From positions 7,750,001-7,814,000 of the forward strand of contig NC_135259.1 in assembly GCF_964204865.1 (NCBI RefSeq): a stretch of DNA of 64,000 nt, in the 5' to 3' direction. This DNA comes from Styela clava. Its lineage: Eukaryota. Under the pieces are notes generated by a model, which ran no database searches, was not told the DNA's origin, and saw only the letters and a list, made by a program, of their open reading frames with translations. Positions 1 to 64,000 of this stretch are shown here, one piece after another; positions within the stretch are counted from its first letter, which is position 1; each line of letters opens with the position of its first letter. Position numbers and translations under genes: made by a program.

Positions 1-873
1 TTCGACAATGTATTGATCAATATCATTCAATCTCATGCCAGTTTCTATCACACCATATTCAGAGCAACACAACTTTGAACTAGATATGAATGTAATCAAT
101 CTGTTGTTTCATAGCTGACTCATATTTTAGTATTCACATATAATCAAGTGTTAAGGTATTACGTAACTTAGTTTTGTTTAATTCCTAAATGCCAAATAAA
201 TAGTTTATTTTGAAAACTCCACAATAGACACTGATTAAAAAAGAAGAATTTTGGAAAGCAAGCAAAACCTTTAAAAAAGTTTGAAACACAAGAAATATCA
301 TGTGCCTGCTCACCAGCACAAACAAAAAAAAGAAAAAAACTTGGCCAGGGCCAGAATGTATTGAACGTTTGGCTGTTTACTTTTTAATATTAGTCAGTAC
401 TGACCAATTCAAACTGATACAAGATGAGGTGTGAAATACAATTCAATAAAGTGATGAGAATAATCCTGTAATCAAAAGCCATGAAAAACTAAACCGATTG
501 CGCACTGCTGAAAAGGTGATAAAGTGGTTCGAAGTGAGCATTGGAAACACTGATTTATTGAACAAATTAAACTTTCGGCTGTTCAATCAAAGTTTTACTA
601 ATAGATTAGTAGTTTTGAAAATATTTTATTAATTCCGTTCAGTTTTTAATTTGCAATTTGAGAACATGCAAACAATTCATTTTGAAACTTATGACACAAG
701 ATTTATAAAATATATGAATGTGCGCAACAATGAAAAAATCATAGCAGATGAACCACAAACATACGGTACTAGCCTAGTATGCATACAAATCGACGATACT
801 GAACGAACGAAACTGTTTTTAGATTCTGGTATTGATGTAGGTTATAACGAATTCAGGGATTATGAAAACTGAC

Positions 874-978
874 CTTAAATTTAGTATTCTCCTTGTTCTT
901 TTTTATTTTTACAGATTTTGCATCTTTACGCCTTGCTGTAAGAAGGAAGTCTTTTATTTCTTTGATCTCTTTAGGCAT
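874..978 (-). CDS. RPL38: 60S ribosomal protein L38, first coding exon (remaining exons not found in window, presumably to the left)
   Basis: Minus strand 978->874 translates to [35 protein letters not shown], matching the eL38 N-terminus. GTCAGT donor follows; an acceptor AG lies at 990-989, 10 nt before the ATG. Too short for the ORF track. Confidence 0.95.
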
Positions 979-1174
979 CTTGATGATTCTAAACAAAGAG
1001 CAATAGACTGATAAAGCAGTTGAATAAACTGATGGAAGGCACCAGGGTAATAAGGCCTGGTTTCAGGCTCATGTTTGGAAATTTTAAAACTAACTTCTTT
1101 TTATCAAAAACTAACAAAAAAAAACGAGAAAACAAACTTTAACTGATATGAAAAAATGATACTAAAATCCATAC

Positions 1175-1216
1175 CGAATGACAAACAGCCAGCGAGATCG
1201 ATCCACGAGAAAGGAC
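1175..1216 (-). promoter_or_regulatory. RPL38: RPL38 non-coding first exon with polypyrimidine TCT/5'TOP initiator
   Basis: Minus strand reads gtCCTTTCTCgtgg... at ~1214, ending in a GTATGG donor at 1174-1169. This is the typical start of a ribosomal protein gene. Confidence 0.7.
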
Positions 1217-1860
1217 CGATCATGAGGTGAAAGTTCAAAAGGCAGAAAATATGTTACAGTTGAACGGAGTTCCTATTCTTCGTACCGGTATGTTTTTTAG
1301 TTCAAATTTTTCATTTTTGTTCAAACAAATATTAATTCAAAAATATTTCAGTTCACACTGATTATAAATACGCCTTCCGGTGCTTTTAATTTATATCCCA
1401 AACTTATTTGGACTTCGGTGTACCGGATACATGTAAAATCACAATGACCTTATTCATAACTTAGAATTTTATCAATATCTGTTCATTATTGTTTATTACT
1501 ATTTTGCGCTAATTGTATAGAATATTTCATTTATATTATTGTTATCGCTGCATTTGTAGGTATTGCCTTCAAATACGCGAAAATAGGCTATATAACGATA
1601 TGCGTTGAGGTCTGAGTCTTCCGGATTTGCGTGTGATCGATTATCCCTATTCTCATAAGCTCAGTCACGGGATTTGACTTGCCAGAGTTTCAACAATATT
1701 TAGAATACTAAAGTTTTGTCAGACGGAGTTCCAATTTGTTATAATAAGATATTTGCATCGTTTAGTAAATACGGTATTATTTACATTTTGCTGGTTGAAT
1801 ATCAGTTTTTATGGATGTCAAAGTTTTCTGGAAATGAAGAGGACTGTAAATTTGCGTGAT

Positions 1861-2172
1861 ATGTCAGCAGCAAATAACGGACAGATGCCAATCGGCGGTC
1901 AAGATCAAACAAGAAAAATATTGTCAGACTTGCAGAAGGAAAAAGCTAGACTTCGAATGTTACAACAAGGGGGTGGTGCTGTTGCACCCGGATCGTCAAG
2001 GATTCCTATTAATCCATCTCTTGCCTCAGCTGAAAATTCCCAGCATATTGGAGCGAACCAAAGAAATGCCATGCAAGTTGCTCAGAATTCATCATTTGGA
2101 TATTTTATTCCACAAGACTCTGCATTTGGAAATGTAATTTTGCCAGTTGTGCCTCGTATAGGCCCTAATTAA
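1861..2172 (+). CDS. INIP: SOSS complex subunit C (INTS3- and NABP-interacting protein), intronless CDS, 103 aa
   Basis: Contains IL.DLQKEK..L near the N-terminus and the C-terminal signature SSFGYFIPQDSAFGNVILPVVPR. The ATG at 1861 gives a family-typical length; the ORF-track start at 1753 is a TTG extension. Confidence 0.9.
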   Translation: MSAANNGQMPIGGQDQTRKILSDLQKEKARLRMLQQGGGAVAPGSSRIPINPSLASAENSQHIGANQRNAMQVAQNSSFGYFIPQDSAFGNVILPVVPRIGPN

Positions 2173-2692
2173 TTTTGAAAAAATGGCAGTGCCACATGAT
2201 AATTTGGTAGACTTACTGCCTGACTGCTGTACTCTATTCTTATTTAACAGAGTACAGGAGTATCGTAGGCTGACAGGCCTAACGCATCAGGTGTTTTTCT
2301 TTGCTAGTTCGCAAGAAAAAACTGACCAATATCTGAATATGCAGATATGTAAAAGCTGCCATAATAGGCCTTTGTTGTCAGTTACAGGGTTATAACTTAT
2401 ACAGTTGTAGACTAGTTAAGCTAAATATCGCTATAGTCTTCAGAGCTTCAAACTAAATTCTAAAATTGGATTCCACAATCTAATTTAGCCCTTTTTTCAT
2501 CAATATTGTACTATGTTAAACATAACTTGAAATTAAACTTTTCCTAGTTGTAGTTTTGTCTCTATTACCATACTGTTCTAACACTCCAGCGATATTGATA
2601 ATCTGTTCCAGCGAGTTCGAAAAAGTCATGTAAGCATGAAAAGCACGAAGGGAAATTAAGAAGAAAGCAAGCCAAGCTACCAAACTTCCAAA

Positions 2693-3205
2693 ATGCTTCG
2701 CAACTTCAGCTCATACTTTGTCAACAAATTTCAGCCAGCTACAATCTTGTACAAGCAACAATTAAAAAAAGTGTCATCATCCTCTTCGCCTGTACTGAAA
2801 CCGGTTCTTGGTGAACGAGCTTCCACAATTAAAACATTCAGCAATCAAGATGTTCAAACTTTTGCCGAATTGACAGGAGATGATAATCCGCTTCATTTTG
2901 ATCACAAGTTTGTTAACCAATCAGGGGTATTTCAAAAACCCATTGTTCATGGTGCATTAGTTAACGGCCTTGTTTCAGGCGTAATTGGTACGCAGTTACC
3001 TGGTCCAGGAAGTGTTGTAGTTGAACAATCGTCACGATTTTTGGCGCCTTTATATGTTGGAGACACTGTCAGAGTAGAAGTTATCATAACTTCTATCAAA
3101 AAACGATTTCTGGATTTGGCAATTGAATGTATCAATATGGATGCTGAAGAAGAGAAAAAGGTTATGCTTGGGAAAGTGACTGTTATGATGACAAAAAAGA
3201 ATTGA
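2693..3205 (+). CDS. HTD2: Mitochondrial 3-hydroxyacyl-thioester dehydratase type 2 (MaoC/hot-dog fold), intronless
   Basis: Hydratase-2 motif FAELTGDDNPLHFD, plus IVHGALVNGLVSGVIGTQLPGPG. The N-terminus is basic, Ser-rich and acid-free, like a mitochondrial presequence. Confidence 0.88.
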   Translation: MLRNFSSYFVNKFQPATILYKQQLKKVSSSSSPVLKPVLGERASTIKTFSNQDVQTFAELTGDDNPLHFDHKFVNQSGVFQKPIVHGALVNGLVSGVIGTQLPGPGSVVVEQSSRFLAPLYVGDTVRVEVIITSIKKRFLDLAIECINMDAEEEKKVMLGKVTVMMTKKN

Positions 3206-3895
3206 CTTGTTTTTTTCTCTTTATTGATAAAAATTCTGCCACAAAGTGACTTTTTTTCACTATTAAGTCAAATATATATGTTGTGATGCATACACTGTTC
3301 ATTGATTGTTTTGTAAAAATTTGTTCAGTGTGTTTGTTAATAGACATATATTTAGTGCTGCTGTATTATGCTGAGATATTTCGTGTTATCAAAGATTTTC
3401 AAATTTGTTGAGTCAGTTTTGAATTGATTGAATATTTAACTTTATTGTAGTAACAAACTCATTCATTTTGCTGCAATTTAGGGTAATTTGACAAAAAGTA
3501 CCTTCTTTTCACTTAGATTTTTGTAATTGTTAATAAATTTCCTTCTCATTCATTTCACATTACAAGCATTCAAAATTGTTATACCACGATTTGAATTTTA
3601 CTTGAACGCATTTGTTCATGTACTGTTGCAGTATGTCATGGATATAAACTAGAAATAAATTGTTGTTCATGTCTTTCATGGAACAAGTTTTTCGTTGAAT
3701 ATACTCAATGCCTTTGAAGTAATTTTTTGGAGCGTTTTTTGATGTTGTAAGCAAAGCTTAAAAAACTAATTTTATTTTTGCTAGGAAGCAGTGCATTATT
3801 ATCAACATATTTTTCATAGTGTTGCTAATAACATGAAATCTTTTTAGACGTTGCAGATTTTGGGTGCTCATTAAATATATATATTAGGATTGAAT

Positions 3896-6824
3896 ATGTC
3901 TAAAGTTGCGATTTACTCATTCATTTCTGGATCAGCTCTTCTTGCTATCACATCTTTCGGTAATTATTTTTTTTATACGTTGTACATTGATGTCTATATC
4001 ATTGCTGGTAGAAATTTAAAAATAGAATTGTATTTTTTAATGAATCCATTGTAGCTGCTAAAGAAATATCAAAATTGAGAGTTTCAAAATGATCTGCTAT
4101 GTACCGAAATTGCAGAGATGACTGCTAGAAGTGACTGCAATGACAGTCAGACAATACTATTAAATCTCACTGGTTGAATTAGATTAGATAAACCCAACAG
4201 AACCTGATCTCTTTAATGATTTTGAAATATTCATTTCGCCAACTTTCTTTTCAGTTTTATATTTCCTATTCACGGAGCAGCAGTTTCGGATTGACATAGG
4301 ATGGTTAATTTCATCAATTACACCTCATGCATATGCTTCCGTCGGTGTCGGTTTGGCGGTGTCTCTCTCAGTTGTTGGGGCAGCTTGGTAAGTTCATTCA
4401 GCATAACCATGTCCATAACAACATGAGATATATATGAATATGTTTGAAATATTTTTTACATGTTTAGTTATATGTTGGTTGGACTGATTATATGTACTTC
4501 GTTCAATCTTTCCATCACGAATGATTGATTAGGTTGGCCTACTAGTTTTTTATTGCTACTTGTATGATATGGAACACTTCTTATTATTTCTTTCAATTCT
4601 TGTTACAGGGGAATATTCACAACAGGATCCACAATTATGGGAGCAGGAATAGTGACTCCAAGAATATATTCTAAAAATTTGGTACTGACATATTTGTTTC
4701 AGAATTATATTAGAATGTTGGTATTTACTATTTACGGGGCTAGACAACATATTAATAAGAAATGGAAAAACAATGAAATCATTGTTTATCTCAACTTTAC
4801 TGTGTTTTAAAATCCGTGGGATATACATCGAGTTCTACATGTTCTCTTTTGAGCATGATGTTGTTTAGAACAGTGGTTCATAACCTTTTTTAGTTTGCGG
4901 ACCGGTAAAATTTAAAAATTATTTTGCGGACCAGTGAATGTTCAAAATCAACTAAAGATGGCAAAAACACAAAACATGATTATTAAACGAATGTAATTAC
5001 GACAAAAATATGCAATTACGAAGCAGAAAATTCAATTTAATGAGAAATTTGCTGCTGTGTTTTCGAAATCATATGTGTTAAATGCAGTTTTAATACAATT
5101 TCTGCAAGGTGAAATAGAGCAGAGAGTTGACCTCTCCGTTTGTTCATGATGGGAGATTTTGCAATTGAGATAAAATATTGGAATATATTTGGCAGACCGG
5201 CAGAAAGGTTGCCACGGACCGGCGGTTGGGAACCACTGGTTTAGAATATATTCCGTATTCGAAAATATTAATTATACTTTAGAATGTATTCGAAATAATA
5301 AAATTTTCGGTATTATCCACTCGTGTTATTCAACTACATAAATGGGAAATAGTTCAACGCTTTTTATATCTTTGTGTTATATTATTTGAAATCTTTAGGT
5401 GAGCATCATATTTTGTGAGGCTGTTGCAATCTATGGAATTATTGTTGCTATTGTTATGTCAAACTTACTGGAGAATTATGACTGGGAAAATCTCAATGAA
5501 AATCAAAGGGCTATGAATTACTATGCTGGTATGTATCGACCATAATCATAAAACATACTTACGGTTTATGCCTAGAAATCAATATGTTATAAACCAGTCA
5601 AAGTGCAAACTATTGATTGTTATTAAATTGAATGGGTTGTGGAGTATTTCAGACCATTCACAGCAATTCTACTTCCACGATAGTAGGTCCTAAAATTCCA
5701 AATGAAGTACTGTGAATAGAAATGACTAGATTTTGCACAATTTACCTATTGTATGCAGTTCAAATAGCAATAATATTAAATTGATTTTTTAGTACTCCCG
5801 TAGTGTGTGTACCAGGTTAGTGTTGGGCCATGATTTTATTCCGATTTTCCCTATTTTAGTTATATTACGAGTTCATGGACTGTCTGTGTTAGCCAAGTGA
5901 ATATCCCCCTGCCCATAGGTTTCAGCCTCTTTACACAACTTGATGTAAAGCAGACGAACAAAATTAGTTCCCTCCATATTGGTACACACAATTCTGGAGC
6001 GCCGATTTTTCATAGCAGGGTCTGTTAATTGTTTGCCTTATTGCTCATTTTCATGTTTTTATCTTTAACTAAATGTAAGTTCAGTTCATGTTTTATATTG
6101 ATACTTGGTGATTGAATTTGATAGCACATGATAACTAAATAGCTCGCCTGTATTGCATTGATATGCTGACAATTATTTGTTATTTTGACTTTTTTTGTTA
6201 CAAATAGGTTTCTCAATATTTGCTGCTGGCATCATCACTGGACTTTCAAATTTAGCTTGTGGTATTTGTGTTGGAATTGTTGGAAGCGGAGCAGCTCTAG
6301 CAGATGCTGCCAATGAATCTTTGTTCGTGAAAGTAAGATACTGTTATCTTCATTTAAAAGTCTATTCTTTGTATTGTCAGGATATCAGTTTTTCTACAAG
6401 AAAATGTTGTGCTGAAACTGATATCTACAGGAATACAGCATACATCCGAGTGAGCACTCACTACTACTTTTGGTATTGCCTTTTCATTTAAATTTTATGC
6501 ATTTAAGATCTTATCGATGTTGTTTCTATCCTGATTCTGTTGTATTCAGTAATCATTTTATCACCTCCTCTTCTGAATGAGGTTGAATAAACTAAAATTC
6601 TTCATTGTTGCATACCACTATGCCTAATTAGGTCTTCAATTTCTATTGCCCTATGGGGATGAAGATTGTACATCTACATTTGTATCATAAATTAAAAACT
6701 AAAATATTTTTTCCAGGTACTCATTGTTGAAATCTTTGGAAGTGCGATTGGACTTTTTGGAGTTATTATTGGTGTAATAGCAAGTTCGAAAGCAAAAATG
6801 GGAAACTTTGAGAACATGGCATAA
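3896..6824 (+). CDS. ATP6V0B: V-type proton ATPase 21 kDa proteolipid subunit c''
   Basis: Six phase-compatible exons: 3896-3959, 4255-4387, 4609-4681, 5399-5528, 6208-6332, 6717-6824. Translation includes [45 protein letters not shown] and [32 protein letters not shown]. Confidence 0.95.
4871..5238. mobile_element. hAT-type MITE in ATP6V0B intron 3
   Basis: TIRs CAGTGGTTCATAACC / GGTTGGGAACCACTG; perfect 8-bp TSD GTTTAGAA at 4863-4870 and 5239-5246. Confidence 0.85.
5791..6003. mobile_element. Non-autonomous element of the GGTACTCCC...GGAGCGCC family (8-bp TSD, Mutator-like MITE)
   Basis: Homologous to 26439-26636; flanked by GATTTTTT / GATTTTTC (7/8 TSD match). Confidence 0.7.
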
Positions 6825-7694
6825 TAAGTCTATCTTGATAGTTGAACTTGTTTATAGATTCAGTTCCGTCCTTCAATGTTTGTAAACAATAAGATTTTTC
6901 TTGGTCAAAAATTGTACTCTGGCACTATCAAGCAAGAATGAAACCATTGATGGGCTACGTCTCGAGGCATATTTCATTGAGATTTAGGATGTTTTCTGTA
7001 TCGTTGTGTGAGTGTATTATTTATATCCAGGGTCGTTCACATCATTTACCCTGGTCCAATGATGTTTCAAATTAAGTTTATTCTTTTAAATGTGATACAG
7101 AATAATAAAAGAGTTTTATTATATGATAAAACAATCGTTTTCGAAAAATGTTGAATGTAGATAGAGACGAATTATAGAAGTAATATAGCTTATAAATTCC
7201 TAATTTTGAAATAATGGAGTAGGGATATGCCATGATTTTTTAATTGAGTATACACTGCAATTTTAAACAGTGTACCAGTGATATGATACAAAAATTGTGT
7301 TATTCGGGTATTCAAATAATGTTTATGCTCTATCCATTCAGGTAGCATATGAATTTTGGCCTCGACTGTATTCAGATATGATGCCATTTAGCTTTGTTAC
7401 ATGAAGAAACACAACTTTTTTCATATGTGTAACTTGAGATCGTTATGACACTCAATTTCATGAATTATATATCATGGAATTCCTTAATTATAGTTGGTTG
7501 TCGATCATGTAATTTACACCTGATACAGAATTTTTTTTGTGCAATGTTAATGTCTGTTTTGTTGGTATGTTGAAAATATATTTATGACTAATAAATAAAT
7601 AAGCGTTACGATGGTAGAGGAGTTATCATCACTGCTTTGGCTTTTTCAGCAGTCTTTATTGATTTCCAACAGGTGGGTAATTTCCTACTAATGA

Positions 7695-7800
7695 GGTTTA
7701 CATGTTTTTCTCTGGGTGAAGAGTGCCGATAAGAGGGTTTAATCATATGGCGAACCACGGCCTCTCAATTCTGTAACCGACCAGCGGCTAGCGTGAATCG
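7695..7800 (-). mobile_element. SINE fragment (3' part)
   Basis: Reverse complement contains GAGGCCGTGGTTCGCCATATG and CGCTGGTCGGTTAC, shared with the full-length copy at 23609-23939. Confidence 0.7.
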
Positions 7801-8227
7801 CCTAGAATCTACCTAGTGGGGAATTTGATGGCAATTAATTCTCAAATTTCGCGTGACATCATAACCACGTGACAAAGTCGCTCGACAAAAACTGCGGGTA
7901 TATCTCGCTGTCGTCTGCCAAGTGCAGTTTTAAGTATTCTGTGGCGTCTACAGCTGCCGCAAAACCATGGCGGTATTTCCATACCATGGCCGCTACGACC
8001 AAACCTATGGCGACTGACTTTTTGGCTGCCACAAACCAATGACGAGCTGCCGTTACCGCGGCAGCAAATTGAAAACCAATGGCAGGTAAAATTTTGCTGC
8101 CGTAACCACGGCAGGTGGGCCGTAAAGACAGGGCTGTCCATTATGGTGACAAATATTGGGTAAGTTGGAACGTTTTTCTTATGGATACAGTTTTGATGGA
8201 TATGGGGTTAGGGCAAGAGCTGCCGCG

Positions 8228-8313
8228 GTTCGCTCGTGGCAGGAGCTGCCATGAAGTGATTAGAACTGCGCCGTTCGTGGCAGGAGCTGCCATGAAGTGA
8301 TAAGAACTGCGCC
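8228..8313. repeat. Short direct tandem duplication (~42 bp, 2 copies) next to a GC-rich repeat-like segment (7880-8140)
   Basis: CGTGGCAGGAGCTGCCATGAAGTGAT(T/A)AGAACTGCGCC occurs twice. Confidence 0.7.
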
Positions 8314-8549
8314 TCTCGTCTGCATCTCGTCTCTTTTGTTTGTTCCTGCAGCTTAATAGTGCAAGGCTTTATGATAATATGTTACGACGAGACAGGGTGT
8401 TAGCACTGCATTATTTTCGGTTTGCCTGGATCTGTAACAGTTTTTGTCTGTCATTTCCAGATTTTTAACAGCATACTGTACATACTGTAGATAACGCGTA
8501 TGTAGACTATAAATAATCTCCTTTTTATTGTTGTGCAATAATCCATACA

Positions 8550-9500
8550 ATGGCGTCGTCAGCTTCTGTATATAGCATTCACCGCCCGGATTTCAATACA
8601 ATAAAACGCTAGCCTACTTTTAAAAACTTAAGATGGGTCACAACAGGATGCATGGGTGGATGAAACATCTCTAGTACTGTAGTATGGCCAGAGGTTGATA
8701 CCCTGACGTATATGAATATCTTATCAATACACCTGGAATATACACAGAGGAGGCCATGAAAAACAGGAAGAGTTTGGAAGCATACAAAATTGAACCGTTC
8801 CAGCCTTCGGTGTACAAGCTATTAAAAATTTGACGGTGGAATGTTTTTTGTAATTAGAGTATACTTGGGCTCGGACAAGTAATCGTTTCGGTCTATTGAT
8901 AAATATTTCTACAGCAGCCTATGATGCCAATCTTGGGAAGTATTGTCGAAAAAGTGGTGGTAGTGTTTTACTACTCGCTTCACAGTCCAACAAATCAGAA
9001 ACGACATTTTGTTTTCGATTGAATCAATCCAGCGCCAGAATACGTTGTCGAGATTGGATTTAGATAAATCAAATATGTCTGCTAACGTATCAAAATGTTC
9101 GTTTAGGCGTAGTTTCATGAGGGTCATGAGCATTTGATCCACATATTTCATTTTATAATGGCACGGATCTGGCAAACAGGGGCAGAAGAAATTGGACATA
9201 ACATCAAATGTTTCTAATGGTAAATCAGTATAGTAAATTAATTTCTTTGGCTTTTTGCTCAAGTTCTTGTAACTAAAAATGTAAAAATTTTCTAGTTTTT
9301 TCACTGCCTCACTTCTCTCTATTCTATGCTGTAAAAGTTTCGCCTTAAAGTTTTCTAAATTAGCTAAAAAGCTTCATCTTTCTCTTTTCTGATTTGTAAA
9401 TTTTTCTCCTCGAGTAACTCTAATTGATTTTCTTTGGCGGTTGCGTTGACTCACTATGAGATGAAGCTGCAGTATCGACTGGTTCCGGATTTTTATAAAG
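8550..9500. pseudogene. Decayed ISL2EU (PIF/Harbinger-related) transposon: transposase fragment on - and partner-gene fragment on +
   Basis: Minus ORF 8909-9304 has the HTH_Tnp_4-like pattern YYTDLP...DQMLMTLMKLRLN...LADIFDLSKS...VFWRWI. Plus strand ~8699-8788 reads [30 protein letters not shown], a motif I recognise from the SWIM/YqaJ partner gene of these elements. Both are truncated; boundaries approximate. Confidence 0.65.
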
Positions 9501-9689
9501 CTGACCGTAAACAAGGCTAGCAGTGAGAATAAAAATGACTGGAATCGGCGTGAATGTCACCTTCCTATGAAAAGATGTTGCGGCTTGTGGGATGAAGGTG
9601 TGCTCTGTGTTGCACAGCCATCACTTCCGGGTATTTCACGCCGCAGATCAGGAATCACTCTGGCATCTTCGTAAACTGTTGCCGCTCTA

Positions 9690-9830
9690 GTAACATCTCT
9701 TCTAGAAAAATTGTGAAGGCAGCATGTTGCCTCTATGACAGAGTCAATATTGCTGAGCCTCAAAAGGTATCAGCCGATGATAAACTCTACTGATTGGATA
9801 ATATTCTAATGTGCTTTCCGCCGTTCTAGT
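9690..9830 (-). pseudogene. Harbinger-type (DDE_Tnp_4) transposase C-terminal remnant
   Basis: IDSVIEATCCLHNF resembles the conserved II.ACC.LHNF terminal motif; upstream sequence is degenerate. Confidence 0.5.
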
Positions 9831-10952
9831 CCAGATAGTGGCATATATACCATTGCATGGATTGGTTAGGATAGGGGTGTGCAACCTTTTTTGCAAGCGG
9901 GCCATATATCAATAACTGGGTTAAACCGCAGGCCGCACCTTTATTTAACATAGGCTTTCCATTAGTTGTTACTGATCTCATGCAGTCCTCATTAGGTGTC
10001 CTTGCAAAAATGATGAGTTAAAACGCATAAATTTCTCAAAACTGTAATCCAAATATATAGACGTCATAGCAAACAAAAACAAGTCTCACAGAGCTAACAG
10101 AAATATTTGAAATAAATAAAAGTAATAGCCTTCTGGAGAAAAATTTCATCTTTCACCAGTAGAAATTTCGAAGCAATCGGTCCAGTAATGAAAGAGAAAA
10201 GCGGATTTTTAGATTTTCCAATAGATGTCCAAAAAGCGTCAAAGACCAACATAATATTGAACGATCGTTATGTCCACTACGTGTCCAATAATAAGTTGAA
10301 CTCAACGACTAACATACCGTTGAACTCGATGACCGCGTGTATGGTCGTATCGCTCCCTCCTGTCCATACCAAAATAATTTTATGGTTGTTACTTTTTATT
10401 GTATTGTATTTTTGGTTGACAAAATAATAAATTTCTCTCTCTCTTGTAATTTAAATTACCTAATTTTATTTCATTGCATCCCCTCTTTTTTGTGAGAAGG
10501 CCGGTCGTAAGCTAACAAACAGACTCATTCATAATAAGTTATAAGTTTATTTCGACTCCATAATCAGCAATAGACGATAAAAAAATAGATAAAAGTAACT
10601 GATTATAGAATCGGGAAAGCGAACAAAACCTAGAGTAAGGTTTGAAACGTACAGATTTTAGATGGAAAAGTATTGATAAAAGAAGTAGTACGTGTTCGCT
10701 CACCCAAAAGTAAAAAAAAAAACTAATTAAGGCAAGCACGCACACACACACAATCATCGAGACATGATACTGGAAGCGAGACTTAAAAGTAAAAAGGTCG
10801 TCATCGCTTTAAATATAGTTCATGGCAACTTTCATCTGACGGAAATGGAAATTACTCGGAACCCAACTAGTATCTAGAAGCTATACAAATAATATATTAA
10901 CTGGTATATCGTACCGATATTATTAATCAGGGGAGAAATATCGGAACGATGC

Positions 10953-11000
10953 AGGCGCGGCGGTGTGGCTCTCTTTTTCTCCGGGATAAATATGTAGATC
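10953..11000 (+). mobile_element. Internally deleted SINE (head fused to tail)
   Basis: GGCGCGGCGGTGTGGCTC head joined directly to the CCGGGATAAATATGTAGATC tail of the SINE family. Confidence 0.6.
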
Positions 11001-11469
11001 TAGGCTTACCATACGTCCCGGTTTAGCCGGGACAGTCCCGGTTTTAGCATATTTTTCTGCCGTCCCGACAATAGACTTAAATGTCCCGATTTTGCAGCAT
11101 GACAGTCATAATAGTTTATCTATTCGATACTATTACAAAAACAAAATTTTTTAACGGAGACAGCCGATTTACCACTGATTTGCGTCTCACTTCATGACAT
11201 GAAGTATGAACCATGCGTTAATTTAACACCCAACTGTAATGTCGTTGAATCATCAAAATGCCGGAAACAAAGTGCAAGTTTTCTAATGAGTTCAAAAATG
11301 AGAACAATTCCCATTATTTGAAGTGAAGCCCAATAGAGTTTGATGACTGCAATCTACCCACAATGATAAGAAAACGTTTAAACTATTACTAACCCGCGGA
11401 ATCCAACCAAGTTTGACTTGTCCAATCCGCGCCGTCCCGGTTCTTTGCTTCAGAAATATGGTAAGCCTA
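11001..11469. mobile_element. hAT (Blackjack-like) non-autonomous element inserted in a SINE tail, 6-bp TSD
   Basis: Perfect 13-bp TIR TAGGCTTACCATA / TATGGTAAGCCTA; subterminal GTCCCG repeats; TAGATC duplicated at 10995-11000 and 11470-11475. Confidence 0.8.
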
Positions 11470-11512
11470 TAGATCCCATTTTTCATACCCTCGGTTTATG
11501 AGTGTACGTGCT

Positions 11513-11520
11513 TCACGTGA
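11513..11520. promoter_or_regulatory. Palindromic E-box TCACGTGA in the NFIL3 proximal upstream region
   Basis: Perfect 8-bp palindrome ~160 bp upstream of the predicted ATG (11679); function untested. Confidence 0.4.
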
Positions 11521-11678
11521 GGCGCTATTACACTGAGCCGGCCTTATTGTTTATGTTGACGATTTCCCTCTGACATAAGAACTGCATGCAATGCGACGCC
11601 GCTGGTTATTTTGCCGGCGAATTGGACGGTGAGCGCAGCAGGCGTGTGTGTAATCTTTCCAGTCTTTGTGCAATAGTT

Positions 11679-14600
11679 ATGGATAAGAAAGTTTATTATA
11701 CAAAAACGCAAACCTCGGACAATTATCCTCCCAGAGTTCTTCATATTTGTGGATCAGTTGAATCTTCAATTGGCGGAAATTTGACGACCTCGACTATCGG
11801 GACATCGTCAGCGCTGATGGGTGATAGAAGTCCTTCACCTAAGTAAGTGGTCTTGATATAATATAAAAGTAATTTTATAAATAATACTCAATTTTAGTAG
11901 AGTTTTCTAGAGTCAATATTATAATGTACCCCAATCTGTATTACAGTGGGTATTGTGATTGACTTCTTCATGCTCCCACAGTCCAGCAGTCAGTAATGAG
12001 GCACTGAGGTCAAGAAAAATGGCATTATCTGAATAAAACTGCAAAGCCACTGTTTATTTAAAACCACTCAGCAATTCCATTAATTCAATATTGTTTTGGA
12101 AATAAATTATTAATGGATGCATGAAGTTTATACAAAAACCTTTCGTTTTTATCAATTTGAATGACCTATTGCTGTATTGTTTCCAGTGAGGTTTGTTGTG
12201 AAAACTTATTTTGCTATATTTTACACAAATTGTCTGAATATTAATTGGAAATTTAAATACCGTAGTCTTCTAAATCAAAACCTAATTTATGGCAGTATAA
12301 GAAATGGGACTTGTCTGCTCAATAGTCATTAGTGTCGAATTCATGCTCAAATTGCTGATAACAACTTCAGAAAATTGGTCTTTTAAATATTAGCGCATCC
12401 AAAATCCATACATATCATAGATTAAATAGGCTATACCAGAGTGTGTAATTTGTATGATTTTTTTGTATTTGAAATGATTAGATCCATGGCTGACATTGAG
12501 CCATATACCATGTTAAGCAGCTACACCATTTTGTCTTGATTCTTTGCAACTTTATCCCGATACTTGTGAGTTTATGGACTGGCCCAACCAACACCGGCAA
12601 GAGCTTCAGGTTGAATATCAAGCTTGTCAAAATGAAAAATTTATTGCTGTTTGCTCGAAGATTTGCACATTATGTATATTATGCGCTAGGACAGTAGGAA
12701 CACACCAGCACTGCTGATTATCATGTGTGGTTTTGCAAGTTAAAATATCATGGGAAATAAGGATTTCTGGTCTGCAGGGTGTTTCATGATACCACTGGTC
12801 AGTTACAGCTTCCTCCACCACCATAATCTGGTTCACTATTTCTATATCCGACATTGTCCTTTTCTACGAGAAAAATTTAACTCTATTATTCATATTTTTC
12901 GTGCCACCTCCAATTAACTTGTTTACATAAAAAACAATATGATAGTGCATATATTTGTTGCCAGGTAGATTCCTATTTAATGGGCTAACAGATTGCTTTT
13001 TTGTTTTAGTGTCTGTACTGTACCACATGATAGAAATAACAATGTCATAGTGTCACCGTCCTGGGCATCCAAACAAAATCCAAGCATAAAGCAAAACGAC
13101 CTGCAAGTCAAGCTTCCTACAACAGTAAACATCAAGACTGAACCAGAGTGCGACTCTCCAAATATAGTGCAGGTAATGAAAATTAGAAAAAGTACTATGA
13201 GGCTCTCCAGAAGCTACTTACCGGTAATTGATGACATACTTAATTATTCGGTGTACTTAATTGATAACGTTTTCACAATGTTACTATGATCTCTGAATAT
13301 TTTAATTTCCAAGACTCCTTCCAAGCTATCATTATGATGGAATAGGGCCATACATTCGATTTTAATATATGCTGATCTGATTTGAGACTTTATGTGTCCC
13401 GGAACAAATACGCTTTTTATCTCACCTCGCGGAACACCAAGAAATTAAAAGGTAAAATCATTGGCTGGTTTTTAAAAAATTTGGCCTATGATAAAATTAA
13501 AAAGTTTGCTGTTAACTTGACAATTAAAAAATTAGGCCGAAAGTTAAAACTCCATGCTTTCAAGACTGGCACGAGGCCTGTCCTCTTGTTAAGATCGCAA
13601 GGCCTGTTCACCTGTTTGTCGACAGGCGGGAGACAAATGCTGGAGTACGGTTGAGATCGCCATGGCAACCAATTTATTCGCAATTTTGATCACTCTTCTG
13701 CCGAACACTCTGAAGAGGTTCACAGAGCACCAGTGTTCCACGGAACATAGTTTGCTAAATGCTGGTATAGGGTGACAATTTGGTTAAGCAGAACTTCAAC
13801 CGGATACCCCAAACATATCTCGTAACTGGCAACTGCACTATTTATGCCAGGCCTGCCCAACCTTTTTCGCCTCGCGGGCCACCTTCACGTGACAAAATTC
13901 GTTGCGGGCCGCAAACGTTTGTACCTATCATTAATATCAGCTAAGTCCTGATTTCGCTGTAGGTAATTCACATAATACATAAAAGGCAAGTTTATTAACA
14001 TAAAATCAATCAATTTCATAATTGCTTTCTGGTTACTGAGTAGGGCAGGCAAATTATTCAAATATTAAGTCAAATAAAAGAAGAGCAGGTTACTATTCGA
14101 ATATCTGGTAACACGGGGCGTGGACATGACACTTGCGTTTTTTTGACGACCACACGAGAACACACACATCACGTCGAAATTGAGTGTTATATTCGCCTGT
14201 ACTTTTTTTTTTTCAGTAGCTATGATACTGCCTCAATGTTCAAATGAGCATAATGTGCGCCAATGTCACAGAAATATCAAGTTTGAGTGGACAGTTTCTT
14301 GCAATTTGAAACACCAATACAAGTATTTATTGAAGTAACATTATAAAGATTTCTGGACTAATAGCCTATATATACTGATTTGTAACCAATATGCAGCAAT
14401 TCCATTAAGTCATCATATTTCATCAGAAATATTGACGGATAGACAGTGGCGATTTCCGAAATCTTATTTAACCTAAACATTAAATAAAAAAAAATACAAA
14501 CATAAAAGGGCAACGAGTCCCGGGACCAGTAAGTAGGCCTACCAAAGATATTGTTGACTTTTTATTTAACGTTAGCGATAAAGACAACCAAAGCAGACAA

Positions 14601-17600
14601 GTAAGAAACAATCAGAATGAAATTAATTTGCAAATTCAGGATCCAAATTCATTCCTATAATTGCACTCAGCGTTCGTCCTCAATGATCCGCACAATATCT
14701 TTAGAGTTTCTCGAACAGAACGCTCAGTTAGGCGAGAAATAAAAAACTGACGTCGATGTCCACCAGGGTGCAAGACTTGACACATACGTAATAATAAGAA
14801 TCTGCATTTGAATGTAGATAGATGGCAGGAATAATCACATCAAGATCACGAAACATATTCAAGCCTATATATTGATATATAACATAGAATAAAAATAAAA
14901 AATCTGCTTACAAACTTTATTTACATTTATTTATTTACATTCATTTATTTACAAACTTACTTACGGGCCGCCGGGTTGGGCAGCCTCGATTTATGCTATC
15001 CATCTCATGAATTGGTGTTCTGATTATTACCTATTTTAAATCCAACCTACTCTTTACTGGATTGGCTATCAACAATTTTTCACAGACACAACTAATGGAA
15101 CAGTTGGATTTTTTTTATTTCATTAAGTTATGATGTTTACTTAATATTAAATTCATCCCAAGTGATTCAAGAGTCTTGCTGCACACTAACACAAATATAT
15201 TTCTGTAACGTTTCGTCTGACCAAGGTCAGACTTCTTCAGAAACCAAATCATTATAAATCATGTTATAATTTATATAATGGGGAGGATACACAACAGTAA
15301 ATTGATAGGCACTTATGTGAAAGTTTAATTTATTTACCTGATGTAATTTTCATTAAAATTGGAATGAGGTTATAAATTTGAACTATAAGATTCATATCTA
15401 GATGCTCAATTTTTCTACCCGGTAAGAAGCAGAATTTATTATTAAATATTCATTCTTACATAATTTATTAATATTGAACCCCAATGTATTACAAAATCAG
15501 ATGAGTGTTATCAGCTACTTCTATGTTCTTTCAATCTGAGACATAACAATAACATCGTGCCTGCAGGCAATAAATTTTCTCAGTGTTTCATTTATGAAAG
15601 TTAATAATCGTTTGGTTTTCAAAATTTTTGGCCGTTATGGTCGCCCTTTTCAATTAAAATTTCATCAAACTTGTTTTTTTGTATAGACAGGTTAGTCGAA
15701 CGTACACAGTGTGAATTATTTTTGTTTAAGGAGTCATCTTTTGTTTGGTTTGAAATTTTCGTTTCATTTTGTATAACATACTGGTACATTAAATCATAAT
15801 TTAAAATATACAAGAAGAGTATAGCACATAAAAATACATGCTTTTGAATACTCATACCAATTTTGTCGCATATTAAGAAATATAGGTTGGCCTTGCCTTC
15901 ATGAATATATCAAATTTTTTTTTAAACTAAGAACAGGTGCCATTGACACATGTTGGTTGGAATATTATTGTTATGAAATTGCGAAATGCAGCTAAACCAG
16001 AATGATACCTTCATAAATTTGAGTAAATCTGTGTTCAAAATGCATGATATAATATAATATGGTATTCACAAAAACTCAAAATTACTTGAGTGCAAAAAGG
16101 AAACATTTTATGAACATACTTTATAGAGCATTGGTTCTTAATCTTTTAAGCCGCGCGTGTTTCAGAATTTGTCAATTCCCGCGCCCCATCAATAAAATGA
16201 TTAGCTAATAAAGAGTTACGAAACACAGATAGTGAGGCAAAATTATGTTTTATAAAATGTTGAAAATATGTGGATGGAACGTAAATATTTAAAATGAAGA
16301 AATATGAATATTTAAAATATTATATAAAGGCGGGCAAGATCAAATCTTAACAAATACTAATATTTTTAATTAGGTAGTTTTACACACTTTCAAAAAAAAT
16401 TCTCTTATATCTATCTCGATGGTGAGAAAAGCCAATTACATGTCAAACCATAGCTTCGTTTGTGTTCACTATTCCCTATTCTCATATGGGAATAGGCAGC
16501 TTATTAATAGAATAAGTAGTAAGCAACCAGTGGTTTTTTGAATAATGCTAAGACAGTGACGGAGGGGACTAGAAATTCCTGCACAAAACTCTTGTTCTCA
16601 ATCAACTCCTGTGTCATATTGCCAAACTATTATACTGCTGCACATTGACATGTTAGAAACAGGTGAAAGTTTGTTTGTACTCAAACAGAAATTTATCAGT
16701 CATGTGATCCATTCCATATTTTTTTGTTGTTGAATTTTGTTTTTTTAATGTCAATTTGTTTTAACCGAATGGTTCCCAACCTTATATGCTAAATTCCTTC
16801 CTTCCCTTTTCCTATTGTGAAACTCATCTCTCCCTTTTCACTGCTCGTAAAAACCATGTTGTTTTTCATTTCTTAATGGATCACTACATTCACTAGTACT
16901 CTGTTTACTATTTGTACATAAATATCAAAATATGTTTTAATATTTCTGAGTAAGCAATGAACATTGTTAATACTACACACAAATACGAGGTAAAATACCT
17001 TCTCTCAAAACAATGAAATTGCTCGAAGGGAAGAAATTCTGCTGGGTCCGGAACACTGTTTTATCTAATCCTCTCCGCACCATTCAGATACCGGGGTATA
17101 TTAGAGTGCAACATTTCAATACAGTCATCGTGACAATATAATTTTCAGAGTCTTTCACCAAGAAAGTGTAGTTACGACACGCGAGTACATTGTAGCTCTA
17201 ATTTTGTCCAACTACTATTGCTGTAATTGAATTTGAATATTCTATTCTTCTTATTTCTCATCTTACTCATGAATCATCTCTCTGGCTTTTATTCAAATTT
17301 TCAAAAGTTTGGACAATAAATTTGATAGCGGAAAATGGGGAGATCCAACATAGCACTATTAGCAAGGTTTTTGACAAGGGGAAAAAAATTTTGCCCACCT
17401 AGATCGTCGTGCCATGTAAGTGTGACGTGAAAAGTTACATGTGACCATAGCCTACACAACAAGCGCACTGGGTGAAAGAAAGAGGCGTGAAAATCATGTT
17501 GTCGAATCGAGTGAGCAAGAAAATGTGAAGTTTCGTTAGCGTCCCCATATCATGAAAGTCTGTGGCAACTTAAAATACAACTTACACAGACTACGATCAT

Positions 17601-20600
17601 AATCTAACAAGCATATTGCAGGGCCAGATTGAATCACCCAACGGGCCGGATTTGAACCACTGGCCGCAGTTGGCCCATGTCAGTTCTAGGGAGAACAAAA
17701 CTTATTGTAAAAATGCCTAGATTACTGATTGTTTTGGGTACAATCATACACAGATGGAAGTTCAAGTGTTGAAAAAATTACCGTGGTAATTAATAACAAA
17801 CTGATGAGTTCTGTTTTGGGGTTATCTCTTATGTGTCATCGAGTATGAATGTTTGTGTTATTCTGTATTTAGTATGTACATACTTGCATGTTGTTCCTAA
17901 TAATTTCCTCTAGCGAGTTTGTGAGCATGCTTTGTCTTTATGGTTTATGAGTGCTCTGGCAAAATTTTGAACTTGGTGTGCTGTTACAAGTAAACACAAA
18001 TAGTTTAAATAGCATTTCCTGTAAAATCCAGAACAATTATTGACAAAATATAAATTAATGCGTTTATGTAATTGTTTTGATTTTTTTTACACCAAGATGA
18101 CGGTACCTTGTTCATCAAAGATGAGGCGAGTTCGACGTTTTGTACCTACAGCCAGAAAGGATGAATTTTATTGGATGAAAAGAAGGAAAAACAATGAGGC
18201 TGCCAGGAGGTATTAATTTTTTCAGTTGCATAGTAGCCTACTTTTTCAGCATTTATTATGTTTTGAAAGTAAAGACTTTTACTTACTATTTTACTATATT
18301 CTAGAAACCTTTCATAAATTCAACATCAGAGAAATATTGTATAGTATGAATAATGATACATTCTTATATGACATATTTATAAACTTTTCTTAACCAAAGC
18401 TCTAAATAGGCTAGGTAAGCAGCTAGAGCAGTGGTTCCCAAAGTAGGGTCCGCGGACCTTCTGGGGACTGTGAAGCATGGCTTATAGCTTGATCATACAA
18501 AAATTAAGTACCGTGGTTCTCCGTGTATAATATGCACTTTCATGGTCAAATTTAGTCTCACAAATATGGGGGTGCGTACTGCGTATTATACATTGGTCTA
18601 GAAAATATAAAAAATATTAATTCTCATTTTATGCTTTAACTGGCTAATAATTGTCACATTTATTAATCTTAAGTTCCTAATTTAATGTGGCAAAGTCTGT
18701 TAAAATCAGATCATGCTTGATTCGGTAGAAGCATACCCAGTCCTCAACAATATAGTGTGGATGAAGGCACACCCTTAACTGCTGTCATTGTCTGGTCTAT
18801 TTCTCTCGTTTCGCCGAATTGGCAAAACTTTACCATAATAAATCACCATATGAGTGACCTATAACTTCTCTCTGAAGTGTGATGTCTGAAAACAGGTTCT
18901 GATATCAGGCCTTGTCAGCTTTTAAATGGGAAGGGACAAATGAATTTTCAAGGTACTTTAATGTCAAATAACATCACATCATGATTGACAGATGTATCAC
19001 AGGCAAATACAAAACATATTACCAGATATATATATAGTTAACAAAAGGCAAGCAGACAGAATGCCTGAAACGACTGACCGGGAAAAACACCTACAAGGCA
19101 AAAGAATTTTGATATGCGTATTATGCATGGAGTTTAAAAAATTCTAGTTGAAAATGTACTAAAACCTGGGTGCGTATTATCTTTGGTATATTTACATGGA
19201 GAAATACGGTACTTAAATTTGCAAATACACATTTGTCGCTTTTTGCTGCTTCGCAATCACTGCTGGAGACACTTATTCTTCACCCATTGAATGACAAGTT
19301 TTTGGTTGCTATTAGATTTTCTGATTATGTATATTGAGGAAATAATGATATATTGTTGACTCCTGTCGGCGGTTTTGTTTTCTATTTTATTTTTATTTTT
19401 ATGGTACTTGATCCAATTTCGTAATGAATTTTAATTAAATTGAATATAATATATATGTGGTATTCACATCATTAATTTCATAACAGCCGATACTATTTGG
19501 GAACTTTTAATGAGCCAATTGATGGTGGCCAGTTTATTTTTCTCTTATTTAATTTGAAACCTTTACCCAATTAAAAACGTTGTTTTCTGGATCAAGCTTA
19601 TTAATGAAGGGGAGAATGGGAAACTCATGCGCTAGAACTGTAATACCACAGATAAAAGCGTGCAATGATCCCCATTTTTTACACAGTATTGTAATTGGAT
19701 GGTCTTCTACATTTTAACGAGGTTTTTACTCTCAGAATCCCATTATTATATAACCTATTTCAACTAATAGGGTATGCACATCCTGGTTTGTTTTGAAAAT
19801 GCATCCTTGATGATTGCCAGGATTTATTTTGAATCTGTGAAATTCCAAAAACACAAATATATCTTTTATTTTTTGATTTAATTCAGCTGCCTTATTTTTA
19901 AAATACACCCGTCTGTGTACCTTAGAAGGCTTAGATGACTCATATTTTGGAGACGATTTTCCAACTGTCCCATGTTTATGTTTTAGTCAAATTGTATGTT
20001 CGGAGACTCTCATAACATCTATTTTTTTTCAGATCGAGAGAAAAAAGACGGACCAATGATCTGGTGTTGGCCCAGAAAGTATTACTGTTATTAAAAGAAA
20101 ATTTTCAACTGAAAAGAGAGCTGCTAGCAGTTAAAGTATTTTATTTTTCATGAATTTCAATTTAAAAATAGTTATATAATTTTTGATGGTCGCATGCTTT
20201 TAATATTGATTTTTTTGTAACCTTTTATTTTTGTTAGTAGCGTTATCAGCCTCCTGGAGGTTTGTAGTCTTTCTTCTGTTTGGAAATTTTAGTAACAAGA
20301 ATACTAATACCATCATAATGTTTAGTTTTTAGTTTTATCCACCACAATACCGTCATTTTTAAAGAATCCAAAACTGGTAATCTTACTTGTTTGTCTTCAA
20401 GTCACTGTATGATAATAACAGGTTATTTTTGGATCAGTGACTTAATTTTAGCCACAAACCATACTCGTATCTTTTTATCTCTAAAAACAATTTATTGTTT
20501 TGATTAATAAGTTCATTGTATGCAAATTTTTGTACTCCCGAAGTATGTGAACCAAGATGGTGGACACCAGAACATAGTATGTGTACCAGGTTAGGGTTAG

Positions 20601-23600
20601 GCCATAATTTCAGGAACAAATACTACGGGAGTCACTCGGCGAGTCCCCGAACTGTTAATAAAACTAAAATAAGGACAATCGGAATAAAATTATGTCCTCA
20701 CCCTAACCTGGTACATATACTACGTTCCAGTGTCCGTTATCTTGGTTTACATACTTCGGGAGTTCCCAAATTTTATTAAATAAATATCGCAAATGCATAA
20801 TTCCTCACAGCTCAAATACAATGAAATTGATCCATCAGAAGTTGAAGAAATAGATAAGTATTTGAGGAAACATGAACTTCATGCCGATATTCAAGACGGT
20901 CTCAACCTAATGAACTTCGATTTGCAAGAGGTAGGTTAATTTTTATTATACGTGGATGCAGTCATGCATGCATGCTGAAGTGTTCAAAATTTATCTTTTT
21001 TTTTCCATTTCACAATTGAATAACGATTTTCAGAAAAAAAGTTAAAAAGGAGCATATTTACAAAGTCGGACTGGCAATATTTAATGCATTAATAACTGTT
21101 GATAAATGACAGTGAATACTTTGTGTAACTACTGTCAATAACTACTGTTAAATAAAAAGGGAAAAGTTAATAAAAAAAAGTCTCGGGTATCTTGTTACCC
21201 TTATTTTACTTTTACCACTAGTATTAATTTTGCATTTCTACTCTGGTAACTTCAGTAGGCCTATATATTGTAACTTGTAAGCAAGGTATCCTTAAGGTGC
21301 ACAACTGCGACCGCCATTCATACACCATTTCCGCTGGAAAATCTCATTCTAGCGTGCTTGCAACAATTTCGAAGCGTGGCTCGTCATATTTTCTAATGCA
21401 TGCTAGAATCCCCGTTCCTTGTTCTTATGTCTGAAATTATCTGGAACGGGCCATTTTCAGCCAAGCCTGCAATGCCAACGTGGGACGGTGTTGCATTTAG
21501 AAATTCTTATTATGCGCTCTGGATTTAGTGTTGTCACGCCAGCAAAATTGACTTGTCCGTAGTAAAGTCAACACAAATAAAGATATGGAAAGTTTAGAAT
21601 TTAAATGAATATTTGCTGTGCCCACTGTTTTTAGACGGTATTTGTTGGCTGCTCGTAGGCGTATCGTTAGGCTAGAGCTAGACTGAGTTTAATGAGGGAA
21701 TAAATGAAAGTGAAATGCTCAAAAAAATCTGAAAACCTGGCTTGAGGTTACGAAAACTCGAAACCTGGGTTTCAAAATAATAAACCTGAGCGGGACACCA
21801 TATTATGAACCTATGATGTTAGTTATATAATCTATTATTTAATCTGTAACCTAAACCTTTCATGGAAACAAATAATCATTGGTTAAGCTTGACGAAAGGT
21901 CCGGAGTCGGACCGCGGTTTGCCAGTTGAGTAGCCCTGTTCTAGAATAACGTAGATGCACTACAAATAATAAACACCGTCGTTTTGTTTTGGTTATTAAT
22001 GATGTATTCACATTGTTTACATTTAATCGAAAAATGCTGCCTTAATTGTGCGCCATTGTTCTATTTATGTAATAATAAACATAATATTATCAATTTGTAT
22101 GTTATATCAAATTTTGGTTGTACTTGAATCCACATTGCTTTTGGGGCCCAATGAGCCATCTACATTTATCTCATGTGATATGTGGTGACGACTGAGAAAA
22201 TCAATTCGTCAATGGTGATGATATTGCTACCATGACACGCAGATTAGTAATAAAATTAATATTCAACCGACATCTATATTGGTATTTTTTATCATTCATT
22301 CTCCATATGGTGAAGTAAATAACCTAACTTCTACTCAATTGTTGGAGATAATACATTACATACTTATCTGTGACTTTTATCAAATTCTCATGTCTTTAGA
22401 ATAATTACTGGAATAAAAATAACACTACATCACATTCATTATTTTTCTGCTCCTCTAGTTACATCCAACTTTTGCAATATACTTTTACACAGAAATTTTT
22501 CTGATAATAGCAATATTTTTTATTTACAAAGTCATTTTCTCCTCTTCTGGGCGATGAAATTGTTTCTAAGTTAAAAACAAATTGATTGATCTAAACTGCT
22601 GGTCTTTTCCTGCTCTTCTCTCTAATAAAATTAAATGTTTCTTTTTCAAGTATTCAGGGATCGATTCGATTTAGATTCGTTTTCAATGGGCCAATATCAA
22701 AAATAAGTATTTTTTTTATTCAGCCAATTTGATTTTTCCAATAAAAAACAGTAGTCATATCGACTCATATGTGCGAGGAAATACTCAAGAATATAGGAAA
22801 TACTGTGTTACTTTCCAAGAATAATTTCCAAACTTGGCAATATTTCGTTTATAAAATGAAGCATCGCAAAGGATGATAAAAATATTTCACTTTCTGTATT
22901 AAAAGGGATTTTTGTTTATATGGTACACATTTAAGTATTTCAGGTGACGAGGAAAGCAAGCTTAATTTATAATTTTGTATGAAACCTAAATATTATGCAG
23001 ATCAGTGATCTATGTATAATTCAACACGGTAGTCTAATTTGGACAAATTGAATTACCATGTTTTATTTGGCAGCTCCGCCGACAACGACAATACTATTAT
23101 TGTTACTTCCTATAGTTACACTACCATTCTCGTAGAAGCATATTTAATTTTTTTGCCTGGTTGATTGTTACGCAATATTTTTATCAGCTTTTTTTTCTAT
23201 ATGTTTTATAATAAATTACATTATATGAAAATTTTTAATAAAACATTCCACATTTCAATCCGATGGATTTTACCCAGAAGGGCAAAAACTTGAAAAAGCT
23301 GTTTGAGATAATGAGAAAAATTTAATTTTTTATTTCTTAACTTCTGTAAATTTTTATTGAATTGAATAGCCTATTACTTCAAACTATGATTTGATACCAG
23401 TTAGATAATAAGCACCATTCTCTTATAATATGTCCGAATGAGAATTCAAACATTTGACTTTCTCTGTCTTGGAACTCAAATTAATAGCACCAATCCACTT
23501 TTTATGAGAAATTCATCATTTCATTCTGTCATGTCTCATTTTTAATCTAACAGATTTTCCATAAAAATTTAACAGAACTTTGTTCGCAATCCCGCTAATT

Positions 23601-26269
23601 ACTTACTAGTCGCGGGGGTGTAGATCACCGTGCTAATCGTTAGGAATACGCTCGCCACCACACCTCTGATTACTCTGCGTGGGCTCGCAGGTTTCGAATC
23701 CCATGCGGGGATAGTTATGTGCGAGAGGATTGCTGGATTCCCGTCGCTGTAGGGTGGTTCACGCAACCGCTGGTCGGTTACGGCTTCCTCCACCATCAAG
23801 TCCATGCTCCCGAAAACAAATAACTAATTCCATACCCGACATGGAATGGTAACTGGACAAGAGGCCGTGGTTCGCCATATGGTTAAGCCAGCTTATCGGC
23901 TTTCCTTTCCCCCAGGATAAATATGTAGATCCTATCCTACTTTCATCAGGCTCAATACTTGAGAAAGAAATTCTGTACTTAGAAATGAAACAATATTTTG
24001 GCAGAATCCTTTGTGCTAAAATTTGATTACCTTCACATTCTTAAAATTTTTATTTCAATTACTACAGATTCATGTGCAACCAAGCTCACAATTTCATTTG
24101 GCGAAGTCTGGAGAGACTAAGTTACCATCAACAAATGGTATAGCAAGCTCAAGTAGACTGACAGAAAATGTTAATGGTCAAACCATGCATAATACATTAA
24201 TACAAAATGGGATACATGAAAAAGTATGTACCATGAAAATATCCTTATATTATGATTAATTTTTATTATCTTTTCCATTCAGCAAGACAATGCTCCCCAG
24301 GTGGGGTATTCGATGATTTTGGGGAGTGTGTTCGGTGCAGTATTGCTAATATTCTTAACATATTCAATATTTTGAAGATACATATCCATTCACCTTATAA
24401 ACTGTTCGACCGTACAAAAGCCGGAGTACGAATTGCGAGTATAGCTAGCTAATATTCATTAAAAACTGAACAACAGAGGAAAACTAGAGTTGCCAAGCTA
24501 AGATAGGGAGGAATGAAGAATTTCACATTATTAGGCAAAATATATTTTGAAAAAAGTCCTATTCCACTGAATATTGTATTAGGATTCTGAAGATGAATAA
24601 AAATATGTTTATTTTATCAAATTCTAAAATACTCCCGTATGTTACAAATTTTCTCATTGAAGTATCTAACAATATGTTGCAAATCCAATAGTTAATCAAG
24701 CCTTGAGAAAATTTGTTGAAATGCCATTTCTGTCAAATGTTTTTAATGTTGTAACTCCTTATTAACATTTCCATAATAAACTAAGAAGTTATTTTGGGCC
24801 TTATTAGCCAAAGTCGTATAGGATTCTGTGTTTATAAGGGCTTCTGTTTACAATTATCAAGAAGCCCTTATGAACTTTTGAATCTAAATATATCCTTTCC
24901 TAATTGGTTAGTCAGTTGCTAAATTGAAACAATATGAATAATTTGGCTTTTTTAGATCTGTTGCTTTTCAAGGTTATCAATTATTTTTCATCAGGTTTCC
25001 TCTATAAACGAAGAGATTAAATCTCACGTTGATGGGAAGCATCAAGTTTTGAATCATACTGTCTTCATGGAAGTTTCATGCAATGCTGAATCCAATAACA
25101 CAGATTGTCAATGTCCTGAACCTTTACAGTAAGTCTGCAGTAGTTAACTTGAGCTTCTTGAATCAGTGTTCATTATAATTTATTACCAAAATATACTATG
25201 TGAGCATTGAGCAATGACATAATGGTTTGCGCATTTGACCTTTCTTTTCTATCTTGTTGTCATGTGTAACAGATTACATCTTCAAAACTATACCAACTAC
25301 CTGACCAAACCAGAGTTCATATCAACCACCTTGGCCAAAGTTCATACCAACCACCTTCACCAGATTCCATACCAATCACCTTGACCAGAGTTTATACCAT
25401 TCGCCTTGACCAGAGTTCATACCAATCACCTTGACCAGAGTCCATACCAACCACCTTGACCAGAGTCCATACCAACCACCTTGACCAGAGTCCATACCAA
25501 CCACCTTGACCAGAGTCCATACCAACCACCTTCACCAGAGTTTATACCAACCACCTTGACCAGAGTTCATACCAACCACCTTGGCCAGAGTTCATACCAA
25601 CCACCTTGATCAGAGTCCATACCAACCACCTTGGCCAGTGTTCATACCGACCACCTTGACCAAAGTTCTGGTCCTTTAAATAAAAGAAAGCTCCTTATAT
25701 TGGATTATTCTGGATGCTGTTACGGGACCCTCGTGATTAAGTGTTATATGAAAAAATTAATTTTTACTTGTAACTTATATCCAATCTAACTTAAATTTAT
25801 TTATGTTATTTCAAATTTCAGAAACTCCGTTCCCGATAATGTCCAGAAAACCTTGTCCGATTCCAACAGAGCTTTTGACCTCCAGGCACCATCAGCAGTA
25901 AAAAACATTTTTGTACAAAGCTATCAAGTCAGGAATCCAGTAAACTCTCAGCAAAATGGCAATTTCCATGATAATGATATGCACAAGGAAGGTAAAACTT
26001 ATCATGTGAAGTACATTCCTAATCTAAAGGCTGAACAGCAGCGTAGTAGTATACAGGAAGAACCTAATGAAAAGCTGATCTCGCTGCATACTCGTTCATA
26101 CTCTGGAACAGATTTAACTAATATTAGCAGTGATTATACATCTACTTCATACGAAGCGAGTTGTGATACATCTCCAAAATCTGCAATTGACCGACATGAT
26201 GCGCAGGATAAAAATCTTAGACTTCCTTATAAATTGCGTTTCAAACTTGGTACAATGCAGTCAGTGTAG
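11679..26269 (+). CDS. NFIL3: NFIL3/E4BP4/vrille-family bZIP transcriptional repressor, ~466 aa
   Basis: Phase-compatible exons 11679-11842, 13010-13172, 18097-18209, 20033-20135, 20811-20930, 24068-24223, 24995-25128, 25822-26269. bZIP: [66 protein letters not shown]. C-terminal LPYKLRFK corresponds to the LPHKLRxK repression motif. The two N-terminal exons are less certain. Confidence 0.88.
12695..12856 (+). mobile_element. Degenerate SINE copy in NFIL3 intron 1
   Basis: CACTGGTCAGTTACAGCTTCCTCCACCA matches the core of the 23609 copy. Confidence 0.6.
13848..14988. mobile_element. hAT-type non-autonomous element in NFIL3 intron 2
   Basis: TIRs CAGGCCTGCCCAACC / GGTTGGGCAGCCTCG; GCGGGCC subterminal motifs; 8-bp TSD ATTTATGC at 13840-13847 and 14989-14996. 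Confidence 0.8.
18511..19209. mobile_element. pogo/Tigger-like (Tc1/mariner superfamily) MITE nested in a hAT MITE remnant that starts at 18429
   Basis: Imperfect TIRs CCGTGGTTCTCCGTGTATAA / TTTACATGGAGAAATACGG flanked by TA on both sides; CAGTGGTTCCCAAA hAT end 80 bp upstream. Confidence 0.7.
20531..20766. mobile_element. Foldback MITE with ~80-bp TIRs containing GGTTAGGGTTAGG, 8-bp TSD
   Basis: The left arm ACTCCCGAAGTATGTGAACCAAGATGG...ACCAGGTTAGGGTTAGG is mirrored by the right arm; TSD CAAATTTT at 20523-20530 and 20767-20774. Confidence 0.85.
23609..23939 (+). mobile_element. Full-length tRNA-derived SINE (~330 bp)
   Basis: tRNA-like head with an A-box-like segment and B box GGTTTCGAATCCC (23690-23702); body and GGATAAATATGTAGATCCTATCC tail recur at 7695, 10953, 12695, 28585 and 29553. 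Confidence 0.8.
25295..25667. repeat. Minisatellite, 25-bp unit ACCAGAGTYCATACCAACCACCTTG, about 14-15 copies, in the last NFIL3 intron
   Basis: Direct periodicity, e.g. TTGACCAGAG at 25431, 25456 and 25481; no unique spacers. Confidence 0.95.
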
Positions 26270-26438
26270 AGTTAAGTATGGTACAAACTTTTTGAAAAAA
26301 AATCTTTATAGACCTCTGTCGTTTTATTTTAGCATACGAAACAACAAAATGTTGCAATCATCCAATCATTGAAACGCCTTTTAAAACCCTGCCTATACAA
26401 AACTACCCAACTCAAGCTATGATTACAGTGAAACTTTT

Positions 26439-26636
26439 GGTACTCCCATAATGCATGTACCAGGTTAGGTTTAGGCCATAATTTTATTCCAATTTTCCAT
26501 ATTTTAATCCTCTTACGAGTTCGGAGACTGTCTGTGTTAGCCAAGTGAGTATACCCCCAGCCCATAGGCTTCTGTCCCTTTACATAACTTAATGTACAGT
26601 AGGCGAACTAAATTAGTTACCTTCATGTGGAGCGCC
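26439..26636. mobile_element. GGTACTCCC...GGAGCGCC family MITE just downstream of the NFIL3 stop
   Basis: Homologous to 5791-6003; flanks AAACTTTT / AAATTTTT (7/8 TSD match). Confidence 0.75.
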
Positions 26637-28584
26637 AAATTTTTTATATTACGTTAGGTTTCATATTCACTAGAGCTGTCAATTAAAAAAATGACTCTAT
26701 GATACTTTTGGTATGTCAACTGTTCTACTTCATGGATTTTCACAAGTATACTGCACAGAGTCGTGAAACTATGTTGATCGCGTGCTTAATAAATTTAGTA
26801 ACAAAGAATTATACACACAATTGTTGTCAATATCATTTCTTTTTCACGTCCCAAACTATTATCTTGAAATTATATTCCTAAATAGTAGAAATTATTTGAT
26901 TAATAGTTTGGTAATATAGAGCAACATCAATAATATCACGAATAAACAACCTATCATCGTATTTCATTCAATTAACTAATAGAAAAGAATTCTGAAATAA
27001 CTAGAACATAATATATCATTATTGCTACCTGCATGAATAATACTTGGCGTATAAAGTTAAATAATTGGTAGCTCTGCTAAGCAGTTTGTAATGCAGTGCA
27101 ACTAACTCCAAGCAAAACAAATGTGTCAAGAAAATATATTTATAATCAAAGACTTCTATTTAATATTTGAAATATTTTGCAATACCTAGTACATACGCTT
27201 CAAACCGAAAGCAAAATAGTTCACCAATATCACTAATTTGATTACCCTGTGCTTCAAGCGCTAATATAATAGTTCAATTATTAAATTATCATGCACTTTT
27301 TGTCTTGTATATTAAATCTGCATATATATGTTTCTTTTTTTTCCTCTTATTATTTGTAACATTTAAACCAAGCCCAAAGTGAACAATCCCAATAAGGGCA
27401 TGGCGTATATAGAACTAATATACCTCAGGTCTGTTAGGACGGCTAGAAAGTGTAGCAAAACTTTGGATTTTTTCATATGTTGCAAAAAACTTCGATTTAA
27501 CTTTTTTTAAGCATCTTTAGGTCCAAAGCCTCGTGTAAACTAAGAGTTTGTTTTAGTTTAGTGTCCCCCCTTTTTAGGGTATTTGTCTGGAGAAAATGAT
27601 GATGACTTTACCTTGATACATTAAATAATACAGGGCCGTCATAGAGTCCTGTTTCAATTTTATTATGGAGTCAGTTCTCAATATCTCCATTTATTTTAAT
27701 CAGTGTTTATTAAGTTTCTTACTTCATTTGATAAAGGGCAGGGACCAGCAAACCATATATGGTATGGTTGAATTCCCTTTGCAATTTAAAAAAATTCATG
27801 ACCTCATGAACATGAACACACTTGCATATTTATGTTCACACCCAGATTTCTTTATTGAAAACCAGATTGGTGCATTGTAATTCAGTTTTATATTGAAATT
27901 TTGGAAATATAATTGGTGATGAATATTATTGTGTTTCAAAACTTTATTCATATTTCATCTATTCTTCTCTTTGAACACCATGTCACATGACTTTTTGTCT
28001 TGAACATAGCTTATTCTGTATTTGCTGTAACAACTCGTTTTACTGCCGTTTTTTGGCTCTTTTGCCATGCTGTGTGCGTATTGGTACAGTCGGTCAGCAT
28101 TTTTCGTACAACATTATTTGTTTTAAAATATTCTAATATTGTTGCCTTGCTGTTTATGTTTTGCCAGTGCACAATTACTTTTTTTTCTGTTTAAATACAC
28201 ACAAAGTATGCCTGTCAAGTTCAGAGGACTTTGAGACATAGCTGAGTTAGTCTGCCAGTCAGTCTAGTCCTATTAGTGAGAAGAAATTGAAAAAGCATAG
28301 TGGCTTGCGCAATTCAATCATTCCTATTGGGGGATGTGAGTGACGATTGGATTTGGGGAAGTCTTCGAACCTGTACTTGGGATGGCGTGATAATCAGCGA
28401 ACAGATCTCTTTTTAGAGATGAAGGTTCCTCATTTTTTTTTTTTAAATGAGGTACGTGTTGTTAGTGAATTCGACACAAAAGAGAACCTTTTCTTATCAT
28501 TAAGACTGCTTACTGGTAATTAATATGGCGAGCCGCAGGCCTCTCGTTTGATTACAGGTACCATTCGTAACATCAATTCAAGCT

Positions 28585-28692
28585 AATCCCATACCCGACA
28601 TTGACAGGTAACTGAACGAGATGCCGTGGTTGACCGAATGATTGGGCCGTCCTAACGGTTCCTAATCCCCGGGATAAATATGTAAATCCTAT
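28585..28692 (+). mobile_element. SINE 3' fragment
   Basis: CCCATACCCGACAT...GCCGTGGTT...CCCCGGGATAAATATGTAAATCCTATC matches the SINE tail. Confidence 0.7.
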
Positions 28693-29610
28693 CGGGTATT
28701 AATTGACAATAGTGAACCAGTTATCTTTTTCGGTATAAGCGAGAAGTTCAGCAATCCTTTCGCGCACAATTATCCCACAAAGGATGCAAAATCCGTTCCT
28801 GGTAATAAGATATGCGATAGTAAGCTCCAATTGTCGGGTGCATAATATATACAAGTGTGTTATATAAAACTTGAAAGCAGGGGACGCTGTTTGGTCACTG
28901 TATAACGACAATCAACAAGCTTACTTGGAATGGGCTTGTCCATCAATTGTCGCCATTCCTTGCATTAGACAGTATCACACTAAAGAAGGCCCTTCGACTC
29001 CGGAAAACGGAGGCTAACATTAAAACGGGTAGAACGAAAAAAAAATAAAGGTGACTTAATTATATTAACCATATTCGTCATATTTTGTCGTTGCAACTTT
29101 TATGCAAATGAAGAATGTTGTCTTTGACACCGATTTTTGTCATATCCATAGGTTCATGTTCAATATATATACAAGTAAGTCGCACTTCGTAGATGGTAAA
29201 AACTTATAATGCCGGAAATTAGTTTTGGACTGATCGTGTTTATAATTCTTCCTTGATTTCATCCAATCAGATTAATTACGGATTTTGGCAAGCAGCGGTT
29301 GTGGCAACGATACTACAACATGGGCGTTGAGTCAAATCATACTGTATTATTCGTTGGTTCTCGATTTTCTCGTTTCAAGTAGTTGAGACTCGAGCACAGA
29401 CATTGCTTTTTTCACCTTGACAAAGTGGCATAATAGTATTGAGTTATGATAATTGACTATTTTTATAGTGATATAATCTTGGTGAACTGTGTTGAAATGT
29501 AATCCGATTCAGGTGAGATTTACACTATAGACTCCGAGTAATATAAAATAAATGGGATAAATATGTAAATCCTAATATGCCAAATGATAGACAACACTGG
29601 CTCTGACTTT

Positions 29611-30070
29611 GGTGACAGCACATTTGAACCTACGTACATTTGAACCCGTAAATCTGAACCCGTAATTTGAACCCAGGACAATTGCACCTGTATACTATTG
29701 CACCTATGGACATTTGCACCTACGGACATTTGAACCCATACATTTCCACCCATGGATTTTAGCACCCGCATATAGATTGAACCCGCGAACATTTGAACCC
29801 GTGTACGTTTGCACCCGCGTATATTTGAACCCATGTACATTTGCACCCGCGGACATTTGAACCCGTGTACGTTTGCACCCGCGTACATTTGAACCCATGT
29901 ACATTTGCACCCGCGGACATTTGAACCCATGCACATTTGAACCCACGAACATTTGCACCCGCGGACATTTGAACCTACATACATTTACACCCGCGTACTT
30001 TTACACCCGCGTACAATTGTACCCACAGATATTTGCACCCATGAACATCTACACCCATGGGCATTTGCAT
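29611..30070. repeat. Left TIR arm: tandem ~16-bp units (ACATTTG(A/C)ACCCRYGK)
   Basis: CATTTGAACCC / CATTTGCACCC recur every ~16 bp and decay inward; this arm is the inverse of 33150-33677. Confidence 0.9.
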
Positions 30071-30428
30071 TTACGGATATTAGCGTCTTTACATATACAC
30101 CCTTATCCTTCCATGCTATATACTATAGTATATAGGATTGGAAGGTACACCTAGGATTCTTTCTCCAAATGCATACGTTTCGAAAACACCATGGAATTCT
30201 CGATTATATACTCGAAGGCTTTATTACAACTATTTTCTATATATTTAAATTATATTATATATTTATATTATACTCCGTCTGTCATTGTCATCGCAATTGT
30301 CGATATCATAAGACTCAATGGACAAAATGTTCCGCTGTAGAATGCGAGCCAAAATTGGGGAGTATGATTTGTGCTTTGAACGGTCGACGACTCTTGAAGA
30401 GCGCGATCAAGAATTTTAATTGATATGT

Positions 30429-30540
30429 TAGTTCGATCCCGCGCAAAGTTTTTCCTCGCATCAATGCCCTTTTTCCCTCGCAGATAGTTCGATCCCGCGC
30501 AAAGTTTTTCCTCGCATCAATGACCTTTTTCCCTCGCAGA
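30429..30540. repeat. 56-bp direct duplication upstream of the transposase
   Basis: TAGTTCGATCCCGCGCAAAGTTTTTCCTCGCATCAATG...CCCTCGCAGA at 30429 and 30485; each copy ends in an acceptor-like TTTTCCCTCGCAG. Confidence 0.85.
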
Positions 30541-30614
30541 CAATTCCAAACTGTTTCTTCAGGACGTTGCAGCTGTGAAGATGACAAGTCCCTTTGCAAA
30601 AATAGGTTGGAAAC

Positions 30615-31970
30615 TTGGTGCCTACATTTTCCAAGACCACAAGAGGAAACGACTTACTGATTTACAAAGGCCACGAATATTGTAAGCGAAATGATCGGGT
30701 TTCAGATGCTACTCATTGGCGCTGCCGTCAGTTTAGGAAATTTCGATGTAAATCGACTGTTGTTACGATCGGTGAAAATGTAATAAAAGAACTAGGATAT
30801 CACAGTCATTCTGGCGACAGCATTAAGACTGAAGTTGGGATCATCCGTGCAACATTAAAAGAAGCAGCATCAACACCATCAAATACATCGACAAGATTTA
30901 TTTTAGGTGAAGTATTGAATAATAGATCAACAGATGTGCTAATGCGCTTGCCAGGCAAGTCGACTCTGGAGGCCAATATACGCAGAGTAAGGCGACAGAA
31001 AAAGTGTTCACGTAACAATCCTACAAGTGCTAGCTTTGATATTCCGAGCGAATATTTAGATATCATTTTGCATGACACTGGCCCGGAGGATCGTCATCGG
31101 ATAATGGCCATCGGAGTTCGATTACTACTTGCACATCTAGATAGTGACACATATCTTGGCGACGGTACATTTGATGTGGTGCCTGATATTTTCTTCCAGT
31201 TGTATACAATTCACTGTAAAGTGGGAGCATCCTATCCACCATGCGTATATTTCCTATTACGAGACAAGCGACAAGAAACATACGTTCAGATGTTGGAAGT
31301 GTTGAAAATCATTTTCCCAAATGCTAACCCCACCAAAATCATTGTTGATTTTGAAATAGCAGCTATCAATGCATTCCATGCACAATTTCCTCTGGCCGAT
31401 ATTAAAGGATGTTATTTTCACCTGTCACAAGCTCTAATTCGAAAAGTTGGTTCTATCGGATTAAAAGAGAAGTTTGATTGTTTACCCTCTTTCAATCTGA
31501 AAATTAGAAGTTTGGCAGCTCTGGCTTTTGTTCCCATTAACGAGGTTGCCGAAGTCTTCACCTTGCTTTGCGACACCTTCGAAGATTTGCCCGAATGCAA
31601 TCAACTTTTTCAATATTTTGAATCTACCTACATTCGTGGACCTCAAGTGGGTTCACGTCCAAGAGAAGCAAGATTTCCCCCTCGGTTGTGGAACTATGCC
31701 AAAGAGATTGAAATGATGCCTTCGGCCCCAAGAACAACAAACGCTGTAGAAGGATTTCATCCGAGTATATGGGGTTTGCTGAATGGCCTACAAAAAGACA
31801 TTGCGGTCCACAAACTGACTGTGGCAAATGCTCATGTAGGAGTTACGGCCCATCAAAGATCAAAGTATGTACAACTTGCTGTTAGGTTGTCAATTAAAGT
31901 TTTTTCATATGGAACTGAAACCGACAAGCTGAGGTATCTCCACTCAATAGCTCAAATGCAGTCTATTTGA
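30615..31970 (+). CDS. FLYWCH zinc finger + MULE DDE transposase (no in-frame ATG at the start; possibly defective)
   Basis: FLYWCH pattern LLIYKGHEY...WRC......C...HSH; DGTF (D1), VDFE (D2), GCYFH, RTTNAVEGFH (E). The ORF opens at TTG after an in-frame TAG. Confidence 0.9.
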   Translation: MVPTFSKTTRGNDLLIYKGHEYCKRNDRVSDATHWRCRQFRKFRCKSTVVTIGENVIKELGYHSHSGDSIKTEVGIIRATLKEAASTPSNTSTRFILGEVLNNRSTDVLMRLPGKSTLEANIRRVRRQKKCSRNNPTSASFDIPSEYLDIILHDTGPEDRHRIMAIGVRLLLAHLDSDTYLGDGTFDVVPDIFFQLYTIHCKVGASYPPCVYFLLRDKRQETYVQMLEVLKIIFPNANPTKIIVDFEIAAINAFHAQFPLADIKGCYFHLSQALIRKVGSIGLKEKFDCLPSFNLKIRSLAALAFVPINEVAEVFTLLCDTFEDLPECNQLFQYFESTYIRGPQVGSRPREARFPPRLWNYAKEIEMMPSAPRTTNAVEGFHPSIWGLLNGLQKDIAVHKLTVANAHVGVTAHQRSKYVQLAVRLSIKVFSYGTETDKLRYLHSIAQMQSI

Positions 31971-33149
31971 CTTTGATCGTGATATAGTAAAATTTCGTTT
32001 ATCGTCATTATTTTGATTTGTTGTTTAACTATTGTATCATAATTGATAAATTCCTATTTGTGAAACGTCCATAGCTACTCTATCTCAAAATTGATCGCCC
32101 ATTCGACACAAATTTGTGAGTGATAACTTTATTGATATATTAAAATAAATGTAATCCGTAACCTATGACGTCGTTTGTAAATTGCAATATCATATTTAAC
32201 AGACCCTATATGCTGAATATGTTCGATTTACTCTAAATAGTGTAAACAGCAAAAACCATTTTTGGCCACGATAATGATTTTAAAACTTCTTCACTTTCGA
32301 ATATTTAACATATTTACATGACTCACGATTTCTATGTATAGTTTTGTTCTGACATTCTAATGAAACAATACTTCAATAAAACTGGCATTTGGCTATGAAC
32401 ATGTTGTTACAAAAATGGCATAGTTTCATTATCTTAATTTCATATTTTCTTAGAAACGAAGAATTTGTGCGTTTATTTATTTATATACAGACAATAGTAT
32501 TCAATTTATAGATTGATTTTAGGAAAAATGGCAAAACCTGATTTGAGACAACACTCATTTTCAACAGTAAAGCGTGGTCGTGTATGCATACATATAACAA
32601 TTTTGTAAACATGCTAGCAAGAAAACATGAAGTGGCCACAGAGCTCCCAAATCTCATGCTGGGCGGGATATCATAGTAGGCGTTTTCGGTGAAATAATTT
32701 TAGAACAAATTTATAGGACTTGACCACTAAAAATATTACTGTAAAGCTAGTTATAGTAAGACCCTCATTTAAGACTTCATTGGTCTGTGAGATATTTGTT
32801 CCGTATTAGCCCTGGTTTCAGGTATTTCAACGAAATACCGCTTTCTAGGTCATCGTCTGTTTTGGAGATCGCGGCTAACGAATGAGATAATGATTTACAA
32901 ATGTCAATGTAAAAAGAAACAGCAAAAGAATAAAGACCTTGGCAGAACAATGTTGTTTATATCGTTAAGAGACGTTTATCTCTCGGACTACAATGACACT
33001 CAAAAATGCTTGCTTCGTAGAAGCGGGTAAATGCATATACACCAAAACTAACTACAAATGAAACAGTGTTGAAATTTAGAATATTGAGCTTGAGCCTGTA
33101 GCATGAAAATTATTTGCGACTGGAAATTGCCGTTGGGGCAAACATTTTT

Positions 33150-33677
33150 TGTGAAAATGTGCGTGGGTTCAAATGTACGCGGATTGAAATGTATGCGAGT
33201 TCAAATATAATATACGTTGGTTCAAATATACGCGGGTTCAAATGTCCGTGGTTCAAATGTACCCGGGTTCAAATATACGTGGGTTCAAATGTCCGCGGGT
33301 GCAAATGTTCGTGGGTTCAAATGTACATGGGTGCAAATGTCCAGGGTGCAAATGTACATGGGTTCAAATGTCCGCAGGTGCAAATGTACATGGGTTCAAA
33401 TGTACGCGGGTGCAAACGTACACGGGTTCAAATGTCCGCGGGTGCAAATGTACATGGGTTCAAATGTACGCGGGTGCAAACGTACACGGGTTCAAATGTC
33501 CGCGGGTTCAATCTATATGCGGGTGCTAAAATCCATGGGTGGAAATGTATGGGTTCAAATGTCCGTAGGTGCAAATGTCCATAGGTGCAATAGTATACAG
33601 GTGCAATTGTTCTGGGTTCAAATTACGGGTTCAGATGTACGGGTTCAAATGTACGCGGGTTCAAAGATAATGGAACC
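33150..33677. repeat. Right TIR arm: tandem ~16-bp units (GGGT(T/G)CAAATGT...)
   Basis: Reverse complement of the left arm; the outer ~330 bp are nearly identical between arms. Confidence 0.9.
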
Positions 33678-34063
33678 CTGACTTTATCTTAAGAAAACCA
33701 AAATTTTGATCACAAAAAAATATGCACAATCTAGGCCTACTTTAATGTTCTCTTAAATTTTATAGCTAACTTGATGCTTTCTTGAGGTTTTCAGCTTTCT
33801 TGAGGTTTTTTGACTTGGATTGCCACCATTCAAAATCAGTAATTCCGGTCTCTGGTACCTGAAGTTTAAAAACACAACCTCCTTATCAATAAACACTTCA
33901 AATTTTGGATTTCGGCTCTATAGCTCATATTAGAAGTTTGGAGCACACACCGGAAAAATAAGAAAATATGGGGTAGCCTATGGCTTGAGGTATAAATCTG
34001 AACCGCAGTTTGGGAGTTGAACTCATCACATGTGAATTATGTATTCATCAGAGTCGTATATAT

Positions 34064-35141
34064 CAGTGGTCGGCAACCACCGGGCCGCGGCCCATCACCG
34101 GTCCGCGGAAAGGTTACTACCGGTCCGCAGAAAGGTGACCTAAAAACATACAAGACCCTTATAACATATATACAATCTAATATCTACAAACCTTACGATT
34201 GAAAGCTGGTGTTCCGTGTTGTTGTCTTCAAATTCTTTTTTATATTTTGGCATATTTTATGACACAGTTTTCAAGAAGATTTTGTTTGTTGTGATAAATG
34301 TTTGCAAGAATTTCCGAAAGTTGAAGCAATGACTACACAGCTAAATGTAAACGGCAACGTATTAATTTAAATTTAATCATCGCTCAGACCCCCATTTTCA
34401 ATCATGTTCAGGAACATTGACTCGTTTTCGTAATGTAAATTATAAAAGTTGCTTAAAGCTGGGAAAATTTGAAACAGTTTGAAGTTTGCAAACCCGACTC
34501 GTAGAATACCCTTAAATAAGCGATAAAATCATTTAATGGTAGAAGTACAAGTAGGATTTTAGACGCCAGAAAGATGACCGTTGAAGGAGAACTAGGTGTT
34601 TGCCTTTTCTAAATTCAGACCAAAATAAACGATGCGTGCTCATCTAAACAAGTTAATATATCATATTAAAATTGCATTGCTATTAACGGCTACGAACAGT
34701 CAGTTCAGTGTACTTTTGTTCTCCGAGGTAATGAATTTGTTACGTCTTCTTACAACTTGAGTCATTGGTCTTGTTGTAATTTTATTCCTACGCGAAACCT
34801 GACAGTGATTATTGCTTATTCGGATAGTTTTCACGAAATTGGAAATTTTCGTTTGTTGTTCCGTGAAAAATTCATGATATAAAAAGTGCTTCGCGGTTTG
34901 AAAATCACTGAAAATAGCGATATTTACCATGCTTCATACAATCTACGGATTGGAAACAATAGCGCAAATGCCGATCTCGCAATAAATATCATCACCTTCG
35001 TTTTTGTGTATATTGTCAACATATATTTTCTAACGCGTTTGAATTTATTACATAGGCTTAGTTCGTTTATATAAAGGTGGTCCGTCAAAATTTTGGCCAT
35101 ATTTTACCGGTCCGTCACTTCCAAAAGGTTGCCGACCACTG
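34064..35141. mobile_element. hAT-type non-autonomous element, 1078 bp
   Basis: Perfect 15-bp TIR CAGTGGTCGGCAACC / GGTTGCCGACCACTG; ACCGGTCCG subterminal repeats; 8-bp TSD GTATATAT at 34056-34063 and 35142-35149. Confidence 0.9.
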
Positions 35142-36207
35142 GTATATATTCAGTCGTATTATTCTTGTGTCGATGAACGTGACTTCACTGTCGCGCACAA
35201 TTGAACAAACGTTTTCGTATGACGTAGTCGACGATTTTTTCCCCTTCGACTAGTGCAATTTAATGTATCCTTACAATTTATATAAATTCGAATATTGATT
35301 ATTCTTCTTTATAATCTTACACATGGTAATGCCCCTAAAATATTTGTATGAATAGTAGATTTCAGCAGCCGTTCTAAATTACGACAATGATGAGAACTTT
35401 TCCGTAATAAAACCTAGTCATTCTAACTCATGATTTATGAAAAATCTTCCCGGGGTAAACTTTTTTATTTCGGTCAAACACTATCAGTACAAGTCATACC
35501 TCCAACAACAGTGAACGGCAGTCAGTATTATAATATGACTGTATGAAATAAGATCATACGGAAATGGTGCAATACGTGTTCTTGGAGTTACATCATAGAG
35601 TAATGATTATTATATCACTATGTCTTGCAACAAAATTCCTAACAACTAAAATAAGAAACTTTGACACAGTTTCAAATCGAGCCATAAAAATAAGCGAGTC
35701 ATGTTATTGTTGTTATTTAATGTATGACTGCATTGTATTATGTAACTTATCTCTTTATAATATATAATCTGATTGAGCGGTCATCCGAATAACAGATGAT
35801 TGCATCGTGTGGAATAGATTTAAAATCAAAGATGCTTTTATTTTGAGTTTATAGTGATTATATTGCATAACGACTTGAAGTTTGCGTTTGACTGAAGGAT
35901 CATAACGGGTTTTTGAAAAAATTGTACAAATTGTATAAAAATATATTGTCAGGCGTTTCGAAAATTCCATAAACAACTACATGTCCAACAAGCGGATGTT
36001 TTCACGCCCACCGCTTAAAGCCGTGTTCTATCAACACGATAAGCAAATTATGGCAATTCATAGACACCTAGAGAATGAGCTGTTTTTCACGTGGTTGATA
36101 TGCTTATTAACTACACAAAACAAAATTGTCAAACGAATCCAATTGTCAGATAACGGAATCAGTAATGTATCGATGCGTGGGCCCATGTTCTTTGCTCAGA
36201 GTAATTG

Positions 36208-36392
36208 AGGAAGCATCTTTGTTGGTGTAGTTTTATTTATAACATCGGAAAATGCTGAAATGTTGAATAAGGTTTGTACAATATATTAGAAAATGCGAGG
36301 GGAAGCATCTTTGTGAGGTGTAGTTATATTTATAACATTACAAAATGCTGATATGTTGAAAATGCTTTGTACAATTTATAAGATAATGCGGA
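36208..36392. repeat. Diverged ~92-bp tandem duplication
   Basis: GAAGCATCTTTGT..GGTGTAGTT.TATTTATAACAT...AAATGCTGA.ATGTTGAA starts at 36210 and 36302. Confidence 0.8.
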
Positions 36393-37313
36393 AATTCAAA
36401 ACATCAGAAGATTGAAATATAATTCAATTGACTGCGTATTGGCAGTTAACGGAATCTATTTGAAACGACGCAATGGATACTTGGTATACTTCAAGGTAAG
36501 ATTCGCCAAGTAAACCAATACTCGGTATAAAATTCGAAAGATTCTAGGATAATGTTACATGACGCCACTTTTCAAAGGCAAGATGGAGAACGGGATATTT
36601 TATTTTTCAGTGAGTTCATGAGAAAATATTTTACGAATTCGTGATAAAAGCGCTCGACACGTTAATATCATGCATCATGCACGTAAAGTTGGCTGTCATA
36701 CTTGAGCGTTTCAATTCGTCTTACATTGTGCTGTCGCAGTGCATCGATGAATGGAATGAACAATTGCTTTCGTGCGTGTTTCTGACGTGACGTGTGACTG
36801 AAACAAATAAGGGTATTCGTCGAGATTATATTATATTTTCTATATGTAGATCATAAGGCATGTCTTACACAATTTCTATCACTCGAAGGGGGTGGCATAT
36901 TTGTACACAAGAAGACTGCTACTAATCAAATCATTCCTAATGAGCAATATTTTTAGTTATTATGAGTAATTTGCATTTATTAAAGACGTATAAGATTATG
37001 TGGTATGATGGATATTGGCGACCTTTTATGGTCAGAACTGAATATTAGATATATATAGATCATGTTGTCAAATTAGTGTCCATACAAAATTATTTCTGAG
37101 AAACAATGAACACGAAGACGCATCAGTCATTTAAAACAGTATTGGTTGTAGCACGTACTCTGAAATATTTTGACGTTATTTTTCATTTTTTAATATGACG
37201 CATGCAGATAGCTATATTTTTACGATATTAGAGGACTTATGTAATTGTAATGTACGCTTACTCTTAGTACCTAATCTGGTTGAAGTTCGGGGAGAGAGGG
37301 CACACCTCTAGTG

Positions 37314-37604
37314 TATGGTTACGTAAACCTGCCCTTCGGTCCCTCCGGGGACCAGGGAGTGTTCGTTTGGGGTCCCAAAGGCTCTCGTCAAGTGTCATTC
37401 GCGGTGACTACATTAATTTAAAGTAAATTAACTGCGATTTGTCGTTTGTTGGCGTTTTATTATTGAACGTGGCAAATAAAATATCTGATGGGTACCACTT
37501 AAACAAAACTAGTTTTTTAATCATTTAATTTTAGGACCAGGGACATGAATTGTTGAGAGTCTTTGGGAGGGCGATGATGGATCAGGAAAGTTTAAGAACC
37601 ACTG
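37314..37604. mobile_element. Degenerate hAT MITE
   Basis: Right end AGTTTAAGAACCACTG; decayed left end; flanks CTCTAGTG / CACTAGTG (7/8 match). Confidence 0.5.
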
Positions 37605-38204
37605 CACTAGTGTCGAACTTTGGTAGGCAAGCTTGTGAAACTCAGCAATAACAAATTGTAGTGACTATCAGGAAAAGCAGAGGTGAAACTTGGACAGATT
37701 TGTGATATTACTAAATAAAACCGTTGACAGAATATTTGTTTCAACTTCCTTATTTAAAACCATGGTTTCCTTATTCACTTCCTGTAGCTCGGCTACCTTG
37801 TCTAAATTGTGACAACCAAATCTCTCTATAATTTTGCATAATTTTATAGACAACAGTCAGAAAACTTTTTTTCATACACATTTGAATACATCTTTAGTCG
37901 CGTTTGCATCCCGCACAAGCAGCGCGCGGATGCAAGCACTAATACATTCAGGATAGGGCGGAAATATATCTGCAAACGTTAGTTATTCAGTTACAATTTC
38001 CTAAACCTTGAAATTATTTTTTTTATATATATTTATATCCAGAAATATTTTTCAATTTTATTAGCGACTGAAGAGAGTATATTTCATAACTGTGTGTTAA
38101 AACACCTGAAGAAACACAGCAGGTTTAGCAATTCAACAAAACCGGACATATTAACTGTTCGACTTCTCAATACCTGGCAAAAAATATTTTATTGCCAATT
38201 CAGA

Positions 38205-39623
38205 ATGTCGGTCAATTCGACATGGCCGCTGGAGACTAATTCACGAGCATACGATGGTATCTCTAGCAACAGAATAAGAAGCCCGCTGAGTATAAGTGAG
38301 GACTTATTACCAATTTGGATACTCTGCGAATCAACTTCCTGCTGCCTAACTGCGATTTCTATCTACATTGCGGCAGTGTTGATAAAGCATGCGAGAAGTC
38401 AAAGCGTTTCAAGGTTGGCAAAGCGACAGAGAGACAGTATGATGTTTCCTTCTCAGGTTAAGTGTTCATCAAATGAAAATACCAATCAAAAACTCCCAGA
38501 CGTTTCAATCGGATCACAAAAAGATGACACGTTCAATCCAAATCCGGTAAAAATACCTTATAACGAACAAATTAGTGTTGAGAGTGCAAAAAGCAACAGC
38601 AACCTGATTGTTGGAAGTCCTGTTGGTGTGAAACCAGAATTTAATTTTACGCAAGGGCAGATTATAAGCGTTCATAGAAAAAAGGAAACTAATCAAGGAA
38701 AATGGCTCCTGCGAAGCATACTTGTGTGCGTCATTGCTGTCGTACTACGCTGCGTTACCGAACAGAGTCTTATACTTATGGGAAATTGGTCTGACCACGC
38801 TTGCGATATTTTAACCAAACTAATGATTACTTTCACTGCAGTGTCCCTTCATTGTTGTCACGTATTTTTATGGCTCAGGCAACTTACTTTCTACTCCAAT
38901 CCGGTGCTGAAACCCCTACAATCAAAGAAGCTAAAAGTTGTGAGCTATGCAGCTTATGGAATCATGCCAATTACTCTTGCCCTAACTCTCGCTTTATACA
39001 TGTGGTGGAGGGACTACAAAAACTACGAGGGATTTTGTGCAGCTTCAAAAAAACAAAACTTACCTTCGTACGTCCCGTTTTCAGTTCTAATTGCCTGCAC
39101 GGTCACTATTCAAGTCTTACTGTCATCACTATTTTTGTATCCGCTCATTGTCCATAAAATGAAAAGGCGAAATTCAGCAACTAAAGTGAAAGCAAGAGTC
39201 GACGATACTGCATCTGAATCTCGGGTCACTACAGCGCCAGTGGTGAAATCAAGAAGATCAGACAGACTGATGGAATGCATCAGGAGAGTTCTCCACGGCG
39301 CGACCGTTGGAATTACCACAGATGTAGTCGGAGGCGTGGTGTCTATATTTTTGCCAGATGACTTACCTATATTCGCTTTAAGCTTATTATACAACCTCAA
39401 TGTTTCATTGAATCTGCTATGTCTCATCTACACGTTTGCAAACTGGAGGCAGATGTTATTTCCTTGGTGTTGTCCGTCTCATCAACAAAAAGAATTTCGA
39501 AACTCCATACGCAACAGGCGTTCTTCTGCGCGACAAGGACGGCATAAGCACAGTCGTCGTCCTAGTCAAAGGTCAAATACTGTTATGGGAACCAAATACA
39601 CGTTAAAAGACGTTGGTACTTGA
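38205..39623 (+). CDS. Intronless orphan 7-transmembrane GPCR-like protein (472 aa from the first ATG)
   Basis: Seven hydrophobic segments, N-terminal NST sequon, Cys at the top of TM3 and in ECL2, basic Ser-rich tail. No DRY or NPxxY motif. Homologous to 57376-58641. The ATG at 38205 follows an acceptor-like TTCAG. Confidence 0.85.
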   Translation: MSVNSTWPLETNSRAYDGISSNRIRSPLSISEDLLPIWILCESTSCCLTAISIYIAAVLIKHARSQSVSRLAKRQRDSMMFPSQVKCSSNENTNQKLPDVSIGSQKDDTFNPNPVKIPYNEQISVESAKSNSNLIVGSPVGVKPEFNFTQGQIISVHRKKETNQGKWLLRSILVCVIAVVLRCVTEQSLILMGNWSDHACDILTKLMITFTAVSLHCCHVFLWLRQLTFYSNPVLKPLQSKKLKVVSYAAYGIMPITLALTLALYMWWRDYKNYEGFCAASKKQNLPSYVPFSVLIACTVTIQVLLSSLFLYPLIVHKMKRRNSATKVKARVDDTASESRVTTAPVVKSRRSDRLMECIRRVLHGATVGITTDVVGGVVSIFLPDDLPIFALSLLYNLNVSLNLLCLIYTFANWRQMLFPWCCPSHQQKEFRNSIRNRRSSARQGRHKHSRRPSQRSNTVMGTKYTLKDVGT

Positions 39624-41416
39624 TTATATATACACACCATGTATCAGAGGAATCTTTTTACTTATGCAATATGCATTATTCATCTATTTTTTTAATAATA
39701 AAGTTTGGTGTAATATATTGCTAGAGCGCGTAAAACTCTTTATGCTGAATAGTCTAGTTGCACTTCGGATTTCAATTTGCGTAATATAACATGGACTTTT
39801 CATCCGAATTGTGTTATCTGTATAGTATATTCTATTGATATGTTTAATTTTTACACTTTTATTTGAAATAAAAATGATTTTGAAACGAACTTGAAGGTTA
39901 GTTGATGTTCAAGCTTGTATTTTCTACCGCGTACTTTCTTGAATGTGGCAAAAAGCCATCACGTCACGCTTAAATTGAAAAGTTGCACAAAAGTTAAATT
40001 AATAATCAATTACGCTCTGTAGAATAGCTAGTGCGCTGAAAGTTCATAGACAATATAAATAAGAAGCAAAATCAAAGTTGTTTGTTCACAATAACACACA
40101 TAATGAGAGGTTTTGAATCAAGAATATTGTTTGATTTTCTTTGTTTTGTGGGAATATATAGAATCAATATCTGCTTAAATTTTGTTACGCCCTCCCTATT
40201 AGCTTGCGTTCGTAGATGACTCTTGGTAATTATAAGTTGTATATGAGAACTAAGGTTGTAAATAGGTGAAGAGATAGGTATTTTACCTAAAATGATATGG
40301 CGCAACTACGACTTAATAGTTGAACAGACATAGAGCAAATTGAACTTAAACCTATTATGATAGAAGCAAAAATATTCTCTTGCTAATCATGATGTGGTAC
40401 ATTTACGCTCCCTGAGTTGTGTTTTTATTCGAATCACGTTGTAAACGTCTCACCAACTGTAGTGTTTAGCTTACTGGTCAATGTCATGCATATATACGAA
40501 TGCATATTAGGGTTGACTCATTTCCAAGATCAAACTCCCAGACAATTTTTGATAATTTCAACGACCAAATTTTTGTGCTTTTAAAATCTTTTCAATCGAA
40601 AATAACTATTTATATCTGTCAATTTTTCCATTATTATGAAATACATGAAAATTAGTTAAAGAATCTCTCGGTCTTGGGGATAGTTTATAATTTTTACGAT
40701 TTTTGACACTTTACGAAAGCGTTTCACACAAAATATCGATTGTTACTGTTCGATATGTGTGTATTATACATAGGGGGAAATCGGTTGAAAATTACCGTGG
40801 AGCTAACTCAAGAAATGTGGTGCCTAGAATGTGACAAAAATGTCTTCAAAACTGATTCATTTTAATTCAAAAAAGAAAATATTAATGATAAATTGCGCCC
40901 TTTCGAAATACCATGATGGAAAAACATGGAAAAAATATAATTTTTTATATAAAAAGTACTCTACCGCGCATTATATGCGATTGCAACAAATCATGCACGT
41001 GGAGGAAATATTAGAAGATTCAATCAATCTAATGCTTAAAAACAGTTGTTACTGAATTGAATCCTCGTAAGAAAGTTGCTACCGTTTGTTATTGTCATTG
41101 TCGTCGGGGATAATCTGAAGATTTTTAAAAACCAAAGTAATTTTAGTATACATTCTATTTTTGAGTTACTGTTCACTAAATGCAATTTGAAAAAACCCAA
41201 CACTGCAAGCAAGTTGCTTCGTTCCAGTACTCAATTACCTCTGAATATAGTTTCAGTAACGCATTGCATTTGTATTTGAAGTTCTAGTCAAGTATTTATG
41301 TCGATTACAGCAAATCATGACTGCCCCTTCAAGCATAGAATAAAAATCTATCGGCTAAATATTTAACACTCCATCATTGGCATCAAATAATTCAATTTTG
41401 GCAAAAAAAAATTTGA

Positions 41417-41441
41417 ATATATATATATATATATATATATA
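41417..41441. repeat. (AT)n microsatellite
   Basis: About 12 AT units. Confidence 0.85.
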
Positions 41442-41912
41442 GTGTGAATATTGATGAAACGCTGAATTTATCAACATAAATTTTGATTAAGAAAAAAAAT
41501 TTGGCATAAAATAAAGTGAATTAGATTTACGTATTCATTTAACAACATAAAGTTTGTTCAACATTAAAAAATGATCGGAAATGTATTTTAATTTACGGCC
41601 ACCTGGAGTCATCACCTTAATCACCCATCAAGTTTCAACTATTCTTTGCTATTACGTGGCCTTATGGTATAGTACCTTTTCACATCAAATTGAATATAAA
41701 TAAGTTCAAATGTTCAAAAAATGCAGCATTGTTTGTATCGCGTATCATTCTGTAGTTATAAGTATAACTGAATTTCAAGTACATCGAATTTGAATGGACA
41801 TAACGCATCACTTCCTGACTCTTCTTCTCTTGGCATGTTTTTGTTCGTCTCGGCGTCGTGTAATATCCCTTTGCTATTTTGTGTATGTTTTATTTTATTT
41901 AGGCATGTCTGG

Positions 41913-44900
41913 TTACACAATGTTATTGTTTGTATCTTCTTTCTTCTTTTTTGGAGTTTGAATGTGAAATTGTTTTTGATTTACCGCCACTCGGACGAGT
42001 TTTTTTTTAGTTGTTTTGATTAATGTCGGCCTTGGTTCAGCATCATGATCATTTTCTTCTTCTTGTATTTTTCCTACGTTTCTCTGAATTATTTTTTAAC
42101 AAAATGAATATAAAAATAAACTAAATTCTAGCATGGAATCAAATTAAGCTTTGAATTACTTTGAAAATGTAAAATTTTGGATTGCAATACTAAATAAACG
42201 ATTGTATTTATTGCACCAATCTGCTGTTGTGTTTGAGGGTAACTGCTCGAGGTAAAAATGAATTATAAATTTTATTCTACATTGTGGCTTTAATATAAAA
42301 CCAGAAAATACTCTCATGTTATTATAACCTGAAACACTGGATCATGTGTGTCAATCATGTCCATGGGATTTTCTTCTCCGTTATTCACAGCTTTTTGAAC
42401 CTTTTCCATTAATTTTGCTATTCCTTCTGGCATTCCACTCTTCCCGTCGCGGTGAACAACCGGTGGTTTTGGCTTGCTCGGATGTTGCTTTGGAAAAGTA
42501 TATGTTTGATATTAGATAGATATTTATTTTTGACTTAACATTATGCTTGGAATTCATTTTTTCCATATAGAGAAGACACGACATATTTATATATATATAT
42601 AGGGGGAATGAGTGTGGTTTATGATGTATTAGGTATAGGAACAAAAACAAACAGATAGATTTTGCGCAAACGTAACGGCGCAATTCACAAATTAACAAAT
42701 AAATCGGAGTAAACCTAGGTTGGATACAATGCAGATGTTCCGAGGACATGAATTTTTTTTATGATTTTTCCTCGGGAATAAACATAAATATTTTTGTTCT
42801 TGTTTATATAACCTAACTAACCTACATTATAGAAAACAAAAACAGTTTTGAATAATAGTTATTTAAATTCAACCTTTAATTCAGCCATCTTGCGTTCATA
42901 TTCAGCTTGATTTTGCCTTTGTCTTCTGGCTTTTTCCTTCATTACTTCTTCGTGGCGTTGGGCCTTACTTCGAATCATATTTTCTGTCATCTTTTTCCTT
43001 GAAACGACAAAAAAAATATTTACTGAGCGGAACTTTGAAATCGCAAGAATAATTTAAAATAATATTTTTGTGTAGAATTGGCTAGGTTTGTCATCATGTC
43101 TTTTCCGAGAACTCAAGGCAAACGAGACAATAACTTGATTCCAGTCGTAAACTTTATACGAATCAACTAGTTTTTACTACAAGTCCGTGGACTACTCCTA
43201 TATATCAAGTAACGATATCTGTGATTCATTCATATTCAAGTTGTTTTTTTTGAGTTTCGAATCATGCTTTCTTAGTTTTCACGTGGTGGTAGTGGATGCC
43301 AATATTTCCTTTTCTATTATAAAATACAAATATATGTGTCTTACTTCCAATATACATCTCTTGTGCGAGCATCAACAACGGGATCTCCTGAAGTGACTTC
43401 AAACCACCAGTTCCATTGAAAGTATGGCTGTCTATATTTGTCAACAATTTTGCTTTCGACTGCATACGTTCCTGAGATAAAGATCGATTTTAAATATCAT
43501 AGCATAGCCTACCTATTATAATGTGTTATATTTTTTAAAAATAACTGTTTTTTACCGCAACTCAAATAGCGAGTATTTTATTTCTTGGTGATTTCGCGTG
43601 TCATATTTTTTCGCAAGTGATCATCGAAATATACCATCAACCGGTATGTTTACTGTAATATATAATTTACCTGGTATATTTGGAATTGCAAAATCAGGTG
43701 TTCGGAAGCTGTACTTCTTTGGAATGTCGGGATTTGAAAAATTTGGCGTTTTCTTCCCTGGCCAAGTGAACGTATAATGATCTAGAAAAATATCACATTT
43801 ATTACAATAAAGGGCGTAATGGATTTATTTTCAGGTAATTACATAAATTAGCATGCGATAATATTTGCCTATAAAATTATCTAAAAAGTGAAATATTAAA
43901 ATCGAAATCGTTAAATGTTTATGATTTGAAATGTTGGGAATAATATTATTAGGTTAAATATGGGACATGGTGTTCAATTATCTATTTAATGGTATGACGT
44001 AAATTTTTCTTTTGCTATCTCACTAAATGTGCATCCAGTGAGATGGGTTTTCACTCTTTATATCGTATTTCGTCTAATCTATGTTCAAAAAATATAACAA
44101 TGGGCTACTTACTTTCTCCTTTCTCAAGATGAGATTCGAAATGCTTTTCATCGGTGTAATATAGATATTCCGACGGGTTTAAGACGACCTGTTCGTAAAC
44201 AAAATATGAACATTTAATCAACATGCATTTATTGCATCATGATTTGAAAACGTCTGAAAGCGGTATCTGAGTGGAAAGTTGACAAGACGTAAGGCAAACA
44301 ATCATTTTTGTATGTAGTTATTTTTTAAATAACTATATTTGTGATTAATCACCCATAATTTACACTTTTGCAAGAAACCATCGAAGTGCTGACATTCAGA
44401 TGTGTGAATAAATTTGACTATAGATGGTATGTTTTCGTTTGGTTTGGACATTTCAGTGTCCACAAAAAAAAGAATTTGATGTTGGCATTACTACAAGAAA
44501 TACACGTCAAAACAATCATATAGGAAACAATTTAGTTTTAGTGCGTTGTAAAAAGTCTGCATTTGTTATCTGTTATAGTTAAGCATCTCTTACACGTGCA
44601 AATGCGTACGCGTAATAAATTGAATTAATTAGTGCACATTTGGGAGGGATATGTAAAAATCTGCAGAAAAAGTAACACAATTAAATCAGCACTTCATGAT
44701 AATTGTATTCGTTGTTAACATATTTTGCGATCTTTATAAAAATCATATCTAAAAGCCTTTACGCAAGATTTACACAAGACTGACTTGAGATTAAAAAACC
44801 AGATAAATCAACATATTTATATGGGGAACTTAAAAATCAAATACCTCTATATCAATCTTAAAAGCGAAGTAGTGTCTAAAATGATTTCCTTCGTTTTCAT

Positions 44901-47900
44901 TAACCCATTTGGTTATATCGGGAGGAATCGTTTGTTTCAGAGGTTTTGGCAAACTCTGGTGTGCTCCATAAAAACCAGGGCAGTATTTTACATATGCTGT
45001 TGTATTTTTAGCCAGCACTTCATTGAGTGTAGGGATTCTTTTAACACCGTCTTCTAAAACTTCACTTGGGTCTAAAACTAAACGCGTATCAGTTCCTATT
45101 TGGTGTTTGCCATCTTTATTTATTACAAAGTCTCCACTTGCAGCTTGTTTTCTCAATTTCATCCAACCAAGCCGCATATCATTTCCCAATGCACCCATCA
45201 GTCTAACGTTTGGACGGGACATAATTAGTCTGATAAGCTCTTTATCACTGTGCTTGGGTGGACCTTTTTTGCGTAACGTGTATTTGATCCCGTTTACTTC
45301 CTTTACGATTCCTCCACATAATGCTTGCATTTTGTCGCAAGCCGATTTCGCTGCCGTCAGGTTTGGGTATGAATAATCGGAGTCGTCAATTCGGTCGTGC
45401 TTCTCAAGGGTCTTGTTGATATATGTTTCCCATCGGCAACGACGGATGTCAATATCATCTGAACCACGTATATAACTTAAAAGTTATACTTTTTGTTATG
45501 CAATAGTAATTTCATACAATCACCCAAGCACCCGGAAAGTGTTAGTAGAAAAAATAGCGATGCGATGAAGGAGCACTCGACTACAAATCATGGCGGCGCG
45601 GGCGGTTTAATCTAATCTCTAAAAAAATTTATATTGATTAATGTTTTTGTATCGAAGCAAATATTTACTCACTTGAAAATGCAAGTCGAATGAATAGTGA
45701 TGTGGACAAGGTTTTGAAACATCTGTGCACATGAACGCTGACTTGTGCGGCCTGAACTGTGAAAATTCTCCCGGACAATATCGCAAGTATGCATACTTTT
45801 CAGGCAAGATGTATCGGCGTCGTTCAGCTGACAATCTTTCGTCTCCATTTTCGTCGGGGGATACTGTAGGAGGTTTTGGCGCGGACGGGCCACTTATAAC
45901 CAAGTGTCTAGGAATGCTACCCCTCCTTAAACTATAATTCTCTTGTTTGTTTTCACGTTGAACTCCTGAGCACTCAGGAACAAGTTTGTCGCACAGGTCT
46001 TGTGCTTGTTTGAGATCATGCAACATTGAAAACCGTCGTTTTCTACCATCTGGACCAATTAAATTATCTTTTATAAGTGAAGATTTGCCGTCTTTTCGGA
46101 CGGTACCAGGCCACAGTGAAATATTTTGCGCTTCCTTTTTCTCTGTTAATTCAATGACGAAGTCCAGATACTTCCCGGGAAATTTCTCATAACGACACGG
46201 TCCTGTGAGGGTAGGTATAATGGTAAAGTGGGGTTTGATCGGAAGGGAGAAAAGATAAGTAAAGCAAACAGTTAATGATAATAAATGATGATGACAATAA
46301 ATGATGCATTACAAACAATACAAGCTACGAAATTATAATGAACAACAAAATTGCAGAAGTAGAAACAAAGCAAAAGAGAAATGTGAGTGGTGGATTACGG
46401 TTATCCAGGATCGGGTGGGAACAACGCGTTTGATTTACCTTAAATCGAAGAATAGTATTACTAGCCGCGGAGAAACATCGACACCAAGGTACAATTTTAA
46501 GATGACAAATTTGGATAGTTTGAGTGGATGCATGCAAATTTAATAAATTTAGTGCATAAAAAAGAAGGTTAGTAATCAAATAAGAGTTTTGCGATTTCAT
46601 TTGGCGCAAAGCAAACGAAGATTTGTTAATGGAAGCAAACAGGGTGCAATTATGACGTAGGTTTCTGTTCAACCATGGGGTTTGGACGTCAAAATCCAAC
46701 GACCATGTCCCATGGCTGAATAAGACTATTCACATGCAGATTATATATTAAGACTTTCTCGCAATTGCAAATACATACCTGGATACAGGTCTATATCCAT
46801 TGATGCCCTGCCATCAATATACAGCGTCAGTTTTGTTACTTGAATTCGTCTGATGTCAATAATTAATTTTGTATACATTGGAAAACGTTTTACTTCAAGT
46901 AACCGATATTGCAAATCTGATAACCCGTCAATATCTGCTCTTGTTTTTCTTGTGAGGTTTAGTTTGAAACTAAAAATAATTAATAGTTAATCAGACAACA
47001 ATTAGGTATTTTTTTTAGTTCATTCAATGTTTCTATAAAACTGGCAAAAGGGTTTCTTGTTCATGAAATTGTCATCTGTTTTCAGAAAAATCTATGCAAT
47101 TGAAGTCATTCAAATTTAACTAATCATTAAGATTGAAATGTCTAGAATTTTTTTATCTCGACAGATAGCAAGTGTATACTTATCTGGTAAACTTAACTTA
47201 AAATCTTCAACAATTGATAATTGTATTTTAAATCTACGAACTCGTCGAGATAAAAATATCATCTAACTGTTAACATGTAGCCTCATTTTTATTTAGTCCC
47301 ATTTTGTTTCGTTTTTTGAGAGAATACACAAAAAGAATACTATGTTGTTTTTGCTTTGTCTGACTAGACCAGGGGTTCCCAAACAAGGGTCGCGACCCCA
47401 AAGTGGGTCGGAGTGATAAGTAGGTGGGGTCGCAAACAGGTCATGAGGTCGGTGGGGTCGCTGAGGTATGGTGGAGGATGAATGTACAAAACATCTAAGA
47501 TTTGATAAATCTTGTTAAATTTAGCAGCTTGTACCATGTCTTACTGTAAAACAGGCATATAGGCATCGCTCTATGCCTATGCTATAGAAAATGTAGGTGC
47601 TTATTGCGACATCACTGTTTGGTTTCAGCTTATTTTACCTAATATCACCACATGACCAAACTCAAAAGTCCAGTGAAAGAAGCTCCGAAGTTTCATGAAG
47701 AAATTATATATAGACCTGGGGTCGCACTGGACACTTGAAAGTTGTCTTTGGTGTCGTCCTGAAAAAAGCTTGGGAAACCCTGGACTAGACTAACATTAAA
47801 TAACGTCAGCAGAATTTTAATTACATTAATTATGCAAAACTTTTCTTACGGATATTTATTTGGACTAAATTTCCACGGATGTAAATGCGGAATCATCATG

Positions 47901-50900
47901 TATCTCCCCACTTTCAGCGAAGAAGGAACGATCGTCATATTCCTGCAAAACGGTAGATAGTTTTTTTAATCAATAGAGTGCATATTTATTAAAAGATTAG
48001 ACTTTACACAATCAATTGATATTAATTAAATATAAAAGTAATATAACTCTTACCTATGTTGTATTCTGAATTCCATGTCGTTATCTTCACCTCCCCAACC
48101 CCAGAATCGGTTAGAGTGCCCGTTTGCCTTACGATATTGTGATGGCGTAATTCCTGTGACTCCTCCAAATTCAGTTCCATAATGAGGTTTATACTGAAAT
48201 TTGTCGATTGCTGGGACGATAAGAATTTGTATTTAAATGTCGGTTTGTTTACTGCGAGATTCGCTATCTTTTTGGTAAGCAAGTACATAATAAAATGTAG
48301 AACATCGATTTATTATACTCAGTTTTTATCATAACAATCTGTGCTTCTTTACATGCAGATGGCAGCACTTTTAAACCATCCAAGAAAACTCGGTACAAAT
48401 CAAATGCGTGAAGGATTACATAAAATGTGTTTATATTATTTGATAATGCTCACCAGGAGAGAGATGCCGTGGTTGATCAGCACACATATAAAAGTTTCTA
48501 TCGTTTTCAGGAATCATATCAACATCATGGAAAATTATACAATCGTAATCATCCAACTTCAATGCTTCTTCGAAAGCAGCATTCATGACTGTAGCTTTGT
48601 TGAATTGACCGTTATCAAACTAAAATAATTAGAATTTAGGAATAAAACTGTTGTTGTTTGAAGATTGCCCCAAGCCTTTACGTTCAGTGAAAATTCATGC
48701 GACTTTTTTGATAAATTGCTTTTGATAAAAACGGCCTTCAATTGTTGTCTGCAGTAATAATATAATAAATGATTGAACCTATTATCTATTTATTAATTAA
48801 TGTTAAATACTGGAAAAGATAAATGACTTGAATAACCTTTTTTATTCGATTTGTGTGTAAAAGAGAAAATTACGTTGCAAAAGATTTCCTGGTAATAGCC
48901 CTTAGGGAAATAGATTTATTTGAAATTCTGTACAAACTCAGATAGTTAAATAACTCATAGCAATATCACCTACAAAAATGAGGAAGGGATTAAACAACTT
49001 TGTACTTACCTGCTCTGCTACGTATATGCAGTAATGGATATGTTGTCTCATCAACATAGGATGTAAGTGATACAATAACGTTTTAAGATGTGCATCTCTG
49101 TCCTTGAACGGAATTATAACTGCTACCTTTTGCCTTGAAGAAATTACATATACAAGTCAAAAAAAGTAAACATCAGGGGTCGGATAGTATACTTCCTGTC
49201 TTTTTGCTTATTACAATACTTACAAAGCTATACATTCTTTCGGTGAATAACACCCTCCAATTGATAAACCTGGTCCAACATGTTTTGCAACTTCTTCCAT
49301 CGAAGGTGTAATATTGGGATTGCTCTTCATGTCACCAACTAAAATGAAAAACATAGTAATATAAATATATAGTAAGAGTGACCATAACAAAGGATATGGA
49401 TTTCTTTGCAAGAATGAAAGGTGTCACAATCACCTTTTTATATCAGTTTAAATTTTTAGGTTTTTACAAGGATTTTTTAAAGAAAGGTAAATTCTTCAGA
49501 TTGTTTAATACACGTACAGATTGAATATGTGTGTAACATATTGTAAGTACGGTTTAATAGCGTCATTATATTCTTGTAAGCAGCTTGGGCTTAACTATAC
49601 TATTCCCAAAATAATTTTAAAAACATAGTTCTATAAATAGTTTCATAAAAAGTTGTAGCTTTCAAATATAATATATAAAGTCATATTTTTATCCACACAC
49701 TTGAAGAATAAATGATATACAGCTCATCCTTATCTCACCCAGCTTTGGCGATCGTTTTTTACATTTCTCCAGAGATTTTTGTGATATCTTATCTTTCTCT
49801 TTATTTTCGGCAACTGCTTCGATTTGTCGCGTTACATCTACTTTTTTAACAATTTCTTTTTTAACAATTGGGCTTGTCGCAAGAAGAATTGAAGTACTGG
49901 TGATTGAAGTAATTGGTGTTTGTTTTTGTTGTTCAAGCTCTTGTTGTTGTTGTTGCGGCTGCTCTACTTTCTCTGTTTGTTCTTCCTCAATATGTGCTCG
50001 TTTTTCAAGTTTTGGAGGTTCTGCTTCTAGTTGAGTTCTATTAAAAATGAAGGTGTGATTGACATTGATTTTAGTCAATAATGGACCATCGGTACCACAT
50101 AAACAAAAAAAATTGAACCCAATTTTGTTCAGTAATGCGTTCAACTGGGGCATTTAACATGCTGGGTGCGCCAAACTAAGTAAGTAAGCTATTCGGAGCA
50201 CAAGTGATTACGGTTCATCTAAGCATAATTGCTTGTTACATTTTCAAAAAGCCGGATCCATAAGAGTAAAATTTACAGTGCTTTCCTCATTATGAAACAC
50301 CAAGACAACAGCAGTTCAAATTTCACATTACCTGTAACCAATTTTTTGTATTGCTGTATTTTAGGTTAACGTTGATATAACTGATGACAGAATTTTTTTT
50401 TTCGAAATTGAATATCAACATAGATAACGCCATGGTATTCTTTGAGAAGAATCATGTTTGTATAGCTAAATTACAGTTAAAATAAAAGTACGAACGTGAA
50501 TTAATGAATATTTAATTTAATTCCAGGAAAATGGATATTCTTTGCTATCGATGTCTTAAAGTTAGACAAGTTGACATAGCCCCGGGCATCGCAAAAACTT
50601 TGGTATTTGAATAATTCAACAAAAATACGTAAACAAATCGTCTGTACTCTTACGTGTTATGATGAAATTCGTATTCATTTAATGAATAAATCTGAGTTCA
50701 TCAGTATTACATTAATTAGCATTTCAAACCTGATAAAAAATTCTCTTGGCATTGCCTTACACCAACAGGTAGTGCAAAATTTGGTATTTATCTATGGTTG
50801 GCTGCAAAACACATATGCTGTCAAATTCATTTTGTTTTATGCTCAGGGCCATTGCATAATTTTCAAAAATCGATGATGAGTTCGTGCATACCAAAAAACA

Positions 50901-51199
50901 TATTTTTAGCATCTGAAGAAAATTTGAATGTATATGAAAATCACCGAATGAGTATGTAGTATTTCTTTTCTTTATATCGTCATCAAAAAATTACCATTAT
51001 TTTCGTTTTTGTATGCGGGAGAATGCCTTTTCACTCACCTCACAGATTTTTTTTCCGTAATGTAAACGGTGCATGTGAATAAAAGTACAATGAAGATAAG
51101 AATATTGAGACTACGTTTTCTTCCCCCTAGTCTTAATGAACGTGGACACAACAGCAATGCATTTCTGGCGCTTCTGCTTATTCTCTGTAGCAACGTCAT
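41913..51199 (-). CDS. GT7-family beta-1,4-galactosyltransferase-like type II membrane protein with long C-terminal extension; two predicted isoforms (~867 and ~895 aa)
   Basis: Exons (minus): 51199-51039 (cytoplasmic tail and TM), 50037-49739 (Q/E-rich stem), 49338-49224, 49133-49010 (KVAVIIPFKDR), 48619-48454 (FNKA...FHDVD), 48210-48054 (FGGV, WGWGGEDND), 47942-47850 (GRYMMIPH), 46969-46779 (DGLSDLQY...YTKLIIDI), then either 46202-45673 or 45458-44845, then 44188-44113, 43781-43671, 43471-43345, 42997-42874, 42487-42329, 42083-41913. All junction phases are compatible; the last three exons are less certain. Confidence 0.88.
44845..45458 (-). CDS. GT7 gene alternative exon 9b: PAN/apple-like 4-Cys module, variant B
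   Basis: TTCAG acceptor (phase 1), GAG|GTATTT donor (phase 0); RCRWETY...AKSACDKMQALCGGI...YTLRKKG...AYVKYCPG...HYFAFKIDIE. Confidence 0.8.
45673..46202 (-). CDS. GT7 gene alternative exon 9a: PAN/apple-like 4-Cys module, variant A
   Basis: CTCACAG acceptor (phase 1), GTGAGT donor (phase 0); PCRYEKF...AQDLCDKLVPECSGV...YSLRRG...AYLRYCPG...HYSFDLHFQ. Confidence 0.8.
47370..47782. mobile_element. hAT-type MITE in a GT7 gene intron
   Basis: TIRs CAGGGGTTCCCAAAC / GCTTGGGAAACCCTG; GGGGTCGC subterminal repeats; perfect 8-bp TSD GACTAGAC at 47362-47369 and 47783-47790. Confidence 0.9.
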
Positions 51200-54100
51200 C
51201 TTCTTCAAATAGGGATTTTTTAGTTTATGGAATGTCAACAATTTGTTCGTAAAATTCAAGATTTTCCTATATATTTCATACCGAAGTTTAGATGTTGTTA
51301 GTAGTTACTAGAATGAAAGAATTTGTTTTTTGTTAAAATGTTATACTTTGAACATTCTATGAGATTATACGTGAAATAACTTTCATTCCGGTATGTAAGA
51401 AACTAGACAATCAAATTAGCCTGTCCATATTTGATTTTTAGGTCCCAGTACTCGCAGTTAAATATGAAAGCTTCATATCTATATCTCATTACTCATAATA
51501 CTGTTCACTATACGAATACACGCTTTTCTGAAAAATTACTGCCTATATGAAGTTATCCCTGCTCGTGATAGTAGAGCATATATTTGCTTTAACTATCTTT
51601 CAAATCTTGTCAACTACATAAATGATTTTCTATACCAACTTCCAGCACACAGTATATTTTCTAATACCTATTCACCTAATCGTTTTGCATATGTGCTCTT
51701 TAGTTGCAAGAAGACATACATCTGTATTTTTGTTCCCGTTTTTGATGCAGTAAAGGCAGTTTTGGTACTTTAGTTTCTATTATGTTCTGTCTTAAAACCA
51801 CTCATGCAATTGAGTATATTTCTGAATAATTCATAAAGCGAGCACTGTAATCAAAATTTCTAATCGGTACATTTTGTCGCAAGTTCTTAACCCTCAGAAT
51901 AGACATTCAATTATCACAGAAAAATAGTTTTCCAGATTTCTATCGCGCGGTGTTGCTTCTGCGTCGAACCCCTCAGGGTGTTATAATATAACGAACGTGT
52001 ATCATATTATTAATAAATATGCCCCGCAGCTATACTGGACCGATAACCTGATCGGCAAGCTTCCGTGATATTATATTGAAAAGCAACAATTTTACGACCA
52101 TTTTCGTGTAACAACAATATGTTTCAAAGTTTTTATTTTGGAAAATTCTATCTAAACTCAACGTCAAATAACTATTTTGAAATTCGGAACTCACTTGACA
52201 ATTCCATCGGCGCACTTGGTGCTGAAATGTATGTATAAGCTATAAAATAACTTACATTGAAATTGGTGTACATTACTTTTGTCAGCGTACGTTGAAACAA
52301 GTAAATACTCACAAAAGCCTAGTTAAATAAAGTATGAAATGATTTATTCCAATATTCCCACGTTAAACCAATTTATTTGCCTCACACATGATTCTATGCC
52401 AAAGACAACCTGGCAACTGAATGTCAATTCAGGATTTTTTACAGTATGTTTTTATCTGGAATAATTTGTAATAAGATCCGTCAGGGGCCTCGTTCTGTAT
52501 TTACCTTCATATAAAAACAAGACTATCTTAAGGTTTTAGAAGTGAGAACGAAGTGATATTAAAAATTGGCGTATTTAATCTTGCTTACATCTACAAATGC
52601 ACCAAAAACGTTGGTAATCGCGTTGTTGAAACAAAACATCTGATTACGACACCAAAGAAGTTGATATGAAATGAATAATATATACTATTTCAAATAATAA
52701 CAAAAATCAGCTATTCGATTTTGCCTATTTTTGCCATCGTACAATTCAATCTTTGCTTGCTTTTGGAATATTACTCTCCCGTTTTAATCGTTGTCTTCGC
52801 TTATCTATAGTGTTTAATTAGTATATCTACGGTACTGCCTATTTCTAAAGTTTGTCAATTGCATAATGAAAATTTGAGATTTTATCAAAAAGTTTCTCTC
52901 CTATAAAACGGTAGTCAAACTGCATATAAATAATTGATGAGAAATGAAATAGTTGTTTTAAAATGTCTGAATATCGAACACATATAGCGATTGCATCGAA
53001 TTGTCGAACGAGAAATTACTGCAGTCGTTTGGGCCAGATAACAAACATAATTCTGTATTTTCTTATATATGTCTAGGCCCCATTATCTATACCAAAAATG
53101 TTTTGGTACAAATAAATAAAAACGGATTGAATATATATTGTGATATTTTAATAGATGGATTATCTTTATTTAGCATAACAAACAACAATCAACAAATAAA
53201 GTTTAATTGCAGACATATAAACGACAACAATGTATACCGAAAGAGTTTAATCCAAATTATAAAATCTTAAAATTTAACGTTTTGGGTAGTAAAGCTTGAT
53301 AGGCGCAATTTCATAAATTATTCGTATAAACAATGATAACATGCGACTAATCCAGCCAACTACATTTCTTAATTAAAAGCACATTTTGATTTTTGATTAT
53401 TCTTAATTTATTCACTCCATGCAAAAGTCAAGCTAACCAAATTTCTGCATTAGAACAACTAGCACAGACGAAATTCAAATGTTCTTTGCATTCAACTATC
53501 GCATTGAAATGAAACATCTAACAAAATGAGAAAATATATTTCTATAGCTGAGCCCTCAGGTCGCCGATACGCACACATATAAACACGTAGTCAAAGGTTT
53601 AGAATAATTTATGTAAAATTTGTCGTGGTTAAAAATAAGAGTCAATGTGCTTCAGTTTGTTAGCAATTCTCAACAAAATAAGGCTTAACAGTCATAACGC
53701 TGTTGTATGAACGAGCAAGTCTATTTGTTGAATATTGCCTAGCCTCTCTTCCAATGAGGTAGTTTTCTTCATTAGTCAGTTTTTTAACGTTGCCAAAAAC
53801 AATGGAATTATAAATTTATTAATTTAAAGACAAGAACGGAAGGGCACCATACAGCTACAACAATCCAAATGCGATACAGAATTGCATCAGTATATATCTA
53901 AAAAAAATCTTTTTTTAACTAATCTACTGCAACTGCAGGCAAGTTCTATTCTGATTTGAGAGAACAACATTTTCAACTATCTCTGAAGCATACACAACTG
54001 TACAACCTATGCAGAACTAGACTTCAAAATGAATAGTAAATTCTAGCTTATTGGACACGTGAGTGGACCTATGGATCGTTTCAGTATTAATGGTGTTTGT

Positions 54101-54335
54101 TAGATTTGACCTCGCGCGCCTCACACTTTTGACCCTTAATATTTCTCTATTATCTTAACAATGCCCGACAAATTATGTTCTATCTTTATTATCTTAATTT
54201 CCTGTTGACAGTGACTCATTATTGTGCCACGGTAAATAAAACTTTTTCCCCGGGTTTTAAGATAACGCTTTTCTGATTCTTTGTTCTATACGACACTGCG
54301 GAATTGTGGAAAGTGTCGTTTAATATTGAGATTTG

Positions 54336-54445
54336 GGTAGATCTGAAGTATGCGCACCAAGATGTCGCACAACCTGAACCCTAACCTGGTACACAAACTG
54401 AGTTCAGGTTGTGCGCCATCTTGGTGCGCATACTTCAGGAGGTCC
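54336..54445. mobile_element. 110-bp hairpin MITE related to the 20531 family
   Basis: CTGAAGTATGCGCACCAAGATG.CGCACAACCTGAAC is mirrored almost perfectly; the loop contains CCCTAACCTGGTACAC; GG...CC ends; perfect 8-bp TSD GAGATTTG at 54328-54335 and 54446-54453. Confidence 0.88.
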
Positions 54446-55026
54446 GAGATTTGCCCTGGATTTAGTTAATCATAAGGGTGCGCGTTTCGTGAAATCTGCC
54501 ATATAAATTTAGCTTAATTAGGTCCTATTTAGTATTGGCGATTATTTCTTGTTATTGTGAATGGTATATTATCATTATTTCATTGCTTATTTATAGTGCA
54601 TCCGTGTCGTTATAAATTAGTTTTATCGTTGGTCTTCAAGTTTCTGTGCTGTAGCAACCCTTTACTCATATGTGGAGAATGATGAATACAGTTTGTTTTC
54701 TAAGGATCTCGTTGCCTCTTTACTACTTTGGTTGTGCAGTTACTAGAAGCTGGGAGATTGCGCATAATTCTTCAAAACGGATGCGGGTGAAAATACAGAA
54801 ATAGGACTCAACTACAACAACGTTGAATGGATTGGAATTCACGTTCCAACTTCACAGTGTTGTTGATGTTCTTCTTCTTGTTCTTCTTTGTCAAAGAAAA
54901 ACGCTTTTCTCTTTTCGCTTTTTAAAATTTTCAGTGCTTGGAGATTAAATTTTTCGCTAGAAGGCTAATACTTTTATTTATTTTAAATATTCCAGTGAGC
55001 TGCATATTATTCGTTTTTTGTGTGCT

Positions 55027-55061
55027 ATGACGTCATCCGAATTTGCCACTAGGTGGCGCTA
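55027..55061. promoter_or_regulatory. Palindromic CRE (ATGACGTCAT) next to a near-consensus CTCF motif (GCCACTAGGTGGCGCTA)
   Basis: CRE at 55027-55036 and CTCF-like motif at 55045-55061, between the GT7 gene 5' end and the 3' end of the second 7TM gene. Confidence 0.55.
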
Positions 55062-57375
55062 CGTATATATTTTATTTTCTCCGAACTTGAAGCAATGCTT
55101 TTGCGTCGTCTGGTGTCGCTAGTGGTTACTCTTGCGAGGTTGTTTTAATGATAGCCAGTTGCGTTCTGAACACCTCGCTGCAAATAGCTTGGTATTGGTG
55201 GTGAATTTATATATCATTGAAATTAGTAGTTGGATTAATATTTGGCTTATATACGATTGTAAGCTGGTTCAGCTTTATGAAGGGTTATGTATTTTCATGA
55301 ACCTCAAGCAAGAATGAATCGTGGGAAGATCAAAAAGCCACACCCATCAGAACTTCGTCTCCAACTTTTTCTCAAAATCGCAGTTAAATACTCACAATTA
55401 GCGTTTAATCTAATGGTTAAACATGAAAGTATTTTATTACATACTCATTCCAATACGTGGCTAAATAATATTACTTTTCGAAAACTGTCCTTCATCGTGT
55501 GAAATTTCCGATTTGGGATTCTTTTTTTTGAAAGGGCGATGGGTATACGAGTTTGTAACTAAAGGGTTTTTTACGTTTTATAGAGGGAGCTTTCAAACAA
55601 GAAAAAAATTTTCAAACAATTTCCCTTTTCAGAATTTGGGTATTTCAGACGTGCTATGATCCTAATGCAATCAGTAAATACCTTTTTTAAGATGCAAAAC
55701 AGAAATGCAATTTTCTGCGGTTGCACTTGGCCCAAAATCGAAAAGAAAAATTTGCATCGAGGAAAAATGACAAATTCTTATTCTAAGTGTTGCATAAAAA
55801 TTGAAAGATCTCATCGAATGATGCAGATAACTAACTTCTCTTAGATAAAACAATCTTTTAATCGAAATTATCCGCAACAATGTGGATAAATCTTCAATTT
55901 AGGCTTGCTATGCTGAATGCTTTTTATATTTCTAACCCCGTATTGTTGTTTCATTTTATAACTAATACCACACCCGACTACGAAAACTTGACCTGATCAA
56001 CTACCCTGATACTTCATTTGGTGTAAAATCTAAGTCAATCATGTCATACAGCGATACTTATCTTATTTTAATGAGAAAATTATTCACTTATGAGAAATTT
56101 TTACCTAAGTGGGAATAACTATAAACCTGACCCTAAAGAGGTGGAGGTCAAAATTAAATAAAACCAATAATGACGACACAGACACAGAATTTTATTTAAG
56201 TATTCAAAAATAGGAAAAATAAAATACAATACTCAATACTGTTCAATACACTGATGAAACTTTATTGTTTGTATTAATTTAAGATAGGTTACGATTACAT
56301 GTGGAATAGTTGCAAAACAAGGAACGACACACAGAGACATACCGGAAGCAAGAAAATTCTGAACTTAACAAAACTTGAAATAATGTCATTATTTAATTAA
56401 CATAGCTTTATTGAAAACAATGATAGGATGAGAGAAAAAAACAAAATGGCAACGTTTTGCTAATAAACTGTTGACATAAAAATAATCACAGAATATACAC
56501 CAGACAACATAACGAAAAAATTCGAAGTAAATAATAAATTGAAGTCAATGCTCAGTCATGAATGCAGAGAAATATATTGCAGCAATTACAAATAATACGA
56601 TTTTTTTTTACACACACTATGAAGGCCTATAATAATTTTTAAGTCGACATGGTTTCAAATAATTACATATTGCAACAATTGTTTTTTTTTATTTTAATAA
56701 TTATTATTAAATTTTTAATTTTTTTTTTATTATTTTTTATCGGATCGGAATCCTCTGCCGACGGTAAGCTATAAGCATAAATTTAAACCTAGTTTCACAA
56801 TATTTTTAAATGTGTGTTTGTGTATATCGTGAATTGAATAGAATAAATAAACAAATGTTATTTTCACAATTTAAAAAAGTATATTTCCAATTTTTTCAAA
56901 ATCACATGACTGGATGACGTAATATTTCCGACGATTAGTTCTTGTGATACTGCAATGATTATTTTAAAGTTACATTAACAGTAAAAGGGAATGTTTTCAT
57001 TCAAATATATTTTGGTTCTATTTCTTCATTCTACATCAAAACAACAACCTAACTAAACAATGTTGATTGACAGATAAAAAATTTTCACAAAAATTTCTTT
57101 TCACTGACGAAAATAATTCTCCTGTAAACATTCACGAAATGACACATCTCAATATAAATGTTAATTTTTTTAAAATAAATTGAAAAAAAAAGAACGGAGG
57201 TCAAACCTCTGAAAATTGGATTATATTTAATTTGCCACTTAGTTGTTTTGAACAAACTCGGGTTGACTCCCAAATAAAGCAATCGCACCTGTAATATATC
57301 GATTTTTCAAATCAATAGCTGTCTAAGAAAAGCGTTCATTACGGTTGTTTTGATCAAGATTTTCGATATTTGATA

Positions 57376-58641
57376 TCACTTATCTTGAGTTGACAAACGA
57401 ACCGTCGAATTTTGTGCTTGTGGAATGTCGTCAGCAGTAACACAAAACGGAAACATAATTTGTGTCCAGGTTTGGTAGGTCCCAATAATACAAATTACGT
57501 TAATGAGTAAATTAAAGTCAGTAGAAACGGCTACTAAAATAACTGGCACGCCCTTGCTTACTACACCATATACAGCAACTAGCGTCATATCCGTAATAAT
57601 ACATATAGCAGTCAGCAGTATCGTACGTCTTATTGACTTAAGGGCTTTTTCTGACAGAGATCGTTCAGAGGTTGTAGCTTCATGGCGTCTCCCAATCGCT
57701 ATCTTGCTGCCCTCACTCTGAGGTTTTACGGAATTAGTGTCTTCAGGAAAAGATGGGGGCTTTGCTACCGTGTTTGGTACATTGCAGGTAATGCTAATTT
57801 CAGTTTGCTTTCCTGACGCGTAGCCCCTTTTGCATTTCCATTTTTGTAGCTTATCCCATGCAACTGGATAAATAAAAAGTGTCATCAACACTACTTGGAA
57901 GAAGGCATTTAATGCCGCGTAACATATAAGAGGCCATCGCTGTTCTTCATCACTCATATCATACAAAGCGACACATCCAACATAATTGTCATTATTTGAT
58001 ACCGTGTTGATACCATGAGCTAGTGTGGATTTGTTAATTCCGTATCGATGTGGTATCCAATTTGCGGCTGCACAAAGTACGCCAAGAATGAGCATCGCAA
58101 CAACAAACAATTTGTTGAAAATGACTAATCTCCGACTGTACAGAAACTTGACAGTGATGGGATCGCAGTAGAATAACCACTGTTTTATCCACAAGAATCC
58201 ATATACCCCAAAATAGGCGAACGCGTATATTGTAACATCCGTGATATCATATACCAATTCACAGATGTCATCTGAATTGGCATTCCAGGCATAGAAAAAC
58301 TTGAGTTGATCTGCCAAACATTTTATTAAAGTCGCAACCGCCGCAAATAAGCAGAAAATTCTCATGAACATTCGAAAATGCCTTCTTTTAGATGAAACAC
58401 TGGCTCTCCTCCCTCTTGGTATTGATTGTTGATCCTTTGTGTTTCCAAATCTGTTTTTGCAACTTGACCACAGCAACCAAGAAAGGCAAATGGAAATGTA
58501 GATCAACATCGCGGTCATGATGCACAGCACCACTTGGCAACAATACCACATGATATTTCCATCGTATAATTTTCCATTATGTATGTTCTGTACCGTGTCA
58601 TTTTTGTTCGGAATTGATACATTTCGTGTAATTAATTTCAT
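57376..58641 (-). CDS. Intronless orphan 7-transmembrane GPCR-like protein (421 aa), paralog of 38205-39623
   Basis: Seven hydrophobic segments, N-terminal sequons (NVS, NDT), TM3 and ECL2 cysteines; shares FLW.[RK]Q..FY..P, QV.L..LF.YP, ITD/TTD and W.Q..FP motifs with the other 7TM ORF. Confidence 0.88.
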   Translation of the reverse strand: MKLITRNVSIPNKNDTVQNIHNGKLYDGNIMWYCCQVVLCIMTAMLIYISICLSWLLWSSCKNRFGNTKDQQSIPRGRRASVSSKRRHFRMFMRIFCLFAAVATLIKCLADQLKFFYAWNANSDDICELVYDITDVTIYAFAYFGVYGFLWIKQWLFYCDPITVKFLYSRRLVIFNKLFVVAMLILGVLCAAANWIPHRYGINKSTLAHGINTVSNNDNYVGCVALYDMSDEEQRWPLICYAALNAFFQVVLMTLFIYPVAWDKLQKWKCKRGYASGKQTEISITCNVPNTVAKPPSFPEDTNSVKPQSEGSKIAIGRRHEATTSERSLSEKALKSIRRTILLTAICIITDMTLVAVYGVVSKGVPVILVAVSTDFNLLINVICIIGTYQTWTQIMFPFCVTADDIPQAQNSTVRLSTQDK

Positions 58642-61600
58642 TTTATTTAAATAAAGTAATAAAACGACTTACAGTCTGTTAAATTAAAAAATAGTATTCA
58701 TTGTGCGATATTTCTAACATACCAAAAACAAAAGAGCAAAGAAATGAAAATTACAGGTTGAATGAATAAGCCAATAGACCTCAATCACCAAAGCATATGT
58801 AGTACATCTTCTGCACGCTGCCTCATCGACAAATGGAATCTACACACTGTTCACTCTATTTAATCTATTGCTTAAATTGTTAGTCATGTTGAATCCGTGA
58901 AACACAATTTTAAAATAACAGTCTTTTAAACAAATTAAACCACTTTAATACCAAGACAGACGTTATGGTTCAATAAAAAATGGCGAGATTAGAATTCGTA
59001 ATCGTGTTGCAAGCTCGAAATATTAATTTCGTTTTATACGTTCCAATGCAGTAATCAAATTAATTCTGTTTCGCCACAGTCTGCTATTCATTGCCTCGTG
59101 CCTGTAACTGATAATGAATATGCATGTAAGCTACAGCTTTTTTCATCTGTTGTGAAGCTAGTTCACATATTTAAAAAAAAAAATATATATTATCAGAACC
59201 AAAAATGGTAAGAACTTGGGTTTATACTCGCTCTTAGTTGATAAAACTATCAGAAGTTTATAAACCCGTCAGGATCATTTTCCAACACACAATTCCATTC
59301 GGTATGATTTCGATTAAATTGTAAAACAAAGTTAGAAGAATAAGCTACATTGGTTCTCTACTCCAGTACAAATGAAAACACCAAATACGCTACATTATAT
59401 GTGTGATAGAAATTTAGTTTAAACATCAATGCACGTTTTCACACAATCGACAATAGTTCCAATAATGAACACAAGAGAAAGTTATTTGTGGAACTACGTT
59501 CAACTATACGGAGTGCGAGTTTATACAATATAAATTCCAAACCATTAAAAAATTTCAACTAACTTATTATTTTAAATTAAAATTCTTTTGAGCTACCTTT
59601 GTTCATTAAGAAAAAACCTAACAGCTATGTAAACCACTTAAATGCTAGCGCAGCAAAACCAAAATCAATGAAAATATGTTACGAATGGGTATTTATGTTG
59701 AAATTTATGTGAATATTTCTTTCCAACAACTGATGCGTTTACAAAACTAAGTACCGATGACGCATGATGTATATCGATAATTTGAATAAGCCCCGAAAGT
59801 GGAAAGACTAGCGTTGTTATTCCTAAGTAACAAGAATGCGACAGTTAAAGCAATCTTGTGGTGTGCTGCTATACAACGAATTTATAATCATCATGATATC
59901 GCAAAGAGCATTATGTATATATTATTTGGTTACGCTTGAAACAGCAATTTTTTATAGAATATGAATGCACAAAAGCTAACATTTGTTCGTTTTTCATGCG
60001 CTCTAAATGCTAATATATCTTATTTTCTATGTATACCTGTCTGTTCTTTCTACCAATTAACCGCGATACAAATTTCTTCAACAAATACGTTACTCTAATC
60101 TCGGTGACTTTTACCAAAGATAGACGCATTAGGATTTATGATCTCCTCTTAAGAATAACGAAATTTTTAAACTGAAGACTATTTTTTGTTTTGTTCACTG
60201 AGTAACGAGACAGTTTGAACATTACTGATTATTTTTAACCTACATCGGTAACGCGATTATAGCTCGCAATATGGTTTTCCCGACATGTTCTTGCTAATCA
60301 ATGCGCAACATTTTGAAGTATCTTCTTCCAATGACGCATACATAACAACACATGAGTAAATCTTTTCTTCTTTGATCAATGAGTAAGAATGAACATAAAC
60401 TTACAAAGTCAGGAAATGGAACAAATCGAAGACTCCTTATTCAAATTGTCAAAGTGGGAGCGTAATATTTTTGACGTGATTATTATAACGTCATGCTAGG
60501 TATATATATATAAATCGCACCCGCACCTGGTGCTCAACGCAGCGGAAGCACAATTTATGAAATGGGTTCAAAGGTCATATCATAAAAAGGGCCTAAACTT
60601 TGACAAGATGAACGGTTACTAGCGTTCATCGGTACTACCCACTATTGGATTCGCGGGTGAAATTGCTCAAAAATATTGTGTTACGCAAGCCATTTACACA
60701 CTTATATTTTATTTAACAAGAACTAAACTGAATGCGCTTTGCAAAAATTCCAAAATGACCGGAAATTGTTCTAAATCGCCTGAGGAAATTGTAATCTGAC
60801 GCAAGTATCGGTGGATTCATTCGCTATAAAACTCAGAGATAATTAACTAACTAGATCTTGTGGCATACAATATTTACAGCATATTTTCAAAATTGAAAAC
60901 CATTTTCTTGTGTATGGTCGGAATAGATTTGTTCTTAGAAACACACGTGATAAAAAGTAGTAAATAACGTTATTTTGACAGATTGGTGAAAATTACTCGC
61001 TATACTCTTCAGAAATGGCATCGAATAGGTTGGAATACAAATTGTCTGGACGGCTCATTTCTATAAATAAATTTACGTTTGACCAATGAACATTTAACAA
61101 TGTAGATATATATTTTCGACGTAGTTTTTAGCTCTCTAAGCGCCATCTTGGTACGAATACTTCGGGAGCACTGAATATTGAATATTATGAGTATAGTCTT
61201 CAATTAAAAAAAAAATAATGTTAACGCACTCTAGAGTCTAGACTAGAGCACAAAACAATGTCATGTTAAATTTACCGGCATTCATTGAACTCAGCCCATT
61301 CTGCTTAACGATTGAAATTTAGCAAACAAATTTCAATAGTAATGTCAACATTCTATATTAGGTTTCTGATGATGCAATATACAAATGACTAGAAAATGCT
61401 GTCACTGAAACTATCTCTTTTCATGACTCATCTTAACGTCCTTTTTTATTTATATATGACCCTAAGGAATTTTGTGCAAATGGAAATGAAATCGATGGAA
61501 AGGAAATGTAAATCACTGACGACATTGTTTCTGTTGTCTGCGTTTAGTGTGACATTTCATGAATATCATTCTTTGTATAAGAATACCATTGGCCTGTTCA

Positions 61601-64000
61601 AATTGTTATTTTTCCTCTCAAGAGTTATCTATCTACTTTCTATTGTTCAAGCATAATTAGAAAACTGATTGTACTGTATATATGAAAATGCAATACGCAG
61701 GATTACACAACTACTTGGTGACCTAAAGACTTTGAGAAATAACTTTTTGCGCACTAGGAAAATTTCAAAAAATTCATACCAGCGAGGTACTGGAATTTGT
61801 GAAAATCGAAAAGAGGAGAAACTCAACACAAATTAATCAGAAAATTAATCAGGGGTGACTAAAGCTCAGAAAAAAGCAATCATTCAATGATATGTTTGAC
61901 TTGACTATGTTTTTGTGCCTCCTTTATTCTAGCATAATTGCCTAAGTATAAACTGCTGTTCTGCATTCTCGCAATAAATCATTAGTTGGGTAATCTAAAT
62001 CCGCTTTGATCTTTGTAATTTGCTGATGCAAAAGGTTGATCTTTTGTATGCTCATCTGGCTATAATACTAGGGCAATTAAATAGTTTCATACATTTTCAT
62101 AATAAAAGTTCAAACTATCTGCAAATGCCATTAATTTTAAGTTTCATATTTCAATCTCACTAGTTTTTCTAAAATGAAATCATTTGCAATTGAACAAAAA
62201 AATCTTATGCAGATAAGTATTCGTGTATTCTAATACATTATGGTTAACCTTTTGATAGTATAATGATAGATTGCTCATGCTCATACATATAGCCTTGATG
62301 ATTTAATTCCCCTTTGTCGTTCATTTCAATGCGGAGGTGAAATATAACGGTGGTGTGTATATACAATTTTACACAAGGAAGTACAGCGTAGCAAAATTAT
62401 AGTATTACGCAGGAATAAATATTCAGAAATCGCAACGTTATAATGGTAGAGTACTGCCAGAAAATCAAAGCCAAAAAATTCTGTATTGATTAATACAAGC
62501 AATAACCAAATTAATTTCCCACAATACACCACGTGCTTCGAAACACTCAGCTTTTGTAAACATATGAGGCATATTCAGACACCCGGCATATTCTTATGTT
62601 GTTATAGTCACGTTTCACCAATCTAGGTATCGCATGTTATTTCTTATTCCTTAATTTTCATATTTTGGAACGCAAGTGACGTATAGTTATGAAGATAACG
62701 ATTTCCCAATGCCAAAGCGGGAAAGTTAATTAATTATAATTTGGTTTAGTAAGTCCGATTGAATCTTGAATCGTAGTCTCGTTGCTGTAATATTGCAAAA
62801 GCATACTATTCCAAGTATTTTACTTCTCGGAAAACAGTATATTATTACGTGTTCCATCTCTGGCTTATTATGGGCAGAGTAGCATTTACGTATGTTATGA
62901 TGATGTTAAGTCAACCATCATACCGGACGCATTAACAAATTAAATGCTCAAATAACAACCATTGCCTTATGGAAGTTTAACCTTCTGCGAAGGAAAAGCA
63001 ACCTGTTCTGACTGACGAGTGAGTGTTGGGGGAAAAAAAACACCAAATGTTTGTAGTTACAATACGTTCCAATTTCTGATAAAAGTTGAAGTATTCCAGT
63101 CTTCCCAAGAAAAGCTCTAAACATCAGGGTTTTATATTAAATTTAGAAAATGTCGTTTGCGTGAAATCTTAGATTACTGCCTCCAAATATCTTGACATCA
63201 TATGTCGGATACTTATTTAAAAAATATTCAAAACTCCTAAAAGAAAGAACAAAACGTCCTAGACTTTGACTGGCTCTCCAACGCTACCTCGTATGACTCA
63301 ATTAGTATCAAAGTGTAAGTCAGCAGTCGAGGAAAACGTCATACGTTGCACGAACAAGTGCCGGCTGCGTGAGACAGTTACAGATCCAAATTTTGACGGA
63401 ACATGGAACCAACAAAATTTGCATGCTTTTTGGGTAAACGTTCCTTGTTTAGGTATTTGATGTTGTTCAATGATGTCTTCACAAGTATAAAAACTAAGTG
63501 AAATCATTCGACTAAATTACCATTTAGATACACCAATATTTGCTTTGGTCAAGATTAGTAATTGCGTTCATTTTGCTGAACTATTTCAACTCTCAAAGCA
63601 AATGACATGCCAGAAAATGTTGATGCTGTCTGATTCGTAGCATCTCCAATTCATATCATATGAGATAATGTCGCATATGACATAATTTGAACTTTATCAC
63701 GTGCTACAAGTTTAACTAACATATCGATTTTCTTTCGATTGTAGAATATGCAGACGGCAAGTAGAGTATTAAACTCAAACGATGTGTAATTTTATACGGT
63801 ATAAGATTGACGACATAGCGCGTATGCAAATCAGACAGCTACCATAGGGAACAGCATAATTATGCACGATTAGGACGTTGATATCAGTTTTCTTTATAAC
63901 AAATTCCCTCTCGCCAGCACTACGTTTTGAGGCTTGTTTATGAATAGTTGACATTGCATCCTATGCTTTCATGCAATCTTCTATAGTAAATCAGTCTAGA

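Follow-up and report, generated by a model that had tools for sequence, protein, structure and literature searches.

Two transcribed single-exon genes of Styela clava assigned to the tunicate KH.C3.516 family of predicted seven-transmembrane proteins

The stretch of Styela clava DNA analysed here (64,000 nucleotides, referred to as the window) contains two homologous, transcribed genes, ORF1 (P0001, 472 aa; positions 38205-39623, + strand) and ORF2 (P0002, 421 aa; 57376-58641, - strand), which on sequence grounds belong to the tunicate seven-transmembrane (7TM) family of Ciona KH.C3.516. This family has been noticed before and is barely studied, and the two genes are two more members of it rather than its defining pair. 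Taken together, the evidence makes it probable that these single-exon members, with their predicted GPCR fold, work as G-protein-coupled receptors, probably derived from class A and responding to small-molecule ligands. As their subfamilies are slowly changing, each gene is likely tuned to a single cue of long standing, which may come from outside or from within the animal.

The sequence-only reading had described two intronless, convergent ORFs approximately 18 kb apart, and this description was borne out: both are real and homologous, and 17,752 bases separate the two stop codons. BLASTP between them gave an E value of 5e-18 with 23% identity over 319 columns, and ORF2 is 99.8% identical to the RefSeq Styela clava "uncharacterized protein LOC120337322". 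Because contigs from sequencing runs cover almost the full length of both ORFs with no splice joint (an unspliced contig at 38161-39754 for ORF1 and contigs across 57050-58677 for ORF2), both are regarded as single-exon coding genes. The runs carry no tissue labels and none containing ORF1 is registered as RNA, their RNA nature being judged via splice joints. A family HMM search of the 64,000-nt window detected no member beyond these two. Some members elsewhere, outside the window, contain an intron within ICL3.

An unrelated B4GALT-like glycosyltransferase family 7 gene (41453-51256, - strand), which went unmentioned in the earlier reading, lies between ORF1 and ORF2. It comprises 15 exons encoding approximately 867 aa with a long C-terminal extension, and its 14 CT..AC splice joints, observed in run contigs, yield one open frame with the Pfam domains Glyco_transf_7N and 7C. 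Phylogenetic analysis (a quick IQ-TREE tree, with SH-aLRT as the sole support measure) placed ORF1 and ORF2 in separate subfamilies, each with Ciona and Clavelina members; among them are Ciona LOC100177146 in the ORF2 subfamily and LOC144744577 in the wider clade of ORF1. Both subfamilies trace back to the ancestor that Styela shared with Ciona and Clavelina. The conserved tandem partner of the ORF2 subfamily sits on a different contig. Recent tandem duplication as the origin of the pair was rejected on the trees and the C14 synteny, and the adjacency of the two genes is likely accidental. The earlier view of the pair as a cluster of fast-diverging paralogues is not supported, since the subfamilies are separate and old, relatives of ORF1 in other datasets are 45-52% identical, and an unrelated gene intervenes.

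Johnson, Razy-Krajka and Stolfi (2020, PMC7397655) reported the KH.C3.516 family, in the parts of the paper available, as having no BLAST matches beyond tunicates and proposed a possible chemosensory role. The proposal that ORF1 and ORF2 define a new family is not supported, because theirs is the same as this published family: the Ciona protein P0039 (XP_002128857.4) matches profile A1, which includes both ORFs, with an E value of 7.7e-72, and KH.L25.4, listed in the supplement of that paper, is near-identical to P0039 by eye. The W.R[QL] motif is present in all 12 Ciona sequences of the supplement as accessed, and KH.C5.48 is resembled by two further proteins (P0102 and L007) in a by-eye comparison. 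KH.C3.516, absent among the retrieved proteins, appears by eye to belong to a subfamily different from those of ORF1 and ORF2. The available text of that paper gives no per-genome count, fold, class assignment or motif map, and apart from it, a literature search largely confined to papers outside subscription turned up short mentions of the family but no study devoted to it. New here are the family size, the register of the WxRQ motif, the conservation of the cytoplasmic side and the incidental nature of the pair.

In this Styela clava genome, 142 matches were resolved into at least 100 loci spread over 15 contigs. Of 100 loci, 91 have an open frame of 300 aa or more and 53 lie within 25 kb of another family locus; recent tandem duplicates are 92-99% identical. 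Profile matches overall formed 1,283 clusters at 50% identity, of which the best 150 are the basis for the taxonomic range; among these, 14 of the 30 looked up were named matches, all ascidian. Chordata was the commonest label of the nearest Atlas clusters, and "Serpentine receptor class gamma", the name given automatically to the closest of them, is a label only. With the 150-sequence alignment as query, a word-based search yielded no more than 9 proteins and left the range as it was. Fungal DUF7703 matches by Atlas features (0.84-0.85) were below the threshold of the tool and were set aside. The at least 100 loci, the 1,283 clusters and the predicted 7TM models agree with the earlier view that this 7TM family has expanded in tunicates, has a GPCR-like fold and carries motifs that are not canonical.

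Motif conservation was counted in 150 sequences selected by profile, and the frequencies are therefore inflated. C200 of ORF1 (38802-38804, + strand), at the top of TM3 in the C3.25 position, and C278 in ECL2 (39036-39038, + strand), its predicted disulfide partner, are both invariant (150/150), from which we infer a C200-C278 disulfide. The cytoplasmic end of TM3 carries LWLRQ in ORF1 (residues 222-226; 38868-38882, + strand), where R225 lies 25 residues after C200, the class A R3.50 position, and FLWIKQ in ORF2 (residues 149-154; 58180-58197, - strand), where K153 is the basic residue at 3.50 and TM3 is one residue longer. Within the WxRQ motif, R/K occurs in 150/150 sequences, W in 147/150 and Q in 144/150, and the basic residue follows the TM3 cysteine by 25 residues in 141/150 and by 26 in 9/150. 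When the family profile was aligned globally with 18 class A receptors from this genome, all helices came into register: R225 matched the arginine of DRY without a gap, N403 matched N7.49 and W414 matched F8.50. WxRQ had been thought simply to replace DRY; as its basic residue occupies the place of the DRY arginine, this part of DRY has been retained. The family lacks the acidic residue at 3.49 and the aromatic one at 3.51 and conserves its own W3.48 and Q3.51.

Further along the same sequences, N7.49 is retained in 131/150, N403 and W414 are 11 residues apart in 150/150, and a cysteine lies within 14 residues of W414 in 91/150. An N-terminal sequon is present in 137/150, and ICL1-3 are basic. 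Searched for anywhere in 156 family proteins, CWxP was found in one and [ND]PxxY in three; D3.49, D2.50, CWxP, P7.50 and Y7.53 are absent from the family as such. The TM2, TM3, TM5, TM6 and TM7 motifs of the sequence-only reading match both proteins exactly, whereas its TM1 motif was miscounted by one and is corrected to W..C....C..TA..IYI. The TM1 cysteines and TA residues are outside the family-wide conserved positions.

AlphaFold2 modelling predicted a 7TM bundle followed by helix 8 for both proteins. The ORF1 model (pLDDT 78.5, pTM 0.76) contains seven long helices, an ECL2 hairpin, a short helix at 414-418 and a long, low-confidence ICL1 at about residues 89-155; the ORF2 model gave pLDDT 74.1 and pTM 0.75. 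All Foldseek matches listed for both models are GPCRs, nearly all of class A, the best being the beta1-adrenoceptor (E 5.9e-4) and the others weaker. In VIA-align, both models gave Z values of 14-17 against GPCR-fold chains, supporting a 7TM GPCR-like fold with scores that tie several classes: TAS2R14 (16.5 for ORF1, rmsd 4.0 over 260 aligned residues; 15.8 for ORF2), Ste2 (16.4), TMEM87A (16.0), P2Y1 (15.9), AdipoR2 (15.9), GABA-B (15.7) and microbial rhodopsins (15.6), which span classes A, C, D and T, GOST and microbial rhodopsins at rmsd 3.4-5 A. An inverted, Or/Gr-like topology was judged unlikely because of the N-terminal sequons and basic ICL1-3; Or/Gr-like channels are not among the Foldseek matches listed, which leaves some room for them.

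In sequence, the family is only weakly linked to class A. Pfam matched neither ORF, and across 24 and 122 members it found no recurring 7TM family, with a single 7tm_2 match (E 0.019); the 25 commonest weak matches of the 122 members include no 7TM family. Neither the ORFs nor the family profile had a significant match among PDB sequences; the rhodopsin rows of the profile (E 0.12), which paired TM1-2 with TM5-6, were out of register and discarded. Comparison of the family with class A by hhalign gave probabilities of 5.4 (local) and 14.8 (global), with E values of 0.007 and 4e-4, and the best family HMM value against the class A set (E 0.043) was not scored as a match. Two Clavelina members bear the automatic UniRef name "G-protein coupled receptors family 1 profile".

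Under the preferred reading, ligands would enter a variable extracellular pocket beneath ECL2, tethered to TM3 through C200-C278. The relay would be a polar core particular to this family (R182, Y219, Q303, D373, D/N397, N399 and N403, with D373 near the place of CWxP), and G-alpha would dock on a conserved cytoplasmic face formed by W223-x-R225-Q226, Y230/P233, L309-F-x-Y-P313, R361 and W414-R415 of helix 8. Mean conservation in the 150 profile-selected sequences is higher in the cytoplasmic helix halves than in the extracellular halves (0.425 vs 0.334, p 0.004).

The conserved cytoplasmic face, the invariant basic residue at 3.50 and helix 8 argue against the idea that these proteins have a GPCR fold without G-protein signalling, as trafficking chaperones like TMEM87/GOST or as scavengers. 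TMEM87A and AdipoR2 score equal to true GPCRs (Z 15-16) and the majority of class A microswitches are absent, but the sequons at the N terminus, the size and variability of the repertoire and the apical surface localization of KH.C3.516::GFP in the available part of the Johnson study (PMC7397655) also argue otherwise, and this explanation is considered improbable. Little more than a slim chance is likewise given to a separate GPCR lineage nearer to the derived TAS2R/V1R receptors than to canonical class A, the family being their tunicate counterpart. TAS2R14 is the top natural chain for the ORF1 model and third for ORF2, the genes are mostly single-exon in a large repertoire, and H317 follows LFxYPL in 85/150 profile-selected sequences, reminiscent of the L.RH that ends TM5 of TAS2R and V1R. 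However, unrelated 7TM folds reach equal Z values, Foldseek favours class A, and the TM3-ECL2 cysteines and R3.50, which TAS2Rs are not known to have, are retained in the family. The Pfam TAS2R (PF05296) and V1R (PF03402) models matched no known family locus in the genome (6 and 5 candidates scored) and are not among the Pfam matches of family members. Three weak matches with stops were also seen in that genome search.

A less probable but serious alternative is that these are GPCRs for internal signals, such as tunicate-specific peptides, lipids or metabolites, rather than environmental chemosensors. It is consistent with the age of both subfamilies, with the nearest Foldseek rows, largely peptide receptors, and with ORF1's seven-member clade, in which extracellular halves are conserved like cytoplasmic ones (0.76 vs 0.79, p 0.39). 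The published Ciona member KH.L141.50 marks cluster 3 (37% vs 1.4% of cells). Judged by its top markers (A1CF, FABP, FOLR1 and TMEM27), this cluster looks endodermal, and the family is therefore probably not purely sensory. A neurotransmitter ligand is named as an alternative in the Johnson study, where KH.C3.516 is, in the portion available, specific to axial columnar cells of the papilla and concentrated where the tips of these cells are exposed (PMC7397655), a location that points to the environment. At least 100 genes with recent tandem duplicates also exceed the usual endocrine need. As regards ORF1 and ORF2 themselves, this alternative and the best explanation are compatible. Taken as a whole, the family is plausibly a chemoreceptor repertoire, a role already proposed in print, being large, partly clustered and mostly single-exon with a variable pocket.

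According to published work, as far as available, chemicals elicit responses in both larval and adult ascidians, and genome surveys found no orthologues of OR or vomeronasal receptors; the taurine receptor of the settling ascidian larva is still to be identified. The family may be the chemical sensors seemingly missing from sea squirts. A broader proposal, possible but doubtful, is that it constitutes the missing tunicate repertoire, numbering over 100 genes in each genome and making up a distinct GPCR group overlooked by Pfam-based surveys, with R3.50 and the cysteine pair kept and the activation switch rebuilt (WxRQ, Q..LFxYP and the TM6 Asp), possibly a TAS2R/V1R counterpart and possibly coupled to the divergent G-alpha-i of tunicates. 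For Ciona, a published survey arrived at a total of 169 GPCRs; at least 100 GPCR-fold genes in one genome unseen by Pfam would, if true, substantially enlarge the tunicate receptor repertoire. The family list provides a defined screening set and the motif map provides residues for mutation in coupling assays, while the claim for ORF1 and ORF2 themselves is modest.

Compared with known systems, the family resembles class A (PF00001) in the C3.25 and ECL2 cysteines, basic 3.50, ICL2 proline, N7.45/N7.49, aromatic-basic start of helix 8, downstream cysteine and top Foldseek rows. It differs in having no PF00001 match, N1.50, D2.50, D/E3.49, CWxP or NPxxY and in its own W3.48, Q3.51, TM5 Q..L..LFxYP and TM6 Asp. 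With TAS2R/V1R it shares mostly single-exon, expanded genes, degenerate microswitches and TAS2R14 among the top structural neighbours, whereas the lack of a Pfam match, the retained cysteine pair and R3.50, and Z scores tied with other 7TM folds set it apart. Unlike vertebrate olfactory and nematode serpentine receptors, it has no recurrent family-model match and its subfamilies are old and conserved across ascidian orders; like them, it is made up of numerous single-exon 7TM genes, some dispersed and some in clusters, whose pocket is variable.

The 64 kb window contains two open reading frames at the positions where the sequence-only reading had placed a pair of intronless 7TM receptors: ORF1 (472 aa; 38205-39623, + strand) and ORF2 (421 aa; 57376-58641, - strand), with a stop-to-stop distance of 17,752 bases. 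Their products (P0001 and P0002) share 23% identity (pairwise alignment, E 5e-18), and neither has a match in Pfam or among PDB sequences. The motifs proposed for TM2, TM3, TM5, TM6, and TM7 fit both proteins as written, whereas that for TM1 is one residue off. ORF1 and ORF2 are real genes of a known but neglected family, and their membership of the tunicate-specific 7TM family of Ciona KH.C3.516 is almost certain. In the available text of Johnson et al. (PMC7397655), KH.C3.516 specifically marks the axial columnar cells of the papillae and is concentrated at their exposed tips, and such proteins were proposed as possible chemosensory receptors. By eye, W.R[QL] and other family motifs are present in 12 of 12 Ciona sequences in the portion of their supplement consulted, where KH.L25.4 is near-identical to the Ciona protein P0039 (XP_002128857.4), which matches the family profile at E 7.7e-72. 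The accessible part of PMC10962819 uses KH.C3.516 solely as a marker, and no further study dedicated to this family was found in the literature searched. According to the available sections of a review (PMC7776563) and a preprint (10.1101/2022.08.15.492342), OR orthologues are lacking and divergent 7TM genes have yet to be assigned a firm function. The family is a concrete candidate for an open question, yet the idea is already in print; new here are the family size, the predicted GPCR fold that keeps R3.50, and the deep subfamily structure.

Regarding transcription, the sequencing runs carry no RNA record, and their RNA nature was judged from splice joints and cover. ORF1 is spanned by a joint-free contig of 1,594 bases from run X1 (38161-39754), and ORF2 is matched without a splice joint by contigs from X2 (57050-58577) and X7 (57050-58677). 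CT..AC splice joints in the gene beside the ORFs were seen in X5, X6, and X7, with cover slight or absent in most flanking bins; X7 contains ORF1, ORF2, and the spliced neighbour, and the cover of X10 is flat and DNA-like. This neighbour, a GT7/B4GALT-like glycosyltransferase family 7 gene of 15 exons with a long tail (41453-51256, - strand), has one open frame of about 867 aa, of which ~400 aa lie past the catalytic domain, and the tail gave just one weak Rho_GDI-like match (E 5e-4, single exon). Because this gene sits between them, ORF1 and ORF2 are not a tandem array. In the X7 contig of ORF2, the match begins at an AG after a T-rich tract, 34 bases 5′ of the ATG (58642-58677, - strand), and 13 letters without a match precede that AG, which may point to splicing from a 5′ exon or to a trans-spliced leader. 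The window also contains a single-exon MaoC-like dehydratase ORF of 170 aa (2693-3205, + strand, E 5e-18), which we take to be HTD2-like, an apparently intact ORF with a MULE transposase domain (30942-31970, + strand, E 8.6e-10), a repetitive 154-aa ORF (29520-29984, - strand) that is probably tandem-repeat read-through, and short high-copy elements at about 33001-33700, 47400-47780, 54350-54450, and 61140, recognised by spikes in depth and by numerous loose ends of the runs.

A family HMM found ORF1 and ORF2 to be the sole members within the 64 kb. Searches of the Styela clava genome, one per protein, gave 43 and 99 matches, and these 142 merge, by our own merging rule, into at least 100 family loci on 15 contigs, a lower bound because 99 of 180 and 90 of 255 candidates were scored. 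Of the 100 loci, 91 have an open frame of 300 aa or longer, and 53 have another family locus no more than 25 kb away. Some members have an ICL3 intron (L004/L020, L012/L009, and L007), and recent duplicates show 92-99% identity. A 24-sequence profile retrieved 1,283 representatives with E values of 0.001 or lower, 571 of them with values of 1e-30 or lower, and the best 150 of the 1,283 were examined; among 30 matches looked up, 14 are named entries, all from ascidians (Styela, Ciona, Clavelina, and Phallusia). P0002 clusters with an uncharacterized RefSeq Styela clava protein at 99.8% identity. The same genome holds a second, distinct group of class A orphan receptors that has expanded as single-exon genes, a candidate further chemoreceptor set (L036, L039, L041-L045, L048, L050, L053, L055, and L057-L060, on contigs C1, C2, C6, C8, C13, and C14), with the common motifs YK.S..AD, FDR, and SNSLWN.FIY.

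A FastTree analysis of 164 sequences (10 near-duplicates omitted) and a quick IQ-TREE analysis of 42 both place P0001 and P0002 in different clades, each with full support. The ORF2 clade includes Ciona, Phallusia, and Clavelina proteins, and the wider ORF1 clade includes Ciona and Clavelina proteins; ORF1 relatives in other datasets show 45-52% identity. The sequence-only reading was to be refuted if both proteins fell inside a known conserved receptor family with one-to-one orthologues, and within ascidians this is partly the case. The nearest ORF2 paralogue among the matches scored is L002 on contig C14 (41%), which adjoins L007, and the L002/L007 pair corresponds to Clavelina P0041 and P0102, which have consecutive accessions and locus numbers. 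The C14 tandem would thus be the old arrangement and ORF2 a relocated duplicate; the pairing of ORF1 with ORF2 appears incidental.

In the AlphaFold2 models (pLDDT 74.1 for ORF2 and 78.5 for ORF1), both proteins have seven long helices, ECL2 forms two strands, and TM7 is followed by a short helix. The rows listed by Foldseek were GPCRs only, nearly all class A, at weak scores (best E 2.3e-3 and 5.9e-4), and an Atlas structure search gave mostly 7tm_1 clusters (TM about 0.5-0.6), all below the naming bar. Against 48,161 chains, VIA-align tied several 7TM kinds: Ste2 (Z 16.4), TMEM87A (16.0), and TAS2R14 (15.8) for ORF2, and, for ORF1, a pair of designed GPCR-like folds (17.4 and 16.7), TAS2R14 (16.5), P2Y1 and AdipoR2 (15.9), GABA-B (15.7), and a microbial rhodopsin (15.6). 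The predicted fold is GPCR-like, and the scores single out no one class. In a motif map of the 150 sequences, whose counts are biased to the profile's own motifs because the profile chose them, C200 and C278 (ORF1 numbering) are invariant (150/150), position 225 is always basic (R or K, 150/150), and W223 (147), Q226 (144), Q303 (141), L309 (148), P313 (147), D373 (142), and N403 (131 of 150) are highly conserved. The C200-to-R225 spacing is 25 residues in 141 sequences and 26 in 9, and N403 to W414 is 11 residues in 150/150. When the family profile was aligned globally to 18 class A receptors from the same genome, the statistics were weak (probability 14.8, E 4e-4); R225 falls gap-free on the DRY arginine, D373 at CWxP, N403 on N7.49, W414 on the helix 8 Phe, and Y312 about one turn past Y5.58. 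The local alignment was also weak (probability 5.4, E 0.007). On balance, we lean towards a class A origin.

Across the whole family, cytoplasmic helix halves are more conserved than extracellular halves (0.425 vs 0.334, 91 positions each, p 0.004); the ORF1 clade of seven showed no significant difference (0.79 vs 0.76, p 0.39). Such a pattern is typical of receptors that recognise many ligands but share a transducer; here a small ligand would bind a variable pocket and the signal would pass via a conserved TM3/TM5/TM6/helix 8 face. In our judgement, ORF1 and ORF2 are likely GPCRs of this kind, probably class A-derived, and G-protein coupling is likely. Environmental chemosensing by the two proteins is a more doubtful proposal, and a purely sensory role of the family is disfavoured because one member, KH.L141.50, is a marker of a cell cluster with top genes that we read as endodermal. 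Candidate partners include a canonical G-alpha-i on record for Styela clava and, in the genome, a Gq-like gene as well as several divergent G-alpha genes that have a single exon. Six single-exon G-alpha genes were noted (L064-L069, on contigs C9, C17, and C1): two are Gi-like, with unusual C-termini and tunicate-wide relatives, and in the other four the P-loop and switch motifs are strongly degenerate. In the available text of PMC12176390, divergent G-alpha-i, Gq, and Gs are active in Ciona papillae at metamorphosis, with upstream receptors not all identified. The six Styela genes are reminiscent of these divergent Ciona G-alpha-i genes.

Follow-up and report, generated by a model that had tools for sequence, protein, structure and literature searches.

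The locus considered here raises the question of what a glycosyltransferase of the GT7 family may gain from several hundred residues placed behind its catalytic domain. In the window (the whole stretch of 64,000 nucleotides of Styela clava NC_135259.1 that was analyzed, and to which all positions refer) the GT7 gene lies on the minus strand, as do all the exons given below, and its frame stays open past the YTKLIIDI motif (residues 404–411, ending at 46852) to a stop codon at 41915–41913. A first-pass annotation of this DNA had read the frame through seven exons beyond YTKLIIDI and had put the extension at ~440–470 aa. The seven exons are borne out by RNA joints and by an exact copy of the spliced 867-aa product in the database (P0001). 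The extension also exists, but its length is either 456 aa (with exon H) or 484 aa (with exon I), because two of the eight genomic exons behind YTKLIIDI, the duplicated exons H and I, are spliced mutually exclusively, which leaves seven per isoform. NCBI gives the gene as LOC120337292 with two products of 867 and 895 aa, both labelled uncharacterized.

The first coding exon (51039–51199) holds the ATG at 51199, a short N-terminal tail and a single hydrophobic segment (residues 30–48; 51112–51056). It is followed by exon A (49739–50037), with the stem and the start of the GT7 domain, and by exons B–F (47850–49338; individually 49338–49224, 49133–49010, 48619–48454, 48210–48054 and 47942–47850), which encode the catalytic domain. 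All introns of the gene are GT-AG. Fifteen joints of the gene are listed among the RNA contigs, with 12 more not displayed, and 12 of these 15 occur in 4/4 runs; the listed pieces of a 3,176-nt contig from run X5 span 51256 to 41453, and the 3′ UTR extends in the contigs to at least 41453. A candidate exon at 50468–50332 was rejected, being bypassed by the 50037–51039 joint and without contig cover. The first-pass annotation had also considered that the downstream exons might belong to a separate gene, which is contradicted by RNA contigs that put the GT7 exons and the seven downstream exons in the same transcript. That reading, or a mis-prediction, has in its favor that the runs are RNA only by guess (none is recorded as such) and that contigs are not single molecules, yet the canonical in-frame joints are present in two studies, five full-length homologues have the same fusion of GT7 and tail, three intronless copies in the Styela clava genome encode both as a single DNA segment, the frame being intact in two of them, and 10/10 exonic variants examined are synonymous. 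We consider its probability to be close to nil.

The GT7 domain is recognized by PF13733 (175.9 bits, cut-off 27) and PF02709 (74.7 bits, cut-off 23), and residues 141–411 match solved B4GALT1 chains with E ~1e-73 and B4GALT7 with 1e-34 to 1e-27. Compared with beta4GalT1 (CAZy GT7; PF13733 and PF02709), the protein has in common the DVD motif (265–267; D265/D267 of the DxD), the Trp loop with its Glu-Asp pair (W327/E330/D331 in WGWGGEDND, 325–333; the WGWGGED loop), the Met/His ligands (M357/H360) and the N-terminal membrane segment; the numbering of the beta4GalT1 catalytic residues is that given in PMC6198961. With the metal and catalytic residues kept, the enzyme is probably active. B4GALT1 chains stop a few residues past the aligned VDI, where the Styela protein adds its 456 or 484 aa. 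Another difference concerns Arg224, Tyr285 and Asp315, described in PMC6198961 as sugar contacts of beta4GalT1: none of the three is kept, K241, E302 and N332 being found instead, and the E302 position is D in Clavelina and Phallusia and I in P0050. The three altered positions make the donor uncertain. By hydropathy, all six full-length rows have one hydrophobic 19-mer near the N-terminus and no further hydrophobic segment >0.98 after residue 120. This suggests a likely type II Golgi enzyme, whose tail would be luminal, since the only hydrophobic segment is at residues 30–48 and the tail has none.

What, then, is the tail? The first-pass annotation had described an aromatic, beta-rich region after a PAN-like module and suggested an Ig-like or carbohydrate-binding beta-sandwich; the three sequence motifs it quoted are found in exons K, K/L and M. 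The Ig-like sandwich agrees with a structure model of the tail sandwich (pLDDT 85.8, pTM 0.78) and with a Foldseek search. Its position has to be corrected: in the model the sandwich begins directly at the GT7 end, the PAN module is inserted after its second strand and interrupts it, and the aromatic region is one half of a discontinuous domain (residues 412–435 and ~590–701). The first two strands (residues 412–435; 46851–46780) lie in exon G (46779–46969), which also carries YTKLIIDI and ends in a phase-1 donor. Exon J (44113–44188) adds a strand or strands, exon K (43671–43781) the strands of HYTFTWPG...PNIPG, and exon L (43345–43471) the last two strands and the start of a long helix.

The closest fold is that of RhoGDI. 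In the Foldseek search all 30 matches at E<=0.001 outrank the first non-RhoGDI match, and all among those listed are RhoGDI. RhoGDI Ig domains come out on top with Z 10–11.6, the VIA Z being 10.6 over 130/137 residues at 21% identity, followed by PDE6D (Z 8.2, 12% identity), and the predicted fold covers RhoGDI residues 68–201 with an rmsd of ~3 Å and 18–21% identity. A profile of 45 positions made without RhoGDI returned RhoGDI in 18/18 PDB matches (best E 0.039), and the insert-free family rows aligned to the genome's own RhoGDI with Z 4.6–8.4 and 0/1000 shuffles each, a control that inflates significance for beta-strand proteins. The motifs of the first strand and of the last two strands are common to the sandwich and the genome's own RhoGDI; the closest sequence resemblance is in exon L, with invariant W694, W696, W697 and E699. 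In other sequence comparisons, PF02115 gave 14.7 bits (E 0.025) in 1/7 members and did not reach its cut-off of 26.5 bits, hhalign to RhoGDI gave a probability of 6%, a Pfam search of the intact extension had no match, and nothing beyond chance matches came from searching PDB sequences with the profile of the whole extension. For the Phallusia extension, a RhoGDI cluster was structure row 6/10 in the Atlas, below the Atlas bar, and the Atlas feature search gave no usable match. Together there is good support, weak though specific where sequence is concerned, for a predicted discontinuous RhoGDI-type sandwich, which may descend from the C-terminal half of a RhoGDI gene. Its predicted fold and strand motifs are those of the C-terminal Ig-like prenyl-binding domain of RhoGDI (PF02115; relatives PDE6D and UNC119). 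Unlike RhoGDI, it lacks the N-terminal regulatory arm (the alignment starts at RhoGDI residue 65–68 and the position of the arm is taken by the GT7 domain), carries an insert of 150–180 aa, is fused to an enzyme and is predicted to be luminal; it thus cannot act as a Rho GDP-dissociation inhibitor.

Two other functions of the sandwich can be proposed from its fold. One option, unlikely in our opinion, is that it keeps a hydrophobic cleft that grips a glycolipid tail or lipidated acceptor in the Golgi lumen and presents it to the active site, the cleft-side strand of the alternative exon tuning the lipid preference. Among fold matches with a known function in common, the best three, RhoGDI, PDE6D and UNC119, all carry lipids (PMC5758567), and RhoGDI-1 Tyr110 and Ile177, named near the lipid site (PMC8253491), align to Y605 and V679, with the Tyr110-equivalent strand encoded in the alternative exon. 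However, Y605 and V679 are also ordinary fold-core residues, the middle strands align ambiguously, and the missing arm is what RhoGDI needs for opening its closed cavity, according to PMC5758567. The second option, of somewhat lower probability, is a lectin in which the invariant W697 and its polar neighbors form a sugar-stacking face for a growing polysaccharide, for example the sulfated galactan of the tunic. W697, E699, E630 and P690 are invariant in 10/10 family rows, RhoGDI has no aromatic residue in the place of W697, the carbohydrate-binding domains of Wzt have the same fold (Z 7.4–7.5), and beta4GalT genes have been linked with tunic galactans (PMC7540406). Yet W697 could just as well be invariant because it packs on the helix, the insert or the GT7 domain, and the outward orientation of W697 comes from strand alternation only. 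The carbohydrate-binding matches stand amid generic Ig matches, 3 Z units under RhoGDI, and a carbohydrate-binding sandwich is not the best identity (Wzt 7.5 vs RhoGDI 10.6).

The insert itself is predicted to be a PAN/apple fold, as the first-pass annotation had supposed. Residues 435–586 are matched at Z 6.0–7.5 by five of the seven best rows and by row 19; among the listed matches these are six entries of five distinct PAN/apple proteins, of moderate strength, and include the HGF N-domain, the factor XI apple, leech anti-platelet protein, 4a5t, which we take to be plasminogen, and TgMIC4-A5 bound to lacto-N-biose. About 70–75 residues superpose with an rmsd of ~3 Å. The matching used a full-length AlphaFold model with a mean pLDDT of 49, of which only the better-scored insert (79–88) and helix were used. 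The Pfam PAN profile matches 0/20 insert sequences, and a PDB sequence search with the insert profile gave chance matches only and no PAN family. In the family alignment the four Cys of the insert are invariant and the loops vary, as would be expected if a recognition module varied while its base stayed constant. The insert resembles known PAN/apple domains (HGF N-domain, factor XI apple, leech anti-platelet protein, Toxoplasma MIC4 apple 5) in its superposition and four Cys, and is unlike them in its long extra loops, its lack of a Pfam match, its nesting in another domain and its two spliced versions. The enzyme-lectin proposed in the first-pass annotation would fit this module better than the sandwich.

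The two versions come from exon H (45673–46202; 176 aa, 867-aa isoform), which encodes the insert at ~residues 436–585 (Cys 438, 506, 513 and 578) and the sandwich strand 604–612, and from exon I (44845–45458; 204 aa, 895-aa isoform), a duplicate of H that has diverged but retains these four Cys. Both run from phase 1 to phase 0. Mutually exclusive exons are absent from the finding of the first-pass annotation. Joints G–H, G–I, H–J and I–J are all present in the contigs, and no H–I or G–J joint is found in the complete joint table of runs X2, X3 and X4. These homologous tandem exons, with the same phases and common flanks, are thus never joined together in the assembled contigs examined, in which rare variants get lost. 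Inclusion of both exons or of neither at the observed splice sites shifts the frame; an alternative donor at 45668 would keep H and I in frame together, and its use is not seen in the contigs. As for the mechanism, the H–I intron is 214 nt long and a CTAAC element lies 127 nt away from its donor, which makes steric exclusion unlikely, and no shared inverted repeat was found that could explain the exclusivity. Contig depths of H and I were ~960 vs 70 in X2, ~980 vs 90–110 in X4 and 329 vs 258 in X3; per-contig depth cannot rank expression, so these values give a hint of regulated switching at most. All RNA variants listed in exon I (7/7) are synonymous.

Both exon types are conserved in four ascidian lineages. 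H- and I-type forms occur together at one Clavelina locus and also in Phallusia, and L006 has them as a tandem pair that runs, as in Styela, from phase 1 to phase 0. In a tree the H and I groups are split at 99/99 support, and a separate duplication in each lineage is rejected, within-lineage pairs failing in 4/4 tests (p-AU 1e-9 to 0.006). Four further paralogues have the same layout; these paralogues and two divergent homologues carry a single insert only, and switching is therefore not required for the architecture. All named relatives are ascidians, and the sequence searches found no named non-ascidian homologue, three of them needing shared exact words and thus testing absence elsewhere weakly. 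Of 19 matches, four (P0006, P0013, P0016 and P0017) were set aside as chance similarities of the repeat type, two judged from sequence and two from the multi-stretch pattern alone.

Behind the sandwich follows a conserved, predicted charged helix of ~55 residues (residues 705–759, exon M, 42874–42997), then a poorly conserved tail in exon N (42329–42487) and the tail end with the stop codon in exon O (41913–42083). The first-pass annotation had thought of oligomerization through a coiled coil, for which heptad analysis gives no support: in 6/6 homologues no heptad repeat of hydrophobic residues was found in the helix (a/d occupancy 0.31–0.44, p 0.054–0.965), and its E/K/R/Q content of 36–59% would fit a single charged helix better. 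A dimer prediction for residues 412–765 scored 0.00 with the alignment not used and the fold uncertain, and speaks neither for nor against a dimer. The most likely role of the helix and tail is that of a spacer or of an arm for interactions. The HGF N-domain, the factor XI apple and leech anti-platelet protein, all matched by the insert, are protein-binding modules. Taken with the conserved helix and the homomers and heteromers of human B4GalT1 (PMC6198961), this could mean that the whole tail is a docking or assembly arm that binds partner Golgi enzymes or itself and decides where the enzyme is located or which complexes it joins, not which acceptor it uses, which we find improbable given the missing heptads and the charge of the helix.

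The explanation that we prefer, with about an even chance of being correct, is a GT7 enzyme with a RhoGDI-fold pedestal and a switchable, acceptor-selecting PAN module. The glycosyltransferase would be fused without a linker to the predicted RhoGDI immunoglobulin-fold domain, likely a fixed pedestal, which would present one or the other of two predicted PAN/apple modules made by alternative splicing. The PAN module would bind some feature of the acceptor, in its glycan or its protein, in a way similar to the steering of GalNAc-transferases by their ricin domain, and the choice between H and I would switch the substrate preference. A bolder view, which we hold to be doubtful, is that the lipid-binding half of cytosolic RhoGDI was captured by a Golgi glycosyltransferase of tunicates, keeps its grip on a lipid tail in this new setting and presents acceptors that are glycolipids or lipidated; the ancient mutually exclusive exons would then swap the nested PAN reader and one pocket wall as a splice-controlled substrate switch, and the altered donor site could make a new linkage.

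To our knowledge, the RhoGDI Ig domain is found only within a stand-alone cytosolic chaperone. Here it appears to have been transferred to a secretory enzyme on the other side of the membrane, to have taken another domain into itself and to have been retained across ascidian orders. GT7, whose beta4GalT members stop at the catalytic domain, would thereby gain a candidate built-in substrate selector, and Ciona, as a tractable animal, allows a direct comparison of its two versions. These proteins are also candidates for making the tunicate-specific glycans found in tunic or notochord, whose synthases are poorly assigned. The Ciona orthologue may be the notochord gene Ci-beta4GalT, which a supplement of PMC3034685 lists as KH.C11.44. 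Literature searches aimed at an architecture of GT7, RhoGDI-like and PAN domains found no description of it. Among Golgi enzymes with accessory domains are the polypeptide GalNAc-transferases (ricin lectin), xylosyltransferase (Xylo_C) and beta4GalNAcT3/4 (PA14). Like the Styela protein, they combine a catalytic GT-A domain with a luminal accessory module that is thought to steer or support acceptor use; unlike it, they belong to another enzyme family or have other accessory folds, and we know of none with a RhoGDI-type domain, a nested PAN or a mutually exclusive module swap.

The gene LOC120337292 is encoded on the minus strand, with its ATG at 51199 and its stop codon at 41913, as supported by splice signals and public contigs. 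Its exon chain was first drawn from the splice signals and then corrected by the contigs, whose source runs were taken as RNA by guess only. In these contigs the joints listed are all of the GT-AG type, and four upstream bins are without cover; at least 15 joints of the gene are listed (12 further ones exist), and 12 of those listed appear in 4/4 runs from two studies. A single contig of 3,176 nt from run X5 has listed pieces that span 51256 to 41453, exon H included. The product with exon H (867 aa) equals isoform X2 of the Styela clava gene letter for letter and the product with exon I (895 aa) is isoform X1, both under the database name 'uncharacterized'; beyond the YTKLIIDI strand they continue for 456 (H) or 484 (I) residues. 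The first-pass annotation had placed a long extension on the GT7 transcript, and this is borne out: contig joints and database products run past 46200 to the stop at 41913, and a GT7 transcript ending before 46200, with a separate downstream gene, did not occur. The extension is real, and its anatomy departs in a surprising way from the first reading.

Exons H (46202-45673) and I (45458-44845), both on the minus strand, start in phase 1, end in phase 0 and are homologous to each other (E 2e-6). In the full joint table of runs X2, X3, X4 and X10, G-H joints were found in three runs, G-I in two, H-J in two and I-J in three; no H-I and no G-J joint was found in that of X2, X3 and X4, X10 having no contigs at the gene. 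One X3 contig joins G-I-J-K-L-M-N. A predicted product with both exons stops at 645 aa, and with neither at 448 aa. The variants are synonymous, 7/7 in exon I among those listed and 10/10 of those examined in G-J. At 44843-45700, some low-depth contigs of runs X1 and X2 still contain the intron between H and I, and read-through from H into it would stop at 45621 with most of the sandwich lost.

The extension was modelled over residues 412-719 from a 26-row alignment (pLDDT 85.8, pTM 0.78). Foldseek gave 30 matches at E<=0.001 (best 1.1e-5), every one displayed being RhoGDI, and the first non-RhoGDI protein came at E 1.9e-3. A second, independent structure aligner, run over 48,161 chains, placed RhoGDI2 on top (Z 10.6, rmsd 3.2, 130/137 residues, 21% identity), followed by RhoGDI-alpha (10.5) and PDE6D (8.2); in another comparison RhoGDI scores as high as Z 11.6. 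Only 130 residues are aligned across model residues 1-292, and therefore the sandwich is discontinuous, with two predicted strands in exon G and the remainder after the insert. The N-terminal arm of RhoGDI is absent from the extension. Many Ig-like folds follow at Z <=7.9, including UNC119B, Asf1, NPC2 and the carbohydrate-binding domains of Wzt. A RhoGDI-type fold is almost certain.

The sequence evidence agrees weakly with RhoGDI. BLAST against the genome's own RhoGDI gives the first and last strands, in order, as its two best segments (E 0.012 and 0.002), a split profile scores that protein above 5,000/5,000 shuffles (12.2 bits), and global alignments to it reach Z 4.6-8.4 in 8/8 rows, with borders chosen by the analyst. 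From 177,635 PDB sequences, a profile made without RhoGDI retrieved 18 chains, all RhoGDI. With hhalign the probability for RhoGDI was 6%, and the Pfam RhoGDI match lay below the cut-off. Descent of the sandwich from RhoGDI is, on the whole, probable. In this genome RhoGDI is a single gene, and its coding frame lacks introns.

For the insert and helix a full-length model was used, which has a mean pLDDT of 49, with residues 491-530 at 79-88. In this model, residues 435-586 match residues 1-81 of 4a5t, which we take to be plasminogen, at Z 7.5, followed by leech anti-platelet protein (7.0), the HGF N-domain (6.9), the factor XI apple domain (6.3) and TgMIC4-A5 with lacto-N-biose (6.0). The Z values are middling, yet different PAN/apple proteins converge on one segment, and the insert is predicted to be PAN/apple-like. 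Its four Cys are invariant in 10/10 family rows; Pfam PAN profiles did not match it. By the analyst's alignment mapping, the alternative exon also supplies one strand of the sandwich, the counterpart of Tyr110-Phe116 in RhoGDI. A helix rich in E/K/R/Q is predicted at residues 705-759, and a heptad pattern was not found in it.

Full-length homologues were named in Styela, Clavelina, Ciona and Phallusia, and two divergent ones (P0018 and P0050) have a single compact insert each. Clavelina makes H- and I-type products from one locus (isoform X2 vs X1/X3), its isoform X3 (P0024) being annotated without a membrane anchor and without the start of the GT7 domain. In Phallusia the two types are entries with consecutive accessions, and in Ciona only an H-type product was found. 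The metagenome contig L006 carries G-H-I-J-K-L-M with order and phases identical to the Styela gene. When 11 inserts were placed in a tree, the five H and four I sequences split at 99/99 support, and within-lineage pairings of H and I were rejected in 4/4 tests; the duplication is therefore, as judged from these sequences, older than these ascidian lineages. A 25-row tree is concordant, though the H group is less well supported there (88/83). In that tree, H-like exons from long ENA contigs (P0007-P0012, P0014, P0015) form two more groups, clearly set apart, which may represent additional alternative exons or else paralogues from other tunicates. L006 also has a 26-nt inverted match (3151-3176 vs 5038-5063, 92% complementary) covering the end and donor of exon H, without a counterpart among the five inverted pairs found in the window.

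The same layout of GT7, sandwich and PAN is found at at least four more loci in the Styela genome. The paralogue on contig C1 (~7,775,000-7,782,000; L016, L017) contains introns and has its insert split over at least three exons. On contig C17 (15,064,000-15,083,200; L010, L011) there are three intronless copies, two intact (704 and 721 aa) and one with a frameshift at ~568 aa; their nearer relative is the C1 gene, and they may be retrocopies. The genome has 34 exon-level PF02709 matches at E<=0.001, a figure that does not count genes; these matches form clusters on C3, C16 and C17.

Two long intronless open frames with several hydrophobic segments flank the gene, at 37983-39620 (+, 546 codons) and 58668-57379 (-, 430 codons); by eye they look GPCR-like, and no Pfam family scored above the cut-off in them. 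The short repeat element at 54343-54446, where summed contig depth is very high and loose ends are numerous in 4/4 runs, is probably a dispersed repeat. Other matches in the window are a FLYWCH-MULE transposase (30606-31967, +), a DDE-transposase HTH fragment (8912-9373, -), a MaoC-like dehydratase (2660-3202, +) and SOSS complex subunit C (1678-2169, +).

The GT7 domain is nearer to B4GALT1 than to B4GALT7. In the numbering of PMC6198961, the metal ligands are conserved, as is the Trp loop with Glu313/Asp314, whereas R224, Y285 and D315 of B4GALT1 are K241, E302 and N332 in the Styela protein; that paper attributes donor specificity to Y285. The GEDND form is common to 5/5 homologues checked. 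The enzyme is likely active, and the name 'galactosyltransferase' is not established for it. At the Tyr285 position the C1 paralogue has Arg and the C17 intronless copies have Gly. Further background was drawn from PMC3034685, PMC3812116, PMC10043435, PMC5758567, PMC6608980, PMC7948508, PMC8622166, PMC8253491 and PMC7540406.

The constant part, the sandwich, adjoins the catalytic domain without a linker and holds the invariant W694, W696, W697 and E699, and the variable part, the PAN module, is retained in two versions across ascidian lineages. From this constant/variable pattern we infer a function in which the sandwich would be a fixed pedestal on the catalytic domain and the PAN module, mounted on it, an exchangeable reader of the acceptor, a proposal for which we see about an even chance. 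Competing proposals, each judged unlikely, are that the sandwich retains a lipid pocket, that the sandwich is itself a lectin (somewhat less likely) and that the extension is a docking arm (less likely again). Among the papers listed in the literature searches, none describes this architecture by its title or the opening of its abstract, subscription papers and genome-paper supplements (e.g. Figure S5, GT domains), which may mention the gene, being outside the scope. Golgi glycosyltransferases with an accessory luminal module are a known system, with the GalNAc-transferases, xylosyltransferase and beta4GalNAcT3/4 for comparison, and the Styela gene is assigned to the same general kind, as a variant.

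What the first reader, a model, noticed from the sequence alone, without database searches (positions are those of the whole stretch)
44845..46202. Mutually exclusive tandem exons swap a PAN/apple-like module on a glycosyltransferase
Seen: two adjacent long exons (530 and 614 nt) encode homologous domains with the same four-Cys skeleton (C-x-[YW]E ... CDKxxxxC[SG]G[VI] ... Y[ST]LR[RK] ... AYxxYCPG ... HY). Both start in phase 1 and end in phase 0, so each alone joins the upstream exon (ends 46779, phase 1) to the downstream exon (starts 44188, phase 0), giving HYSFDLHFQ|VVLNPSEY or HYFAFKIDIE|VVLNPSEY. Splicing 9a to 9b via the consensus GTGAGT donor shifts frame and reaches TGA after ~33 codons, and skipping both also shifts frame. 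Established: this is the hallmark of mutually exclusive exons from exon duplication, and PAN/apple modules bind glycans or proteins. Inference: one gene makes two Golgi enzymes with the same catalytic core but different acceptor-recognition modules, a splice-encoded glycosylation switch. I know of no such arrangement in GT7 enzymes.
Basis: partly seen in the sequence, partly recalled or inferred. Interest (0 to 1): 0.9.

Follow-up and report, generated by a model that had tools for sequence, protein, structure and literature searches.

The report
Alternative exon pair swaps glycosyltransferase module
A sea-squirt (Styela clava) galactosyltransferase-like gene uses one or the other of two ancient duplicated exons, giving two enzymes with the same catalytic core but different PAN-like add-on modules; the splicing is real and conserved in other ascidians, but its function is untested.

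Summary
On the minus strand, exons 46202-45673 (530 nt, "9a") and 45458-44845 (614 nt, "9b") encode homologous modules (hhalign 96%, E 1e-9). Both start in phase 1 and end in phase 0.

- **Frame:** either exon alone keeps the frame to one shared stop. Both, neither, or the retained intron give early stops.
- **RNA:** contigs show ex8->9a->ex10 and ex8->9b->ex10. No spliced 9a->9b joint appears. A minor 9a+intron+9b form does.
- **Gene:** it is Styela clava LOC120337292, a type-II B4GALT1-like GT7 protein with a long C-terminal extension.
- **Already annotated:** RefSeq lists both forms, X2 = 9a (867 aa) and X1 = 9b (895 aa), as "uncharacterized". I found no paper on it.
- **Conservation:** two Phallusia mammillata cDNA proteins are identical up to the same junction, then carry an a-type or a b-type module. 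An unnamed metagenome contig has the same a-then-b order, phases and 3n+2 lengths.
- **PAN/apple:** only remotely supported. There is no direct Pfam hit. The joint profile finds repeat proteins that score as PAN_1. AlphaFold models are poor.
- **Function:** the acceptor-recognition switch is plausible, with PGANT9A/B as precedent, but untested.

It is a new member of a known kind, of moderate interest.

The parts
46779..46969 (-). Constant exon upstream of the pair ('exon 8'). It encodes the end of the GT7 catalytic domain plus a linker (...DIDLYP) and ends in phase 1, with donor GTATGT.
   Evidence: RNA joints 46969<-47850, 46779->46202 and 46779->45458; frame check.
45673..46202 (-). Exon 9a: 530 nt, 176 aa, the a-type module. 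It has a strong polypyrimidine acceptor and a GTGAGT donor. It corresponds to residues 437-612 of RefSeq isoform X2.
   Evidence: Joints to exon 8 in X1, X2, X4 and X5, and to exon 10 in X1, X2 and X5. Identical to P0012.
45459..45672 (-). The 214-nt intron between 9a and 9b. No spliced removal joining 9a to 9b is seen. It is retained in a minor transcript class, and an in-frame stop follows 17 codons after 9a.
   Evidence: Contigs run unbroken over 44843-45700 (X1, depth 60) and 45308-45700 (X2, depth 40), against about 9 for the neighbouring introns. Stop position.
44845..45458 (-). Exon 9b: 614 nt, 204 aa, the b-type module with a roughly 70-aa insert. Its acceptor is weaker (ttcag after a purine-interrupted tract) and its donor is GTATTT. 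It corresponds to residues 437-640 of RefSeq isoform X1.
   Evidence: Joint 46779->45458 in X4, and 44845->44188 in X1, X2 and X4. 203/204 identical to P0048.
44113..44188 (-). Constant exon downstream ('exon 10'), starting in phase 0 (VVLNPSEY...). It accepts either 9a or 9b.
   Evidence: Joints; frame.
43671..43781 (-). Constant exon of the C-terminal extension.
   Evidence: Joints.
43345..43471 (-). Constant exon of the C-terminal extension. It lies in a block highly conserved with Phallusia (...QPYFQWNWWFEVTSGD...).
42874..42997 (-). Constant exon encoding a charged, helical-looking stretch.
42329..42487 (-). Constant exon.
41913..42083 (-). Coding part of the last exon. The stop codon at 41915-41913 is shared by both isoforms.
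47850..47944 (-). Exon of the GT7 catalytic domain (C-terminal part).
48431..49411 (-). Span holding upstream GT7 catalytic exons, including the DVD motif. ORF pieces lie at 48434-48586 and 49223-49411.
   Evidence: Pfam Glyco_transf_7N, E 2.6e-14 and 0.012. The full protein P0012 scores GT7N 3.9e-52 and GT7C 4.7e-21.

Best explanation
Exons 9a and 9b of Styela clava LOC120337292 are an ancient tandem exon duplication that is spliced in a mutually exclusive way.

**The gene.** It encodes a type-II membrane protein with a B4GALT1-like GT7 catalytic domain (residues about 141-411). A C-terminal extension of roughly 450 aa follows.

**The swap.** The first part of that extension comes from exon 9a or from exon 9b. 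Both are versions of one Cys-containing module whose N-terminal core (helix, Cys-x6-Cys, Gly, strand, Y-[ST]-L-R) is PAN/apple-like. The b version carries a roughly 70-aa insert. The a version has one extra Cys pair.

**Shown.**
- Each exon alone links exon 8 (phase 1) to exon 10 (phase 0).
- Both isoforms exist as RNA.
- The ratio differs between samples: 9a dominates in three of the four runs laid, and 9b is about equal in the fourth.
- The pair, its order, its phases and its 3n+2 lengths are conserved in other ascidians.

**Inferred.**
- Exclusivity is enforced at least by reading frame. Double inclusion, double skipping and intron retention all create early stops and would be removed by nonsense-mediated decay.
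- 9a is the default because its acceptor is stronger, and 9b needs a sample-specific activator.
- The swap changes what the enzyme binds (acceptor glycan, protein or partner), not its chemistry.
For: **Sequence and frame**
- Anatomy and frames.
- Homology of the two exons: BLASTP E 2e-6; hhalign 96.4%, E 1.2e-9.

**RNA**
- Spliced joints with CT..AC ends, which are GT..AG on the minus strand.
- ex8->9a in X1, X2, X4 and X5.
- 9a->ex10 in X1, X2 and X5.
- ex8->9b in X4 (one contig, 1241 nt, that continues through 9b and four downstream exons).
- 9b->ex10 in X1, X2 and X4.
- A 3176-nt X5 contig carries the full 9a form.
- No 9a->9b joint is listed.

**Annotation**
- NCBI isoform X2 (P0012, 867 aa) holds 9a, and X1 (P0048, 895 aa) holds 9b. 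They are otherwise identical except for one substitution.

**Conservation**
- Five a-type and five b-type ORFs from other organisms are 61-68% and 52-60% identical to the Styela exons.
- The a/b split has 100/99 support, and both clades contain several species.
- Phallusia mammillata P0015 (a-type) and P0049 (b-type) are 100% identical over 193 aa up to ...MDIDINP, then diverge.
- Metagenome contig L007 has the upstream exon (phase 1), an a-type exon of 524 nt with a GTGAGT donor, a b-type exon of 593 nt 423 nt further on, then the constant exons.

**Family and domain**
- GT7.
- PAN-like core.
- The module is single-copy in the genome.
Against: - All RNA evidence comes from assembled contigs. 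These show presence, not absence, and give no reliable quantities.
- The ex8->9b joint in X4 has only 30 nt on the exon-8 side, one short of the tool's own bridging rule.
- In X1 and X2 the 9b signal is continuous with the unspliced 9a-9b intron. There, 9b may come mostly from an unproductive form.
- RefSeq isoforms are automatic models, probably built from overlapping RNA data.
- Phallusia P0015 is partial, and its tail looks like read-through into an intron. The a-type-to-exon-10 junction is therefore not shown in that species.
- Neither exon has a direct Pfam PAN hit.
- The AlphaFold models are poor (pLDDT 43 and 41).
- Structure searches give only noise, Z <= 3.2.
- No evidence bears on enzyme activity, Golgi location or acceptor binding.
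Confidence: 0.85

Rival explanations
1. The swap is real, but it does not re-aim acceptor choice. The module would instead control oligomerisation, Golgi sub-localisation or shedding, or binding of a regulatory partner. Alpha-lactalbumin plays that last role for B4GALT1.
For: - No evidence ties the module to glycans.
- PAN/apple domains bind proteins as often as carbohydrates (general knowledge).
- A conserved constant block and a charged helical tail follow the module, which suggests a larger accessory assembly.
- The fold is unresolved.
Against: - C-terminal lectin-type domains direct substrate choice in GT27 GalNAc-transferases.
- A spliced lectin sub-domain changes specificity in Drosophila PGANT9 (PMC6115407).
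- Both module versions have been kept for a very long time beside one catalytic core.
Confidence: 0.35
2. Exon 9b is mainly a regulatory 'poison' element. Its inclusion, together with 9a and the unspliced intron, produces stop-containing RNA that lowers enzyme output rather than making a second protein.
For: - In X1 and X2 the 9b contig runs unbroken through the 214-nt intron into 9a, at about the same depth as 9b itself.
- No ex8->9b joint is listed for those two runs.
- That form stops 17 codons after 9a.
Against: - An X4 contig joins exon 8 directly to 9b and carries on in frame.
- RefSeq X1 and the full-length Phallusia P0049 both carry the b-type module.
- The b-type ORF is kept open, at 52-60% amino-acid identity in five other organisms and at 99/41% in L007/Phallusia. 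The 3n+2 length is conserved.
Confidence: 0.07
3. Both exons are normally included together, as a tandem two-module protein, through alternative splice sites that restore the frame.
Against: - No such joint appears in four RNA runs.
- No database protein carries both modules.
- The +4 donor is not conserved in L007.
Confidence: 0.02

Closest known systems
Drosophila PGANT9A/PGANT9B (GT27 polypeptide GalNAc-transferase), alternative exons 8A/8B (PMC6115407)
   Same: One glycosyltransferase gene keeps one catalytic domain. Alternative versions of one exon change an accessory C-terminal binding domain, and in PGANT9 this changes substrate preference. This is the best functional precedent for a 'splice-encoded glycosylation switch'.
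   Different: - The enzyme family differs (GT27 versus GT7).
- The accessory domain in PGANT9 is a ricin-type beta-trefoil lectin, and only its alpha sub-repeat is swapped.
- Here a whole 176/204-aa PAN-like module is swapped.
- Here the two versions are only about 20% identical.
- Function is shown for PGANT9 and not here.
Classical mutually exclusive exon pairs from tandem exon duplication (for example insect chitin synthase 1 a/b, PMC3619095; SCN alpha exon 5a/5b; Dscam arrays)
   Same: - The exons are adjacent and homologous.
- They share a phase and have similar lengths.
- One or the other is used.
- The pair is anciently conserved.
- Frame-shift plus nonsense-mediated decay is a known way to enforce exclusivity when exon lengths are not multiples of three.
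   Different: - The exons here are unusually long and diverged (530 and 614 nt).
- They differ in length by 84 nt.
- They encode a complete module rather than a segment of a domain.
- No docking/selector RNA pairing was found.
Vertebrate B4GALT1 (GT7), solved structures such as 1yro and 1nf5
   Same: - The catalytic domain aligns over residues 141-411 at E 4e-73.
- The DVD and WGWGGED motifs are present.
- Both have type-II topology.
   Different: - B4GALT1 ends right after the catalytic domain, whereas this protein adds about 450 aa.
- The donor-pocket Tyr289 position is Glu here and in Phallusia, so the sugar donor is uncertain.
UGT1A locus (alternative first exons on shared exons 2-5; general knowledge)
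   Same: One locus combines alternative substrate-binding halves with a common remainder.
   Different: - UGT1A uses alternative promoters and first exons, not internal mutually exclusive exons.
- In UGT1A the swapped part belongs to the catalytic fold.

Membership tests
Mutually exclusive exon pair from tandem exon duplication | Adjacent exons that are homologous to each other. | tested here: met
   BLASTP E 2e-6. hhalign 96.4%, E 1.2e-9. Shared motifs in alignment A1.
Mutually exclusive exon pair from tandem exon duplication | Same entry and exit phase, so that either exon alone preserves the frame. | tested here: met
   Both exons enter in phase 1 and leave in phase 0. 9a-only and 9b-only reach the same stop. 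Both together, or neither, give early stops.
Mutually exclusive exon pair from tandem exon duplication | Mature transcripts contain one exon or the other, not both spliced together. | tested here: met
   All four expected joints are seen, and no 9a->9b joint. RefSeq X1/X2 agree. Caveats: contigs cannot prove absence, and a minor intron-retaining form holds both exons.
Mutually exclusive exon pair from tandem exon duplication | Both copies are conserved in orthologues. | tested here: met
   The a and b clades each hold several species. Phallusia has a-type and b-type cDNAs of one gene. L007 has the same order, phases and 3n+2 lengths.
GT7 (beta-1,4-galactosyltransferase family) | Glyco_transf_7N and Glyco_transf_7C domains with the DVD metal-binding motif. 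| tested here: met
   On P0012: PF13733 E 3.9e-52 and PF02709 E 4.7e-21. Bovine B4GALT1 E 4e-73 with DVD and WGWGGED aligned.
GT7 (beta-1,4-galactosyltransferase family) | Canonical Gal-donor pocket residue (Tyr289 of bovine B4GALT1). | tested here: not met
   The aligned position is Glu (…YGTEFGGV…) in Styela, and the same in Phallusia. The protein is a family member by fold and sequence, but galactose transfer itself is not established.
PAN/apple domain (Pfam PAN_1/PAN_4) | Direct match to a PAN profile. | tested here: not met
   No Pfam family at E<=10 for either exon peptide.
PAN/apple domain (Pfam PAN_1/PAN_4) | Transitive or remote homology to PAN-containing proteins over the helix/Cys-Cys/strand core. 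| tested here: inconclusive
   - The joint profile hits repeat proteins P0013 (E 4e-25, 9 stretches) and P0019 (E 3e-15).
- 7 of 20 such hits score as PAN_1, best 1.3e-11. That score is a sum of weak repeats, with no single stretch significant.
- ESM-Atlas named neighbours are PAN clusters at 0.82-0.85.
PAN/apple domain (Pfam PAN_1/PAN_4) | The fold: a beta-sheet cradling a helix, tied by 2-3 disulfides. | tested here: inconclusive
   - AlphaFold models are of low confidence (pLDDT 43 and 41), although the core is predicted as strand-helix-strand-strand-strand.
- Structure search gives Z <= 3.2. PAN-containing chains (HGF NK1, leech anti-platelet protein) appear only within the noise.
- There are four conserved Cys, against four to six in PAN/apple.
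Ricin-type/beta-trefoil lectin (for the b-specific insert) | Sequence or fold match to a beta-trefoil repeat. | tested here: not met
   There is only a weak summed hit to the designed lectin MITSUBA-1 (E 0.0035, single stretches E about 2-3). Pfam finds nothing. The insert is predicted helical.

The most novel reading that the evidence does not exclude
Ascidians have kept, probably since before the stolidobranch/phlebobranch split, a B4GALT1-derived enzyme with an altered donor pocket. Its target would be set by a splice-selected PAN-like lectin or adaptor module. Tissues would then switch which glycoconjugate is built (for example tunic or extracellular-matrix glycans versus others) by exon choice alone. 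That would be the first such switch in the GT7 family.
Probability: 0.3. Interest if true: 0.65.

Novelty: new member of a known kind. Interest (0 to 1): 0.5.

Why it matters
B4GALT-type enzymes are thought to gain acceptor specificity from their catalytic domain or from partner proteins such as alpha-lactalbumin.

A conserved, exon-selected accessory module would be a different and genetically tractable way to diversify glycosylation. It would parallel the PGANT9 lectin-domain switch, but in another enzyme family and in a chordate.

The locus is also a clean, deeply conserved example of very long and highly diverged mutually exclusive exons, useful for studying how exclusivity is enforced.

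It shows, too, that Styela clava has a B4GALT1-like gene, although the genome paper reported none (PMC7540406).

The practical value is limited until activity and binding are measured.

Tried and rejected
I could not fetch the Logan and ENA contigs that carry the a-type and b-type ORFs of close relatives.
- Co-location there is only inferred from equal contig lengths: P0004/P0008 at 4747 nt and P0003/P0009 at 2170 nt.

**Structure**
- Both AlphaFold jobs gave low-confidence models.
- VIA-align searches of them gave only noise, Z <= 3.2.
- Foldseek was not run on these models, because it would be meaningless.
- A PDB sequence search with the joint profile gave only a weak MITSUBA-1 beta-trefoil hit for the b-specific insert. 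I rejected it because Pfam is blank and the insert is predicted helical.
- A PDB search with the PAN-like repeat protein P0019 found nothing.

**RNA structure**
- A search for docking/selector pairing found only short AT-rich imperfect inverted repeats, at about the number expected by chance. I make no claim of a structure-based mechanism.
- Steric hindrance is unlikely, because the intron is 214 nt.
- U2/U12 incompatibility is unlikely, because all sites are GT-AG.

**Paralogues and literature**
- The own-genome search found no paralogous module. Two hits on another contig, at E 0.3-0.6, are treated as chance.
- Literature searches found no paper on this gene or on mutually exclusive exons in GT7.
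- A link to the notochord 'beta4-GalT' gene of Ciona and Oikopleura (PMC3034685) could not be established.

**Joined models**
- Exons were joined only inside a script, for frame checking.
- No typed or joined spliced model was sent to any search tool.
- Full-length searches used the database proteins P0012, P0048 and P0049 returned by the tools. Exon peptides were searched by reference, exon by exon.

Full report
**1. What is in the sequence**

The gene runs on the minus strand.
- Exon 9a is 46202-45673 (530 nt). Its acceptor follows a long pyrimidine tract (…ccctcacag), and its donor is GTGAGT.
- Exon 9b is 45458-44845 (614 nt). Its acceptor (…acgtggttcag) has a poorer pyrimidine tract, and its donor is GTATTT.
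- The upstream constant exon ends at 46779 in phase 1.
- The downstream constant exon starts at 44188 in phase 0.
- The introns are 576 nt (exon 8 to 9a), 214 nt (9a to 9b) and 656 nt (9b to exon 10).

The peptides are 176 and 204 aa. They are homologous beyond chance: BLASTP E 2e-6, and profile-profile 96.4% probability, E 1.2e-9, over 125 columns. They are only about 20% identical.

**2. Frame logic**

I joined the exons inside a script only, and only to test frames.
- 9a alone and 9b alone both read to the same stop, at 41915-41913.
- 9a+9b through the GTGAGT donor stops after 33 codons.
- Skipping both stops 13 codons after the exon-8/exon-10 junction.
- Keeping the 214-nt intron stops after 17 codons.
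- Both exon lengths are 3n+2.

**3. RNA evidence**

Four public runs of the same organism, from two studies, were laid on 42001-48000. They are assembled contigs with spliced joints whose ends are CT..AC, which is GT..AG on the minus strand. They therefore derive from RNA.

| Joint | Runs |
|---|---|
| 46779->46202 (exon 8 to 9a) | X1, X2, X4, X5 |
| 45673->44188 (9a to exon 10) | X1, X2, X5 |
| 46779->45458 (exon 8 to 9b) | X4 |
| 44845->44188 (9b to exon 10) | X1, X2, X4 |

- In X5, a 3176-nt contig is the complete 9a form.
- In X4, a 1241-nt contig runs from exon 8 through 9b, exon 10 and four further exons.
- No 9a->9b joint is listed, including through the GTAAAT donor 4 nt downstream.

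Caveats:
- Contigs show presence, not absence.
- Contig depths are not quantitative.
- The exon-8 side of the X4 joint is 30 nt, the k-1 overlap of a unitig. That is one short of the tool's own bridging rule.

With those limits, 9a dominates in X1, X2 and X5, and 9b is about level with 9a in X4. So usage depends on the sample.

One result was unforeseen. In X1 and X2 the 9b contig runs unbroken through the 214-nt intron into 9a. Its depth there is 40-60, against about 9 for the other two introns. A minor RNA class therefore holds 9a, the intron and 9b, then splices from 9b to exon 10. It carries an early stop.

**4. Identity of the gene**

A profile search of 1.8 billion representative proteins returned a full-length protein identical to the window. 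A region-limited search named it: Styela clava LOC120337292, 'uncharacterized protein'.
- Isoform X2 (P0012, 867 aa) carries 9a at residues 437-612.
- Isoform X1 (P0048, 895 aa) carries 9b at residues 437-640, 203/204 identical to the window.
- The two are identical outside the swapped module except for one substitution.

So the public automatic annotation already contains the exon swap. I found no paper about it.

The protein has:
- an N-terminal signal-anchor-like hydrophobic stretch;
- a Q-rich stem;
- GT7N and GT7C domains that align to bovine and human B4GALT1 at E 4e-73 over residues 141-411;
- the variable module;
- a constant block that is highly conserved with Phallusia;
- a charged tail.

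**5. Conservation**

Exon-by-exon searches found five a-type ORFs (61-68% identity) and five b-type ORFs (52-60% identity) in other organisms.

A maximum-likelihood tree of 27 module sequences splits a-type from b-type with 100/99 support. Each side holds several species, with mirrored sister pairs (P0008/P0009 and P0004/P0003).

Two Phallusia mammillata cDNA-derived proteins belong to the family. P0015 (a-type) residues 1-193 are 100% identical to P0049 (b-type) residues 196-388. The identity ends at …MDIDINP, the same junction as …MDIDLYP in Styela. After it, one continues with an a-type module and the other with a b-type module. P0049 is colinear with Styela X1 along its whole length, at 47% identity. 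P0015 is partial, and its tail looks like read-through into the intron after the a-type exon.

A JGI metagenome contig from an unnamed relative (L007) has this layout:
- an upstream exon ending in phase 1;
- an a-type exon of 524 nt (9010-9533, donor GTGAGT);
- a 423-nt intron;
- a b-type exon of 593 nt (9957-10549);
- the constant exons.

Both of its variable exons are again 3n+2.

In the tree the b clade joins the Styela group to Phallusia. From general knowledge these belong to different ascidian orders. The duplication is therefore old, and both copies have stayed open and conserved. In Styela clava the module is single-copy.

I could not fetch the contigs of the closer relatives. Their co-location is inferred only from equal contig lengths.

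**6. What the module is**

Pfam gives nothing for either exon at E<=10.

The joint a+b profile also hits proteins made of 2-9 repeats of about 75-85 aa. These share the same core: [W/C]-x2-[H/E], KYL, then helix-Cys-x6-Cys-Gly-Gly-[VI]-T-x-E, then Y-T-[TL]-R-K-G. Seven of 20 such proteins score as PAN_1, best E 1.3e-11. That score is a sum of weak repeats, and no single stretch is significant.

The named ESM-Atlas neighbours of both exons are PAN clusters, at 0.82-0.85, which is lead quality only.

AlphaFold models built from six-sequence alignments are poor, at pLDDT 43 and 41. The core is predicted as strand-helix-three strands. Structure searches give Z <= 3.2. PAN-containing chains (HGF NK1, leech anti-platelet protein) appear only within the noise.

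My reading is that the N-terminal half is a divergent PAN/apple-like domain, with probability about 0.6. The C-terminal half (AYxxYCPG…HY) and the b-specific insert have no assigned fold. A weak beta-trefoil lead is rejected.

**7. Mechanism**

Shown:
- two in-frame isoforms;
- sample-dependent choice between them;
- an ancient, conserved pair.

Inferred:
- Exclusivity rests at least on the reading frame, with decay of the out-of-frame products.
- 9a is the default because its acceptor is stronger.
- 9b needs activation.

No RNA docking/selector pairing stands out.

The functional reading is that the same catalytic core is paired with a different binding module. It is supported only by analogy with lectin domains of GalNAc-transferases and with the PGANT9A/B exon 8A/8B switch (PMC6115407). 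A role in partner binding, oligomerisation or localisation is equally open.

**8. Verdict**

The PAN label is plausible but remote. The 'glycosylation switch' is untested.

The phenomenon is a new, well-conserved member of a known kind: mutually exclusive exons from tandem duplication. It sits in an unusual GT7 architecture and is already present, without comment, in RefSeq.

Noticed in passing
window 48054-48210 (minus strand) and P0012 residues about 296-306: In the alignment to bovine B4GALT1, the donor-pocket Tyr289 position is Glu (…YGTEFGGV…). The same holds in the Phallusia orthologue. The sugar donor of this GT7 enzyme may therefore not be UDP-Gal. This matches the scan's separate note s1-815971.
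   Followed up: partly
window 45459-45672: RNA contigs in two runs run unbroken through the 214-nt intron between 9a and 9b, at 4-6 times the depth of the neighbouring introns. This gives a stop-containing 9a+intron+9b RNA. The partial Phallusia cDNA protein P0015 also seems to read into the intron after its a-type exon.
   Followed up: partly
window 47380-47800 (intron between the exons at 47850 and 46969): This is a dispersed repeat of about 410 nt, with at least 433 candidate copies in the genome at 88-93% identity. It explains the very high RNA contig depth and the loose ends seen here in all four runs. It has no Rfam match.
   Followed up: partly
whole gene, window about 41913-51259 minus strand: The Styela clava genome paper states that beta-1,4-galactosyltransferase 1 could not be identified in S. 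clava (PMC7540406). This gene has a clear B4GALT1-like catalytic domain, at E 4e-73.
   Followed up: partly
window 44845-45456, b-type residues 151-153: An N-x-T sequon (NTT) directly before the YCPG motif is invariant in all six close b-type sequences and absent from the a-type. That fits a luminal, glycosylated module. It is not kept in the distant L007 copy.
   Followed up: no
G000:C17:15064778-15068984 (loci L003, L004): Two long open frames (577 and 731 aa) on another contig give weak matches (E 0.3-0.6) to the helix/Cys-Cys core of the b-type module. They may be PAN-like repeat genes or chance matches.
   Followed up: no

Follow-up and report, generated by a model that had tools for sequence, protein, structure and literature searches.

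A tunicate subfamily of GT7 glycosyltransferases, represented by Styela clava LOC120337292, with an altered sugar-binding pocket and a mutually exclusive exon in its C-terminal extension

The window analyzed, a stretch of 64,000 nucleotides of Styela clava contig NC_135259.1 (positions 7,750,001–7,814,000), contains on its minus strand the gene LOC120337292, whose protein record (XP_039260974.2) is annotated as ‘uncharacterized’. The gene has 15 coding exons per isoform, and both isoforms, of 867 aa (X2) and 895 aa (X1), are already present in RefSeq as uncharacterised proteins. A Pfam scan of 12 ORFs yielded significant matches in three, which represent adjoining exons matching Glyco_transf_7N (GT7N) or Glyco_transf_7C (GT7C) with E values of 1e-17 to 5e-20 per exon. 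GT-AG joints were found for all exons in contigs of five RNA-like runs from two studies (X5–X8 and X10), the RNA origin of which was deduced from these joints and the depth of which is no measure of expression; the listed pieces of one 3176-nt contig of X10 span exon 1 through the 3′ UTR. The spliced gene model was identical to database protein P0098 at 867 of 867 residues, which, together with the spliced contigs, ruled out an assembly error or a pseudogene. A protein stopping after the GT7 domain was also ruled out, as at least six further exons are joined downstream. The exons and key codons are as follows (window coordinates).

51039–51199, minus strand: exon 1, which holds the start codon and encodes a putative cytoplasmic tail and hydrophobic anchor (type II membrane topology predicted; joint 50037/51039 in X5, X8 and X10; model helix 27–58)
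49739–50037, minus strand: exon 2, low-complexity stem (splice joints; pLDDT <50 at residues 62–121)
49224–49338, minus strand: exon 3, start of the GT7 domain, with the subfamily-specific Cys183 (joints, subfamily alignment)
49010–49133, minus strand: exon 4, PFKDR nucleotide-binding motif and subfamily-specific Cys227 (PF13733; joints, alignment)
48454–48619, minus strand: exon 5, Lys241 (bovine Arg228 site) and HDVD with the DVD metal motif at 265–267 (Pfam, joints, alignment)
48054–48210, minus strand: exon 6, YGTEFGGV and WGWGGEDND (ORF 48050–48232, Pfam, joints, alignment)
48170–48172, minus strand: codon of Glu302, the bovine Tyr289 site (sequence and alignment)
48080–48085, minus strand: Asp331 (catalytic base site, bovine 318) and Asn332 (bovine Asp319 site) (sequence and alignment)
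47850–47942, minus strand: exon 7, Met357 and His360 of the metal loop (GRYMMIPH) and the H-x-HPW-x-F loop, ending within the codon of Pro372, the bovine Arg359 site (joints, alignment)
46779–46969, minus strand: exon 8, end of the GT7 domain and first strands of the extension (joints, model)
45673–46202, minus strand: exon 9a, alternative exon of the Cys module in the 867-aa isoform, RefSeq X2 (joints 46778/46201 and 45671/44186; P0098)
44845–45458, minus strand: exon 9b, mutually exclusive paralogous exon of the 895-aa isoform, RefSeq X1 (joints 46779/45458 and 44843/44186; P0264)
44113–44188, minus strand: exon 10, extension, beta-sandwich (joints)
43671–43781, minus strand: exon 11, extension, beta-sandwich (joints)
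43345–43471, minus strand: exon 12, with the conserved beta-sandwich strands PG-x-Y and W-x-WWF (joints)
42874–42997, minus strand: exon 13, long predicted helix (joints, model)
42329–42487, minus strand: exon 14 (joints)
41453–42083, minus strand: exon 15, disordered tail, with the stop codon at 41913–41915 and a 3′ UTR to ~41453 (joints, model)

In intron 7, many contigs whose flanking sequences are unrelated match an interspersed repeat (47360–47790), which probably represents a small mobile element.

Exon 6 is flanked by AG and GT, and its two motifs share one minus-strand reading frame. The phmmer alignment to bovine and human beta4GalT1 (E 4e-73, ~250 bits) was gapless across the stretch between the DxD exon and the metal His. 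In it, Glu302 falls on the Tyr of YVQYFGGV and Asn332 on the middle Asp of GEDDD, and DVD, Glu330, Asp331, Met357 and His360 are kept. Bovine numbering follows the sequence-only reading of this DNA and PMC7185993, and human numbering is offset from it by four (PMC3436570). That reading had proposed Glu at the 289-equivalent and Asn at the 319-equivalent, with the DVD motif, the catalytic Asp and M-x-x-H retained, and the gapless alignment and intact codons in the contigs bear it out, HDVD lying in exon 5 and GRYMMIPH in exon 7. It had also considered that a different residue might occupy position 289; the sequence alignment places Glu302 there, and the structural match described below is without residue-level pairing. 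Contigs of X5 and X8 span 48053–48210 with one differing letter each, and the sole difference listed in exon 6, at 48158 (X5, X8 and X10), is synonymous, falling on the third base of Val306; the codons of Glu302 and Asn332 are intact in spliced contigs and thus are not assembly errors. A further difference in contigs of X5, X8 and X10, at 47889, changes Pro359 to Gln inside the M-x-x-H loop, a site that is variable in the subfamily.

The same alignment revealed both kept and altered positions elsewhere in the pocket. The acceptor-pocket residues Tyr299 (bovine Tyr286) and Phe373 (bovine Phe360) are kept, as are the Trp314, Glu317 and Asp318 sites; bovine Arg359 corresponds to Pro372, and the loop-locking residue Asp346/350 to Pro363. 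The register at Pro372 is supported by a shared phase-2 intron, which in the canonical Styela paralogue L034 interrupts the Arg codon preceding Phe and in this gene interrupts the Pro codon preceding Phe. Lys241 corresponds to the R228K mutation, and since Lys also occurs at this site in 79 of 205 other GT7s, it is not diagnostic.

In the AlphaFold model (mean pLDDT 76.7), a hydrophobic helix (27–58), the putative anchor, and a disordered stem precede the GT7 domain, which is modelled with confidence; a beta-rich extension spans about residues 412–701, and there is also a long helix. The GT7 domain matched the closed form of beta4GalT1 (1o0r) with a TM score of 0.95, an rmsd of 1.5 Å over ~270 columns and about 44% identity. 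The gene shows the following features of CAZy GT7: Glyco_transf_7N and 7C, DxD (D265-V-D267), xED (E330-D331), the metal ligand H360 and, in the model, the GT-A fold. The C-terminal extension of ~300 aa had no Pfam match, and in a Pfam scan of 21 members no family besides GT7 appeared in more than one. The extension of the relative P0104, folded alone, reached a pLDDT of 83.4, and a fold search with the extension returned weak, generic matches to Ig-like sandwiches (RhoGDI, TEAD and NPC2; E 5e-6 to 3e-3). A sequence search with the extension region of one paralogue, an insensitive search, found two Styela proteins only. A PAN/apple identity of the Cys module of exon 9 was not supported: none of the 21 members matched a PAN family in Pfam at E≤1, and hhalign against a small template set gave 0.8%, compared with up to 0.6% in 30 shuffles.

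Analysis of the splice joints revealed that exon 8 joins either 9a or 9b and that each joins exon 10. The joint from exon 8 to 9a was present in all five runs, that from exon 8 to 9b in X6 and X7, and that from 9b to exon 10 in X5–X8, whereas no joint between 9a and 9b was found among the splice joints listed for the contigs; with a phase-1 start and a phase-0 end in each exon, a transcript using the two together would be out of frame. Contigs running through the 9a–9b intron were also present in X5 and X8. Both isoforms have open reading frames, and 893 of the 895 residues of the 9b model agree with RefSeq X1. The ORF at 44830–45483 is therefore exon 9b, joined on both sides, and neither a separate gene nor a mere retained intron. 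The two exons are distant paralogues (13 of 38 residues identical around two Cys, E 3e-7), and their swap exchanges the Cys module within the extension. Phallusia (P0106 and P0266) and Clavelina (P0265 and P0267) each have one protein of the 9a type and one of the 9b type, with identical flanks on both sides in the Clavelina pair and on the upstream side in the Phallusia pair, P0106 being truncated. We read this as conservation of the 9a/9b switch, seen in Phallusia and Clavelina at the protein level, across three ascidian orders, to which we take Styela, Phallusia and Clavelina to belong.

Comparison with related proteins placed the gene in a subfamily of 26 rows, from which second isoforms (P0264 and P0267), the near-duplicate P0106 and two fragments without the motif were left out. 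Those with a species name are all from tunicates, namely Styela, Ciona (2), Clavelina (2 genes), Phallusia and Oikopleura, and the remaining rows are metagenome or assembly proteins without a species name. The phylogeny that had been proposed as a check, an unrooted tree of catalytic domains, sets the subfamily apart with support of 100/100; its 68 rows comprise 22 members, 21 chosen and 25 random others from 227 domains, with the motif columns included and no GalT7. The comparison set was drawn from the top search matches, for the profile search the best 150 of 9030, and is not a random GT7 sample. Judged from these top matches and an unrooted tree without GalT7, restriction of the subfamily to tunicates is likely rather than proven, and the distribution of the named members gives indirect support to the earlier suggestion of a lineage-specific enzyme.

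Styela also possesses GT7 genes of canonical appearance, L039 (Ile at 289, GEDDD) and L034 (Phe at 289, GEDDD), so LOC120337292 is additional to them. The GT7 set of this species is expanded, with 23 matches to exon 6 and clusters on C3, C6 and C16 (C3, C6, C16 and C1; L007, L009–L019), and EDND or EDMD also occurs at some of the loci (L010, L017 and L013). Three subfamily copies whose coding region has no introns lie at C17:15.064–15.084 Mb (L024–L026; ORFs of 731, 714 and 577 aa), one of them split by a frame change into ORFs of 577 and 163 aa, with Gly at the 289 site and Ser at the 319 site; they probably arose by retrocopying followed by tandem duplication. A second intron-containing subfamily gene, LOC120338849 (L038, P0005), lies at C1:7.775–7.783 Mb and has Arg at 289 and Asn at 319. 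In the odd GT7 genes L006 (C8:17.23 Mb), L036 and L037, the loop preceding GG is longer and the 289 site is Val; L036 and L037 also have two adjacent Cys in this loop.

We found no description of the subfamily or of its exon switch in the titles and abstracts of the mostly open-access literature. The Styela genome paper treats beta4GalT and tunic galactan, in a section that makes no mention of these proteins (PMC7540406, section 21), and the published notochord Ci-beta4GalT and Od-beta4-GalT (PMC3812116, PMC3034685), to which no sequence could be matched, may or may not belong to the subfamily.

Across the subfamily, all 22 aligned members share D265, V266, D267, W327, E330, D331 and D333, and 21 of them also have H360, a pattern giving indirect support to the proposal of an active enzyme. 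Other residues are specific to the subfamily: G300 (22/22), T301 (20/22), C183 and C227 (19 each, with three gaps), H320 (17/22), and H362-P363-W364 with F366 (16–20 of 22). The resulting loops are YGT-x-FGG and H-x-HPW, and Arg359 is absent. The idea of a changed pocket thus gains indirect support beyond the two residues first noticed, from Arg359 to Pro, Gly/Thr before the 289 site and the rebuilt long loop.

The 289 site varied widely among the 26 members (D8, E5, K4, I3, G2, S2, R1 and P1), being never Tyr or Leu, and the 319 site comprised N13, D4, S4, G3, T1 and A1. In other GT7s, by comparison, the 289 site was Leu in 89, Ile in 82 and Tyr in 21 of 205 aligned, and the 319 site was Asp in 198 of 205; none of the 195 other matches with a readable motif had D, E, K or R at 289. 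Oikopleura-type members combine Glu at 289 with the ordinary Asp319. On the branch that includes Oikopleura, Arg or Lys replaces the Gly just before the catalytic Glu-Asp (P0012, P0102, P0105, P0107, P0121, P0134 and P0153), suggesting a further acceptor change there. It could be argued that Glu289 is itself a switch, the acidic residue reading a special C2 group of the donor such as a free amine or hydroxyl, as 13 of the 26 members are acidic here, including all four named ascidian orthologues (E, E, D and D) and Oikopleura, and both main branches of the subfamily tree include acidic members. However, the three other orthologue rows, P0268, P0269 and P0101, have Ile (one row) or Lys (two rows), paralogues have Lys, Arg, Gly or Ile, and the flanking YGT and FGG are unchanged, so that we regard such a switch, and with it the earlier proposal of Glu as the specific determinant, as improbable. 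Judged by the aligned members, both the 289 and 319 changes are marks of the subfamily. At 289 the tyrosine gate has disappeared without a Glu switch taking its place, and Glu is one among the several residues that the site tolerates in the absence of Tyr.

Taking the sequence evidence together, we favor, with somewhat better than even confidence, a member of a tunicate GT7 subfamily that is likely an active, metal-dependent inverting enzyme and likely catalyzes something other than ordinary transfer of galactose to GlcNAc. The product of LOC120337292 is very probably catalytically active, and its main reaction is probably not UDP-Gal:GlcNAc; a HexNAc donor falls a little short of an even chance. 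Given the kept catalytic core, the rebuilt sugar-binding pocket and the extra tail in two spliced forms, the product is likely a glycan other than the standard one. The kept Tyr286 and Phe360 sites, and Asp319 in four members, count against this reading, as does the inactivity of human D315A described below. The residues specific for the donor in GT-A enzymes, moreover, predict specificity poorly (PMC7948508).

Mechanistically, a Golgi-type enzyme would bind Mn and the UDP-sugar through DVD and His360, and Asp331 would take the proton from the acceptor hydroxyl, which would then attack in line. Where Asp or Glu replaces Tyr289, there may be room at the donor C2, as in Y289N/L/I mutants: Y289L admits GalNAc and R228K shifts Gal to Glc (PMC7185993), and human Y285L/N/I alter donor specificity (PMC11734692). 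Loss of the tyrosine gate would thus allow a bulkier C2 group, because Tyr-to-Leu/Asn/Ile mutants widen the donor range and Asp is about the size of Asn; the leading candidate donors would be UDP-GalNAc or UDP-GlcNAc, the Lys at the Arg228 site leaning weakly to the gluco configuration. Asp319 contacts the acceptor in beta4GalT1. The changes of Asp319 to Asn and Arg359 to Pro, with the HPW loop, would reshape the acceptor site, and since Asp319 and Arg359 are lost and a new loop is present, the acceptor is probably not plain terminal GlcNAc; human Arg355 bonds the N-acetyl carbonyl of the acceptor (PMC3436570). From its position and conservation, the extension, with its Cys module and Ig-like sandwich, is likely to choose the acceptor glycoconjugate or keep hold of it, as a selector that the 9a/9b swap would provide in two versions.

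A more conservative explanation is a beta-1,4-GalT or GalNAcT of ordinary type acting on GlcNAc, with the changes tolerated as drift or compensated and the extension serving only localisation or complex formation. The TM score and identity to beta4GalT1, the kept Tyr286, Phe360, Trp314, Glu317 and Asp318 sites, and the variability at 289, which resembles relaxed constraint, are consistent with this, but neither Asp319 nor Arg359 remains, Gly300/Thr301 and HPW are fixed throughout the subfamily, and Styela has L039 and L034 besides; we consider it unlikely. Human D315A (bovine 319) abolishes activity (PMC11734692), so Asn at this site could lower rather than redirect activity, and this, with Pro363 at the loop-locking site and the large extra domain, would suit a weak or dead scaffold or chaperone that binds a glycan or partner enzyme, as COSMC does for T-synthase. 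Such a scaffold is very unlikely, as all 22 members, from Styela to Oikopleura, share DxD, the Glu-Asp base and Trp, and all but one of the 22 have the His, whereas DxD and xED are missing from COSMC itself (PMC7185993); D346A, furthermore, raised the affinity for UDP-Gal (PMC11734692).

Bolder readings concern the tunic. The subfamily may act as polymerase or primer transferase of a tunicate-specific polysaccharide of the tunic or house, in which case the choice of exon 9a or 9b would tune how acceptor or chain is handled; this is rather unlikely. The more specific proposal that it makes the 1,4-linked alpha-L-galactan listed among ascidian tunic structures (PMC3366676) is highly improbable, even if an inverting enzyme using NDP-beta-L-galactose would form alpha-L links and would need a rebuilt donor pocket and no N-acetyl contacts. 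Retention of the uridine-side motif, and the presence of several copies in Styela with little galactose in its tunic (PMC7540406, section 21), speak against such readings.

Tunicates produce unusual extracellular glycans, and we know of no enzyme assigned to them except cellulose synthase. This subfamily, which ranges from ascidians to Oikopleura and combines an added domain with a conserved swap of exons, is a concrete target testable in Ciona (LOC100181252 and LOC100179116). Donor specificity of beta4GalT1 is customarily altered through position 289, and the natural Asp, Glu, Lys, Arg, Gly and Ile in an intact core are ready-made candidates for new donor or acceptor specificities. The sequence-only reading had noticed neither the subfamily nor the extension at the C terminus, nor the mutually exclusive exon and its conservation.

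Comparison with known GT7 systems shows shared cores and distinct pockets. Bovine and human beta4GalT1 (PDB 1o0r, 1yro and 2ae7) share the GT-A fold, DVD, WGWGGED and M-x-x-H with LOC120337292, which differs by Glu for Tyr289, Asn for Asp319, Pro for Arg359 and Lys for Arg228, and adds the HPW loop, an extra Cys pair, the ~300-aa folded extension with its helix and the mutually exclusive exon; the marks of a beta4GalT1-type LacNAc synthase, an aromatic residue (Tyr) at 289 and Asp319 with Arg359, are thus absent. Invertebrate beta-1,4-GalNAc transferases (bre-4-like) share the catalytic core and the absence of Tyr at 289, and many have Lys at 228, but they have Ile or Leu at 289, keep GEDDD, are without such an extension and lie across the 100/100 branch; in the subfamily, Ile at 289 was found in 3 and Leu in none of 26 members, and no grouping with bre-4-like proteins was observed in the unrooted tree of 68 rows. 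By these comparisons LOC120337292 is a true GT7 member of neither the beta4GalT1 type nor the bre-4 type. Beta-1,4-galactosyltransferase 7 (PDB 4irq and 3lw6), also a GT7 enzyme, offers a parallel in its non-GlcNAc acceptor (xylose) and different long loop, but it is a much weaker match (98–121 bits versus ~250 bits for GalT1; TM 0.70–0.77), is not the closest relative by similarity and is absent from the tree. Annelid GT7 proteins (P0056 of Lamellibrachia, and P0030) likewise have GT7 fused to C-terminal Cys-rich modules, in their case three PAN-like repeats in a separate domain fusion; they differ in their canonical active site and in PAN repeats that do not match the tunicate module (probability 0.8%).
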